A DNA stretch of 64,000 bases from Alloascoidea hylecoeti (lineage: Eukaryota): contig BCKZ01000005.1 in the NCBI GenBank assembly GCA_001600815.1, positions 974,875 through 1,038,874 of the forward strand, read 5' to 3'. The notes under the pieces are model-generated. The model was not told the origin of the DNA, searched no databases, and was given only the letters and a program-made list of their open reading frames with translations. Every line of letters starts with the position of its first letter. The stretch's first letter is position 1. Shown one piece after another: positions 1-64,000 of the stretch. Both the position numbers and the translations under genes were made by a program.

Positions 1-3000
1 TTTTAACATATTCTCCTTCCTTAGCTGTAATGATTGTACTACCAACCATCATTGCACCAACACAAACAACCATAACTAGTCCAAATGATTCCGTTTCAAT
101 TGGAACTAAAACTCTAACATTTTCTCCATAAACATCAATTTCGGATCTAATTGCCATTGGATTAACTGTATAATATTCTCCTTCAATGAATGTAATTTTT
201 CCAATTTTACCGCTTATTGGCATATGAAATCTGTGATAATCTTGTGGAGATAATCTAAAGATTGCAATTGGTCCATCAATAAAACTATCGATAGGTATAT
301 AAGATTCATTATTAAATAGTTTTTGCAAGGTAAATTTTCTACCTTTTATCCAAATTTCTTGAGCAATTGAAACAGTTTCAAAAACCATACAACGACAATC
401 AGCAGAAGAAGTAACAATTAAATTATTATCTTTATCATCAATTGGTCTTGATTCAGGTTTTAATTTTCTATAAAAAAATTCATTAAAAGTTTTATAATTA
501 CCTAAATATGATTCACCAAATTCATTATCAGCATATAAAGTATCAGATAAATCTAATTTATGAAATTTTATAAAAGATTTTATATCATTTTTTGAATTAA
601 TTGAATCATATTTTTTTCCCTGTTTAATTGATAAATTTTTTAAAATTCTTCTGATTTTTTTACTTTCAACACCTTTTCCTTGATCAATACCTTTATATAA
701 TAATCGTATACCCAATCTAACATAAGCACTCATTTTTTCTTCTAAAATTATACCAGTATCACGATCTTGTACTAAAATATTTGCAGAATTTTTACCAATA
801 CCATATTTTCCATATGATAATTTAATTAACATTTTTGAATACCATCTTTTTGCTGCAAAACTTGATGTTGCATATGTATTCATACATAATCTATTAACTG
901 AACTCCAATCTTTGCTTGCACATAATGCCATATGTGTAATTATGTCAATATCCGTTTTTTTACCCAATCGTTTTTTACCACAGATTGGGCATGTATCAAC
1001 TTTTAAAATATGATTTTCGACATTTTCATTAAATTGATTATTAATATCATTGATTGGATTAGAAATTGAATCATCGGAATTAACATATAAAGATGAATCA
1101 ATCGGGCTTGTAGCATCAGTATCAATGGTAACTATAGATGGTGTCTGTTCAGATCCTTCAAGTTCAACTTTTGCAACAGGAATGGTTTGTTGGGATAATA
1201 TCGAGCCCGAGGATACTTTAGACTTATGTTTTCGTTTTTGTATTTCGGCCAATTTCTCCATCTCATTTTCTAAAAATAAAACAGTCTCATTAATTGATAA
1301 ATCTTCATTATGATCACCAGTACCAATACCAGCACCATTACCATTTAATTTTTTATAAGACATTAATTTAAAATGATTTCTAATATAATCTTCACTTAAA
1401 AAATTCGAACCTAATGATTCTAATAATGATGATAATTCAACTATACTAATTGTATTTGAATCATCAAAATCATAATTTAATAATAATGATTTAAAAAATT
1501 GTTGTCTTAATGCTTTATATGGTATAAATGATGCTCTATATGTTAATTTTGGTTTATATTTATTATTCCATTTTAATTCATGATGAAGCTTTAAATCAAT
1601 TGTTTTCTTTTCTTGATTATAATTTAATTTATTTGTTATTGTAGGGAAAGCGTTTGAAAGAGATAAAGGGTCGTTATTATTATTATTATCATTAATATTA
1701 TTATTACTATTATTATTTTGTTTAAATTTCTTTAAATTTGTTAAATCAACACAAGAACTAACTCGTGAACTAAATTTTGAATTTGTATTTGAATTTGCTG
1801 TTGTGTTTGCATTTGTATTTAAGTTTGAATTGATATTTGAATTTAAATATGAAATATCATATAAAGAAGTTTCAGTATTTGGTTTTGGACCATCATTGAT
1901 TAATTCTGATAGTGAAATATTACCAAATGCAACTGAATCATGTGTTGATATTCTATCTTTATCCATAACCACTAATTGAATTGAATAATTTTTTTCTAAC
2001 TCAGATATATTGAAAACCATTCTTTCATTATAAACTGGATTTAATGTATGTCTTCTCCATGATGTTCTAAAAGTTCTTTTACCAATTGATACGATTACAA
2101 AAGGATCCATATCAAATCCAGTTCTAATTGCATTTCTTTCAGGTGGTAGATCAGTAACGTTGAAAATTTCAAAATATACTACACCAAAAGTTGAACTTGT
2201 TGGACTTAATTCATAATGTGAAGATGATGTTTTATGATTATTTGAACCAGATGTGGATTTCTTACGCCTTCTTCTAAATCTTTTCCTCTTAACAATATTA
2301 TTAGTAATAGAATTTGAAGAATCATTAATACCGGAAGAATCTTGAGCATCAGTGGTACTATTTAGCCCATTAGTATATTTACAGTTATCATTTACCATCA
2401 TTTCAGAACTAGTATTTGAATAATCAGATTCAATTCCAGTTTCAGTATCATCATGATCAGAATTTAAAATACCTGTGTTTGTGTTATTACCATCAATAGC
2501 TATATCAGTATCAATATCTGATGGATCAATTATATCACTATCAACCAATAATGAATTATGATTATTAAAATCAGTTAAAGTTTCAGTATCTGAATAAAAT
2601 CCTTGTTCACTGATATCAGTATATTTTGAATAATATCTATGAATCATTTCATTATAATTTGTATTTAAATTATTATTATTGTTATTATCAATTGAATTAA
2701 TTTTTGTATTCATAATCATATTATTAATAAAATTTTCCTTCCAATTATTCCATAATTGATCTATTTTAAAAGTTGAATTATTAGAAGATAGCCTTACATT
2801 TAATTGAATTTCACCAGTAACATATTTTTTATTTTTTCTAGAAGAATATAAAGGATACCAAGAAGACTTTTTTAATAATACATTAGTTGTAGTAATCAAT
2901 AGATAAAATATTAATGATAAATTTATAATTAACTTACAAGTAAATTAACACCCTGTGAAAAAACATCGAGTAGTAATAATCTAACTTCACCGAGATAATC

Positions 3001-3555
3001 CTATAAGTAAGCCAAATTAATAATTAGAATCAATGAATAATAATTAATGAATAATATTCTTCTTTTTTTTTAATGTTGATTTGATTTGCATACTTTTCCA
3101 ACGCGATCTTTATCCCAGACAATAAGTTTTATCCTTTGATCCAAATTAAGTTGAGAAAATGGAATATAAATAGTTTCATTCCAGACTGGATCTAATGACT
3201 TCCTAATAACTTTTGTCTTTTTGATGAATGCCGAGTTGCCAAATAGAATTGTGGCGAACTAAAATATAATAGTTTCAATTAATATTGATTTCAATTTCAG
3301 ATCCAAAATGTAGCCGAACCTCATTTTCTAATGCTATTTATGAAAATATACATACTGGATCACTGGATATTCCTCTATCCATTGCAGCCAAATTCCTAGC
3401 CTATAAAATATCCAGAAAATGTTAAACATAACATCGAATTTCTTACAAGTTAATGTTTTGTACCCTACCTGAATGACATCAACTAATAGGAATAAATCTT
3501 CCTTCGATTGATGATCCTCTTGTGAACCTAGTTTTTTCTTCCGGAACATGTTCAT
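1..3555 (-). CDS. PSD2: Phosphatidylserine decarboxylase 2, copy A (C2 domains + PSD domain); 5 exons, 3' end runs off the window
   Basis: Missing from the ORF track because the last exon has no stop inside the window. Manual splicing: exons 3555-3469, 3400-3356, 3258-3094, 3000-2938, 2866-<1. Reads MNMFRKKK...VDVIQ|ARNLAAMDRGISSDP|FATILFG...VWDKDRVGK|DYLGEVRL...|SSWYPLYSS; the C-terminal part has SADCRC, RLSPQDYHRFH and VGAMMVGS. Confidence 0.92.
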
Positions 3556-4115
3556 GATGAAAATAACAAACGGAAGAACAGGGAATAAATTTATTAACGA
3601 ATATATAAGAATAAATGAGTAATTGGAAAAGAGGAAATATTGCCGAAATAAAATCATTTATTAACGTCATATTTATCACTATTATAAGGTGTTTACAAAG
3701 CAGGGTAATAATATTGCTTTTGTGGTTTGACGTTATTTCCAGGTCACAAAATTCGTTCAAAACAGGAGGCAGTTCGGCTCTTAAGGAAAATAATTTTGAA
3801 ACTCGCACAATCAGGAATCATTTTTTGGGTGGATTTTTGGGATATCCGGTAAGCAGGATAAAGTCCTTGCGACTGCAAAAATATGCCTGTGATTTATGTT
3901 CCAAATCCATGTCTCCGGGATGACAAACATTAACTAATCATTAATACTAATGATGATTAAATTAAAACCACAAATCAGACAGTTTTTACATAAATATTCA
4001 ATATTGATGAGGTTTCGTAAACTCTCATTAATATTAATAATTTCTTATAATTGATTGGTCCTCAAATTGTTAGTTACGTAAGAGTGCTCTATTCTAGAAC
4101 ATAAACATTCATTAA

Positions 4116-7100
4116 CTAATTATCTTCACCTTCATTACTTCCAGTAATATCTCTCACAATTTTTTCCCTTTCACCACTTGTTAAATCATCCGGATTTATT
4201 TTAAATTCATCTCTATTAAATTCTTGAATTCTTTTATCATGTCCAATTGAATTTCCCATTTTAATTAATGTTTCTAGAGATTTATTTGAATTATATTGTA
4301 AATCTTCATCAAAAACAAATCCTGAATCTTTTTGAAATAATAATAGTAAAGTTGATCCTCCAAATTTGAAATATCCTAACTCATCACCCTTTTTAACATA
4401 TTCTCCTTCCTTAGCTGTAATGATTGTACTACCAACCATCATTGCACCAACACAAACAACCATAACTAGTCCAAATGATTCCGTTTCAATTGGAACTAAA
4501 ACTCTAACATTTTCTCCATAAACATCAATTTCGGATCTAATTGCCATTGGATTAACTGTATAATATTCTCCTTCAATGAATGTAATTTTTCCAATTTTAC
4601 CGCTTATTGGCATATGAAATCTGTGATAATCTTGTGGAGATAATCTAAAGATTGTAATTGGTCCATCAATAAAACTATCAATAGGTATATAAGATTCATT
4701 ATTAAATAGTTTTTGCAAGGTAAATTTTCTACCTTTTATCCAAATTTCTTGGGCAATTGAAACAGTTTCAAAAACCATACAACGACAATCAGCAGAAGAA
4801 GTAACAATTAAATTATTATCTTTATCATCAATTGGTCTTGATTCAGGTTTTAATTTTCTATAAAAAAATTCATTAAAAGTTTTATAAGAATCCCATGATT
4901 CTTCTAAAATTTCATCAGAATTTAGATTATGATATTTAACAAATGATTTTATATTTTTTTTTGAATTTGGTGAATCATATTTTTCACCTTGTTTAATTGA
5001 TGAATTTTTTAAAATTTGTTTGATTTTTAAATTTAATAAATCATTATAATTATTATCTTTTTCATTTTTTTTATCATTTTCTTTATTTTTCAAATTTTTA
5101 TCATTAATATTGTTGTTAATTGTAATACCTTTATATAATAATCTAATACCCAATTTAACATAAGGATTAATTTTTTCATCTAAAATTATACCTGAATTTC
5201 TATCTTTTATTAAAATGTTTGCAGAATTTGAACCAATTTTATAATTACCATAAGTTAATTTAATTAATAATTTTGAATATAATTTTTTTGATGCCAAATT
5301 TGTTGTTGTATAAGAATTTAAATATAAATTATTCATTGAATTCCAATCTTTACTAACACATAAAATCATATGTGTCATTGGATCTAAGTTATATTTTTTC
5401 TTTTTATTTTTGGAATTTTCAATTTCTTTTAAATTTTTACCACAAATTGGACATGAAGTGAAATTAAAAATGTGTGTATTTTCTTCATCTTCATCATCTT
5501 CTTCATCTTCAGTATCTGTATCATTAGTGGTAATAATACCTGTTGAAGTTGTTGCTCTTGGTCCTGATAATTTAAGAAGACTTTTAAATGATGATGTAGA
5601 TGAAGATTTTTTCAATTCTAAACCAGTTGTAGTTAAAGATTTTCGATTCTTATTATTCTTAACTTTTAATGAATTTTTATAATTAATTTCTTTTTCAATT
5701 TCATTTTCAAGAAATTCGATTGCATCATCAATTGATAAATCATTTAATTCAGTACCATTATTATCATCTGAATCATCATTATTTATTGTTGATGAAGATT
5801 TTAATTTAAAATAATTTAATAAATATTCATCATTTAAATTTGATCCTAAAGAATCTAATAATGATGATAATTCAATAAAATTAATCGAATTTGAATTATC
5901 ATAATCAAATTTTTTTAATAATTTTTTAAAAAAATTCTTTCTTAATTCAATAAATGTTAAAAATGATGATTTATATGATAAAATTGTATTAAAATCTTGA
6001 TAATTTGATATTTTTTTATTCAAATCTAATTTTAATGTTTTAATATTATTATTAATATTATTTTCAGAATCTGAGTTTGAATCTGATTCAGAATCAGAAT
6101 TAAAAAAATCATTATTTGTTGATTGAATTAAATCATGAATTGATATTAAATCATTTGATATAAAATCATTATTTGATATTTTATCTTTATCCATCACAAT
6201 TAAATTCACTTTAAAGTTTTTATATTCATTTAAATTTTTAACTTTAAATATAAATTTACCTTCTTCATGTTTAAATACCGGATTTAATGTATGAAATTTC
6301 CAATTTGTACGAAATGTTTCATCACCAAATGATATAATTATAAAAGGATCCATATCAAATGAAGTTTTTAAAGAATTCATAATTTTTGGTAAATTTTTAA
6401 TATTTAAAGCTTCAAAAAATAATATACCATATGGAGCATCATTAACAATATTTGATTGATAATTTTTAACATGTAAATCTTTCATTTTTGATTTTAGATC
6501 AGTTAATGAACCAACTCTAGGGATTTTTGATTTTAAATCAGTAAAAGAACCAGTTTTAGTCAATTTAGATGATTCAGAAGTAATATTTGGAACATCATCT
6601 GAATAAAGACCTCTTGAACTAACACTAGTAAATGTTTTTAAAGTATTAGGATCATATTCAGAAGAACTAATTTTTTTCCAATCTGACCATAAAGTGTCAA
6701 TTTTTAAATTAATATTATGACAAGATACTCTAAAATTTAATTTAATTTGACCAAGATCTTGACCTTTATATTCATCGAAAGCAGCATTTTTATTTAAATT
6801 TTTTAAATTTGCATGAAGATTATACCATTTTGAATGACTATTTGGACCAAATTTAAAAATATCAAAAAGTGAAAATCTAAATTCTCCAAGATAATCTTTA
6901 CCAACTCGATCTTTATCCCAAATAACAATTTTTAATTTAGGATCATTATTTAAAGAACTAAAAGGAATTGAAATGATTTCATTCCAAGTTGGATTTAATG
7001 ATTTTTTGACATGTTTTGTCTTTTGGGTGGAATTGTTACCAAATACAACCTCGGCATACGGATCACTTGATACTCCGTTATCCATAGCTATCAACCCTTT

Positions 7101-7233
7101 AGCCTATAATAAAATGTTAGTATTAGTTTTGTGTATACAATAGGAATTTAAATACCTGAATGATATCAATCATCAACTTCAATCCATCATCATTGCAGTT
7201 AGAAGAAGATTTTTTTTTTCCGAATAAACCCAT
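4116..7233 (-). CDS. PSD2: Phosphatidylserine decarboxylase 2, copy B; 2 exons (7233-7156, 7103-4116)
   Basis: 992-aa ORF with two C2 domains, an EF-hand-like DYDNSNSINFIE motif and a PSD domain with the GGST autocleavage motif (YFKFGGSTLL). An upstream exon MGLFGKKKSSS...IDIIQ joins through intron 7155-7104 (GTATTT...TACTAAC...TAG). Confidence 0.93.
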
Positions 7234-7685
7234 TTTGTGGACAGATAAAGAAGAAGAAAGAGGTTTAATTTTGATTTGATGTTTCAGTTTTTTATGGTAT
7301 ACCTGGGTGTCATCTAGACTCGGAACATTCCCACACTCTCACATTCTCACAATGCATCATTGGTTTTTGATATAATGAGATGATCTACTGTCTCAGTTCT
7401 ACTTCTCTTTTTTAATAAAATGATGTTCTCGTTCTTTGAATAGTTATCATTCTTATGAATAGAACTAATCGTAAGTGGAGCTATAAATTTCCCTATTTTG
7501 GAAAGAAATATTCGGCGGGTAAATGTGTTTTATTTCGCCGTGAAATTGAGGGAATTAAAAGTTCAATGTCAGAGTCATGAATTCGGCCATGACACTTTTT
7601 GATAAACAATTACATGGTGATATTAGTTTCTATTGGAATTTCTTTACAATTAAACAATGATATTTATTTTCATCTTTCAATAAAT

Positions 7686-8930
7686 TATAAGTATTTTAAA
7701 TATTTTTTCCTTAAATTTTCAGTATAATCATAAATAACATTACCATTCATAGTAAAACCAGCCATCTTTTTCGAATCAATATCAATTGACTGGAAATATT
7801 TTAAACGTTGATTTGATCTTTTAATTAATTTTAAATCATTTAAATTCCGAATCCTAATACAATCAGAATCAACACAAATAAATTTATTATCAACTATAAA
7901 TAATGCAAGAGCATGCTATTCCTTCATCATCTGGTATGTATAATAGTTATTAATTTATTTGCTTGTCAATCCCGAACTGTAATTTGGTTGTAGTCAACAT
8001 TACTAAATAAGTTTTGTCCCTTTACTATCATCTTGAACCCTAGACCTAGTTTAATATTTCGAAGTTGTTGGATCATTTGACCAGCTTCAATATTCCAGGA
8101 TCTTACCAACATCATGATGGCTATATATAATATCATTATAGATGCAAATATCTTCCCATTTTTTTCTTTTAAACTGTACTGTTAATTGAATTGCAGTTGA
8201 TTTCCAAACCCGTATATATTCATAATCATAGCATACAATATAATCTTTGTATAAAGCGTCACCAATTGTACCTGAGAAAGAAATTTTGTAGCATTCTCAG
8301 ATGATCTATTGGTTCAAAATCCGGCAATTTCCAAATTATACACGCCCCATCTGATGAACCAGATATCAATTATTTATCAATAATATTAATACATTCAACA
8401 CTACGCAAATTAAATTTAATATTGATATTTTTTGTTAATTCCGATAATTGGTTTAATGTCAGACATATATCTTAACAAAGGCTTGCAACAGTCATGGAAA
8501 TTTATTTGTTTTAAAATCTCAAGAACTGGTTCACCTATAACTCTTAAACAATGAAAAGTTTCACTATCCCAAATTCTAATTGTACAATCATTATCATCTG
8601 AATCAGTTAAAATCCAGTTCTTATAAAATTCAACACACTCTGTTGCATCAGAATGACATTTTAATATATTATATGCTTTATAAATTTATCATTTTTCCAA
8701 TTTGGTTCCAAAAGATGGCGTTCTTTATATAGTTCATATACACATGAATCGGTTTTTGAATCATCATTATATTATTTCCAACTATTTTTGATCTTTAAAC
8801 TTTGATTTCCATATATCATTCAGCTGTTTTTCCACGATTTAGATGGTTCTCTACAACGAAGTCGTGTTTTTTGTGATAATTGTCTGAAGATTAAATCTAT
8901 TTCATAAGAGAAATAATCAAAAAAAACTAA
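7686..8930 (-). pseudogene. F-box/WD40-repeat protein (beta-TrCP/Met30/FWD-1-like) pseudogene
   Basis: Minus-strand fragments: F-box-like IDLIFRQLSQKTRLRCREPSKSWK*, and WD40 repeats CHSDATECVEFYKNWILTDSDDNDCTIRIWDSETFHCLRVI and RSVECINIIDK*LISGSSDGACIIWKLPDF. Several stops and frameshifts; no long ORF. Confidence 0.7.
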
Positions 8931-9110
8931 TCTAGTCTCAGGATTTATTGTTTCATATGTAGTGTACTTGATCAAGACTATTATTATGTATCAACAGCGT
9001 GCTGGTTTCTACGCATGTTCTCGGTTATACTGTTAGTCTATTATCTCGTTAACTAGTTTTACCCCAGGGGTACCATTTGGGCCATTCCCCCAAATTGCTG
9101 TAAGAACTGT

Positions 9111-9153
9111 GGTTGATTTGGGTTGATTTGGGTTGATTTGGGTTGATTTGGGT
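9111..9153 (+). repeat. Perfect 10-bp tandem repeat (GGTTGATTTG)x4.3
   Basis: Seen directly, upstream of SRP101. Confidence 0.95.
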
Positions 9154-9281
9154 AATAACTAAAGAATATTTCAGGAAGAGAGGTGTAAGGGTTTTTAATT
9201 GACCAGCACATTAAATGCTTTTTTTGATTTCCAACCTTTAATTTTCGACCTTCAACATATAAAACAAAAGTGTATCAAAAA

Positions 9282-11153
9282 ATGTCAACTTCTCTGATCG
9301 ACTCAGCTTATGTTATCTCCATTTCAGGTCTCGTCTTATGGCAGGAAATATACAACAAAGTACCTGACTTAATCATAGATTCTTTAATCGAAAATCAATT
9401 TATTAATCAAACTTCAATAAATAATAATGTAAATGATCTTTTGGATAATGAATATCAATTTAATAATCCTGAACGTATCATAACTTTTTCAAAAAACAAT
9501 TATACTATAAAATCAATCATTGATGATAAATTAATTTATTTAATTATATTTAAAAATATAATTCATCTTAATTTTATTGAACAATTTTTATTTGATTTTA
9601 TTAAAATTTTTAATACTATTATTAAAAATGATTATAAAAAAAATTTATCTTTATTATCAATTAATAATAACAATAATAATAATATATATTTAACTGATGG
9701 TTTAAATTTTGAAAAATTTACTGGCTTATTTAAGAAAAGATTAAGTGATTTAGAATCAAATAAAAATACCAATAAAATTAATAATAATAATAATAATAAC
9801 TCCGATCATATAAATGAAAAAGAACTAAAAACTGAAAAGAAACAAGAAAATTCTTCAACAACTTCAATAAAAGATATAACCAATCTTCCTAAAAAATCAT
9901 CTCCAAAATCAAAAAAGAAACAAAAGGGTAAAAAAGCAAGAAAATGGAATGAATTAGGTGAAATAGATGATGATCAAGATGATTATGCAAAAGATTATAG
10001 TAATAATAATAAAAATAATGAAATTAATATTGAAGAAAATGAAAAACAAGTTGATTCAATTTTAAAACATGGTGAAAATTGGGGTTCAACAAATAAAACT
10101 GGTGATTTTGTAATTAATGATTTATCACAAGAACTTGATGATATATTAACAACAAATTCAAATTCAAATTCATCTTTAAAATCAACAGAAAATAATAAAA
10201 AATCATCTTCATCACCATTAAATTTTTTTAGAAATATAATTGGTGGTAAAGAATTAACAAAAAAAGATTTATCAAAAAATTTACAATTATTAGAATCTCA
10301 TTTAATTAAAAAAAATATTGCACCCGAAGTTTCAAAATTAATAGTTTTAAATGTTGAAAAAAATTTAATTGGTTCAAAAACAAATAATTGGACATCAATT
10401 GAAAAAACTGTTAAATTTGCAATTAATGAATCATTAACAAAAATTTTAACTCCTTCAACTTCAATTAATTTATTACATGAAATTAATTATAAAAGAAAAA
10501 ATCAACCAAATTCTCCTTATGTTATTTCAATAGTTGGTGTAAATGGTGTTGGTAAATCAACGAATTTATCAAAAATTGCATTTTGGTTATTACAAAATGA
10601 TTTAAAAGTTTTAATTACCGCTTGTGATACTTTTAGATCAGGAGCAATTGAGCAATTAAAAGTTCATGTTAATAATTTATCAAATTTAATAAAACGTACA
10701 AAAAAGGGAAAAATTGATTTATTTCAATTAGGTTATGGTGGTGGTGATTTAGTTTCAAAAATTGCTTTAAAATCAATTAAATTTGCAAAAGATAACAATT
10801 ATGATGTTATATTAATGGATACGGCTGGTAGAAGACATAATGATGCTCATTTAATGAATCCATTGGAAAATTTTGCAAAAATTGCAAATCCTGATAAAAT
10901 TATAATGGTTGGTGAAGCTTTAGTTGGTACTGATAGTGTTTTACAAGCTAAAAATTTTAATGCTGCTTTTGGTTCTAGACATTTAGATTTTTTCTTAATT
11001 AGTAAATGTGATACTGTTGGTGATATGATTGGTAGTATGGTTAATATGACTTACAGTACTGGTATACCTATATTATTTGTTGGAACAGGTCAAATGTATA
11101 CTGATTTAAGAGTATTATCTGTTCCATGGGCTGTTTCAAAATTGATGAGTTAA
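9282..11153 (+). CDS. SRP101: Signal recognition particle receptor alpha subunit
   Basis: SRP-GTPase motifs GVNGVGKSTNLSK, ACDTFRSGA, DTAGR, SKCD and GTGQ.YTDL, plus an N-terminal longin-like region. First ATG is at 9282. Confidence 0.95.
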   Translation: MSTSLIDSAYVISISGLVLWQEIYNKVPDLIIDSLIENQFINQTSINNNVNDLLDNEYQFNNPERIITFSKNNYTIKSIIDDKLIYLIIFKNIIHLNFIEQFLFDFIKIFNTIIKNDYKKNLSLLSINNNNNNNIYLTDGLNFEKFTGLFKKRLSDLESNKNTNKINNNNNNNSDHINEKELKTEKKQENSSTTSIKDITNLPKKSSPKSKKKQKGKKARKWNELGEIDDDQDDYAKDYSNNNKNNEINIEENEKQVDSILKHGENWGSTNKTGDFVINDLSQELDDILTTNSNSNSSLKSTENNKKSSSSPLNFFRNIIGGKELTKKDLSKNLQLLESHLIKKNIAPEVSKLIVLNVEKNLIGSKTNNWTSIEKTVKFAINESLTKILTPSTSINLLHEINYKRKNQPNSPYVISIVGVNGVGKSTNLSKIAFWLLQNDLKVLITACDTFRSGAIEQLKVHVNNLSNLIKRTKKGKIDLFQLGYGGGDLVSKIALKSIKFAKDNNYDVILMDTAGRRHNDAHLMNPLENFAKIANPDKIIMVGEALVGTDSVLQAKNFNAAFGSRHLDFFLISKCDTVGDMIGSMVNMTYSTGIPILFVGTGQMYTDLRVLSVPWAVSKLMS

Positions 11154-11182
11154 AATATTTACATTTTTATCTATTACTTTAT

Positions 11183-12923
11183 TTATTGATATATATATTC
11201 TGTAAAATCTAATACTCTTTCATCATCACCAAATTGTCCCATAATTTGAATACCAATTGGTATATCTTCTTCTTTATTTTTCCAAGGTATAGAAATTGTT
11301 GGTAATCCAGTTAAAGATGCAGGTACTGTTAAAACATCATTGATATATATTTCTTTTGCTGGATTTAATGATGATTCTTTTGTTAAAACTTTTGATAATG
11401 ATAATGCTTTAGTCATTGCTGTTGGAGAAATAATAAAATCAACTTTTTCTTCTTTTTTTACTTCATTTTGTTTAAAAGTTTTTGTTTTTATATTTGATTT
11501 TAATTCTGTTAATATATTTTCCATTTTAAATACTTCATTAAATTCATTTTGTAATTTTTTACGAATTAATTGACTTTTTAAATAATGATTTTTAAAAGCT
11601 TCACTACTTAAATTATAAGTCCCTAATATAATTCTTTGTTTAACTTCTTTACTAAAACCTTTAATTCGTGTTGGTGCATATAAAGTACCATTTAAACTAT
11701 CATTTTCTTCATCTCTAAATCCATATCTTATACCATCATATCTTGCTAAATTTGATGATGCTTCAGATGGTGCTAAAATATAATAAATTGGTAATGAATT
11801 TTTAATACTTGGTATTGAAATTGGATAAATTAAATTTCCATTTTTAATTAATTTTTTTAAAAATAATAACCATTGATTTTTAATATCTTTTGATAATTCT
11901 AAAATATTAAATTCTAATGGAATACCAATTTTATATTTTTTTTCATTTTTATTATCATTATAATTATCATTATTAATTGTTTTATTAATTAATTCATTAA
12001 TTTTTAATCTTGATTCTTCATTAAGTGATGTTGGATCTTTTGAATCATAATCATTTAAAACCTTATAAACAGATTTAATTATTTTAACATCTTTTGATAA
12101 TATACCAACAGTATCTAAACTTTGAGCATAGGATATAACTCCCCATCTTGAAATCCTACCATATGTTGGTTTAAAACCAAATATTCCACAATAACTTGCT
12201 GGTAATCTAATTGATCCACCGGTATCTGTACCCAAAGCACTATTTCATTTAAAATATTAGTATTATGAAAGTTATAATAACATAAAGGATATGAATACTA
12301 ACAAGTCAACTAATCCAGCAGCAACAGCAGCAGCACTCCCACCAGATGATCCACCAGAAACTTTTGGATCTTTATCAATTGAATACATTGGATTTAACGT
12401 TGGTCCAAAAATTGTATTTGTTGTTGAAGAACCCATTCCAAATTCATCAAGATTAGTTTTACCAATTATAGTTGTTCCTGATTTTTCTAATAAATCAATT
12501 ACTGTTGCATTATATGGGCTTTTATAATCTTTTTGTTCATATATATTTGTTAATTTTATTTGTCACAATTATGTTTAAATTTAATTTTCAAAAACTCACT
12601 TTGTAACATTTTTGAAGAACAAGTAGTTGATTCTTCAATTGTTGAAATATTATCCTTTATAGCAGCTAAATAACCATTTAATTTATAATCATCTACTTTA
12701 ATAATCAAAATTAATATTAATATTAACATATAAATTTCATATAAAATAAAAAAGCATCAATATTCATACCTTTATTACTATTATAATTATCATATTGCGT
12801 TGTGATTCTTTCCTTTAATTCATCAATTGCTCTTAAAGATGTAAATATATTATATTTACTTCCTATTTTGTTAACATTGTTTATCGTTTCTAATGTTTTT
12901 TGTAATGATCGAGCTTTTAACAT
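11183..12923 (-). CDS. HER2: Mitochondrial glutamyl-tRNA(Gln) amidotransferase subunit A (amidase family); 4 exons
   Basis: Exons 12923-12770, 12692-12600, 12528-12303, 12239-11183. Motifs [47 protein letters not shown] and [13 protein letters not shown]. Confidence 0.92.
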
Positions 12924-12980
12924 TATTGTTTAGTCCCTCTAAAGTTTTCAAGATTTTTAAGAGATTGATTTTCGTGAAAT

Positions 12981-13064
12981 TCACGTGATTTGAATAGTGT
13001 AACGTAACACCCAGACATCTCTTCGCCTAATTAAATTTTTTTTTAAGAGCATAATGAAATTTTT
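12981..13064. promoter_or_regulatory. Divergent HER2/HAS1 promoter with a bHLH E-box (TCACGTGA, 12981-12988) and an RRPE-like element (TGAAATTTTT, 13055-13064)
   Basis: Motifs are seen in the 179-bp intergenic region. RRPE is typical of ribosome-biogenesis genes such as HAS1. Confidence 0.5.
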
Positions 13065-13102
13065 TTTTCTTTTTGAATAATTTGAATTTATAAAATATTT
13101 AA

Positions 13103-15007
13103 ATGACGATGGGGAAAGCCAAACATCATAAGAAGGAGAGTAAAAATAAACTTGCTAAAGGAACAAGTGATCCTTATCCAACTAAAGATGCTAGATCTCA
13201 GAAAAAGTTATTAAAGAAAAAAATAGCTAAAAGGCATCATGATGAAGATGATAATGATGTAAAAATTAATAAAAAGAAAAAGAAGGTTAGTAAAAAAAAA
13301 GATGATGAGAGTGATGATGAAAGTAATGATGAAGAATTAGTTAATACCATTGATGAAAAACTCGTTAATATTGAGGATTTATTGGAGAAAACTGCTGAAA
13401 AAGAGGAAGATGAAAAGTCTGCAACTGAAGATGAAGATGAAAATAAAGAGGAAGACGAAGAGGAAGAAGAAGATAATGAGGAAGACGAAAACAAAGAAAA
13501 TGAAAGTGATTCCGAATCTAATGATAATGATGAAAAAGAAGAATCAAATCAAAAAGAACATGCAACTGAAAAGGAGCCGGTTCTATTTTCTGATCTTCAA
13601 ATTTCACAAAAAACACTACAAGGAATTGAAGTTATTGGACATACTAAAATGACAAGTGTTCAAGCAAGAACGATACCACCATTATTAGCAGGCCGTGATG
13701 TTTTAGGTGCCGCAAAAACAGGTTCTGGTAAAACTTTAGCATTTCTTATTCCTGCCATTGAAATGTTAAGATCACTAAAATTCAAACCAAGGAATGGTAC
13801 AGGAGCTATAGTCGTTTCCCCAACTCGTGAATTAGCACTACAAATATTTGGTGTTGCACAAGAATTATTAAAATTTCATACACAAACTGCTTGTATTGTT
13901 ATGGGTGGTGCAAATCGTCGGGCAGAAGCTGAAAAATTATCAAGAGGTGTTAATTTAGTAATTGCAACTCCTGGAAGATTGTTGGATCATTTACAAAATA
14001 CAGAAGGATTTGTTTTTAAAAATTTAAAAGCTTTAGTTATTGATGAAGCTGATCGAATTTTAGATGAAGGTTTTGAAAAAGAAATGAAACAAATTATTAA
14101 AATTTTACCAAATGAAGGAAGACAAACAATGTTATTCTCTGCAACTCAAACTACAAAAGTTGAAGATTTGGCAAGAATTTCTTTAAGAAAAGGTCCATTA
14201 TATATAAATGTTGATGAAGGTAAAGAGGTTGCAACTGCTGATGGTTTAGAACAAGGTTATGTTGTATGTGATAGTGATAAAAGATTTTTATTACTTTATT
14301 CATTCTTAAAAAGAAATGCAAATAAAAAGAAGATTGTTGTTTTTGCATCTTCTTGTAATAGTGTTAAATTTTATGGAGAATTATTAAATTATATTGATTT
14401 ACCAGTATTGGATCTTCATGGAAAACAAAAACAAGAAAAAAGAACAAAAACATTTTTTGAATTTAGAAATGCTTCAAATGGTATTTTGATTTGTACAGAT
14501 GTTGCTGCTCGTGGTTTAGATATTCCTGATGTTGATTGGATTATTCAATTTGATCCACCAGATGATCCAAGAGATTATATTCATAGAGTCGGTAGAACTG
14601 CAAGAGCTTCTGCTAAAGGAAGATCATTAATGTTTTTAACACCTTCTGAACTTGGATTCTTAAGTTATTTAAAAAAAGCAAAAGTACCATTAAATGAATA
14701 TGAATTTCCAGCAAATAAAATATTTAACGTTCAAACACAATTAGAAAGACTTGTTGCATCAAATTATCATCTTAATGGTTCAGCAACTGATGGTTTTAGA
14801 GCTTATTTACAAGCATATGCCAGTCATCATTTAAAAACTGTTTATCAAATAGATGCTCTTGATTTAGTTAAAGTTGCAAAGTCGTTTGGTTTTACTAAAC
14901 CACCAAAAGTTAATATTAGTATTGGATCAAGTGGTAAAGCTTCAAGACCAAGAGATAAATACAAACAAAACAATCCATCTCAGAAAAAATTTCAAAGACG
15001 AAATTAG
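13103..15007 (+). CDS. HAS1: ATP-dependent DEAD-box RNA helicase (DDX18/Has1)
   Basis: [44 protein letters not shown] and [11 protein letters not shown]; charged N-terminus. Confidence 0.96.
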
Positions 15008-15218
15008 ATAAGCTATTTAAAAAAAATATGTACTTTTAATTTTCATTTAAAGTTATCTAACATAAATATATCATTTTATAAGACTCATTTATCTGTACTC
15101 ATTCGTAATAAGGTGTAAGGATGTGCACACTATAAATTAAATTAACCACGAAAATTTATATTCATAGACATTCATTTGTATTTTTCAATTGCAATTATAA
15201 GCTGGCTTGAACTGGAAA

Positions 15219-18200
15219 ATGAACAAAACCGATAGGACAGGCTCGGGTAAAGGAAAAGACAAATCTCAAGATGAGTTACAATCTTTTTTAAATTTAGCTA
15301 AAACTATGACAGATGCTTCATTAGCTATTAAACTACCTAATTCAATTAAACCACCTATTATAGATGATGATAAAACGGATTCAGGTACTGATTTCTATGA
15401 TACAGATTTAGAATCAATTTTTAGTAGGTTTCCTGGAATAGAATCTCCTTCTTTGTCGGAAGATGATGATTCAACACATATTAATAATCCAAATGAAGAC
15501 CTAATAAAACAGCTTCTGAAAGATTGTGACCGTATTTCCAATAAGCATGATGGAATGTCAAAATATGATGTTTTAGAAACTTTTAGAACTATTTTAATTT
15601 CACAAGCTTCAACCGATGATATTCAATCTGATTTATTTGATGCTTTTGGTTTTGATGAATTCGATTTAATTTCAAATATTATTCAACATCGTTTAAAATA
15701 TAATACACTTATTAAAGAATATTATGAAGGAGTCTATGATCATCTTGAAAATAATAATAATGGTAATACAGTCATAGATAGAAATCAGAAATTTCAATTT
15801 GTCACAAAAGAAGATAGAAATAGAATGGTTATGGAAAATCAAATAGCTGCTAAAAATGCACCTTTAAGACCAGAGGTTATTAATCTTGATAGTGAATATC
15901 CTCATGTTTATTCAAATCAAGGAACTGGTAATATTCTTTCCGAATTTGGTACTAAATATGCCTTACCTATGGGTACTGAAAGGATTAACGAACAAGTATG
16001 CAAATTTTATTTTTATATATAAAACAAAGAGAGAAATAATAGCTAATTATTCTTTTTATAGTACTACGAAGAAGTTATCATTCCTTATCCAGAAAAAAAA
16101 CCAATGATGTTTAATGAGAAACTTGTTCTTCTTGAAGAATTAGATGGCCTATGTCAGGGTACATTCAAAGGTTATAAATCATTAAACAGAATGCAATCTT
16201 TAGTTTACCCCGTTGCATATCAAACAAACGAAAATATGTTAGTTTGTGCTCCAACGGGCGCTGGTAAAACGGATGTTGCAATGTTAACTGCTTTACATAC
16301 TATTAGTCAGCATACAACATTAACTAATGTAGATGATGAAACAATTCAATATGATGTTAACTATTCAGATTTTAAGATCATTTATGTTGCTCCTTTAAAA
16401 GCTTTAGCTGCTGAAATAGTTGAAAAATTTGCTAAAAAATTAGCCTGGTTGGGTATATCTGTTAGAGAATTAACTGGTGATATGCAATTAACAAAAGCTG
16501 AAATTTTAACAACTCAAATGATTGTTACAACACCTGAAAAATGGGATGTTGTTACAAGAAAGGCAAATGGTGATAATGAACTTATTCAAAAAGTTAAACT
16601 TTTAATTATTGATGAAGTTCATTTATTACATGAAGAACGTGGTTCGGTTATTGAAACATTAGTTGCGAGAACTTTAAGACAAGTTGAGAGTTCACAATCA
16701 ATGATTAGAGTTATTGGTTTATCTGCAACTTTGCCAAATTATGTTGATGTTGCTGATTTCCTTGGTGTTAATAGAATGGTTGGAATGTTCTATTTTGATC
16801 AATCTTTTAGACCCGTACCGTTAGAACAACATTTCATCGGTGTTAAAGGAAAAGCAGGTAGTAGGCAAGCGCAAGAAAATATCGATAAGGTTGCTTATGA
16901 TAAATTAATTCTTAACTTAAAAAATGATAAACAAGTTATGATTTTTGTTCATAGTAGAAAAGAAACTTCAAAAACTGGTAGAACTTTTATAAATTTCGCT
17001 CGAAACCACCATGATCAAGATGTATTTGATTGTTCAGATTCATCAAGTTATATAAAATATAAAAGAGAAATGGCCACAAAATCAAGAAATAAAGATATGA
17101 GAGATTTATTTGATGGTGGTTTTGGTGTGCATCATGCTGGTATGACGAGATCTGATAGAAATCTAACTGAAAAAATGTTTCTATCTGGAGCCATTAAAGT
17201 TTTATGTTGTACCGCTACTTTGGCTTGGGGTGTGAATTTACCCGCTGGTGTTGTTATTATTAAAGGTACTCAGGTCTATAATGCAAAACAAGGTGGATTT
17301 GTTGATTTGGGAATCTCTGATGTTATTCAGATTTTTGGTAGAGCTGGTAGACCACAATTTGAGAAATTTGGTACTGGAATAATATGCACTACTAATGATA
17401 GATTATCTCATTATGTTTCGTTGATTACCCAACAGCATCCTATAGAATCGCGCTTTTCTGCGAAACTTGTTGATAATTTGAATGCGGAAATTTCACTCGG
17501 TACTGTTACTAATGTTGAAGAAGCAATTCAATGGCTTGGTTACACATATATGTATGTAAGAATGAGAGAGAATCCTTTTAAGTATGGTATCGATAGATCG
17601 GAGTTGGTAGATGATCCAACTTTAGGTCAAAAGCGTCGAAATATGATTATTGAAGCAGCAAGAAGATTACATTTATTACAGATGATTATATTTGATGAAA
17701 GATCTGGTATTTTTATTGCAAAGGATAATGGTAGGGTTGCATCTGATTTTTATCTATTAAATAATAGTATTGAAATCTTTAATTCTGTCTTGAATCCAAG
17801 AGCTACTGAAGCTGATATTTTATCAATGATTAGTATGAGTGGGGAATTTGATAATATTAAGGCAAGACCAGAGGAGACAAAAGAATTGGAAAGTTTGTTG
17901 GAAGAATATTCCCCTTGTCAAATTGCTGGTGGTATTGATACTCCACAAGGTAAAACAAACGTTCTTCTTCAAGCATATATCTCAAAAGCGAACGTTCAAG
18001 ATTCTGCATTGATATCTGATAGAAATTATGTTGCTCAAAATGCTGTCAGAATCGTTAGGGCTTTATTTTTAATTTCAATGAATAGACGTTGGGGTATTCT
18101 TAGTAAAGTATTATTATCAATTTGTAAAGCTGTTGAAAAACAATTATGGTCTGGTTATGAACATCCATTAAGACAATTTGATAACATTTCAGAACAAATT

Positions 18201-21200
18201 TTTAAAGTTCTAGAATCGAAAGATTCAAATATTGCAAAATTGAGAGATATGGAACCTGGTGAGTTGGGTCAATTTGTTCACAATACTAAAATGGGTAAAA
18301 CACTTGCAAGAGCGATTGATAGATTTCCTTGGTTAATTATTAATGCTGAAGTTTTCCCAATAACAAAAAATGTGCTAAGAATTCATGTTGAAATTGAACC
18401 TGATTTTATTTGGGATGATAGATACCATGGAAAAGCGCAATATTTCTGGGTTTGGGTTGAAGATTCAGAATCATCCATAATTTTACATGTTGAAAAATTC
18501 ATACTGTCTAAAAGACAATTTAATGGTGATCATGTTTTAGATTTCATGATTCCATTGACTGATCCTTTGCCTCCACAGGTCATAATTAGAGCAATATCAG
18601 ACACTTGGGTTGAATCTGAATCAGTTCATGCTATTTCATTTCAACATTTAATAAGGCCTGAAAATGAAGTAATCCAAACAAAATTATTAAGACTACAACC
18701 GTTGCCAATAACAGCCCTTCATAACCCAGATGTTGAAGAGATTTATCGACCAAAATTCAGATATTTTAATCCTATGCAAACGATGGTTTTTCATACACTT
18801 TATAACACAAATGGAAATGTATTTGTTGGATCACCTACTGGATCAGGTAAAACATTAGTTGCAGAATTGGCAATTTGGAGAGCATATAGAGAGTATCCAA
18901 ATTCCAAAGTTGTTTATATTGCCCCTATGAAAGCATTGGTTAGAGAAAGGGTCGATGATTGGAGTCAACGTATTATGAAGCCTGTTGGGAAGAAATTGGT
19001 TGAATTGACTGGTGATTCAACACCTGATGCAAGAGATGTTAAAAACGCCGATTTAATTATTACTACACCTGAGAAATTTGACGGTATTTCAAGAAATTGG
19101 AAGACTAGAAAATTCGTTCAAGAAGTTTCATTAGTTATCATGGATGAAATTCATTTGTTAGCAAGTGATCGTGGACCAATTTTAGAAATGATTGTTAGTA
19201 GAATGAATTATATGAGTTCTAAATTAAAGCATCCTGTTCGATTATTAGGGTTATCAACTGCCGTTTCTAATGCTGCTGATATGAGTGGTTGGTTAGGGGT
19301 TAAAGAAGGGTTATTTAATTTCCCACAATCAGTACGACCAGTTCCTTTACAAATGTATATTGATGGATTTCAAGATAATTTAGCGTTTTGTCCATTGATG
19401 AAAACAATGAATAAACCTGCTTTTATGGCAATTAAAACACATTCACCAAGTAAACCGGTTTTAATCTTTGTTGCTTCTCGTCGACAAACTAGATTAACTG
19501 CAATTGATTTGATTAATTTATGTGGTATGGAAGAAAATCCAAGAAGATTTTTGAAAATGAATGAAGATGAACTACATTCAATTTTAGCAAAAGTTAAGGA
19601 TGATACTTTAAAATTATCATTACAGTTTGGTATTGGATTACATCATGCTGGTTTAGTTGATTCTGATAGAAGAATAAGTCATGAATTATTTGCCAGTAGT
19701 AAAATCCAAATATTAGTTGCAACAAGTACATTAGCATGGGGTGTTAATTTACCAGCATATCTTGTTATCATTAAAGGTACACAATTTTTCGATGCAAAAA
19801 CAGAAGCATATAAAGATATGGATTTAACCGATATTTTACAAATGATGGGTAGAGCAGGTAGACCTGCATTTGATACTAGTGGTATTGCAATAATCTATAC
19901 AAAAGAATCCAAGAAAACATTTTATAAGCATTTCTTGAATATTGGATTCCCTGTTGAATCATCATTACATAAAGTTATGAGTGATCATTTAGGTGCTGAG
20001 ATTCAATCAGGTACAATTAAGTCAAAACAGGAAGCAATTGAATTTTTATCATGGACATTCTTATTTAGACGAGTTCATAATAATCCATCATATTATGGCA
20101 TAAATGAAATCAGAGGGGATGATGATGATGATGATGAGGAAGAAAGTTCAAAATACTCAAATGAAGCTATTAATAAATATTTGTCTGGATTAATTCAAAG
20201 TTCAATTGAAGAATTAAAAAAATCAAGTTGTATTGAATACTTAGGAGATGAAAATCTGATATCACCAACACCTTTTTTAAAGATATCAAGTTATTACTAT
20301 CTTTCACATAAAACAATTCGAAATTTATTGAGTAAAATTAATAGAAATGCAAATTTTAAAGAATGTTTAACATGGTTATGTGAAGCAACTGAATATGATG
20401 AATTACCTGTTCGACATAATGAAGATCTAATTAATATTGAAATGTCAAAGGAAATGAGATATCAAGGTGAAGAGCTTGGTGTTGTAATGTGGGATCCTCA
20501 TGTGAAATCCTTTTTATTATTGCAGGCATTTATGAGTCGTGTTGAGTTGCCAATTACTGATTATATTCAAGATACAGTATCTGTTTTAGATCAGAGTTTA
20601 CGTATTTTACAAGCTTCAGTTGATGTTTCCACCGAACTGGGATATTTGTCTACTACATTAACTTTCATTAAATTAATTCGGTGTATTAAACAAGCCTGTT
20701 GGTTTGATGATGATCCTGTTTCAACATTGCCAGGCTTAAAGTTGAGAGAGTTACCTAAATCTGAAGAACAAGATCATGAGACCAATTCAGAAGAAAAGGA
20801 TAATAAAGGCAAAAATAAGGAACAATTTACAACTATTGGTGATTTAGGACATATGAATCTTAAACAATTGGAGAAAATTGCAACCAAACTTGGTGTTAAG
20901 AATTCATTCAAAAAAGAATTTTTAAATGTAACAAGTAAATTGCCAACTGGTAATTTGAAGATACATAATGATGATGATAATTTACATGTTAAAATCACCC
21001 ATAATAATCCTGGTTCGCTTGGTAAAGATTTCAAAATGTATTGTCCTAAATTTCCAAAAACACAAAAAGAGTCATGGTTTATTATATTGTATGATGAATC
21101 AAAAGATGAATTATTATTATTAAAGAGATCATCTCCACCTCAATTTCGATCACATGGAGGTGATAATAGAATAGCGAGTGTTGAAACTACTATCAAATTA

Positions 21201-21290
21201 CCAGAAGCTTTGAAAGGAAGGAATATGGAAATCAAAATTATTAATGATGCAATTGATATTGAATATAGCACTAAATTTGTTTACAACTGA
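15219..21290 (+). CDS. SLH1: Ski2-like tandem-cassette helicase (Slh1/Rqt2/ASCC3); 2 exons (15219-15995, 16062-21290)
   Basis: Intron 15996-16061 (GTATGC...GCTAAT...TAG) joins the 271-aa and 1728-aa ORFs in frame. Two helicase cassettes (APTGAGKT/DEVH and SPTGSGKT/DEIH), each with a Sec63 domain. Confidence 0.94.
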
Positions 21291-22356
21291 AGGAAAGAAT
21301 AGTCATCACATTAATTAATATATAGTCATCACATTAATTAATATATATTTATCATTATTTCAGTTGATAGTGATAACGTAGAGATCTAAAGAAAAGCAGT
21401 GGTAATTAGTGATCGCCACGAAATACGTAACGTTGAAACATGAGGAAACGGAAGGTGTTATATTTAATCTGAATTTGAACCAACCCAAGCTCAAGTATAA
21501 GTTTACGAGAAATACTCATCTGTTACGTTTGAGCTTTAAGAATATTCTTTTAAATTGGTTAATATTAACAACATATGCTTATAGTAGGCCACCTACTTGA
21601 AACTATTGGTCCACCTTGGTGAATGGAATTCTTATGTTGTACCTTTATGTTCATCTCTTCAATATTCTAAATACAAGAACAATTGGCCTTAGAACTTTCA
21701 TAACATTCAATATATGTAGGAATAGTATACAAATGGATGCTTACATTGCAAGTGGACTCTAGATTATGCTCACTTAATATTTCCATTTGAGGTTAACAAT
21801 TTCAACTTTTAACTAGTGTTAATATAGTCATAAATATTCTATTTCGGTTTCTACCACATATTCATATGGGTGTTGGTATTGGGTATATGAATATTGTGAA
21901 CAACAATCGATTCATTTTGAACCAACTTCATGCTTTGAAATTAGATTTTCATTCAGAAATTGGAGCTAAACGAAGACTTATTCGAAGAGTTTGAAGAGGA
22001 AACATGAATTTTATTTAAAAAATTAGCCAAAGCTTATTTAATTCGTATCACCGATCGCGAAAGTATCTTTTCTATACTATCATATATTTAAAGAGATATA
22101 TGTACTACATACCGGTGAATATATATCTAGAAATTTTGATTTGAAATCAATATTACGTTGTCAAGCTAATGAATATAATGTAACTTATAAATTAAAATGA
22201 AGTAAAATCTTATCTGGGTATAGGTTATTATGCAGTATTTGTCAAGTTATGGCCAATAAATAATTCAATTTCTACTACAAACCTGAACATTATAGAGTAA
22301 TATTTAAAATATAGATTATAAAGTTATAAAGTTATAAATTCCCATTACTTTGACTA

Positions 22357-23786
22357 TTACTTTTCTATTTTATCAACCCTTTTCTGTAAATCTTCAATCC
22401 ATTCTTTAATTTCTTGTTTATTAACAACTAATTTATCATTATGATTTTCTAATTTCTTTTCAACATCAGTCAAAGACTTTTCCCATTTTTTAATATCTAA
22501 GTTAATACTATTTATATTATTTTCAATTTGATGAATTGAATCAACAGAAGAACCAATATCTAGGTGTAAAGATTTTAAAGATTTTAAACGATTATAAATA
22601 AATGGAATATTTGAAGAAATTGACTCAAGTGATGATAATTTATTATATAATTCATTTATTTTTAAATTTGTTTCCTTTTCAAGTTCTGATAAGTTATTAT
22701 TAGAATTTTTATTTAATATTGATGTTGTTGTTGTTGTTGATCTTGTAAGTCTTGAACTTCTTAATAATGCAGTTTCTGTTAAATGTCTTGAAGTTATAAT
22801 TTTTTCAGATTGTGTATATAATTTTTCAATTTTTGTTGATAATTCTTCTAATTGTTTTGGAGAACTATCTAATATTGTTATTTTTTTGGACATCTGATTT
22901 AAAACGGTACGAATTGGTTGATTTGTAGAATTATTTGAAATTGTTTGCATTTCAAGAACTTGTGGTCCTAATAAATTTTCTAATTTTGTGATTCTATTTT
23001 CAAGTAATATAAATTTATTAATAACTTTTTTATCTGGTGTTGTTTGTTTCTAATAAAAAAATATTTTGGGTTAAATAATCATTTTTAAAAATGAATAGAA
23101 AATCTAATTACTTACAGATAGTGGATTAAATTGTGATATAATAGATTTTGATTCTTCATTCTCCGGTTTTAAATCCTTTAATAGATTCATATTTTTCCCC
23201 TCATCTAGTGGTAATTTTGTATTTACTTCTAAGTTTTCTAGAATTTCTCTTAAACCATCTAAATCCTTTTCTTGCTTTGTATTAATTTGTTCATGCCCTT
23301 TTTCTTCCTGTTGTTCCTTTAACACTTTAATTTCCTCAATTTCTCGTTTTAATCTTGAAATTCTAGCATCTAAAGTTTCATTAACAGAATAAGTATTAAA
23401 AGTTGAAAACTTATCAACACGATCTGAAAAGTCCGTATCGCGTGCATCAATTACTTCATTTTCAAATCGTTTAAAAGCAGATTCTGTTGAAAAGACTCCT
23501 TGATCAATTGATGAGCGTCGAGAAGAAGGATCTAAATGTTCATTATTTTCTGTCTAATATTCGATTAATTTTGGTGATTAGAAAGAAGAGAAGTGATAAA
23601 TGTTGATTGATTGAACATACTTCAGATGGATCCAGGTCTTCTATATCGGGAGTTTCATAAACATCCTTTGAAGATAAATCCTATTTTGATAAATTAGCTA
23701 CTGGTAAATATGAAATAAGATAGTTTAAAATAACATACAATATCTGGTAGACCTGTGAAATTCCCAGCAAACTTTCCCGGTTGCAT
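22357..23786 (-). CDS. Dynamitin (dynactin p50, DCTN2/Jnm1 family); 4 exons
   Basis: Splicing out 23738-23681, 23620-23554 and 23115-23050 gives MQPGKFAGNFTGLPDI|DLSSKDVYETPDIE...DFSDRV...ETLDARISRLKREIEE...ENRITKLENLLG...RLKSLKSLH, matching dynamitin-family motifs and coiled coils. Confidence 0.82.
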
Positions 23787-23971
23787 TTTATATTTATGTT
23801 GAAGATGGAAATGGAAGGTGCAAGGAGGTTATGTGAACAGTTACCCTGCCTATGGTATTTATTATTAGCAATTCCAGCAATACGCATACCTATATAAATT
23901 TTTTTTATACCTTTCTTTTTATTCTAAATTATACCAATCTAAAAATACTTTCCATTTATTTAGTAATACTC

Positions 23972-24208
23972 ATGACCATTCCGGCTGAGAGTGACGCAAA
24001 AGAAACTAACAATACTATTATCAGTCCCATAGTATCAATTAAGACACAAAAAAGGAAGTTTATATCAGAAAGTCTGCGCAAAAGCAAAAAGAGAATAAAA
24101 AAATTATATTTCAATCCTCATAAATGTAAAGTACCATCACCTTTAAGGAATGAAATCATATATTACAAAAGAAGAACACAAACACAAAACAATGATAAGG
24201 ATATATAG
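23972..24208 (+). CDS. Possible small basic protein (78 aa)
   Basis: ATG about 80 bp downstream of a TATATAAA; Lys/Arg-rich with a PSPLRNE motif; no recognisable family. Confidence 0.25.
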   Translation: MTIPAESDAKETNNTIISPIVSIKTQKRKFISESLRKSKKRIKKLYFNPHKCKVPSPLRNEIIYYKRRTQTQNNDKDI

Positions 24209-24558
24209 CTATCAATTAAATTTGCCTATGATAGTCATGGAGGACTAATTAATATTATATGGCTTCAAGATAAAATCAACAATTGTTGATTATTTAATCA
24301 CGAAACAGAAATATGTTTGATAACATTAATTGGGTTGGGGCACCGGTGAACCCATCAGACAAATTCAGGGGATAATGTCTTTCAATTGCAATCAGAATAT
24401 ATTCTTATTAAATATTTCAAACAAAATATAATATTTATATTTATTTATATTTAATTGACTTTGAACTAATTCTTATAATGTTACAATTATAGAGCATTTT
24501 TTAATATAAGCTTATACCGGTATATCTAGTTTGAATTTAAGTCTATCTTTAAATTAAG

Positions 24559-25302
24559 GTACTTTTATTTCCATTCATTTTTTATCTTATCCATCTATAG
24601 GTCTAATATTCGTACTAAAAATTTTGTTACAAGCGCCGATATATTTTGATATATGCGCTGAAATAGTTTGTTCTATTTGCCGAAGTTAAGTGGAAACATT
24701 AGTTGTAAAAGTATGGGGAAATGATGATTTTTATATATATATTATAATATATTTTAATTTATTTTTTTCTGTATCGAAAATGAGCTTTTTCTCGGCCGAA
24801 ATTTTGATCCACTGGAATATGCATGCAACAGTATACTGATTACGCTATGAAGAAATATATATGGATTCAGATGCATGCATGCATCTAGATAAGGTAGGTT
24901 TAATTGTCCGGATCCTACGTAGAGCAAACGTGACCCTATTTCTACGGCGAAATCTGGCCTACCTTTTGTCATCTTTAATATAAAGGCATAAATGATGTGA
25001 TTTTGGTAATGTGTTCATATTTTTTGCGCGAAGGGCGTTGAAATTTTTTGCTTCTCAAAAGTTATTCGTTTACAGTGCGATGAGTGACTCCGTATTTATT
25101 TTTCAGCGCAAGCATTCACAGGTGCCATGACCGTACTCGATACCGGCGTGCACCACATTTAAAATGTAGCTATATGGCATATGGGATTAAATATTCACTT
25201 TTAATTTACGACTAATGTCCAATATTGATTTTCATATGTTGTCAGCAATTTCTAATAGAGATAAGATAGCCTTGCATATTATGTGGACTCAATGTGGGGT
25301 AC
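24559..25302 (+). repeat. Non-coding segment A; diverged direct repeat of 32023-32739
   Basis: Shared blocks include ctataggtctaatattcgtac, caagcgccgatatattttgat, gcatctagataaggtaggtttaa, aaacgtgaccctattt and taaatattcacttttaatttacga. Confidence 0.93.
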
Positions 25303-25677
25303 GTTCCTGGTTCAATATTCTTCTAACGAAAGGATGGTGGCACTCTTCGAATCCGGCAGTGGTAAGTGAAAAATATCAATTGCTTACAACGTGAAAAGCG
25401 TAAAAAAATGAAAATGAGTATGGGGGTTGAAACACATCTACGATGTAGCTATAGAATTATTTTATCAGTGGTGGATGAAGTGATTGACTGGAAGTACTTC
25501 TAGGACCCGCCCATCACCAGGGCAAAAGTCATTCCAAGCTAGATGATAATGGACACTATAATGTATTTATTACAATATCGTTTTCTCGAAAGGAGCCCAC
25601 CGATCGGGTATTTTAAGGATTCCACATCGGATAAATACTGGTTTTTCCGCACTATTCTCAATTCTACGTCCCACATC
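25303..25677 (+). repeat. Non-coding segment B; diverged direct repeat of about 43198-43517
   Basis: Shared caattgcttacaa, gaagtgattg(a/g)ctggaa, atcacca..gcaaaag and agatgataa.gg.cactataa. Confidence 0.8.
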
Positions 25678-26157
25678 CTAGAAGGCTTGGTAAACAAAAA
25701 TAAGTGGTGAAATTCACAATGTTGAGGTTGATATCATTATAATTTATTGAGGAGATACTTTTTATTTTCTGATGAACATGTATTGTAAATTATTTTGAAT
25801 TTGCGAGGAGGGAGTAGGTGAAAGCATTAATTACAAAAAAGAAAAAAAATAGCATTGGAAGCAATTAGGGAAGAAGTATTGGCAGTTTTTTGTAACTGCC
25901 ATATTCTTTTGAGAACCTAGCAAATGTCATTAGTATAGATTAATGGTTCTGTCGAACTTTAACTGTACTGGGTATAATCTGTATTGTACTGGCGAACTGC
26001 TTAAAAGATCCTTTCCACATGTACAAGAAGAAGAGGAAAGCGGTAGTATTTCCCATAAAAATGATCACATGATGATAGCTCCCTCAAACTCAACTGCCAA
26101 TGTTTATAAAATAATATCAATTGAGTTGTATCAGTAATCCATATAAGAGCTTATATA

Positions 26158-26403
26158 CAGTATTTTCACTTAATATCGGACACTTGAAGCACTAAATATT
26201 CGGACATGTGATGAAATAATATACCCGAACCAATTGAATAAGTGACATGTAGTGTATAGAGGTGTTTATTAATCAGCCCAGTTAGAAAACCCGAAAGATC
26301 TAGTGCCCGAATACTATTTCATCACATGTCCGAATATTTAGTGTCGTGATCACATGTCCAAATAATTAGTCCTTCAAGTGTCCGATATTAAGTGAAAATA
26401 CTA
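26158..26403. mobile_element. 246-bp MITE of Tc1/mariner-pogo type (long TIRs, TA target duplication)
   Basis: The left end CAGTATTTTCACTTAATATCGGACACTTGAAG is the reverse complement of the right end CTTCAAGTGTCCGATATTAAGTGAAAATACTA (last base mismatched). TA at 26156-26157 and 26404-26405; the inverted match extends about 60 bp. Confidence 0.85.
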
Positions 26404-26866
26404 TATATGTTATTAATCCAGAAACCAAATGCATGTATTATTCTGGATTTTAGTCCCCTGAATCCGTGAATTACCGTTATTTCCTTTCATTAATTAATGA
26501 TATCTTATAGAATTTATGATGTAACGTGTACAACATCCCTCAGTTGTGGGGGACTCCGATTGGCGGAATTACCTTCACGGAAAAGTATTAGGTGTTAACC
26601 GAAAAAAAAACCGCAAAGTAGGATGTTAAGATTATACTAATACCTACAAATCTACTCATTAATGTAACAATTATTTTCTCAGTCATCCCGACTCATGGAA
26701 ATAAGTCGGGTTTTGTACTAACCCCTACTTTATTTCATGTAGCTTATATGCATCATTATGCGCTGCAGTTCTAAAAGAGGAATAAAGACTATGTGTATAA
26801 AAGATGGAATTCTCTCCTTCTACCATTTAAGATTTCAATTGACTTTTCTATTTGTTTTTAATCATA

Positions 26867-29800
26867 ATGGTTGATCATAGTCACTATAGAAATAGTTCTT
26901 CATTAAACAGTGACTCAAAAGAGCCAACCATTTATGCTCCTGAAGACATGGCTCGTCATGGCGCTATAATCGTGAGAACTGCAACTAGATCTAGAGAAAC
27001 TATACAAAGTTCTGACAATACTCAAGATGAATTAAAGCTAGACCAAAATATGGCTTCAAGAGATGATATTTATACTGAAGACCATGAAAGACCAGCAAAA
27101 ATTACCTCTAATCCAGACACCATGCACAGACTTGAACAACTAGCAAGATCACTTTCAACACATACAACAAGGGATGCTCCAATTGAAGGCGACCCCGAGG
27201 ATTTTGATCTCAACTTTATTTTGAGATCTTTCATAAAAGATGCTCAAAATTCAGGTATTCATTTAAGATCATCAGGTATTAGATGGAGAAATTTAATCGC
27301 TTGGGGGATCGATGACGCTACAGATGTATCTGATATCTTTCGTTCCATCGTTAATTTACCAGGAAAAATTAAAAGTTTGAGACATAAACCAACAAGACAA
27401 ATTATTAGAGATTTTGATGGTGTCTTACATGAAAGTGAAATGTGTTTGGTTCTTGGTAGACCTGGATCCTTGAAAAAATTGAAGGTGATATTTCATATGA
27501 TAGATTAAATCAAGATAGAATGCTAAAAGAATTTAAGGGTGATGTTATTCATAATCCAGAGTGAAAGTACTTAAAATCTCTCAATAAGGTTACACTTAAA
27601 TATAAGCTTTTTACTAACTATGTCTCTCTTATAGTGGATGCTCATTTTCCTCATTTAACTGTTGGTCAAACACTTGATTTTGCTTTAGCTTGCAGAACTC
27701 CAAATGTTCGTGTTTGATGACATATCAAGGAAAATATTTATTCGAAGTAATAGAAAACTTTTCGCTACTGTTTTCAGTCTAACTCATGTGATACAAAGTT
27801 GGTAATGATTTTGTTAGAGGTGTTTCTGGTGGTGAAAGAAAACGTGTTTCAATTGCTGAAGCATTGGAAGCAAGAGCTTCAATTTATTGTTGGGATAATG
27901 CAACAAGAGCAAAAATATATTTTGAAGAAATGGGGTATATTTGTCTGCCTAGACAAAGTACAGCTGAATATTTAACTGCAGTAACAGATCCAAATGGTCG
28001 ATTCTCAAGGGAAGGAATGGAAGATAGAGTACCGATAGAGTACCAAGAACTGCTGATGATTTTGTTACTTACTGGATGAATTCTAGAGACTATGCTCACT
28101 TAATGAGAGAAATAAACGCGTACGATGAAGGACACAACGGAAATAAAACGTATGAAAAGTTCAAAAATTCAACAGCACAAGAAAAAATGAAAAGTCAAAG
28201 AGCAAATTCAAGATATAACTTAACTTATCCTGTTCAATTAGCTTTATGTTGCAAAAGATTTATGACAAGAACAATAATTGATAGGGCATATATCATAACA
28301 GACTGTAGTGCTTCAGTTATTCAATCATTAGTTGTTGGATCATTATTTTATGATATGCCTAAAACAACAGCTGTTGCTTTTTCAAGAGGTGATGTTTTGC
28401 AATTTTGTTTAATTTACTTTTGTATTTCATCATTGGCAAATATTTCATTTTGCTCAAAGACCAATTGTTTTAAAGCATAAATCTTATCAATTTTACCACC
28501 CATCTGCTGAATTAGCAAGTATTATATGTGATATTCCTTTTAAATTAATTTCACTGGTTTGTTTTTCAATTATCATTTATTTCATGACTAACTTGAAATT
28601 AGGTGCTGGCGTTTTTTTCATTTATTTCTTATTCCTCGCATGCTCATCATTAGTTATGACTGCTTATTTTAAAATGATCTCATCCATATCTAGAACTGTG
28701 TCACAAGAAAATGCTGTTGCTGGATTAGTTGTTTTAGGTGTTACGAACCTTACAGGATATCTTGTTTCACAACCACAAATGCATGGTTGGATTGTATGGA
28801 TTAGTTATCTTAACTCATTTATTTATTTGAAGATTTAGCTTCAAATGAATTCCATGGAACAAAGATGGAATGTGGTGGCTCATTAGTCCCTTCAGGCATA
28901 GGATACCGGTGGATATGAATCAATCTCATCAGATTATCAAGCATGTCCTTATGTTGGTGCTGATGGTACCACAGTTGATGGTGATAATTATATTAAGGAA
29001 CAATTTAATTATAGTTATTCTCATCTTTGGAGAAATTTGGGTATTATAATTGCCTTTTGGGCATTTTTTGTCGCTGTTTCCGTTATTTGTACTGAATACA
29101 TTAGACCTGTTGCTGGAGGAGGTGATGGGCTTATGTTTAAACGGGGTCATTTACCTTCAGAACTTAAAGAGCCAAGTAAATCAAGTGTAGATGAGGAAGC
29201 CATTAAAGGCAGTGGATCTACTCTAATTGAATACAAAGAAAAAGCTGTTGGAGTTGAAGAAATGAAAGAAATATTTGCTTCCTCTGGTTTAACCGGTACT
29301 GATGTCTTTTCTTGGAAAGATCTTGATTATGTTATTATTATTTTTTAGCTGGTACAACAAGAAAATTATTAGATAATATCCAAGGATATGTTAAACCGGG
29401 TACCTTGACAGTTTTAATGGGTGAATCTGGAGCAGGTAAGACAACGTTATTAAATACTTTATCGCAAAGAATTCATTTTGGTACAATTACTGGTGATGTT
29501 CTTGTCAATGGTAAGTCAATCGATGCTTCATTTGAAAGAAGAACTGGTTATGTTCAACAACAAGATATTCATATCGCTGAATTAACTGTTCGTGAATCAT
29601 TACAATTTTCTGCTAGACTTCGTCAACCAGCTTCCACACCCGAATCAGGGAAACTTGATTATGTTGAAAAAATCATTGATTTATTAGGTATGAGAATGTA
29701 TGCTGAAGCTGTTGTTGGTGCTGCAGGTGTTGGTTTAAATGTTGAGCAAAGAAAGAAATTATCAATTGGCGTTGAATTGGTTGCAAAACCATCATTATTA

Positions 29801-31138
29801 TTGTTTTTAGATAAACCGACTTCAGGTTTAGATTTGCATTCTGCTTGGGATATTGTTCAATTCTTAAAACAATTGGCTGCAGCAGGCCAACCGATTTTAT
29901 GCACTATTCATCAACCTTCAGCTACATTGTTTGAACAATTTGATAGATTATTATTGTTAAAGAAAGGAGGTAAAACTGTTTACTTTGGTGATATTGGGGA
30001 AAGTTATCAGACAATGATTGACTATTTTGAATCCCATGGAGCGCCTAAATGTGGTTATGATGAAAATCCTGCCGAATATATATTGAATTGTATTGGTGCT
30101 GGTGCAACGGCTTCAGCGGATTCTGATTGGAGTGAAATATGGAATAATTCAAAGGAATGCAAAGTTGCTAATGAAGAGGTTGAAGAAATTAACTCGAATT
30201 CAAATGTTGTTAGTGATATGGTTGATCCAACTTTAAGTGAGCGATTTGTAGCCAGTTGGACCAAACAATTACGATTGGTTACATGGCGAGCATCAACTCA
30301 AATGTGGAGAGATACCGTTTATTATGTGTGTTATCCAATCTGCTGCGTTATTCAATCAGATTCAAGAAAGAGCCATTGCAGCCAGAGATTTATACGAAGT
30401 GAGAGAAAGCGCAAGTAATACATTCTATTGGTCTAGTATGATTTTTGGACAACTTTCAGCTGAAATACCTTATAATTTTTTTGCTAGCGTTATTTGTTAT
30501 TGTTGTTTCTCTTTCCCTTTAAAAATTGATACAAGTGCAACAATCTCTGGATTTCTCTTTTTAATCTTTGCAATTAATTTTGTTTTATACTTCACAACTT
30601 TTGGATTAATGGTTTTATATATGGCACTAGATTTACCTTCTGCAGCAGTTATATGTGGTATTTACTAAATTTCTGTATATCATCATTCTGTGGTGCTTTT
30701 CAACCAGTTAGTTTGATGCCAAAATTCTAGACATTTATGTGGAAAGTTTCACCTTATACATATTTCATACAATGCTTTGTTGGGACTGTTTAACATGATT
30801 TTGAGTTTGAATGTCCATCCACAGAATTGGCATATTTTAATCCCCCTGATGGACAAACTTGTGGAGAATATGCCTCAACATTTTTTGAAACGAATGATGG
30901 TAAAATTAATAATCCCACAGCAACATCAAATTGTGCATATTGTCAATATACCGTTGGAGATATATATTTATCATCGGTTACCATTAAATTTAGTCAAAGA
31001 TGGAGAGATTTTGGATTACTTTGGGTTTATATTATCTTCAATATAGCTGCAATGCTTAGATTATATTGGATGTTTAGAGTTCCAAAGAAGAATTCATATT
31101 CACCAATCGCTATTGCAAAAAGATTATTTAGAAAATGA
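26867..31138 (+). pseudogene. PDR/SNQ2-type full-size ABC transporter (ABCG) pseudogene
   Basis: Fragments in correct order: [39 protein letters not shown] segments, LMGESGAGKTTLLN, LNVEQRKKLSIGVEL, LLFLDKPTSGLD (Walker B E->K) and C-terminal CAYCQY. Many frameshifts, stops and internal deletions. Confidence 0.93.
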
Positions 31139-31233
31139 GGAAAAGCCTCCTCTTATATAGATAGATAATTAACTATTTAACTATGCATGATTATCTGAGA
31201 ATAGGAAAGAGGTGAATTACTAATGGATAGGGC

Positions 31234-31264
<31 letters not shown>

Positions 31265-31388
31265 TAGGGCTGGAAGCCATATGTAAAACAAAAGACTAAT
31301 TGAGGACGTAACAGATGGCCAAACTAAACGGTATAACGAGGCTACTTCATTATGTGACATAGCTGGCTATAAATAGAAAATTATCAAT

Positions 31389-31591
31389 CACATCTATAAT
31401 CATATTTTTTGTAAAAATACTTCACGAGAGATTAATGAATATTTCTCTCTTAAGGTTTATTCGTAATAACAATATTAAATTAAGTAACAAATAGTAAAGG
31501 GTCGTGTGAATTTTTGCCTAGTTGGAAGATCATATCGAGTTACAATACACAATGTATTGGAGTAATCCTGAGCTCAATTATTCTCTTCAAC
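31389..31591 (+). repeat. Non-coding segment C; diverged direct repeat of 43512-43728
   Basis: Shared cacatctataatc, tacttca.gagag.ttaatgaata, ttaagtaacaaata, atatcgagttacaat, taatcctgagctc and ttctcttcaac. Confidence 0.88.
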
Positions 31592-32022
31592 CTTTTCTGA
31601 TAGATAGTATGCATTTTAATGAATTAATTTGGATGGTTCAGATTTATCAGTAGTTGTTTCTAAGTTAAATAAATATATTAAAATTTGTATATGAAATATA
31701 ATATGAATTGTTAAGACAATAAAAGATAAAATGAAAAAAGGTTATACGATAAAAAAGTGTTAATCTCCCTTTTTTAAGTCGAGAAGAATGTGCACTGTTA
31801 TAGTTTGTATGTAGGTTGAGAGATCTACTCTGGTAGTACTATGATAAGTACACAGAGATAGCCCCAACAAAGCTTGTTTTATTAGAAATGAGGGAATACC
31901 TCTTATTAAAATCACTATGAACAACAGACTCAATAGGAGTTATCTCCGACCAAGTAGAAGAAGACATCCCGTATCATAATCATTATTATTAGTCTGTTAT
32001 AATAAAAAGTTATTATATAATA

Positions 32023-32739
32023 GTACCTTTATTTCCATTCATTTTTTATCCATCTTACCTACTATAGGTCTAATATTCGTACCAAAAATTTTGTTTCAAG
32101 CGCCGATATATTTTGATGCATGCCGAAGTTAACTGGAAATACTAATAAGTTGGAAAAGTATGGGGAAATGAAAACTTTTATGTACACAACTTTTTTTCTC
32201 GGCCGAGCCTTTGATCTCCAGGAATATGCATGCAACTGTAGATAGATTACGCTATGAGGAAATATATATGGATTCAAATGCATGCACGCATCTAGATAAG
32301 GTAGGTTTAATCGGCCTGTGTATGCAAACGTGACCCTATTTGTACGGCGAAACCAGACCTACGTTAATAAATATAGGAAACAAAAAGTTTGACAGAGAAG
32401 GGCACAAATTAATTTGAAGTATTGATGTTAAGAGTTACATTTTCCATTTATCTGTCGTCTTTAATATATAGATGAAGTGATTTTGGTGCTGCGATAACAT
32501 TTTGCGCAAAAGGATGATGGAAATTTTTTGGGTTCTCCTCAAAGTTCAATTACAGTGGGGTTTAGCGCATTCATAGGTGCCGTAACCGGACCCGATACCG
32601 GCACCGGCGCGCACTACATCTAATATAGTATGGCTAGCAATAAATATTCACTTTTAATTTACGATTTATCGATTAATGTCCATGTGTTGTCGGCAATTTC
32701 TAATAGAGATAGCCTTGCGTGTTATGTTATGTGGAGTAC
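32023..32739 (+). repeat. Non-coding segment A' (copy of 24559-25302)
   Basis: See segment A. The spurious ORFs 24754-24972 and 32062-32283 share MHLNPYIF.HSVI..LHAYS because of this duplication. Confidence 0.93.
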
Positions 32740-33117
32740 AACTCGGTACGTACGGCGGAGAATGATAATAGTCAATTAAGTTAGATTGGCTATTCATCTT
32801 ATAGGTCAAGACTCAAGATCCAGGATCTCAAGTCTCGGCAATGTCTTCGTAACATGAAACCCTAATCTTCAAGCTCAGATTCCTCCTCAGATCCCAGATA
32901 TCCAACAGCACGCCGAGAGCGCGGCCGTTTGGCTTAAAGAAGGGAATATGACCGTGTTGATAAATTGGCGTTATACCATTATTGATAGCCTACAAGTAAA
33001 ACATAATGGCTCACAATGATCCAAATCATAAGACTATGCTATGCTATATTATTCATTAAAAGAGGAAATCAATTACATTTCATATGTTATAGGCTTATAT
33101 ATTCTTTTCAGTTATAA

Positions 33118-34125
33118 TCATGAGTAGTTATAGTTTGCACTTGGAATATGAATAATTAATTTTTCAGCAAACTCCAATAAATAGTTATCATTTTGATCTT
33201 TATTTTCAAATTCATTATCAATCTTTAATCCATTATCTGGTTGATTTTTTAATAGCCATGTTATGAAATTTATAAAAGATAATAAATTATCAGAAAGTTT
33301 TAATTTATCATTATTTGGATCAATTAAATTTAATAATTTTATTATTTTTGAATAAATTGATTTTATGTCAATTTTATATCCATTAATCTTTTCATTTAAG
33401 TTCTTTATAGTGTTAGTAGTTGTTGATTTTGTTTTAAATTTCAATTGTGAATATAATAGATTTAAAGTCGATTTATAAATGTTTAATTTAAATGAAAAAT
33501 GATCAAATAATAAAAAGATTATAGAAATATCTTTATATTGTAATTGTAATTCCAATTGTGAATCTGATTTTGATTCATTTAAATATTTATCAATTGAAAA
33601 AGTTTCTGATAAATCAATATACCAATCATTTAAATCTTCTAATAAATTATTAAATTTTTTAATTGATTCTTCATTATAATGTATTTCATTTATTGTTAAT
33701 GATGATAAATTATTGATTAATTTACTTAATGAAATCTTATGTAAAAATATTTCATTACCATTAATTAACTTCAATTCATCTTTTGATAAACTTAAATTTA
33801 AATTACTATTTAATAGTGAATTTAATTGTAAATTTTGAATTTTATTACTGCAATTGGTATTTGAATTTAATGATATATATTTCTCTTCAATAAAACAATT
33901 CCAAAAGATACATTTTTTAATTATCTTTTCTTTATCGTTTAAATCAGTAATAATAGAATTTTCAAAATCTTTATTTATGTTTAAAGATAATAAATTTATA
34001 ACTTTTAATAATATAAATCTCTTTTTTGAATTGTTATCGTTAATATGGTTGTGAAAACATGGGATTAAATTTAAAATTAATAATCCTGCTGCTGCTTGAA
34101 TTATAAACGTGTTCGAGATTGTGAT

Positions 34126-34168
<43 letters not shown>

Positions 34169-35202
34169 TATTTATTGACTGTACAAGTTGTTAATTCTTC
34201 ATTGAATAGTTTTAATGATAAGTCGTGTAATGAATCAATAGACAGATTTAAATTTGAATCTAAAGCTGGGTTTAGAAGTTGTATTAGGATTAATGAATAA
34301 AGATATATAATCGATAATAAAGATAATGGTAATGATGGTTCAAATATTTTACCTTTTGATATATTATTAAATGAATTTATTATAATGGATTCATCTAATA
34401 TGGGTATAGAAGGATTTATCTTTTCAAAATAAAACGATAATAATTCAATTTCTTTAAAATTTGTAGAGTTTATTATTGATTTAATCTCATTATATTGATT
34501 TTGATATTGTTGTATATGAAGTTGAGAACTTATATTAAAGTTATAGTTATTGAAAGATTGAATTTGAATTGAAGATTGCTGAAAGCATATTCTTTTACTA
34601 TCCATTGTTATGGGATCTATAAGATTTTGATCATAAATATGTGTTAAAGATCTTTTATTCTTATTTTCATTAGATGGTAAATTATGAGAAAAAGTGTAAA
34701 TTTTATATTTATCTTTGTTATGATTGTTATTAGAATTGTATACTATTTTTGGACTTTTATTTGATATTGGAATTTCAATCGTTGGTGATAAAGAAAAATC
34801 TTTTCTTGATTTATTAGTATTGTAATCAAATTCATCATCAATGCTGTAATATAAAGAAGGCACTACGTTATCTTCTAAAGAAGGATAATCATCAATATCG
34901 GCCGAGTTGTCTAAACAAACGTCATCGAATTTTAGATTGTCATTATTGTCATATTCCAACAAAGATTCCATTAGTCCTAATATTGGTTTTGTTATCATAT
35001 TGGCATCTAGATCTCTATTATGTTTACTATTATTGTTAATGCATTGTAGGTTCAAACTCTCCAGTGAATGTCTTTTTATATGATCATTTAAATACTTCTC
35101 AAGTTGAGATTCTTCAGGTTTTGGTGTCATTAGCATCGGCGTAACAATATATTCGTCCTTTAAAAAATTATTATGACTGCTACTATTACTCCAGTTGTTC
35201 AT
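33118..35202 (-). CDS. Fungal-specific transcription factor (Fungal_trans/middle homology domain) protein; no Zn2Cys6 cluster visible
   Basis: Long intact ORF from MNNWSNSS with LLSFYFEKINPSIPILDE and EKIIKKCIFWNCFIEEKYIS, typical of the middle homology region. Confidence 0.7.
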
Positions 35203-37382
35203 ATTCCTTGAAATTTGAAATCTGAAATTTGATATATTAAATGAGCCAACGAAAAGCAAAAAACAACGATTTAAAGTAAAACAAACGACAAAATAAGTAA
35301 AAAAGAGCAAAATGCCAAAAATCCAGAAAAAGAAAACTTTTAATGAAAGAAGATATTTATATAAATAAATATCATAAATTAAATAATATTATATCTCATA
35401 ATGGACCCCGCCGACCGCCGACCGAAGAGGAACCTACAGAACTTTAAATTCCAGATCAGAAAAGATATCCTGCACATGCACGTTTCCAACGGCTGCTTGC
35501 ATTTGGCCGTGGAACCCTGCATGCCTTACATGTCATTGGCTGTCTTGGCAATGCAGGAGAGATAAAGAAGTATTTCTCAAAATTATAACGGTAACTCTTA
35601 TTTCGTAAATATTCTTATAAACTTCTGAGATTTACAAGAAATTCAATAATGAATGAAAATTATTCCCTATTTGCTTTAAGCGATCCATAGCTAGCTATCA
35701 CACTTGGAAATATATGATTCTTGATCAATGGAACAACGGATCTGAAATGTGAATGACCACGATTGTAGCCAAGCAGTATTCCATATCTATCTGGTCATGG
35801 TGGAGATTTATGAGGTTTATTGTGGGTTCAGCCAATTGTAGCAGAGTGATTTTTCAGAACACGCTTATCTTAACTACTGCTACGTATTCTTTGATTAGGT
35901 GTGTCTATTATGTGATTTCTCGCAAAAATCTGGAAAAATAAAAACTTTATTTACATCAACGTGCCAACGGTATCGTAAATATTTCATTCTTTTACATAAT
36001 TAAGCTTCAGCCAGACCCATAGTTAAAACTGCAGCAGATAATTATCCCTATAATGAAAAGTTAAAGTTCTTATTCTTATGTGCTCTTAAAGTCATCAATT
36101 ACTAATAGTTTCCTATCACGCTCTATGGCTCAGATCAAACTATAATTTCGACTTAGTACGGAATTGATAACAAATAGTTTAAATGGATCCTTTTATGTAA
36201 AGACTTTAAAGATAAGCATAATTATGAGGACTTTATTTTACGCGTTTTACCGACAGTCTTGATGATGAAATATTTATACTATATGTAGTGATTGAGCATA
36301 TTAAAGGCATGCCGTGAGTTAAGATAAAGCCACTCCATTGAAATTTTAAATTCAAAGATATAACTACCGGCAGTGGTTCTAGTGGATATTAAAAACCTAA
36401 TGACAACTATAGCCTATAACTCTATAGAGCTCATAAGATCTTACTTAATTAATGATTACCTCAAAACATGGGTCGGTAAAATTCACTAGACAATAGAGAT
36501 AATAATAATTATAATATTGTTTGCATATAAAACTGATAATTATTTTCCAAGATAAAAATGATAGCAACCCCATAATCGATAAGTTGATAGCAGCTGCAGT
36601 ATCTAATCGGTTAAACTTGTCCATATACACAAAATATATCGATAAATATTGATAATTGAAGTGTAATCGGCTTTAGATTATTTAAATATATAAGATCTTA
36701 TAGATATATCGGTATGTATAAAGCTCTTGATAATGCATCATTGAAGTGTCGAATATGTATTATTATTATTATTAATACTGTTATACCAAAGCCCCATAAT
36801 GGAATTCTTTTCCAGGGCGGAATTATAGTAATATGTATGATGTTGCAGCTACACACGTGGGACTTGAGTATATCCTCGGTGCTTCCGATTGGCATTTAGA
36901 TGACAAATTGACAATAGATAGTCAATGTCATATGCATAGGGCCTTAAGGATAGTGTCCGCTCTAAATATTAATCCCACATTAGATTAATGCCGAATTTCG
37001 TATAACACCATATAGACTTGAAACTGTAGGGCTAGCGCTGCTATATGAATATAAAGATGTGCATATGATTATGTATGATCATGAAGACTTGCAATTGATA
37101 GCTAGGTTGATATAAGTTTAGGGTCCTCCTATACGCTATACGAGCCCAAATTTTAACACATTTAATATTAGTGAAACCAACGTTAATTATTGATGAAAGT
37201 TGTCATTAAAGATTTACCTAATGCATATAAAATTTATATATTGGAAATGGCTATTAATTATATATCACCGTTGGAAAAATTTAGATCCATGCAAAGTCAC
37301 CTTCATGCGTTGTCGTCCGCATGCATCTGAATATGATAAATCTCACGTTTGAGTCCATCCGTATCGCAGGACGGAACGAGAT

Positions 37383-38820
37383 ATTCGAATTTAGAATTCG
37401 GTTTGCATTTTACGAGTTTTCGGTTCGGATTGTAAAATTTATTATTATTAAAATTTATTAAAATTTATTAAATATTATATAAAATATATAATTAAATAGA
37501 TATATACGTGGCTTNAAAAATCCCCAAATTTAACCGCATTTACCTAAACACACCGAACAAAATGATATCGACATTGTTAACACGAACATATACCCTCCTT
37601 GAATTCATCTGCGACTGAAATTATAAATCTACTGAAATTAAATTAACCAATTACCTAGACAGTTTTATTTGATCGTTAGATGATATCGATATTGATAATC
37701 ATACATAATATAGAACATANCCCTTATTTATTCTTGTTAAATTTCGAGAACTTAAAACATTCCTTGTCCACTGCGACTAATGAAACTTTAAAATCTATTT
37801 GAAATTAAATTAACAGAACCACATGAATTAAACATTAGAAGATGCGAGCTGTATAAGAAATTTAAGAAACTTATTTCTTAACAATATAATAAATTGTGAA
37901 CATTCGTAAGAAACAATTTTTGGATGTTGTGAGTAAGAAGAATNAATAAAATTTTCCAAAAAGAAAATTTAAAGCTTCCAAACACCCTTACACNCGAAAG
38001 TACTAATTAAACTTAAACTTAAATAAGTGTCCAACAACAATAATAATGGACTTGAACATCATCAATTGCAAGCTCGTAAACTTGAGGAAAAGAGAGCTCG
38101 TGGAAGAATAAACAAGGCTCGGGAACGTAAAAGGAAGCAATTAAAACCCACCATTACACTCACATATTCAGTCAATACAATCATCGACCCGTCACCAAGC
38201 ACCAGTGCTAATCAAAGATTCNCATCCACCCCATTGAAGCGCCCCAAAATATNCAGGGCCCGAACCCAATTGAAGTATCAAATATGGGAAATGTAATTGG
38301 GCTCGACACTTCAACGNTTAACTGGCACCAAGCCTTTCCCAATTTTGTTAATGAAGACGAATTGGAGGCAGAAGCTATGGATGCTGATGAGTCCGAAGAC
38401 GAACTGGAACCTGAAGAATTGTATGGTCCGCCTAATATAGAAACTTATAACCAAAAGTAGTAATAAGCACTTTCGTTATAATTTGTCACCAACACTCACT
38501 GTGCCGGAAGCAGCAGTAATAGAACCAATATATACTCTTAGAGTTCTTTGATTTTTATCGATTTAANAACTTAGCCATAATTCGTAGTTTATATTTTTGC
38601 TCATGTAAAATAGTACTAGTCTACAAAATCAATTACGGAAAACTAATTGCTGNCCAATTCCGGAATAGCTGATATTTTCTTAAGAAAGTCGCCATTTTCA
38701 AAGTATACTGAAACCGAACGTTCGAACCATTATATAATATTAATAAAGTGTAAAGTTAGCCGGAAAGAAACTGATTAATTATACGGATACATTAAATAAA
38801 AAAACGGTAAAAAANCCGAA
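37383..38820. mobile_element. Probable multicopy repeat or transposon remnant with ambiguous bases
   Basis: All ten isolated N bases in the window lie between 37515 and 38815. TTCGGTT motifs sit at the left end and AACCGAA motifs at the right, around a broken basic/acidic ORF (38027-38460). Confidence 0.4.
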
Positions 38821-40670
38821 TATAAATGTTTTCTACTACAGTACTGCTACTGCAGCTGGATTGTATACGTTACTTAGTCCAAAATGCCGAATGCCGCAAA
38901 GAGTAGGGGGAAATTCCCCGGATAGCACTCCATTTACGTACTCTCGCACTAATTTACCTTACCACTGCATCTGAAAGTGATTTATTGGCTCCATTTGGAA
39001 AGCTCTTGCAGATAATCACAGTTTCATTAAAATATCCTTGCATTTTAATCAAAACATCCTTGTTAAATTGAGAATTTTGCATATTTCACTGTTTCTGAGT
39101 AAATTGGTGTTCTTAACTATGGTAAACTTTTCAGATTTTTCCAACGGTGTATGCTATAGCTACGAATACTATTACAACCGAATAACTTCATTATTTTTGT
39201 TCTCATTGTAGCCGCTATGTATATTATATATATATAGCATTAAGTTGTTATTGTTCTCTTTAAATTTGAATAAATCAGCGGTTCACCTTAACTTAGGCAT
39301 TGAATTGAATGAAGAACTTTAAATATTTAGATATTATCGAGACAATATTCACTATTATTCAGTAGAAGGATTAGAAAGTATCGGCGCATAAGCATTGTAT
39401 TAAGCAGGAATATCCCGGCAAGAGTATCCACAAAATTTTCGGTATTAAATTGAACCAATAATTGGCAGAAAATAATTATAACTCTTCTGTAGATTTGATT
39501 ATCCAGAGTGGCATTTTCGGTGCATGTGAGAGGCTAAGTATTAGCGACATAAAGTAATCGGATATGCATCTGACTATATGGGACTAGAGAAGTCGACACC
39601 AGCTTATAACTAGTTATAGGAACGTCGTATGGTTTAATAAAATATGAACGCACGGAATTCGAATGATACAATGAAAAATAAGAATGCAATCTCGAGCTCT
39701 ATCAACAAAGTCTGGGGGGTCGAAACGACAATAGTCAATAGCTTAACCAAAAATGAAGAGCTTTGCCGAATATATACTATCACGAGTCACGACTCGTGTT
39801 CGTTCTTAGCTGCGATGGTAACTTGCAATTGTTGTAGATTAAACATTTCGGTTGTAGAAGATGTATTGAATTCTAACAATCTGGGTAACATTAATGGTAA
39901 ATATCCACCTCTAGCTTTAATAGAAAAATACATTTTCTTTCATTTAAATATTAATATTCTCAAATTCTCTATTCAAAAATGTACGAAACTACTTAAGAAA
40001 ACAAGATTTCCGATAAAGCTATCGGTATGAGCTACATATTCTGGAAGTTTGTATGTTTCCACAACAGTCCCCTATACGTCAGGAAGAACGTGACGTGAAA
40101 GGTTATTCAAAAGATAAAAGGGAACAACAACTATCAAAAAGAAAACACAGACTCTCACAATAATGTCTCGGTAATCGAAAATTCAATAATCGATAACTCA
40201 ACCAAAAATGATGAGCTGTCTGAAACTCGTCTACCGTCACGACTTGTCACTTTTTCTGTTCAATCAATAACTTGTTAAGATTAAAGAATCCACTCTTGAA
40301 GACCAAAAACTTTATTATCTGATTTCTTTCTTAAAAATGTGCTAAACTCCTAAATATAAGATCTTTCGATCCAATTTATATAATCTATGTAATTCGTAAG
40401 TTTAGGAGATTTCTCCCGGGTTTGCGTTTCATGTTCCGTCATCTGACGATGTTGCTAGAGATCTAAACTTTACGGTGACGCAGAGATGCGGTAAATTAAG
40501 GTTAAGGTTTTAAGTTTACAGAGCAAATATTGTAAGTCTAGACGACACAGTTGGTAAGCTATAAATAATAGGAGGATTCCTTACCGCTGATTTAACTAGG
40601 CAATACTACTATAGCTATAACTTGTATTTCTCTACCATGTACCCCACATTAACATGTTATAATTATATAA

Positions 40671-42278
40671 TTAGGTTGTTAGTTCCCCGTCAGAGCCCAT
40701 TTTGGAATCAATATCATTGATCTCAGAGGAATCATATTCAATAGAAGTCTTCTTATCCATAACCTCATCAGCAATTTTCAAAAGTTCTCTCATCTCTTTA
40801 ACAAATTCGGAAATATCTTTTTTTGGCGGTTGGTTTCGAACTCCCCTTAAAAACATAGATGAAGCTGTGAAAGTTAATGTCATCACTGGAGAATCTTTAT
40901 AATTTGTTGTCGCAGCCTCGACCATGAAACCAACTCCTGGTACACCTGCAGCTAATGTCATTCTTTCAATATTATATTTTGAATTGGGGTTATACTCAAA
41001 TTTATGATATCCTAAATTAGACCAGTATATTAGGTTAAAAGTTGGGTCTCTAAGCCAATATGTGAAAAAATTAAAAGAACTTGGTATAAATTCTATCAAA
41101 GCATTAAGCGATTTTGTTAGAAGATTCTTCGGTTGAACCAATTCACGAAGCTCAGAACCAAACGCTATAATTTTCTCACCAAGAGTAGTTGAATTATTAT
41201 CATCGTGATATGTACCACTAACTCCTGTCGCATGAAATCCCCATAAGCGACTTGGTTCAATTCCATTCAAATTGGGATTTGAAGGGGAAATACATTTCCT
41301 GGTATTAGCAAGTATAGTAAATCTTATTGGAGTTGGAGTCTTGTTTGATGGATTTAAATCAAAATAGTGTGAGACACACTCGGCTGTCAATGTGGTTAAA
41401 AATGCAGTAACAGTTACATTGTGCTTCTTACAGGCTTTAAGAATTTTGTCTGTTTCTTGCTCTGTTAGATTTATGATTTCTGATTGAACAGGAGGGAGAT
41501 CTGGTGTCTTTGGAATTACTTTATATTCAGACACGTTAGGAATAGCACCTGGGATTGTCCAAAGACGTTTCAAAGAATGAGGCCAGAAAAAACGAGGTAA
41601 ATATTGGCCAATAACATTATTAATTAGAAATAATTTTGATGGCGAGTATTTTATAACACGATCTGGATGTGGTGGGAACAACGATGTAGCATCACGATCA
41701 GTAGGTACCGGTATATCTTTAACTCCAATAGTTATTTTTTGTAATGAATAATCAACATTTAAAGATTCCTGCTGTCTTAAATATTTCAACAATAACTCAT
41801 GGAACATATAAGCAGTGATTCCATCAAAGATACCATGATCAAAGACAAGACATACCTCGATATCATTATAGACAATTATTCTCCATTGAACGGCGTCCGT
41901 TCTATTGTCATTTTCAGGCTTGCCTCTATTTAGCATAGTAGAAGCTGCTTTTGAAGTAAGAGGCGATTTGGGATCATCTTCAACAGTTTCTGTAGTATAA
42001 CGATAATCCACAACGCTATTAAGATCAAGTTCTTCAATCAATGCCCAACTAGCTTCATTACAACCAACTTCAGGTGATTTATAAAACATATTAGCCAAAA
42101 GCCAGGGCTGATCCATAATTATGCATCTCAAAGCATAAATCAATCGCTCTTTAGATATTGGGTTTGAATAACGACAACTTTCAGAAACACTGCCAAATAA
42201 GTGTCGACAAATCGCAACATTGTAAAACCATTCGACACAACCAACGTTTCTTATATGTTGTCCAGCTTTAAGACTCAT
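40671..42278 (-). CDS. Alcohol acetyltransferase / N-acetyltransferase (AATase, ATF/SLI1-like) family protein
   Basis: Catalytic HxxxDG motif (FDHGIFDGIT), ILKACKKHNVTVTAFL and C-terminal WSNLG. Likely start is MSLKAGQ at 42278. Confidence 0.82.
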   Translation of the reverse strand: MSLKAGQHIRNVGCVEWFYNVAICRHLFGSVSESCRYSNPISKERLIYALRCIIMDQPWLLANMFYKSPEVGCNEASWALIEELDLNSVVDYRYTTETVEDDPKSPLTSKAASTMLNRGKPENDNRTDAVQWRIIVYNDIEVCLVFDHGIFDGITAYMFHELLLKYLRQQESLNVDYSLQKITIGVKDIPVPTDRDATSLFPPHPDRVIKYSPSKLFLINNVIGQYLPRFFWPHSLKRLWTIPGAIPNVSEYKVIPKTPDLPPVQSEIINLTEQETDKILKACKKHNVTVTAFLTTLTAECVSHYFDLNPSNKTPTPIRFTILANTRKCISPSNPNLNGIEPSRLWGFHATGVSGTYHDDNNSTTLGEKIIAFGSELRELVQPKNLLTKSLNALIEFIPSSFNFFTYWLRDPTFNLIYWSNLGYHKFEYNPNSKYNIERMTLAAGVPGVGFMVEAATTNYKDSPVMTLTFTASSMFLRGVRNQPPKKDISEFVKEMRELLKIADEVMDKKTSIEYDSSEINDIDSKMGSDGELTT

Positions 42279-43197
42279 TTTTGTATATATAATTTTGACT
42301 TCAAATTTAATTGATCTACAATTATAGGGAAAACTTAGGAATATATATTCCATTGATATTGAAACACTATATATATTAAGGCCTTATAGCTTTATCTACA
42401 GGTTATAAAATAGGCATACATTAGTTGATATCAATATTAATACTCTAAATTGCTATATGAAGGTATATACTTATATTACTTTAGAATATTTGAGACATTT
42501 CGATGTTTTTAGTGATGTTATATTGGGTGTTTAAGTGCAAAATCCCATTCACGCACATGCATACATCAATTTAGAATTTTAGATGCAATGTTTTTGATTT
42601 TGAGTTTTGACAACATTATGACAGGCAGAAATTAAAAGCTGACCCTCTGGCTCTAATCTTCTTCTCCGATTCATGGGGGATCACACCAAAAAGCTCACAA
42701 ATTAAAGATCAGAAGTTCATACAAAATGTAGAAAACAGCGAAGATAAATTTTTTTCTATCAATATCGATGTCCCTTGAAGAAGTTAAATTATTTAATCTT
42801 AGGTTATTCTTTTCATACATCATAATAGCATATTCCAATTTTCCAATATTAATGTAATTAATGAAAAAATAAAATATGCAGACTTTGGTTCAGGTTTCAC
42901 AGGAAAAAGAATTGGAGACATCACCTAAACCTGTAACCTCCATATGTTAATTCTCCACCCACAACCCCTGAATATGGTAATAAGGAAAAGAACCCCTGAA
43001 AATGGCAATAAGGAAAAAATGCTTAAGGGCTCTTGAACAGTGTGCTCTTTAATAATCTTTGAAATTGATATTATTAGGTTCAAGTCCAATTTTTGCAAAG
43101 CATTTAGCGGTTCTAACATCTTTGCTTGTTGATTCAAGAATTGCATTTGAGCTGAATACATCAATTCCAAAGGTTAATAAATCTAAATTTAGATTTT

Positions 43198-43728
43198 GAG
43201 TACCCCATCCAATATTTAACTACAGAAAGATTGGATGACCTCCTCGGCGGCGATAAACGAAAAATACCAATTGCTTACAAAGTTAGAGGACGATCAACTT
43301 ATTGATTCACTGGTTTATTGCGCTAAAATGGGGATGAGTGTAGATTCGTTTCTCCACAAGCATGGTGTATGAAGTGATTGGCTGGAAATACAACACTCCC
43401 AGGACGCCCTATCACCAACGCAAAAGCTACCCAAACGAGATGATAACGGGCACTATAAATTCAAAGTCGATTTATTGTTTTCTTGATAGGAAATCTCAAA
43501 TTTTGGTACACCACATCTATAATCCAATTTGTTTTGCATAACTTTCGTACTTCAAGAGAGTTTAATGAATAATTCTCTTATAAGATTTATTTGTAATAAT
43601 TATATTAGCAAAACGTTTATAAGTTAAGTAACAAATACTAAGAGGTTGGATGAATTTTTAGCCTGGTTGACAGAGGAATATCGAGTTACAATGTATTGGA
43701 TTAATCCTGAGCTCCATTCTCTTCAACA
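43198..43728 (+). repeat. Fused segments B'+C' (copies of 25297-25677 and 31389-31591, without the intervening ABC block)
   Basis: Direct visual alignment; the junction is at CACATC 43512-43517. Confidence 0.82.
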
Positions 43729-43940
43729 TTATAAGGGTACAATAATATTAAATGTTGTTTAGTATAAATGAATTCAAAATGAAAAAAAAAAGTTGATTCT
43801 ATTCTATGATGATACCAATATGTAAACCAAGACTGATATGATATCGGGATCAATTACATTAATTTTTATTAATTGATATTTTGATCTCGCTATCGTTCAT
43901 CAATCCTAATGTGAGTATGCAATGCATATGCATACCAACA

Positions 43941-45650
43941 TTAATCAACGGTTGTGCCATCCCAACAATATTCTTGAAAGCATCGTTTACATTGATTTGT
44001 TTGCTCAATTCCCCGTCTCTCTTGTTCACGTCTAATTATAGCACAACCTACACATGCATTCCATTCATTATCCAATGTTAAGTTATTTCTGCTTGCGACT
44101 TCATAACCGTTTTTAATCATGGATTTTTTTTCGGTTTCTGAATATTTCAATTTATATGTAGAGACATTTGAATCAAAAGAAAATTTTCTATTTGCGATGT
44201 AAATAACCAAAGGAGGAATATTAGTTAATGATAATTCGGTTAAATTAGAGGCGTTACATCCAAAGAATGTGGGCCTTTTAGTTAAATTTAGTTTCAAGAA
44301 AGTGTTATCATCCGGGACATATGGAAAGGTGATTCCGGCGCCTTGTTTTTCAAATTGCCTTTCATATGTAGAAATAAGGGCATCTCCGTTAGGAAAGTTA
44401 TTGTCATCAGCTGAATTATCAAATGCAAATATTGTATCAACTTGCCTTTCCTCTAGAAGTAATGGATATAAAGGAATATTTTGTCCATCTTCACCACCAT
44501 CAACTAAAGATAAAAATTCAGAAGACGATATTGTACTTAAAGTATTAAAATTTGAAAATGGATTTGGCTCATATATTGCAATATCATTGTATTCGACACC
44601 AATATCATATTTAAGTTTATCGATTATCCTCAAGAGTATTTTTTTTAAAGGTAACTTTTCATCAATTGTATTGACAATTGCATTGAATAACGAAGATGAA
44701 GTACCCATTATAAATCCGGCATTATCAAAGCCAGCAACGCATGATCCATTAACTTGTGTACCTCCATTTGTAGTCGTTCCTAAATACTTAACGTTTGTAA
44801 ATGCTTCCAATGTTGGATCCCATGATCCCAATTCAAAAGGATTTATTTCGAAAACTGTTGAATTCAAATTAATAACTTTTGTGTTTGGATATCTCCCATC
44901 TGCAACAAAAATTGGAAAGGGCATATCATGACTAACAAATGCATCAAGTTGTTGAATTGTCGACCAGGTATATCCAGAACTTTCTTCCAATGACATGTCA
45001 ATTAAATGAGATGACAACATTCTACCCCATGGATCTGTTAAAGAAACTGAAGTAGAGTCAGATTTATCCTCAACTTCATCTGCAATCTCTTTCCAGTATG
45101 CGATTGTCTTGGCTAAATCTAAACCACCAGGATTATACAAATTATGTTTAAGATCCCAAATTCCAGAATTTGGCTCTAAAATATCTTCAATAGAAGTCCA
45201 ATTGTTTAGTACAAGAGTACCGACTAGCCAACTTCCTCCCGATAATCCAGTAATATATGTAGAAGCTTGAACTAATCCTCCTAAACCGGTCGTATTTGCA
45301 TTTTCAGTTCTACCATCAAGAGCTGAAAATTGTCCACCACCTGCTAGCATTGCTCTAAGACCACCACCAGAAAACGCCATGCCTATATTAAGAGAAACAT
45401 TTGATAAGAATTCTTGATAATCAAAATCAGTTAGATTTGCTCTAGCAAAATAGTCCAACATGGCAGCATCAGTAACAATATGTCTTTTTTCAATCCAAGC
45501 CTTTTCGCTTGAACTTAAACCATCTGCAGTTCTAACTAAATCTTCTGAAGGACATTCAACAAGACCAGGAGCATAGGAATTTGTTGGCGACCAGGCTGAT
45601 ATTAACGGAGAGAATAAACCAATCAAACAAGTTATTAGAATTAGTTTCAT
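43941..45650 (-). CDS. Lysophospholipase / phospholipase B, secreted
   Basis: Signal peptide, WSPTNSYAP, SGGGLRAML, GLSGGSW, LVDGGEDGQNIPL and terminal CFQEYCWDG. Confidence 0.95.
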   Translation of the reverse strand: MKLILITCLIGLFSPLISAWSPTNSYAPGLVECPSEDLVRTADGLSSSEKAWIEKRHIVTDAAMLDYFARANLTDFDYQEFLSNVSLNIGMAFSGGGLRAMLAGGGQFSALDGRTENANTTGLGGLVQASTYITGLSGGSWLVGTLVLNNWTSIEDILEPNSGIWDLKHNLYNPGGLDLAKTIAYWKEIADEVEDKSDSTSVSLTDPWGRMLSSHLIDMSLEESSGYTWSTIQQLDAFVSHDMPFPIFVADGRYPNTKVINLNSTVFEINPFELGSWDPTLEAFTNVKYLGTTTNGGTQVNGSCVAGFDNAGFIMGTSSSLFNAIVNTIDEKLPLKKILLRIIDKLKYDIGVEYNDIAIYEPNPFSNFNTLSTISSSEFLSLVDGGEDGQNIPLYPLLLEERQVDTIFAFDNSADDNNFPNGDALISTYERQFEKQGAGITFPYVPDDNTFLKLNLTKRPTFFGCNASNLTELSLTNIPPLVIYIANRKFSFDSNVSTYKLKYSETEKKSMIKNGYEVASRNNLTLDNEWNACVGCAIIRREQERRGIEQTNQCKRCFQEYCWDGTTVD

Positions 45651-46040
45651 GTTAAGTTGATTTGGCCATATATAATTATAATGATTAGGGTTATCTATTG
45701 AAGTTAATTCTTAGAACAAAAAACGGAATTCGATACTCTTAAATATATATTTAATATTTGCAAACGTTAATACTGTTGAGAATTAGCCAATCAACTTAGG
45801 TAACATTGTTTCAATTGTTCGGTAAAGGGCTCGTTTAGTTAAATATGAATATATAGGCCTAATGTCATATATTCTTTGTCAAGGCTTAATATTATATGCC
45901 AAACAGGTGTACAATATATTTATTTAAAACTTTAATTAAAGGCTTCCAATAATCAATAATTATAATATCACTCTAATATAATGCTCAAAATTTTCACAAA
46001 ACTAATTATAACTTGATCATATTATTAAGGTCCCGAAAAT

Positions 46041-46048
46041 TCCGCGGA
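46041..46048. promoter_or_regulatory. PDRE-like palindrome TCCGCGGA about 390 bp upstream of the phospholipase B gene
   Basis: Exact match to the Pdr1/Pdr3 consensus in very AT-rich DNA; function in this species is unproven. Confidence 0.3.
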
Positions 46049-46884
46049 GTATGTTATATATAAAAACAAATTTCTAGTATAAATTTTGATCGGAAAAATT
46101 ATAGTTTATGTATTTACAGAGTGATATTCTCATAATATATAAGCGCTAAGTTGTATAATTCAAATATTTAACTGTGACCGCAGTTTTTTTTTAACTAGAG
46201 ATGGTTACGTACACTGATATATATATTACGTCAACTTATTTTTATTGGACATGGCACTCTTGGGCGGTCGACAAGAGGTGGCGCGACTTTTTAGTGTAAA
46301 TGGTTTTAACAGGCAGTTTAATTTTATATAAATGTTCAATTATAAATCATAGGGCATGAAAATTTATTCCTTTATGATTTAAGAGACTTAAGTAGCAGCT
46401 ATAACCTTTATTTTGTTTTGGAAAAAATGGTACCTATTTCCTATTTCTCGAGCTTCGGTATCAGTCCTGTCAGCACATAATTGCTCTCGTGTCCCTTATC
46501 TAGATACCATTATAATATAATAGTTAGCGGTATAGGGCCTATACCCCACATAATCCCAAGATATCCGCCTCTTCTGTATCAAACCACGACAAAGCGTATT
46601 AAGCTTTAAGTATCATATATACGTATATACATATATATATGAATGAATTCGAATATGTAAGCTTTTTCAGCTGGTATATAAGTCTCTATATATTTGGAGG
46701 CTGGTCAAATAAATTGTAACAACTAGTAATATTCTTGATCTATTTCTTGCCCATAGTATAATATCCTTCAATGATATATCCCCAATACATAATTAGATCA
46801 ACAATTCTATCACTTAATTTTTAATGCATATAAACCGATTATACACAATTAATATACACTGAAAATTATGGGATGGCTAATATA

Positions 46885-47482
46885 CAGTCATTTAACTATA
46901 TTTCAGCCACTTGACCGACTAAATATTCGTACATCACAATATTCAACTACGCGACCCAATACAAGCCTTGTGATGCACTTGATATTCGACTAGATGATTC
47001 AGCCATTTAAATTCTGATAAATAATTATCGGCCACATGATGCACTAATGTTAGGTCATATTGGTGAATAAATATCGGGCATGTATACAACATCATTTTTA
47101 AAAAAAGTACAAACTCGATACAAAATAAGACTACTTAGTACCTAATTCATATTTGAACGTGTTGATTGGTTTTGGCTCATTTTTTATATTTACTTATAAT
47201 TATAACGATTAACTATTCATTGATCTTACTCTTTAATTATCAGACGAGAGTTATTGAAACTTTATTAAAGGACAAATGTTAATATTTTTATTTACGAATG
47301 AGTAAGTTATATGATACTAAAATCACACATGACCAACAATTAGACCTGGTCGGTATTTTAAAATGGCCGAAACCTAATGTATGATATGACCAGTTTTTTA
47401 GTGCTTCAAGTGGCCGATTACATAATTTTAAAGTGGGCGAATATTTACTACATTAAAAAGGCGAAATTATGTGAAATGAATG
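46885..47482. mobile_element. About 600-bp degenerate MITE related to 26158-26403
   Basis: TA|CAGTCATTTAACTATATTTCAGCCACTTGACCGACTAAATATTCG ... GAAATTATGTGAAATGAATG|TA. The internal TTTAGTGCTTCAAGTGGCCGA matches the 26-kb MITE TIR with one mismatch. Confidence 0.65.
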
Positions 47483-49096
47483 TACCATAGTTCACTCTAT
47501 CTAGGTTACGTAAGGAATTACAGTCACGTATGAATGAATTGTAACATATCGTAACATATCACATAATACTTTCTTAAAGAATAAGCTTATAAGGTTTAAA
47601 TGGGTCCTTTATCCACCATTCAACCAAGCCACCAGGCCATGGGGTGCCCACCATTGGATAAAAATCTAACCTAAGCCAACACCATGTCAATTAATGATTC
47701 AAATACCAGCAAATATAGCCGAACGCGGAACTCTTAAAGAACCATCAAATAATGAGGTGGAACTAACAAGCGAAGGCATACACGAATGCTGATACAACCA
47801 TACAACCACAGCCACAGGTACTTACTTGCATAAAATTCCATTATATAATGAAGTTACATAAGTTACATAATCTAATTTTATTTCCTTTTATGTGCCACGG
47901 TCTTTAATTTTATTAGATTACAATTTTACTGCAGATCTGAATCCCTTCCATTTCTATTTAACCTCCTATAGCAGTGAGTCTAGTGACTGAAAAAAAATAC
48001 TTCCTAATATCCAGCTCAGGGCGCAAGCAGAGTGTAAACTTATACCTACACAATACCTTGAAGTAACGTTCAAACATGTAGTGTATTTACACTCTTCTAT
48101 TGTTGTTTCTTATATTATATTAGTATTGGAATTGATTGGCCAGACTATAGTTATATGAGAATTTTCTGTTGGATATGGGGGAAATCAATGATACATCAAA
48201 TTGAAAGAAAATTAAAGGTGCATACCGATTTTGTATGATCCCATTAATTAAAGAATGTGAAGAGATACTCAATTGATTGAAAATTGAAATGGCATAATTA
48301 TATAATATTGTCACGATCTATAAGCCTCCATAAAAGGAAGTAAAACAATCAGATCTGGATTGATAAGCATCACACATGGATGATTCCCATTAAACTTAGA
48401 TCCAGCATTAAAACAACAAAAACAAAAGACTTCATTTTGTTTGATAGAGGTTGTCTTGTGTCATAAATAGAATTTGTTTCAGATTGTAGTTTGGATAAAA
48501 GTCAAAATTTGTAATAGTGTAATATTCGTGAGGACTTTTGAGGTTAGCCAAAATGTTATTTATCTGTGTCCTTACATATTCCATGTATTCTTCAGCATCT
48601 TCACAGCCATACAGTTACCATAAAAGTCATATTTTATTAATTGGATTGTTTGATAACCTTGCAATTGGTTCCAAAATTGGGTGAGAATAAAGTATTAAGA
48701 TTGGTGGGAAAAAAAGTTCCTCAACCCAAACATATCACTAAAACCAAATGTTATAGATGTGAGGCGCTTTACCTTGTTTAATTAATGTCTTATACTAATT
48801 TTTTACCGAAAATGATACTATCGGGAATTACCAACCCATTTATATTTATCCTTTAAAGCTGAGAAAAATCTTCTTATACTTCTTGTGATTTTTATTGATC
48901 TTCTCTCTCTCTCCTTTTTGCATTTTCCAAGCCCTTGGTTGTAGAATTATAACAAAACAGTTCCTCAAAATAATAACTTTTGGATATAAGTTTCATACTT
49001 CAACAAAGGTATAATATCAATAACCTTCGAACTTTATATTATATTGGAATCAACTGCAGACCAATTCCCAAGTGGTTTATAAAAAATATTATAACC

Positions 49097-50961
49097 ATGG
49101 CGAAAACATCAAGGAAACTTAGTCACCAATCATCCCTTCGATCATATGCTTCTAGGCGGTTAACGAGACATAGCACTACACGAAAAACAATTTCGAAAGT
49201 TAAGGAAACTTCAGAAGCTACACTGATATATTCACCTAAAGGCACCAAACAATTAAATCAATATGAATTACTTGATAATATTGGCAACGAAAAAGATGAT
49301 TTAGAAAGATTTATATTCGATGGAGTATCCCCCATCGCACCCAACGGTATGAAAGGAAGGAAAGTAAAACTGGCAAGAAATCCAATAACTGGAGATAAAG
49401 TGGTACGTTCATATCAAATTAATGCTTGTTTATACTTGCATTCTTGTCTTATATATAGTTTAAGATCTAACATTTTAAGGCCATAAAAGAAATAGAAAAG
49501 ATTGTACCACAATTAAGTGGTGAATTACAAAACCTTGGTTCACAAATACAATACAATAACTATCTACGAGAACTATCCATTTTAAAAGAATGCTCACATG
49601 AAAATATTATGGCTGTTTATGAGATTATAGATGATGAAAGATATCGAACATTGTATATGGTTACAGAATATCTATCAAAAGGTCATTTAAAATGGGAATC
49701 AACACAACGAAGACCAAAAATGGGATTAATTCCAGTAATTCCAATATCAACGGCGAGGAAATATTTCATTGATTTATTATCAGCTATTGAATATTTACAT
49801 TCAAAAGATATTATACACTGTGATATTCGACCACATAATTTTTTAATTTCAAAAAAAAATGATTTAAAAATCTTTAGTTTTAATTCATTTTTTTTAAAAA
49901 ATAATGATGATGAAGAAAATAATAAAAATTTTAATATTTCTTTAAAAACTTCAGATGAAATGAGATTTATGGCTCCTGAATTATGTGTTGATTATTATAA
50001 TCATGTAAATCAATCAAATGATTTATATAATACTTATGTTAACAGCAATAATTCAAATCAATCAATTGGTTTGAAAATTCGAAGATTCGAAAATCCTGAA
50101 GCAATTGATATCTGGTCATTAGGTGTTACTTTATATTGTTTTGTTTTTGGTAGATATCCATTCTTGGCAAGAAATAAATTTGATTTGGCTCGTCAAATTG
50201 TAACAGAACCTGTTAGATTCCCAACACAGTATAGAATAAATCATGATATCAACAATGCGATTGATTTAATATCAAAAATAATGAAAAAAGATCCAAAAAA
50301 GAGAATCACATTAAGTGACATTAGACTACATCCTTTTGTTGTTAACTTAACAATGGATGAAAATAGAGCTAACGAACATATTCATAGTGAATCATTAGAC
50401 ACAGCTATTCAAAAAAGATCAAATTCCATTATAGCAAAGAAAGGTTTATCGAAACTTCATCGAAAAGTGAATCATTTACTAGGCTTTGGTGTTGATGTTC
50501 ATATAACAACCGAAAAAGCTGAAGAAATTGAAAAAGAAATTCAATTAGAGGAAATACAAAGAATAGAAAAACAGAAAAAACTAGCTACCGAAAAAATGAA
50601 ACATCAAATACATCTCGTTAAATCAGCTGAAGGTATAAATGATCATGGAAATCACAATCACATTCACAATACCAATCATAATCACAATTATCATCTTAAG
50701 AATCTTGTAACTATAAGTACGCCAGAATTAAGATCAATAATTTCAACAAGAAAGCATAAAATTGATGTAAAACATATTCATAATCCACAAATTCAAAATT
50801 CATGTATAAATTTAAATGGAATTGGTGATTATTCAATTGATAGAAATAGAGATTCTTATGGTATTAGATCAATTACATCAAGTTCAATTGAATCTACTTT
50901 TTCATCGGAAACTGATACTTATTCATCTGATGAACAATATTATAAAAGAAATTACCTATGA
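49097..50961 (+). CDS. CaMKK-family (Sak1/Tos3/Ssp1-like) protein with degenerate catalytic motifs, probable pseudokinase; 2 exons (49097-49402, 49480-50961)
   Basis: Intron GTACGT...TCTAAC...AAG restores KV|AIKEI in frame with the 450-aa ORF. VKET...LNQYELL, FMAPEL and IDIWSLGVTLYCFVFGRYPF are CaMKK-like; HCDIRPHN and KIFSFN replace HRDIKPxN and KIxDFG. Confidence 0.82.
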
Positions 50962-51610
50962 TAATAAAGATTATAACACAATTATATGGATTTCGCTTGT
51001 ATTTTTTTTTTTCTACAGAGAATGAAGCTCTAGTACGATCGAAATTGCAATATGATATTCATTTCTAGCCATGGAAAATACTATATAAATATATTAGCTA
51101 TAAATTAAATATAAATATTTGATTACATATAACTATAAAAGTTGACGCTTACTTCATAGGGAGTCTCTCTGTCCATCTTAAATGTGATACTGTTAAAATA
51201 CAATCCAATCGAAAGCGTAAGCTACAGTGATATTATTGATAATTATAACATTCGTAGACCAAGATTCATTTTACATTAAGTGTTCCGCACCATATAAGTT
51301 ATACAATCATTATATCCCATTTAATCTCTACCTTCGGAACTAAGCAGTCAGCATGGCCGAATGTTTAGTCAATACATCAGTGTCGTTCTCCAACCCGGGA
51401 GAAATAATACAAATCTTCCGGAACATATATATAGGGTAAAAAACCTTTTTATCAACACAATCTGATGCCTAGAATTCCGTTAGGCAACATTTCTGATATT
51501 TCTAATTCTAAAACGCATTTAAATCCGACTGAGCAAATTAAAATTTGTGGTAAGAGTCTGAGAGACCCGTAGTTTCACAACATCCTAACAACCTTATTTC
51601 TTTTCACAGA

Positions 51611-52939
51611 ATGGCCATGGAGACTGTTACAGACAAATTCAAACAGTACAGCGATGAAATTGAGAAAACATTCAGTGAAAATAGGCATCAGCTATCCGAG
51701 GTGGACCCCAGCATTTTTTTTGGCGACCTTAGTAAGGAGGAAAATTTAAATGAGTTGATAGCGCTTACTAGAAAAAGTATATTCGTCAATAGCAGTGCAC
51801 TTGTATTACAAAACCTTCTGTGCAATTTACCCATGACAGGTTTGTTTATAACTGGGTATAATGGTATGCCAAATATAGATAGATCAAGTGGTGCTGCTAG
51901 AAAGACTGGATCAAGTGGTGCTGTTAATGTTAATACTAGTTCCAAGATAAATCAAATGAGTGATTATTTTTACACAACTTCATTTATCAATGGTGAGACA
52001 CTAAAATTCGAAGCAGAAAGTATTTGGTTGGAGACAGCATTATCGCAATTAGATGGCCCTAGAGTAAAAATGACAATGTGTATAATCTTGGATGGTATAT
52101 TGGATGTCAAACTGGGCCCTCAAGAAAGATTTTCCGAAGCAGATATATCTGCTTTTATAAGTAATAAATTGCTTGATCCTGGTATTCGTTTTTACAATAG
52201 AATAACTGAATCTGGTTTAACTTTGCACAGAGAAAAACCTGGAAAGCTAATGATGAGAACTAGAAAAAGAAATGTATCAACAAGATCAGATTTTACTATT
52301 TCTAGTAAAAATAACCCTGATATTATCACTATTGAGACGAAAATACCTCAATTAGAAAAAATGGTGGGGGGTGTCAGTGGGTTTAACCCCGATGATAAGT
52401 TTAAAGAAAAAGCTAATCAAGTTATCCAACAAGCACTCGCACTTGGAACACCATTTGGTATTCTAAGTGATGGAGTCTTGATCTTTTTATTCGAAATACC
52501 ATTAGATACAGAATTGAAAGATTATGAAGCAAAATTACCTAATAAAGGATCTAAATATAAGGAACTACCAATCAATTACAAAGTTATAAGAGCTCATGAA
52601 AACGGAGTTTTTTTAATATTTTTATTGTTTCTGAAAAAAGCAATTGACTTTTTCAATATTCACACTAGAGAAGAAGTGAAAGAAAAATTACAACATTTTG
52701 CGAATTGGTTAGAGAAATCGGTCGAAGAAACCATCATTGCTGAAACTGAATCTCGAGATAAGATGAAAGATTACTTTTTATTTTCTGAGGAATCTAAAAA
52801 TGTAGACATCACACGGGATATGAATTTAAGGATAAAATTCAGTTCTTTTCAAGAAAAAGATCGGATTCAGCTTTCCAAGCTTCCAAATGAACGTTATCAT
52901 TCACAGGTACTGCGTTGTTCATCACAGCAACCCTTTTAA
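51611..52939 (+). CDS. PD-(D/E)XK restriction-endonuclease-fold protein; N-terminal part of a nuclease-kinase gene
   Basis: Motifs in order: FSEADISAFI, RSDFTI, ITIETK, NQVIQQAL and TPFGILSDG, as in HsdR-N-like nucleases. The ORF ends in the first strands of a kinase N-lobe (RYHSQVLR). Confidence 0.68.
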   Translation: MAMETVTDKFKQYSDEIEKTFSENRHQLSEVDPSIFFGDLSKEENLNELIALTRKSIFVNSSALVLQNLLCNLPMTGLFITGYNGMPNIDRSSGAARKTGSSGAVNVNTSSKINQMSDYFYTTSFINGETLKFEAESIWLETALSQLDGPRVKMTMCIILDGILDVKLGPQERFSEADISAFISNKLLDPGIRFYNRITESGLTLHREKPGKLMMRTRKRNVSTRSDFTISSKNNPDIITIETKIPQLEKMVGGVSGFNPDDKFKEKANQVIQQALALGTPFGILSDGVLIFLFEIPLDTELKDYEAKLPNKGSKYKELPINYKVIRAHENGVFLIFLLFLKKAIDFFNIHTREEVKEKLQHFANWLEKSVEETIIAETESRDKMKDYFLFSEESKNVDITRDMNLRIKFSSFQEKDRIQLSKLPNERYHSQVLRCSSQQPF

Positions 52940-53537
52940 CCTTATAAGCGGACGTGAATATATTATTAAGTGGATTGACCCGGTCCTTGCTGTTTGTAAC
53001 AACAAAAGATTGATTAAGTTGGCTGAACCTTGTTACAATTATTACAAAGATGAACTACGAATCTACATGGTGTTATCAGAAAAAACAAATTTAGAGGACA
53101 TAGTGCCTAAGCTTCATGGAATAGGTTTTTGTACCTTATTTGGTGATAATGGTGAAACCGTTAGTGCAGGATTATTCCTGTTACTAGAATACATTGATGG
53201 TAAAGAACCTGATTTTTCAGATGATAAAATATACGAAAAGGCAATGTCAAATTTGAAAAAGTTACACGATGCTGACATAACTCATGGGGACATTAAACTC
53301 CCAAACATAAGGGTAACAGACAAACAATATGTGTATTTTTTCGATTTTGGTTTAAGTAGCACAACTAAAGGAGATAAACCAAGAATTACTGATATTAAAA
53401 GCAAAAGGGATGAGGAAAAATTATACCGACTCAGGGAAGAAGCTTTAAAAGCAAAAAAATATTCAGCACCAATAATAGAAGAAAGGGAAGAAACAATGGG
53501 AGAGGAAGGAAGAAAAAGAAGAAGATTAAATCCATAA
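52938..53537 (+). CDS. Protein-kinase-like domain (Bud32/RIO/FunK1-like) in the +1 frame relative to the nuclease ORF
   Basis: YIIKWIDP (beta3 Lys), YKDELRIY (helix C Glu), IVPKLHG, LLLEYIDG, HGDIKLPNI and FFDFG; C-terminal NLS-like RKRRR. Confidence 0.82.
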   Translation, partial: NLISGREYIIKWIDPVLAVCNNKRLIKLAEPCYNYYKDELRIYMVLSEKTNLEDIVPKLHGIGFCTLFGDNGETVSAGLFLLLEYIDGKEPDFSDDKIYEKAMSNLKKLHDADITHGDIKLPNIRVTDKQYVYFFDFGLSSTTKGDKPRITDIKSKRDEEKLYRLREEALKAKKYSAPIIEEREETMGEEGRKRRRLNP

Positions 53538-54277
53538 CCATAATTTACTATTTTTTTTTTATGATTTTACTTTATTTTATTTTATTTTATGAATATTACA
53601 TTATACCTTGTATAAATTTAAAACATCGAAAATGTACCAATTGCAAACTGATAAGAAGAACTTGAAATACCAAAGAAAAACACGAACTATTACTTTTGAT
53701 ATACCCAATAAACAATGAAAAGAAAATGAAGAAGAAGAATTAATTTATATAATAAATGACAATACTTTCTTAAACAAGATTAAAATACTCTAATAAATTC
53801 AGAGCGATATATACCTATACTCTTTGTTTAAAAAATGGGATAATATGGTAAAACATAAACAAATTTAATTAAAACAATCAATATCAGGAAAAAGAAGATC
53901 AATTCTCATAAAATAAAACAAAATTTAAAATGTACTATTATATTAATGATATGATTTTGGTGATGAATAAAGAGTAATTAATATGGATATTTTTAAAGAG
54001 CAAACTCAATCCTTTTTTTCTAATGAATTGTTGGTTGTTCCTTTTTGTTGTTGTAATATAATATGTGCCATGTTTTTTTTTGAATTTTTGAATTTGAATT
54101 TCATTCTTCATGATTACTTCTTTAATGGTGGTAATTTATAATTATATTGATATGGATATGTGACTATTGGTACAGTATGGTACAGTTGCAGCGAGAATAC
54201 AGATCTACAGAGAGAGACATTATAATACAAGTTAACAAAAACAAGTTTATTGCAATTGCCGCTTCTATAATATATTA

Positions 54278-54484
54278 TTACAAAATACTTTCATCCATTT
54301 CTTCATCACTATCAGCTTCATCCTCTATATTTACCTCTTCTTCTTCCTCATTTTCATCAGAATCATAAGTGTAAGATACAGACCTATTTTTATTACGAGT
54401 ACTTCTTCTTATGGCACCCTTTTCCTTTGACAATTGCCTATTTGCTTTTACTTGTTTTGGTCCTCTTTTTTTAAAGAAGGCCAT
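54278..54484 (-). CDS. Possible small basic/acidic protein (68 aa, or the first exon of a longer gene)
   Basis: ATG shortly downstream of a TATATA; basic half with IRRSTRNK followed by an acidic tract. Confidence 0.35.
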   Translation of the reverse strand: MAFFKKRGPKQVKANRQLSKEKGAIRRSTRNKNRSVSYTYDSDENEEEEEVNIEDEADSDEEMDESIL

Positions 54485-55330
54485 GCTTCAGTGTATATAT
54501 CTAGATTGGTTGGAGATTTTAATGGCAGAAAAAAGTTGTCACCGCACGTTCCTACACTAAGCTTCTAGAAGAGGCTTTTAATGAGATTCCTAAGGGTCGC
54601 ATATTCTAGCAGGATAGCACCATAAAGCTAAAATCGCGATGAATTAGTCTCGTGGAAATGAGACATAAATAGGTAGTAGCGCTCTTTTTGACCCCCAGAA
54701 CCTCTATCCCCCGTCGGACGTTAGCCATTTATGACATTAGAGGGGGTCAACACGGATATTGAGCTTACAATTTAAATTTATTTACACCATTTACAGAATA
54801 CTATGCACTACATTAGGAATTATTTAAGGCCTTGTAGAGTATTCAATGGGTACTTACATGTACAATATTGCCAATTTTATTTTTTGGAGGTGTCAAAAAA
54901 AAGATCACCAAACATTTATTTTGAACAACTATATATATATTTGGATTTTAAGAAGTTACCATTACAGCTGAGAATTAGGGGAGTCATGATTTTTGGTTAA
55001 GTTATTCATTGTGAATCGAGATCGTATTTCCATTTCCATTTGATCATTCTGCTGGTTTAAATCTTGTTAAAAGTACGCGACATAAGTTTATCATGTGGGC
55101 CAAATACTCTAAAATATCCCCTAAATTAAGTGGAATGACTGTATAAACTTTAAAAAAAATTTTGAACATTGGTAGAAAAATAAAAATAATAGTACCGTAA
55201 TTAATAATACAAATAAACAAATAATGATATATATAATAGAAAGAATAAAAACACATTTATGCATGCTGCCTAACAATTAACATAAATGAGGAACTGAATA
55301 ATTAAAATCAAACACAATCTTTTAAAATTT

Positions 55331-55865
55331 CTAAAGGCCAAATAATAACACGAAATAAAATGCAATAGCTAAAGCAGAAGTTGATTTTCCTAAATATTTG
55401 GTGTCGTAATATAGTCCAGTTAGAACATTTGCGGCTGAGGATATTGAATCATTTATGAGTGTTAGATTATCTGAGCTTATCGAAGTTGAATTGTGTGAAA
55501 TACTAAATGCTAAAATTGAGCTTGAAATTGAATCTGAAGATATTGGCATTGATGATGCGGTTTTTATAATAATCGACTGTTGTGGCAGTAGTACAATTAG
55601 TTTAGATAAAGTAATTTGAAATGAATCTGATAAAGTGCTCAAGTTAGTTGTAACAGGAGTGGACAGAAGTAAAGTAAAATGCTCTGTATTATACGTCTAT
55701 AGTTTTGAAGCACATAAATCTCTTTGTGAATATGTAATACACTTAGTTCCAATAAACTAATTTAAAATGAATCAAATGAAGTGCTCAAGAGAGTTGTAAC
55801 AGGAGTGAATGGAAGTAAAGGAAAATTCTCTGTACTATATACTTTTGAAGCACATAAATCTCTGC
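55331..55865 (-). pseudogene. Remnant of a GPI-anchored Ser/Thr-rich cell-wall protein with about 150-bp internal repeats
   Basis: Ser-rich ORF ending GKSTSALAIAFYFVLLFGL. Tandem repeats 55616-55722 and 55762-55863 encode DLCASK...TPVTT.LST..DSF with stops. Confidence 0.55.
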
Positions 55866-56524
55866 AAATATTAATATCCCATATACGTAATTAGCTATGG
55901 CAAACTTAAAATTGTAGTTAACAATATTACTACAATTGCCATCTATTATTTTCTATATATCTCGATGTAAAAGCATGCATTGTATTTAAGTTTTATTCCG
56001 GTTAGCTATCTATCATTAATCATTTACACTTATATACATATAACCTCATGGTATAAAGCCTATTCCCTTGGGTCCTGGTTCTTGCACATGCTATAAATAG
56101 TTCGTATAGTCACAAATTAGAGATTTAGACCTAGTAGCTTCCAACTTAAACAACCGTGTTTGCAGTTATGTTTTTTAATATCCTTATGGTTGGGGTTTAT
56201 ATGTTTGATGAACAAAGACAAAAAATATATAAAATATGTATATTTGTTACAATTAATTATTTTTTATATTTAGAATAAATATATTCAGTTATTTAGAATA
56301 TAGATAGTTTTTTAAACATATTTAGAATATATAAATAATCTACAAGTTCTTTAATATATTTTATATCTTTTACTAATAATGTCAGATATCGAAATGACAG
56401 AATACTATGTTTTACATATAAATATGTACATAAGGCCTTATATCCTTATTAATACATGATTCGATTCATTCGTTTCCTAACACTATCCCTCAAGCGAGGT
56501 GAAATATGTTGAAGGCATCTTGGA

Positions 56525-56572
56525 AATCAGCCGTTCAATCAGCCGTTCAATCAGCCGTTCAATCAGCCGTTC
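56525..56572 (+). repeat. Perfect 12-bp tandem repeat (AATCAGCCGTTC)x4
   Basis: Seen directly. Confidence 0.95.
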
Positions 56573-58129
56573 GATAATTATTGTGAATTCATTTCTTAAA
56601 TTGAAGTCTTTAAATGCCACACTAGTAATATTAGCTTCATGTAATTAGGCTAATTTGAATATCATTTTTCTAGTAGCGAGATCTACAGGTATTCGATCTT
56701 CATTCGTTCTAAAACTTCCTAGAGCAATAGATTCAATAGATACTATAGATCATTGTTGAATATCGATAGATATTTGCCAAGCATATGCCAATAATATTAA
56801 GAATCGCCAAGAATATTTAGATTACTATAAAAGTTAAATAAAAATTCTAATTCATAAATTTTATAGACTGTAAAATAGTTAATATTCAAAAGACTAAGAT
56901 GACTTCAATATATACACTTCAGTCATAATGCTATACCCTATCGTATACGTATGTCACCTAATAATCTTCTTCATTGGGATAATTCGTCAGAATCATAAGT
57001 TTTTAAAAAAAAAACTTTTCTTGAGTTGGTGAAAATAATCGAATAATACTATAGTTAACGTTAGACTTTATATATACGGCTTTATGCGTTGTTGAATAAG
57101 TTGGGACCTCAAAATAAAAAGTTTAACGAAAAGAACATATATATACACACAGTGGCAATTGCTAAAGTATAAAGGTATCTTCAATAAGGAGATTTTCTTC
57201 TAAACTTGCGATTAAGATTATTTTTTCCCATATGCTACTCATATAGGCAATATATAACTTGGACGAGCAATAACTTGGATGCTACAATATTGTTCAGTTG
57301 GAACCGTGAATTACAAAATCAGCACAAAATCTTATTATAGATGCTATCATTAAAATCTACCTAATCCCATAATTCTGAAAATATTTGTTGTATTTTTTTG
57401 TTTCGTGAGATTTCTTCCACAAGACTCCTACCATTATCTGAGGTATCTATCTACTCTTGAGGGGCAAGAGGTCATTTGGAGACCTTGATTATGTGTAAAA
57501 ATGGTTGTACCGCTAATCTAGAACCTTTTCGTGAGCTGGTTGATGAGATGTGTAGGCATGAAAAAACATCCGTCTCAAACATGCCCCCAAGGAACGGGAT
57601 AACAAAGCCTTATTGTTCTGCAAAATATCATGCGCTGGACATTGCAAGGCACAAGGAACTGAAAGTTAGATAGTTGGTTAAACCTTATTTAATCCTTATT
57701 ATCTTTATAAAATTATGATCTAGTTTAGCTACTTTTTTATATTTAAAAATATGTAAAATAAGAAATATACTTACACCATTACGTTTGAAGAATTAAACAG
57801 AAAGTCAAAGAGAGCTCTAGAAATTTTGTAAAGATTAAAGAATGAGAAATTAAAAAACGTTTTACTATAAAGCGACATCTGGTGGCGTTGTAACAATACA
57901 TACATATGGATTGAAACACTCTTCTTCACTGCCAGGCTCGGACCAAACGCTCTCTCTGAACCCCTCAATGATATTAGAAGAATTTAATCATTTTCTCCTT
58001 GTATAGATAATGCTGGTATAATTCTTTTTTTTTTCCATCGGTTGTTATGATTCTGGTGCGTAGAAGTTCTTTCTGAGGAGTGTGGAACGCCATCTACTAT
58101 TATCGAGGACTACGTGCTTCTATATAGGT

Positions 58130-58760
58130 AAAAAGCAGTACCAGTTATCCATTGTTTCTCCCATCTGGAAGCCTATTTTATCACAGTTATGAATACACTG
58201 CGGCTGCCAATGATATTCAGTCATTAAGACACTAAGAGCTTTATATTCAATTACAAGTTCCTTTTTATTACTACTAATTAAGTATTAAGAAACCGATATG
58301 GGTCTAATCCCATTTTTTTGATGTGATTCCTTATGGGAAAGTCACCCGCTCGCCCAATTATCATTAGTGACGTTCTTTATTGGGTTTTTTGTGGTAGGTA
58401 ATCATGTCCTAAATTGCTTCGGCCGCTCAATTAATCTATGAAAACAATAAAGCAGTTCTTTCTCAGTCGTCTCCTCTATTTTTTGCCTAGTTGAGTAGCA
58501 AGTTGGTCAGTTATCAGTTAAAGCTGAGGATGCGGATTGTACCCTATTGATACAATATTGGAGTGTTCAACAACCGGACGGCGTCCCTAGAATTATATTC
58601 AATCGATATTCAAGACTATTGCTTTCCATGGGTTTCAATCTACTTGTTGCCAGTATCTTAAAGTAAATGCTTTGAGAGTTCTTTTGAAGTTTCCCAATGT
58701 TGGTGCTTCTGTAGTGGATTCGGATAATCCTTAATGATAATTAAATCAGGTTTAAATCAG
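58130..58760 (-). mobile_element. Degenerate pogo/Fot1 (DDE_1) transposase remnant
   Basis: 58260-58141 translates as ELVIEYKALSVLMTEYHWQPQCIHNCDKIGFQMGETMDNW, resembling the pogo/Fot1 motif (Y.I.P..IYN.DETGF.MG). Upstream fragments IGYNPHPQL and GLSESTT weakly resemble the HTH regions. Confidence 0.55.
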
Positions 58761-59063
58761 GTTGAAAATGACGAGAAGCTGGTAACAAATCTCATCAACA
58801 ACCACCGGTATCAAAAGAGAGAATTTGTTACAATATATTAGGAGGTAAGAACAAAGGCTATAAGCACTAAAAATAATCTTTCTGGATTTTCAACGACTGC
58901 AATATGACATTTTGACACCTTCATAATAATTTTTTTTTTGGAAACGTTTGGGAAGAGGAAACAAAAATATTTTTTGAAGAAAAAATCATTTTCTATAAAT
59001 ATTTCATTGAAGAATTGAAATATCCATAGTTTGTAAAAGAAAAATTTTGAAATATAGTTAGAG

Positions 59064-59101
59064 AAACTAAAAACTAAAAACTAAAAACTAAAAACTAAAA
59101 A
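59064..59101 (+). repeat. (AAAACT)n microsatellite
   Basis: Seen directly. Confidence 0.9.
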
Positions 59102-60155
59102 CACATGATGAATTATGTGTCAAGGGAGATATTGGATGTATTACTAAAGAAGGTTGAAGTGTAACTATCGCTTTTTTCATATCTAGACTATATCGGTATT
59201 AGTGATATATTTAGCATTATGATCAAGATTTAAAATTTAGAAAGAGGCTGAAATTAAGTGGATCGAAGAAACTTAGAAGATCAAAAATGGAGAACTCACT
59301 TCGTCATTTAGCGTAGCATGTCTGACGACATGGATGAACTATAATTCTATATTTTGTATGGGCTGTTTCAAAGGGACCCTTATGCATACTCCCTGCATTG
59401 GTTTCCATCTTGTGCGACAATCTTGTGCGACAATCAGAAAAAAACATTATCGGTGCTGTTGATAACAGAATTCTCTGAGCTATATCAGAGAGATATAAAT
59501 AGAACGGACCACTGGCACGGTTGATAGCCTCTATAGAGATAGTTTTACTCTTAATATTGAGTCACGAACTTAGTAACGTGTTCAGATTATTCGTTACCAG
59601 TCGTCAGATACTGATTGATTGCGATATTTTATTTTTTATATAGCAATGTATAGTAATTCTTTACATTCATTTCTATAGTTTCTATAATTAGAGTTGAACT
59701 GTTAACCACATTCAGGAATGAAGTGAAAATTTTTACAATAATATCGATTCTTTATAATATAACTCTATTATTGCATTTGGGACCGGACATACCAAAAAGA
59801 GTCGCACGGCCTTGTGAGCTAGAGGAAAAATTAATTTTTAATTATTAAGCTAAACTTAGTTGAATATTGGATTATATTTTCTATTATAATTAATTCATTC
59901 TATCTAATCAATTATGGCTATGAAGATAATGAATATCCGATTGGGAAAGTGTTTGTAATTGGAAAGATCTTCTAATTTCTATCTAACAGCTATTTTTTAA
60001 TACATCAAATTGTTAATAGCTGGTTCAATGATCTCGGTTTGTATGTATAATAATATCGGATTCTCAGTTTACGTAGAAAGTCGTACCCACAAATGACTTA
60101 TTAATCAGTATACCTGCAGAACTTTTCCAATTCGTAAAAATCATTTCTGTGAAAA

Positions 60156-61382
60156 TCATTTCTGTGAATATAAATAAGCACCGTAAAAAACCAAAACAGT
60201 ACCAATTATAATCCCACCATTAACAGGATTTCCGAAAATCCAAATAGATAATAATAAACTTGTAAATTTTCTAATATTTAAAATGATCATAACTGTTAAT
60301 GCAGTAGTATTTCCAGCTAAATTTTGAACACCTCTAATACACATATATTGAGTAGCAGTTAATAATAATAAATTTAGTATTTGTTTTGATAAATAAATTT
60401 CTTTACCAAAAAATCCTTTAAATAAAATTGTTAAAAAATTAATATTTATTGATGGTTCTGAATTCCATAAATCCATAAATTGTTTAATTGCACTTTTTGA
60501 AATAAATAAAAAAAATGGTAATGCTAAAAAATGTTGAAAAAATAAATTTTCTCTCCAATGTTTTCCATATAATTTATAAGTATTTTCTAAATATAATGCC
60601 ATTATTGACATTAATATAGAAGATGTAAATAAAACACCAATACCAAAATAAAAAATTAATAATTCTTTAAATTCATCAATTTCTTTAATTTCTGTTGAAT
60701 CTGATGATAAATTTTTTGTTTTTAAATCAATTGCTTTTTTTGTTGATGATTCAGATGATGATAAAGTTGCAGCAATAACTCCTAATGTTAAAATAATTGA
60801 TGCTAAAATTTGTTTTTTTGAATATCTTCTACCCATAATATATCCAACAATTGTAGTTGTAACAACACCACTTGATCTAAAAATAATATGTAAAGGAACA
60901 GAAATATTTAAACCAAAAGCAATATTATTCATTAATGAAACAATAAAATATAATAAAACATTAATTATCCATCTTTTTAATGGAACTTTTGATTTTTTAA
61001 TAAATAATGGAGGATTTGAAGAATCAAAAAAATGAATATAACCTTCTAATGCAACGAAAAAAAATTGAAAAAAAGTTATAATACTATAAGTATTTGGAAA
61101 TTCGGATATAATTGATTCGGATGCATAAATTGTTGAACAACAACCACCAAAGATTAATGATAATATTAAGATCCATTCACCAATTGATGATTGAAATAAA
61201 CCTTTTAATAAACCAATTCTTGATATTCTATTTGATATTTCTATTGGATTTACTTGTTCTGGTTGTTGATTTTTTTCATTTAAATATTCTGGATTAGATA
61301 AAGTATTTTGTTCAAGATCGTGATCATAATCATTATCCATTAAAGGTAGTTTATAATCTTTATCTCCTGAAGTTTCTGACAT
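60156..61382 (-). CDS. YEA4: Nucleotide-sugar transporter, UAA family (Yea4/SLC35B4-like)
   Basis: LIFGGCCS, ITFFQFFFVA, ISVPLHIIFRS, HWRENLFFQH, TQYMCIRGV and LNIRKFTSLLLS; multiple TM helices. Confidence 0.88.
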   Translation of the reverse strand: MSETSGDKDYKLPLMDNDYDHDLEQNTLSNPEYLNEKNQQPEQVNPIEISNRISRIGLLKGLFQSSIGEWILILSLIFGGCCSTIYASESIISEFPNTYSIITFFQFFFVALEGYIHFFDSSNPPLFIKKSKVPLKRWIINVLLYFIVSLMNNIAFGLNISVPLHIIFRSSGVVTTTIVGYIMGRRYSKKQILASIILTLGVIAATLSSSESSTKKAIDLKTKNLSSDSTEIKEIDEFKELLIFYFGIGVLFTSSILMSIMALYLENTYKLYGKHWRENLFFQHFLALPFFLFISKSAIKQFMDLWNSEPSININFLTILFKGFFGKEIYLSKQILNLLLLTATQYMCIRGVQNLAGNTTALTVMIILNIRKFTSLLLSIWIFGNPVNGGIIIGTVLVFYGAYLYSQK

Positions 61383-61457
61383 TTTTTTTTATGATATGAA
61401 AAAGAAATAAAGAAACAAAATGTGTCACAAGATAAGAATATAAATAATGAAGATCAT

Positions 61458-61566
61458 AAAATTATAAATAAAATTATAAATAAAAATAAAATTATAAATA
61501 AAATTATAAATAAAAATAAAATTATAAATAAAAATAAAATTATAAATAAAATTATAAATAAAATTT
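61458..61566 (+). repeat. AT-rich minisatellite built from AAAATTATAAAT and AAAAAT units
   Basis: Seen directly in the divergent YEA4/epimerase promoter; (TA)n and (TACAG)n repeats follow at 61638-61730. Confidence 0.9.
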
Positions 61567-61832
61567 TATCTTTTTTCAGGAACCAACATATAAAAGTATT
61601 ATAATCGGTAATTATAATTATCAATTTATCATCAATTATATATATATATATATATATAGGGTATAACTTTATTTCAAAACTGTTTAATTTTTGATAGACG
61701 TACAGTACAGTACAGTACAGTACAGTACAGGTACATTAAGATTTATATATATATAAACCTTAGCCATGTTTAATACATATTTCTAGTTTATCTTAATACT
61801 TTATCATCATCCCTTAATTATAAAACTAATAA

Positions 61833-62960
<1,128 letters not shown>

Positions 62961-63217
62961 TAAGTACCAATGTGTAAACAGCCCAAAATACTCAAGATAC
63001 TCAAGATACTCAAAATACTGGCAATTATAATAAAAAAAAGTCGTGAATGGTTCGTGTTTTTGTTTTTGTTTGCTGTCAGGGCCTGCTGCACGTGTTCCAC
63101 ACATGGCCAAATGAGGCTTGCTGCTGGTGTGCATGCAGATGATAATAAGGCTGTCTATATAAATCTTTGATTCATTTCCTTTAATGTTTCTGTTCTTCGT
63201 ATCCATTCACATCCAGG

Positions 63218-64000
63218 ATGATTTCTAATTCCCCTTGGTTTCCCAAATTCGTGCTTTTCACTTTGTCTCTGTGCATATTAAATCTGATATATACAACCTC
63301 ATATCTCACTTATTCTTTTTATAAGAAGAATGACTATGTATCAATACATCCAATAAATACCAAAATTCATCACCATATAAATACAAATGTAAATGCAACA
63401 GTAGATGATTATCTCAAAATTTATCAAAAAAAATCAAAAGATGATACTACTAAATCAATACAAGAAATTTTAGATTTGAATATAAACTCTTATTTTAAAG
63501 ATCCAATATATGATTTAATTCCTGAAAATTTAATCACTCTCATAAATAAATCTTTCCCATTAACTTTTGATCAAGAATCTCAATTAAGAATTTTTTTAAA
63601 TGAACAAATTAATGATTTAAAAGAAGAAGAAAAAATCTCCCAAGAAAAAAATTATAAAACAACTGATTTATTTAAACTACATCGATTAAATAGAAAAGCA
63701 ACTTTACGTGATTTTTTAAGAAATTTAATTCCAATTCAATTTAATGAAAATGATTATGATTTAAAAACTGGAAAATTAGAACCTTCTGGTTTAAAAATTG
63801 CAATTGTTTCTGCAACCGATGGAAAAGGTGCAAAATCAAAAAATATGTTTAAACAAGTTTATCAAAATAGACAAGAATATTGTGATTATCATGGTTATAT
63901 TAATGCATGGTATAATTTATCTCATTATGAATATCCAAAAGATCGTGGAAGAGAATGGGGGAAAGTTGAAGTTATACGTAAAGCATTTGATGATTTTCCA
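63218..64000 (+). CDS. GT34-family glycosyltransferase (Gma12/Gmh/Mnn10-like), type II membrane protein; truncated by the window end
   Basis: Missing from the ORF track. Open frame MISNSPWFPKFVLFTLSLCILNLIY (TM anchor)...KIAIVSATDGKG...YQNRQEYCDYHGY...EWGKVEVIRKAFDDFP. Confidence 0.8.
   Translation, partial: MISNSPWFPKFVLFTLSLCILNLIYTTSYLTYSFYKKNDYVSIHPINTKIHHHINTNVNATVDDYLKIYQKKSKDDTTKSIQEILDLNINSYFKDPIYDLIPENLITLINKSFPLTFDQESQLRIFLNEQINDLKEEEKISQEKNYKTTDLFKLHRLNRKATLRDFLRNLIPIQFNENDYDLKTGKLEPSGLKIAIVSATDGKGAKSKNMFKQVYQNRQEYCDYHGYINAWYNLSHYEYPKDRGREWGKVEVIRKAFDDFP

Follow-up and report, generated by a model that had tools for sequence, protein, structure and literature searches.

A nuclease followed by a kinase is the architecture described for the Spok and Crinkler toxins (PMC6660238, PMC12693581, PMC5289972), and according to the same accounts a mode of action in which the nuclease is the poison and the kinase the antidote has been shown for Spok and proposed for the Crinkler nuclease-kinase toxins. 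A Spok3 truncation without the kinase is described as strongly toxic (PMC6660238, PMC12693581), and the HsdR N-terminal domain of Vibrio vulnificus, 3h1t, is given as the best HHpred match of SPOK3 (PMC6660238). Frameshifts reported in the multicopy Spok genes later proved to be sequencing errors (PMC12693581). For the Crinkler type, the nuclease is thought to be toxic, the kinase to be a regulator and the action to be nuclear (PMC5289972). A further precedent for the reading given below is PMC9972908. A literature search of limited coverage returned no Spok-type nuclease-kinase toxin-antidote or meiotic-drive gene native to budding yeast.

Here we analyse a locus in the budding yeast Alloascoidea hylecoeti, which lies in a 64,000-nt stretch of contig BCKZ01000005.1 that was analysed as a whole and is called the window below (Table 1). 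The best explanation of the whole is that the locus is a broken copy of a multicopy nuclease-kinase family, the intact members of which may act as poison and antidote, and we give this combined reading slightly less than an even chance. In the intact members, one polypeptide joins a PD-(D/E)XK nuclease, a minimal Bud32/Rio/Kdo-like kinase and a basic tail. It is the family, and not the broken copy, that is the candidate selfish poison-antidote gene.

Table 1 Features of the nuclease-kinase locus and its borders (positions are those of the window).
Feature	Position	Strand	Details
Candidate 5'-UTR intron, 60 nt	51550..51609	+	GTAAGA ... CTAAC ... CAG; putative; ends 1 base before the ATG
ORF1	51611..52939	+	442 aa; ends at TAA, last residues Q440-P-F-stop
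ORF1 content			N-terminal region of unassigned fold (aa 1-164), PD-(D/E)XK nuclease domain, helical linker, first strand of the kinase N-lobe
Tandem duplication, 27-nt	51882..51926	+	SSGAARKTG-type repeats; 2 units in the window, 3 in P0001
Nuclease domain as modelled	52103..52735	+	ORF1 aa 165-375; helix, 4-5 strands, helix, strands
Catalytic motif	52289..52342	+	D227 starts strand 228-231; E242-T-K244 ends strand 239-243
Second frame (kinase)	52836..53537	+	open from 52836; first ATG 52887, 216 aa
23-nt deletion site relative to other copies	52925..52926	+	flanked by 4-nt AGCA microhomology; frame shifted +1
Basic tail RKRRRLNP, candidate NLS	53511..53534	+	P0005 counterpart ends NKKRKITKKK
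Repeated downstream DNA	53538..54300	.	summed depth 29-98 in run X1 vs 5.4 in the unique flank; extends at least to 54300

Nuclease and kinase domains compared with described systems

The original prediction had recognised a PD-(D/E)XK nuclease by the motifs SE, RSD, IETK, Q and GILSDG, and all of them are present in ORF1 (SE at residues 175-176; RSD with D227 at 52289-52291; IETK with E242/K244 at 52334-52342; Q270/273/274; GILSDG at 283-288). A full-length ORF1 model was unusable (pLDDT 39; best Foldseek E 0.037), and an AlphaFold2 model of residues 165-375 (pLDDT 70.8, pTM 0.72) was used instead. Among 48,161 chains, searched independently of Foldseek, its best structural matches are BpuSI (3s1s, Z 12.0), DrdV (7lo5, Z 10.5) and HsdR (3h1t, Z 10.1), followed by TT1808 (Z 9.1) and 9y1l (Z 8.5), with 6 chains reaching Z>=8; the superposition on BpuSI aligns 136 residues at an rmsd of 3.0. 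In Foldseek, rows 1-12 for the domain model are all of the restriction-endonuclease fold, with probabilities up to 1.00 and a best E of 1.9e-3, so that the E-values fall short of 1e-3. The best matches in a viral structure library, to a phage HsdR_N-domain protein (E 1.3e-3) and to pandoravirus DUF5898 proteins (E 1.4e-3), are consistent with the fold and add no kinship. It had been named beforehand as a counter-result that no nuclease fold would be predicted; what is predicted is a restriction-endonuclease fold, and the model supports the assignment of the N-terminal part to the PD-(D/E)XK nucleases, with the D...ExK site complete.

The catalytic motif is kept as SD[FY] and [IT]E[TV]K in the relatives P0001, P0005 and P0008, and in P0007 N replaces D. 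At the sequence level, P0008 matches Shedu SduA/DUF4263 (E 1.9e-5) and P0010 a PD_DExK model (E 1e-3). With the type IIG/IIL and type I restriction nucleases the domain shares D...ExK on equivalent strands over 129-136 aligned residues, whereas identity is 12-16%, the host is a eukaryote, and the protein described here has no methyltransferase, helicase or specificity module.

The second frame carries every kinase residue that had been listed, namely, counted from ATG 52887, IIK (K28), E56, HGDIKLPN (H133-G-D135-I-K137-L-P-N140) and DFG (D153-F-G155), together with the NLS-like tail RKRRRLNP. The catalytic residues are invariant in a four-sequence alignment, with R in P0001 at the position of the loop K137, and the motif positions of both domains are retained in relatives only about 30% identical. 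In Pfam, the second ORF scores 26.9 bits for APH against a cutoff of 23.2, and for Pkinase 27.6 bits (E 2.3e-6), under the cutoff of 31.7 at which P0005 scores exactly. Further profile matches are to Bud32 (E 2.3e-10), Kdo kinase (8.7e-5), APH(3') (1e-3) and Rio1 (E 0.002), although all of these scores lie far under the cutoffs of the families themselves (for Bud32, 40 bits vs 125). A profile search against the PDB with the family alignment returned kinase matches only, and Pfam returned nothing beyond the kinase for ORF1, P0001 and P0005. About 60 aa follow DFG, which makes for a very short C-lobe. As judged by these profiles, the second ORF is supported as a minimal kinase with all catalytic residues, nearest to the Bud32, Rio, Kdo and APH types. 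The small kinases Bud32, Rio, Kdo (WaaP) and APH provide its best profile matches; unlike them, this kinase is fused to a nuclease, and it is not the KEOPS or ribosome-biogenesis kinase of the host. The basic tail may direct the protein to the nucleus.

Like Spok and Crinkler proteins as published (PMC6660238, PMC12693581, PMC5289972), and as the original prediction had proposed, the nuclease here precedes the kinase. The likeness to Spok (Podospora, with Fusarium homologues) extends to an N-terminal region, a PD-(D/E)XK nuclease and a small Kdo/ELK-type kinase in that order, to a nuclease that resembles 3h1t, the best HHpred match of SPOK3 (PMC6660238), and, as far as the accounts cited here describe Spok, to multiple copies, a variable number of internal repeats, frameshifted or pseudogenised copies and a possible 5'-UTR intron. 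Unlike Spok, the family protein measures about 480-650 aa instead of >700, a budding yeast takes the place of a filamentous ascomycete as host, there was no sign of a Starship or another carrier, and the window copy is broken. The Cys/His cluster C-x3-C-x13-C-x5-H-x7-H that is described upstream of the Spok kinase (PMC6660238) is absent: the stretch from the nuclease to kinase beta3 holds a single Cys in the window copy and P0001 (LRCSS) and none in P0005. Of the Spok QxxxY motif after ExK, the Q is conserved (VIQQAL, MIYQCL, VIHQRL, VIHQTV, SVNQCL), with no Y at +4. HMMER/Pfam searches with ORF1, P0001 and P0005 found no match to Spok (IPR052396) at E<=10 in a Pfam set that possibly does not include SPOK2_N (PF27653). 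ORF1 has its top language-model match in SPOK2_N clusters (0.85, 172/256), and P0005 reaches 0.93-0.94 with them, values that serve as leads only.

With the Crinkler (CR/CRN) REase and kinase modules, such as PiCRN8, the family shares the coupling of a restriction-endonuclease fold to a protein-kinase-like domain (PMC5289972), and a Crinkler+Pkinase cluster scores 0.93 for P0005 in language-model similarity. ORF1, P0001 and P0005 have no Pfam match to the Crinkler/Ubl header (PF20147) at E<=10. Unlike Crinklers, the N-terminus is hydrophilic by eye, which argues against a signal peptide, and the gene sits in a free-living yeast and not in a pathogen. A third comparison is with the wtf drivers of fission yeast. 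The wtf proteins are membrane proteins, unrelated to the protein described here and different in mechanism. What they share is an evolutionary pattern only, with many copies per genome, fast divergence and many pseudogenes (PMC6660238).

Copy number, relatives and possible roles of the family

In three public runs (X1, X2 and X4), contigs stack up over the gene to about 6-30 times the depth of the unique flank: the flank stands at 5.4, 59.2 and 10.5, respectively, and the 17 gene-body bins at 49-179, 336-1148 and 0-168. Because depth over the gene exceeds that of the unique flank, the gene is multicopy, a status that rests on summed contig depth, which is not itself a copy number. Many short variant contigs over the gene continue into different flanks, and copies become similar some 0-46 nt before the ATG (loose contig ends at 51565 and 51611). 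Neither blastn nor tblastn found a second copy within the 64-kb window. Among 1.84 billion representative proteins there are only 9 relatives at E<=1e-3, mostly fragments: seven are fragments of 72-168 aa, and one is 236 aa long. A word-indexed search with ORF1 gave 1 match among 7584 candidates and a family profile 4 among 7996, none outside the family in either case, while P0005 recovered itself and one 30-bit kinase match (E 0.078; 6473 candidates). Pattern matches in contigs from metagenomes (593), viruses (571) and prokaryotic genomes (268) yielded 0 confirmed loci in each collection.

The intact relatives P0001 and P0005 carry the nuclease and then the kinase in one protein, and the 164-aa N-terminal region also occurs in other members of the clade to which the window copy belongs. 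Substitutions inside the ORFs number 23 non-synonymous and 8 synonymous (n=31), with about 20% of sites synonymous; these 31 come from 40 listed substitutions, beyond which 127 further ones exist, and the sequence set against the window is a mosaic drawn from other copies. The counts suggest little purifying selection on the gene. A conserved, single-copy, syntenic distribution had been named in advance as evidence to the contrary; the distribution found is multicopy by contig depth and patchy, with the 9 relatives. The best explanation is a dispersed, multicopy, lineage-restricted family of yeast genes.

Codon usage at the locus is atypical: ten neighbours range over 0.06-0.25 in GC3 and the two ORFs stand at 0.27-0.28, and the RSCU distance, 0.04-0.14 in the neighbours, is 0.17-0.19 in the ORFs. 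The contrast once drawn with poly-Asn neighbours holds weakly, with Asn at 6.1% and 4.7% in the two ORFs and at 5.1-14.0% in ten neighbouring genes. CUG reassignment was considered as the cause of rare CTG codons and rejected, since at one informative site, in the SLH1-like gene, a CTG stands opposite a Leu of S. cerevisiae Slh1. Rfam gave no match over 45000-61000. Elsewhere in the window, a PDR-type ABC transporter gene is broken and PSD2 genes stand in tandem.

How might such a family act? In the intact members, a nuclear, DNA-damaging nuclease would be the poison, and their own kinase domain would be the antidote that restrains it, in cis or in trans; the family would then be a selfish toxin-antidote element whose copies multiply, diverge and decay. 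By analogy with Spok and Crinkler, we regard it as possible, though less likely than not, that the family is a poison-antidote or selfish element, given that multicopy, fast-evolving families need not be selfish. Should intact members prove toxic without the kinase, the Spok/Crinkler nuclease-kinase principle would reach the Saccharomycotina. The family would in that case provide a compact, genetically tractable system for how a kinase neutralises a fused nuclease, still a question for Spok in the accounts cited (PMC6660238, PMC12693581).

We consider it fairly unlikely that the family is instead a conflict or DNA-processing system that serves the host, for example a kinase-regulated nuclease against viruses, plasmids or foreign DNA, or a system of non-self recognition, with copy expansion and decay arising from an arms race or a subtelomere-like location. 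Several observations fit this reading: nuclease-kinase architecture is described as serving many biological conflicts beyond drive (PMC12693581, PMC5289972), the kinase resembles the bacterial defence kinases PD-T4-6 (E 1.8e-9) and MADS6, the relative P0008 matches the Shedu defence nuclease, and other genes in the window are decaying or duplicated. The kinase matches, however, are confined to the catalytic loop and DFG region, which are generic to kinases; stronger conservation would be expected of a useful defence gene than 9 relatives, most of them fragments, among 1.84 billion representatives; and the neighbourhood of the nuclease-kinase gene shows no evident partner or sensor.

That the gene is cargo or the nuclease of an unrecognised mobile element, and multicopy through transposition, appears improbable. 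In its favour are the repetition in the genome of the gene body together with no less than 760 nt beyond its end, the atypical codon usage, and the transposon origin that has been suggested for this class of REase-type nucleases (Zhang et al. 2016, cited in PMC12693581 and PMC5289972). The locus had been placed among transposon debris, yet by Pfam 0 of the 23 small flanking ORFs match transposon families, including transposase, integrase and reverse transcriptase, and no LTR, terminal inverted repeat or target-site duplication was found to bound the gene, so that the description is not supported, although the DNA at 53636-54300, just downstream, is repeated elsewhere in the genome as judged by contig depth. 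Copies moreover resemble one another from no more than about 0-46 nt before the ATG, and the scans of viral and prokaryotic contigs yielded no relatives.

Within the poison-antidote reading of the family, a broader scenario can be drawn. Budding yeasts may own a Spok-type single-protein killer-antidote family, far diverged from Spok or independently assembled out of a restriction-type nuclease and a minimal kinase, that spreads and decays as wtf and Spok do. Truncated nuclease-only copies, the window copy among them, would then be 'killer-only' alleles, kept harmless in trans by the kinases of sister copies, and would create a dependence on intact copies. We judge this scenario unlikely.

The frame break in the window copy

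The locus was first described as an intronless unit encoding a 641-aa fusion. The motifs named in that description are in place, whereas the single unit is not: the span 51611-53537 (+) is 1927 nt long, not a multiple of 3, and holds two ORFs in different frames, of 442 aa and then 216 aa, with ORF1 stopping at a TAA. The kinase frame is +1 relative to ORF1 and overlaps it by 53 nt. The coding sequence is real: at about 30% GC, an open frame of 442 codons would arise by chance with a probability near 1e-16. No disabling change besides the deletion described below was found in either frame.

In the parts that align, ORF1 and P0001 share 96-97% identity. P0001, a 94% identical relative of 584 aa, has a continuous frame across the junction, which reads ...CSSQQFYEATDSNSFNLISG... 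there. Every contig across the site in runs X1, X2 and X4 has 23 extra nt behind 52925 (depth with the insertion over total depth 75.7/75.7, 482.3/482.3 and 89.3/89.3, respectively), and as 23 = 3x7+2, the inserted bases return the second frame to phase with ORF1. Because P0001 and the contigs from all three runs continue through the junction with the 23 extra bases, we interpret the window copy as carrying a frame-breaking deletion, and ORF1 ends as it does because of this frameshift. An intron at the junction was considered and rejected. The sole splice-like candidate, 52907-52948, has a length divisible by 3 (42 nt) and would lead into a stop codon; the same region is coding in P0001 and P0005, and the real introns of this genome differ and restore conserved proteins. 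The window copy is thus very probably a frameshifted, broken member of a multicopy nuclease-kinase family. A 23-nt deletion flanked by microhomology would have shifted the frame after codon 440, ending the nuclease part at 442 aa and stranding the kinase in the +1 frame without its first strand, and the copy is presumably non-functional. With the flagged copy broken, an intact paralogue is the better starting point for experiments.

Two rival readings concern the broken state itself. We find it distinctly improbable that the missing 23 nt reflect an error of assembly or consensus calling, with the locus in reality encoding an intact fusion of about 650 aa. The deleted junction is absent from all listed contigs of runs X1, X2 and X4, every one of which carries the 23 nt across 52925, so that the deletion is found in the window assembly alone; only 0.53-0.55 of the window's sampled words are present in the isolate runs; and frameshifts in Spok genes earlier turned out to be sequencing errors (PMC12693581). 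A clean loss of 23 nt between 4-nt microhomologies is nevertheless atypical of consensus error. Errors of that kind usually concern 1-2 nt within homopolymers. Elsewhere the window is well assembled, its two other split genes having canonical introns, and the missing junction is no evidence against the deletion, because contigs collapse repeats and drop rare variants, and the deleted junction is expected to go unseen.

It is very improbable that the split copy is still active, whether as a nuclease-only protein plus a kinase from ATG 52887 or through a programmed +1 frameshift at CCC-UUU-UAA-C in which tRNA-Phe would re-pair on UUU one base downstream: there is a slippery UUU-U followed by a stop codon at 52934-52939, the deletion is the sole disabling change, and a nuclease-only product could matter if sister copies gave the kinase in trans, kinase-less Spok3 being strongly toxic (PMC6660238, PMC12693581), but the continuous protein of the relatives makes the frameshift derived and not a feature of the family, the slippery site consists of the deletion junction and ordinary codons, and a kinase begun at ATG 52887 would miss the strand that opens its N-lobe.

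Two further split genes in the window are explained by canonical introns that restore conserved proteins, and against the signals of these two introns the candidate 5'-UTR intron of the nuclease-kinase gene was judged.

Two reading frames encoding a nuclease and a kinase

The target locus carries a broken copy belonging to a budding-yeast nuclease-kinase family of the Spok/Crinkler-like kind. The single 641-aa fusion of the original prediction gave way to two frames, ORF1 with the nuclease and a second frame with the kinase, which overlap by 53 nt; the span 51611-53537 is 1927 nt, not a multiple of three, so the fusion had skipped one base. Both frames are clearly coding: each has close and distant protein relatives, and the chance probability of a 442-codon open frame in DNA of such composition is ~1e-16.

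Coordinates of features at the target locus and elsewhere in the window
Feature	Position	Strand	Remarks
ORF1	51611-52939	+	442 aa, TAA stop
Kinase frame	open from 52836, first ATG 52887, end 53537	+	216 aa; +1 relative to ORF1
68-aa ORF	54278-54484	-	basic N-terminus, acidic tail; inside repeated downstream DNA
Direct repeat	55588-55863		146-nt spacing
Short tandem arrays	56525-56572, 59064-59102		
C2-domain phosphatidylserine decarboxylase (PSD2-like) genes	2-2719, 4116-7085	both -	tandem pair
Ski2-like double-helicase gene (SLH1-like)	15219-21290	+	one 66-nt intron, ~15996-16061
PDR-type ABC transporter	26843-31138	+	split among eight or more pieces whose differing frames overlap
CaMKK-like protein kinase gene	49097-50961	+	77-nt intron, ~49403-49479, AAG 3' splice site

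ORF1 itself has no match in Pfam, NCBIfam or PADLOC, the structure model of the whole ORF was poor (pLDDT 39), and a fold search with it was uninformative. A model of residues 165-375 alone, built from an eleven-sequence family alignment, reached pLDDT 70.8 and pTM 0.72. Foldseek against the PDB gave no match at E<=1e-3 for this domain; its first twelve rows were all of the restriction-endonuclease fold (9y1l, DrdV, BpuSI, TT1808, DUF820 and HsdR 3h1t; E 1.9e-3 to 2e-2, probability 0.82-1.00). An independent aligner run against 48,161 representative chains returned six at Z>=8, led by BpuSI (Z 12.0, rmsd 3.0, 136 aligned) and followed by DrdV (Z 10.5), the Vibrio vulnificus HsdR fragment 3h1t (Z 10.1, 129 aligned), TT1808 (Z 9.1), 9y1l (Z 8.5) and a mitoribosomal protein; a second run agreed with the top matches. 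Since the best chance matches typically reach Z 7-8 in calibration, BpuSI, DrdV and HsdR 3h1t lie clearly above that level. In the model, D227 starts one strand, E242-x-K244 end the next, and a helix with a conserved Q follows, a predicted layout that is the canonical PD-(D/E)XK arrangement. D227, E242 and K244 are kept in relatives at 25-40% identity, except in the fragment P0007, which has N for D. At the sequence level, the family fragments P0008 and P0010 match Shedu SduA/DUF4263 (E 1.9e-5) and a PD_DExK model (E 1e-3), respectively, two independent links to known nucleases with this fold. The fold matches, the catalytic residues and these sequence matches bear out the predicted PD-(D/E)XK nuclease.

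The kinase with intact catalytic residues was also correctly foreseen: the beta3 lysine (IIK), alphaC glutamate, HGDIKLPN and DFG are all present and invariant in a four-sequence alignment. Pfam APH scores 26.9 bits on this frame, above its curated cutoff of 23.2, and Pkinase (E 2.3e-6) falls under its own; the best NCBIfam matches (Bud32, E 2.3e-10; Kdo kinase, 8.7e-5; APH(3'), 1e-3) lie far under their family cutoffs, and among PDB sequences Rio1 comes closest (E 0.002). Only ~60 residues follow DFG, up to the C-terminal end RKRRRLNP, so the frame encodes a minimal 'eukaryotic-like' kinase, the class to which Vogan et al. assign the Spok kinase (PMC6660238).

Family, copy number and possible mode of action

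With ORF1 as query, HMMER was run exhaustively over 1.84 billion representative proteins and gave nine matches at E<=1e-3: seven fragments of 72-168 aa, one of 236 aa, and P0005 (482 aa, ~30% identical), which has the same nuclease-linker-kinase-basic-tail order without the 164-aa N-terminal region. Further protein sequence searches with family queries added no relatives, and none were found in metagenome, viral and prokaryotic contig collections (pattern plus tblastn). The closest relative is P0001 (584 aa), at 94% identity by the search tool and, in a separate alignment with the window copy, at 96-97% across the ORF1 parts and 94% across the kinase.

In the public sequencing runs X1, X2 and X4, single long contigs identical to the window span the unique 5' flank (depth 5.4, 59.2 and 10.5). 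The gene, from ~51565-51656 on, is represented by many short variant contigs (summed depth 49-179, 336-1148 and 0-168), whose loose ends run into several different flanks. Read from this summed contig depth, which by the tool's own caution does not equal copy number, there are roughly ten or more dispersed copies. Two of the other copies (loose ends at 51565, X4 and a further run, X5) share a 15-nt stretch with CACGTG just upstream of the start of similarity; it is absent from the window copy, which may therefore have lost, or never had, the usual family upstream region. Among the 40 differences from other copies listed (127 further ones exist, and the reference is a mosaic of copies), 31 are substitutions inside the ORFs, 23 amino-acid-changing and 8 silent; with ~20% synonymous sites, this points to little purifying selection, roughly dN/dS 0.7. 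An internal 27-nt repeat has two units in the window copy and three in P0001. Codon usage also differs from that of ten neighbouring genes, in GC3 (0.27-0.28 vs 0.06-0.25), RSCU distance (0.17-0.19 vs 0.04-0.14) and the CTG share of Leu codons (5/65 vs 6/747). All five target CTG codons fall at positions hydrophobic in relatives, and one host CTG, in the SLH1-like gene, aligns with a Leu of S. cerevisiae Slh1, so this one site gives no hint that CUG is reassigned.

Each intact relative combines, in a single polypeptide, complete PD-(D/E)XK and kinase sites with a basic tail. According to published work on these systems (PMC6660238, PMC9972908, PMC12693581 and PMC5289972), killing by SPOK3 requires the nuclease lysine and resistance the kinase aspartate, a kinase-less SPOK3 truncation is strongly toxic (PMC6660238, PMC12693581), SPOK1 without kinase function causes DNA damage in E. 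coli and S. cerevisiae, and the toxicity of Crinkler toxins is attributed to the REase domain, with the kinase seen as a regulator (PMC5289972). By analogy, intact yeast family members may be nuclear nucleases that are restrained by their own kinase domain, and their multicopy, decaying, codon-atypical and patchy pattern would fit a selfish toxin-antidote element. We offer this reading tentatively, as a possibility somewhat short of even. That these proteins are host-serving conflict or defence nucleases seems rather unlikely.

The family shares with Spok the domain order, an HsdR-like nuclease with an ELK-type kinase, a variable repeat, frameshifted copies and, in the window copy, a possible 5'-UTR intron (51550-51609). 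It lacks two features that define Spok, the Cys/His cluster and the Y of the QxxxY motif, and has no demonstrable sequence homology to Spok itself; the yeast protein is shorter, and its host belongs to a different fungal subphylum. The yeast family may work like Spok, its membership being unproven. Protein-language-model searches, to be taken as leads only, placed SPOK2_N-bearing clusters first for ORF1 (0.85, 172/256 features) and, for P0005, at 0.93-0.94, behind similar-sized fungal 'kinase' clusters at 0.97. The family proteins searched contain no Crinkler header domain (Pfam), and a literature search of incomplete coverage found no Spok/Crinkler-like nuclease-kinase gene in Saccharomycotina. 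The original prediction is partly confirmed in what it observed, the nuclease and kinase sites being present in a copy that is frameshifted, and partly supported in its interpretation.

Flanking DNA and neighbouring genes

The 'transposon debris' said to surround the gene is not supported in that form. The 3' flank is nonetheless repetitive: the downstream DNA is repeated along with the gene to at least 54300, and by contig depth at least 53636-54300 recurs elsewhere in the genome. No LTRs or inverted repeats were found around the gene, 0/23 small flanking ORFs have a transposon-type Pfam family, and the region has no Rfam match. We consider it unlikely that the gene belongs to an unrecognised mobile element. 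No stop-to-stop open frame exceeds 121 aa across the 6.6 kb from 53538 to 60155, an unusual stretch for so compact a genome as a yeast's. The 68-aa ORF has a weak, sub-threshold CAF1A_dimeriz match (E 2.9e-4), probably a composition effect.

The neighbouring genes fit a budding yeast host, and introns in the window are sparse and short. They include an alcohol acetyltransferase family gene, lysophospholipase B, the C2-type PS decarboxylases and the SLH1-like helicase, whose C-terminal Sec63 region has its best match in the RQC-trigger helicase Slh1 of S. cerevisiae (E 4.7e-58), and not in Brr2. The PDR-type ABC transporter (ABC_trans_N, ABC_tran, ABC2_membrane_7) is probably a decayed pseudogene.

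The 23-nt deletion at the junction

P0001 runs uninterrupted across the junction (...CSSQQFYEATDSNSFNLISGREY...). When contigs from four public runs were aligned to the locus, every crossing contig in three of them had 23 extra bases at 52925, at depths (with insertion/total) of 75.7/75.7 in X1, 482.3/482.3 in X2 and 89.3/89.3 in X4. Adding these 23 nt puts the kinase frame in phase with ORF1 and encodes the P0001 junction residues. The first four bases of the missing segment, AGCA, are also the four directly after it, the signature of a microhomology-mediated deletion. An intron was rejected here: the sole splice-like candidate, 52907-52948, is 42 nt long and would reach a stop, and the stretch is also coding in P0001 and in the 30%-identical P0005. 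The two genuine introns differ, with GTAYGY, CTAAY and YAG/AAG signals.

The deleted junction is not among the contigs listed for the public runs, so the deletion comes from the window assembly alone; its absence there neither supports nor refutes it, because contigs collapse repeats and lose minority variants. The SLH1-like and CaMKK-like introns restore conserved proteins (in the latter the VAIK motif, ...GDKV joined to AIKEIEK), so the assembly is generally sound and these other splits have an ordinary cause. An assembly artefact concealing an intact gene is a quite improbable explanation, and it is very improbable that the split copy retains activity, including by a +1 slip at CCC-UUU-UAA-C. 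A pseudogene, or at best a nuclease-only allele, is the likeliest status of the window copy.
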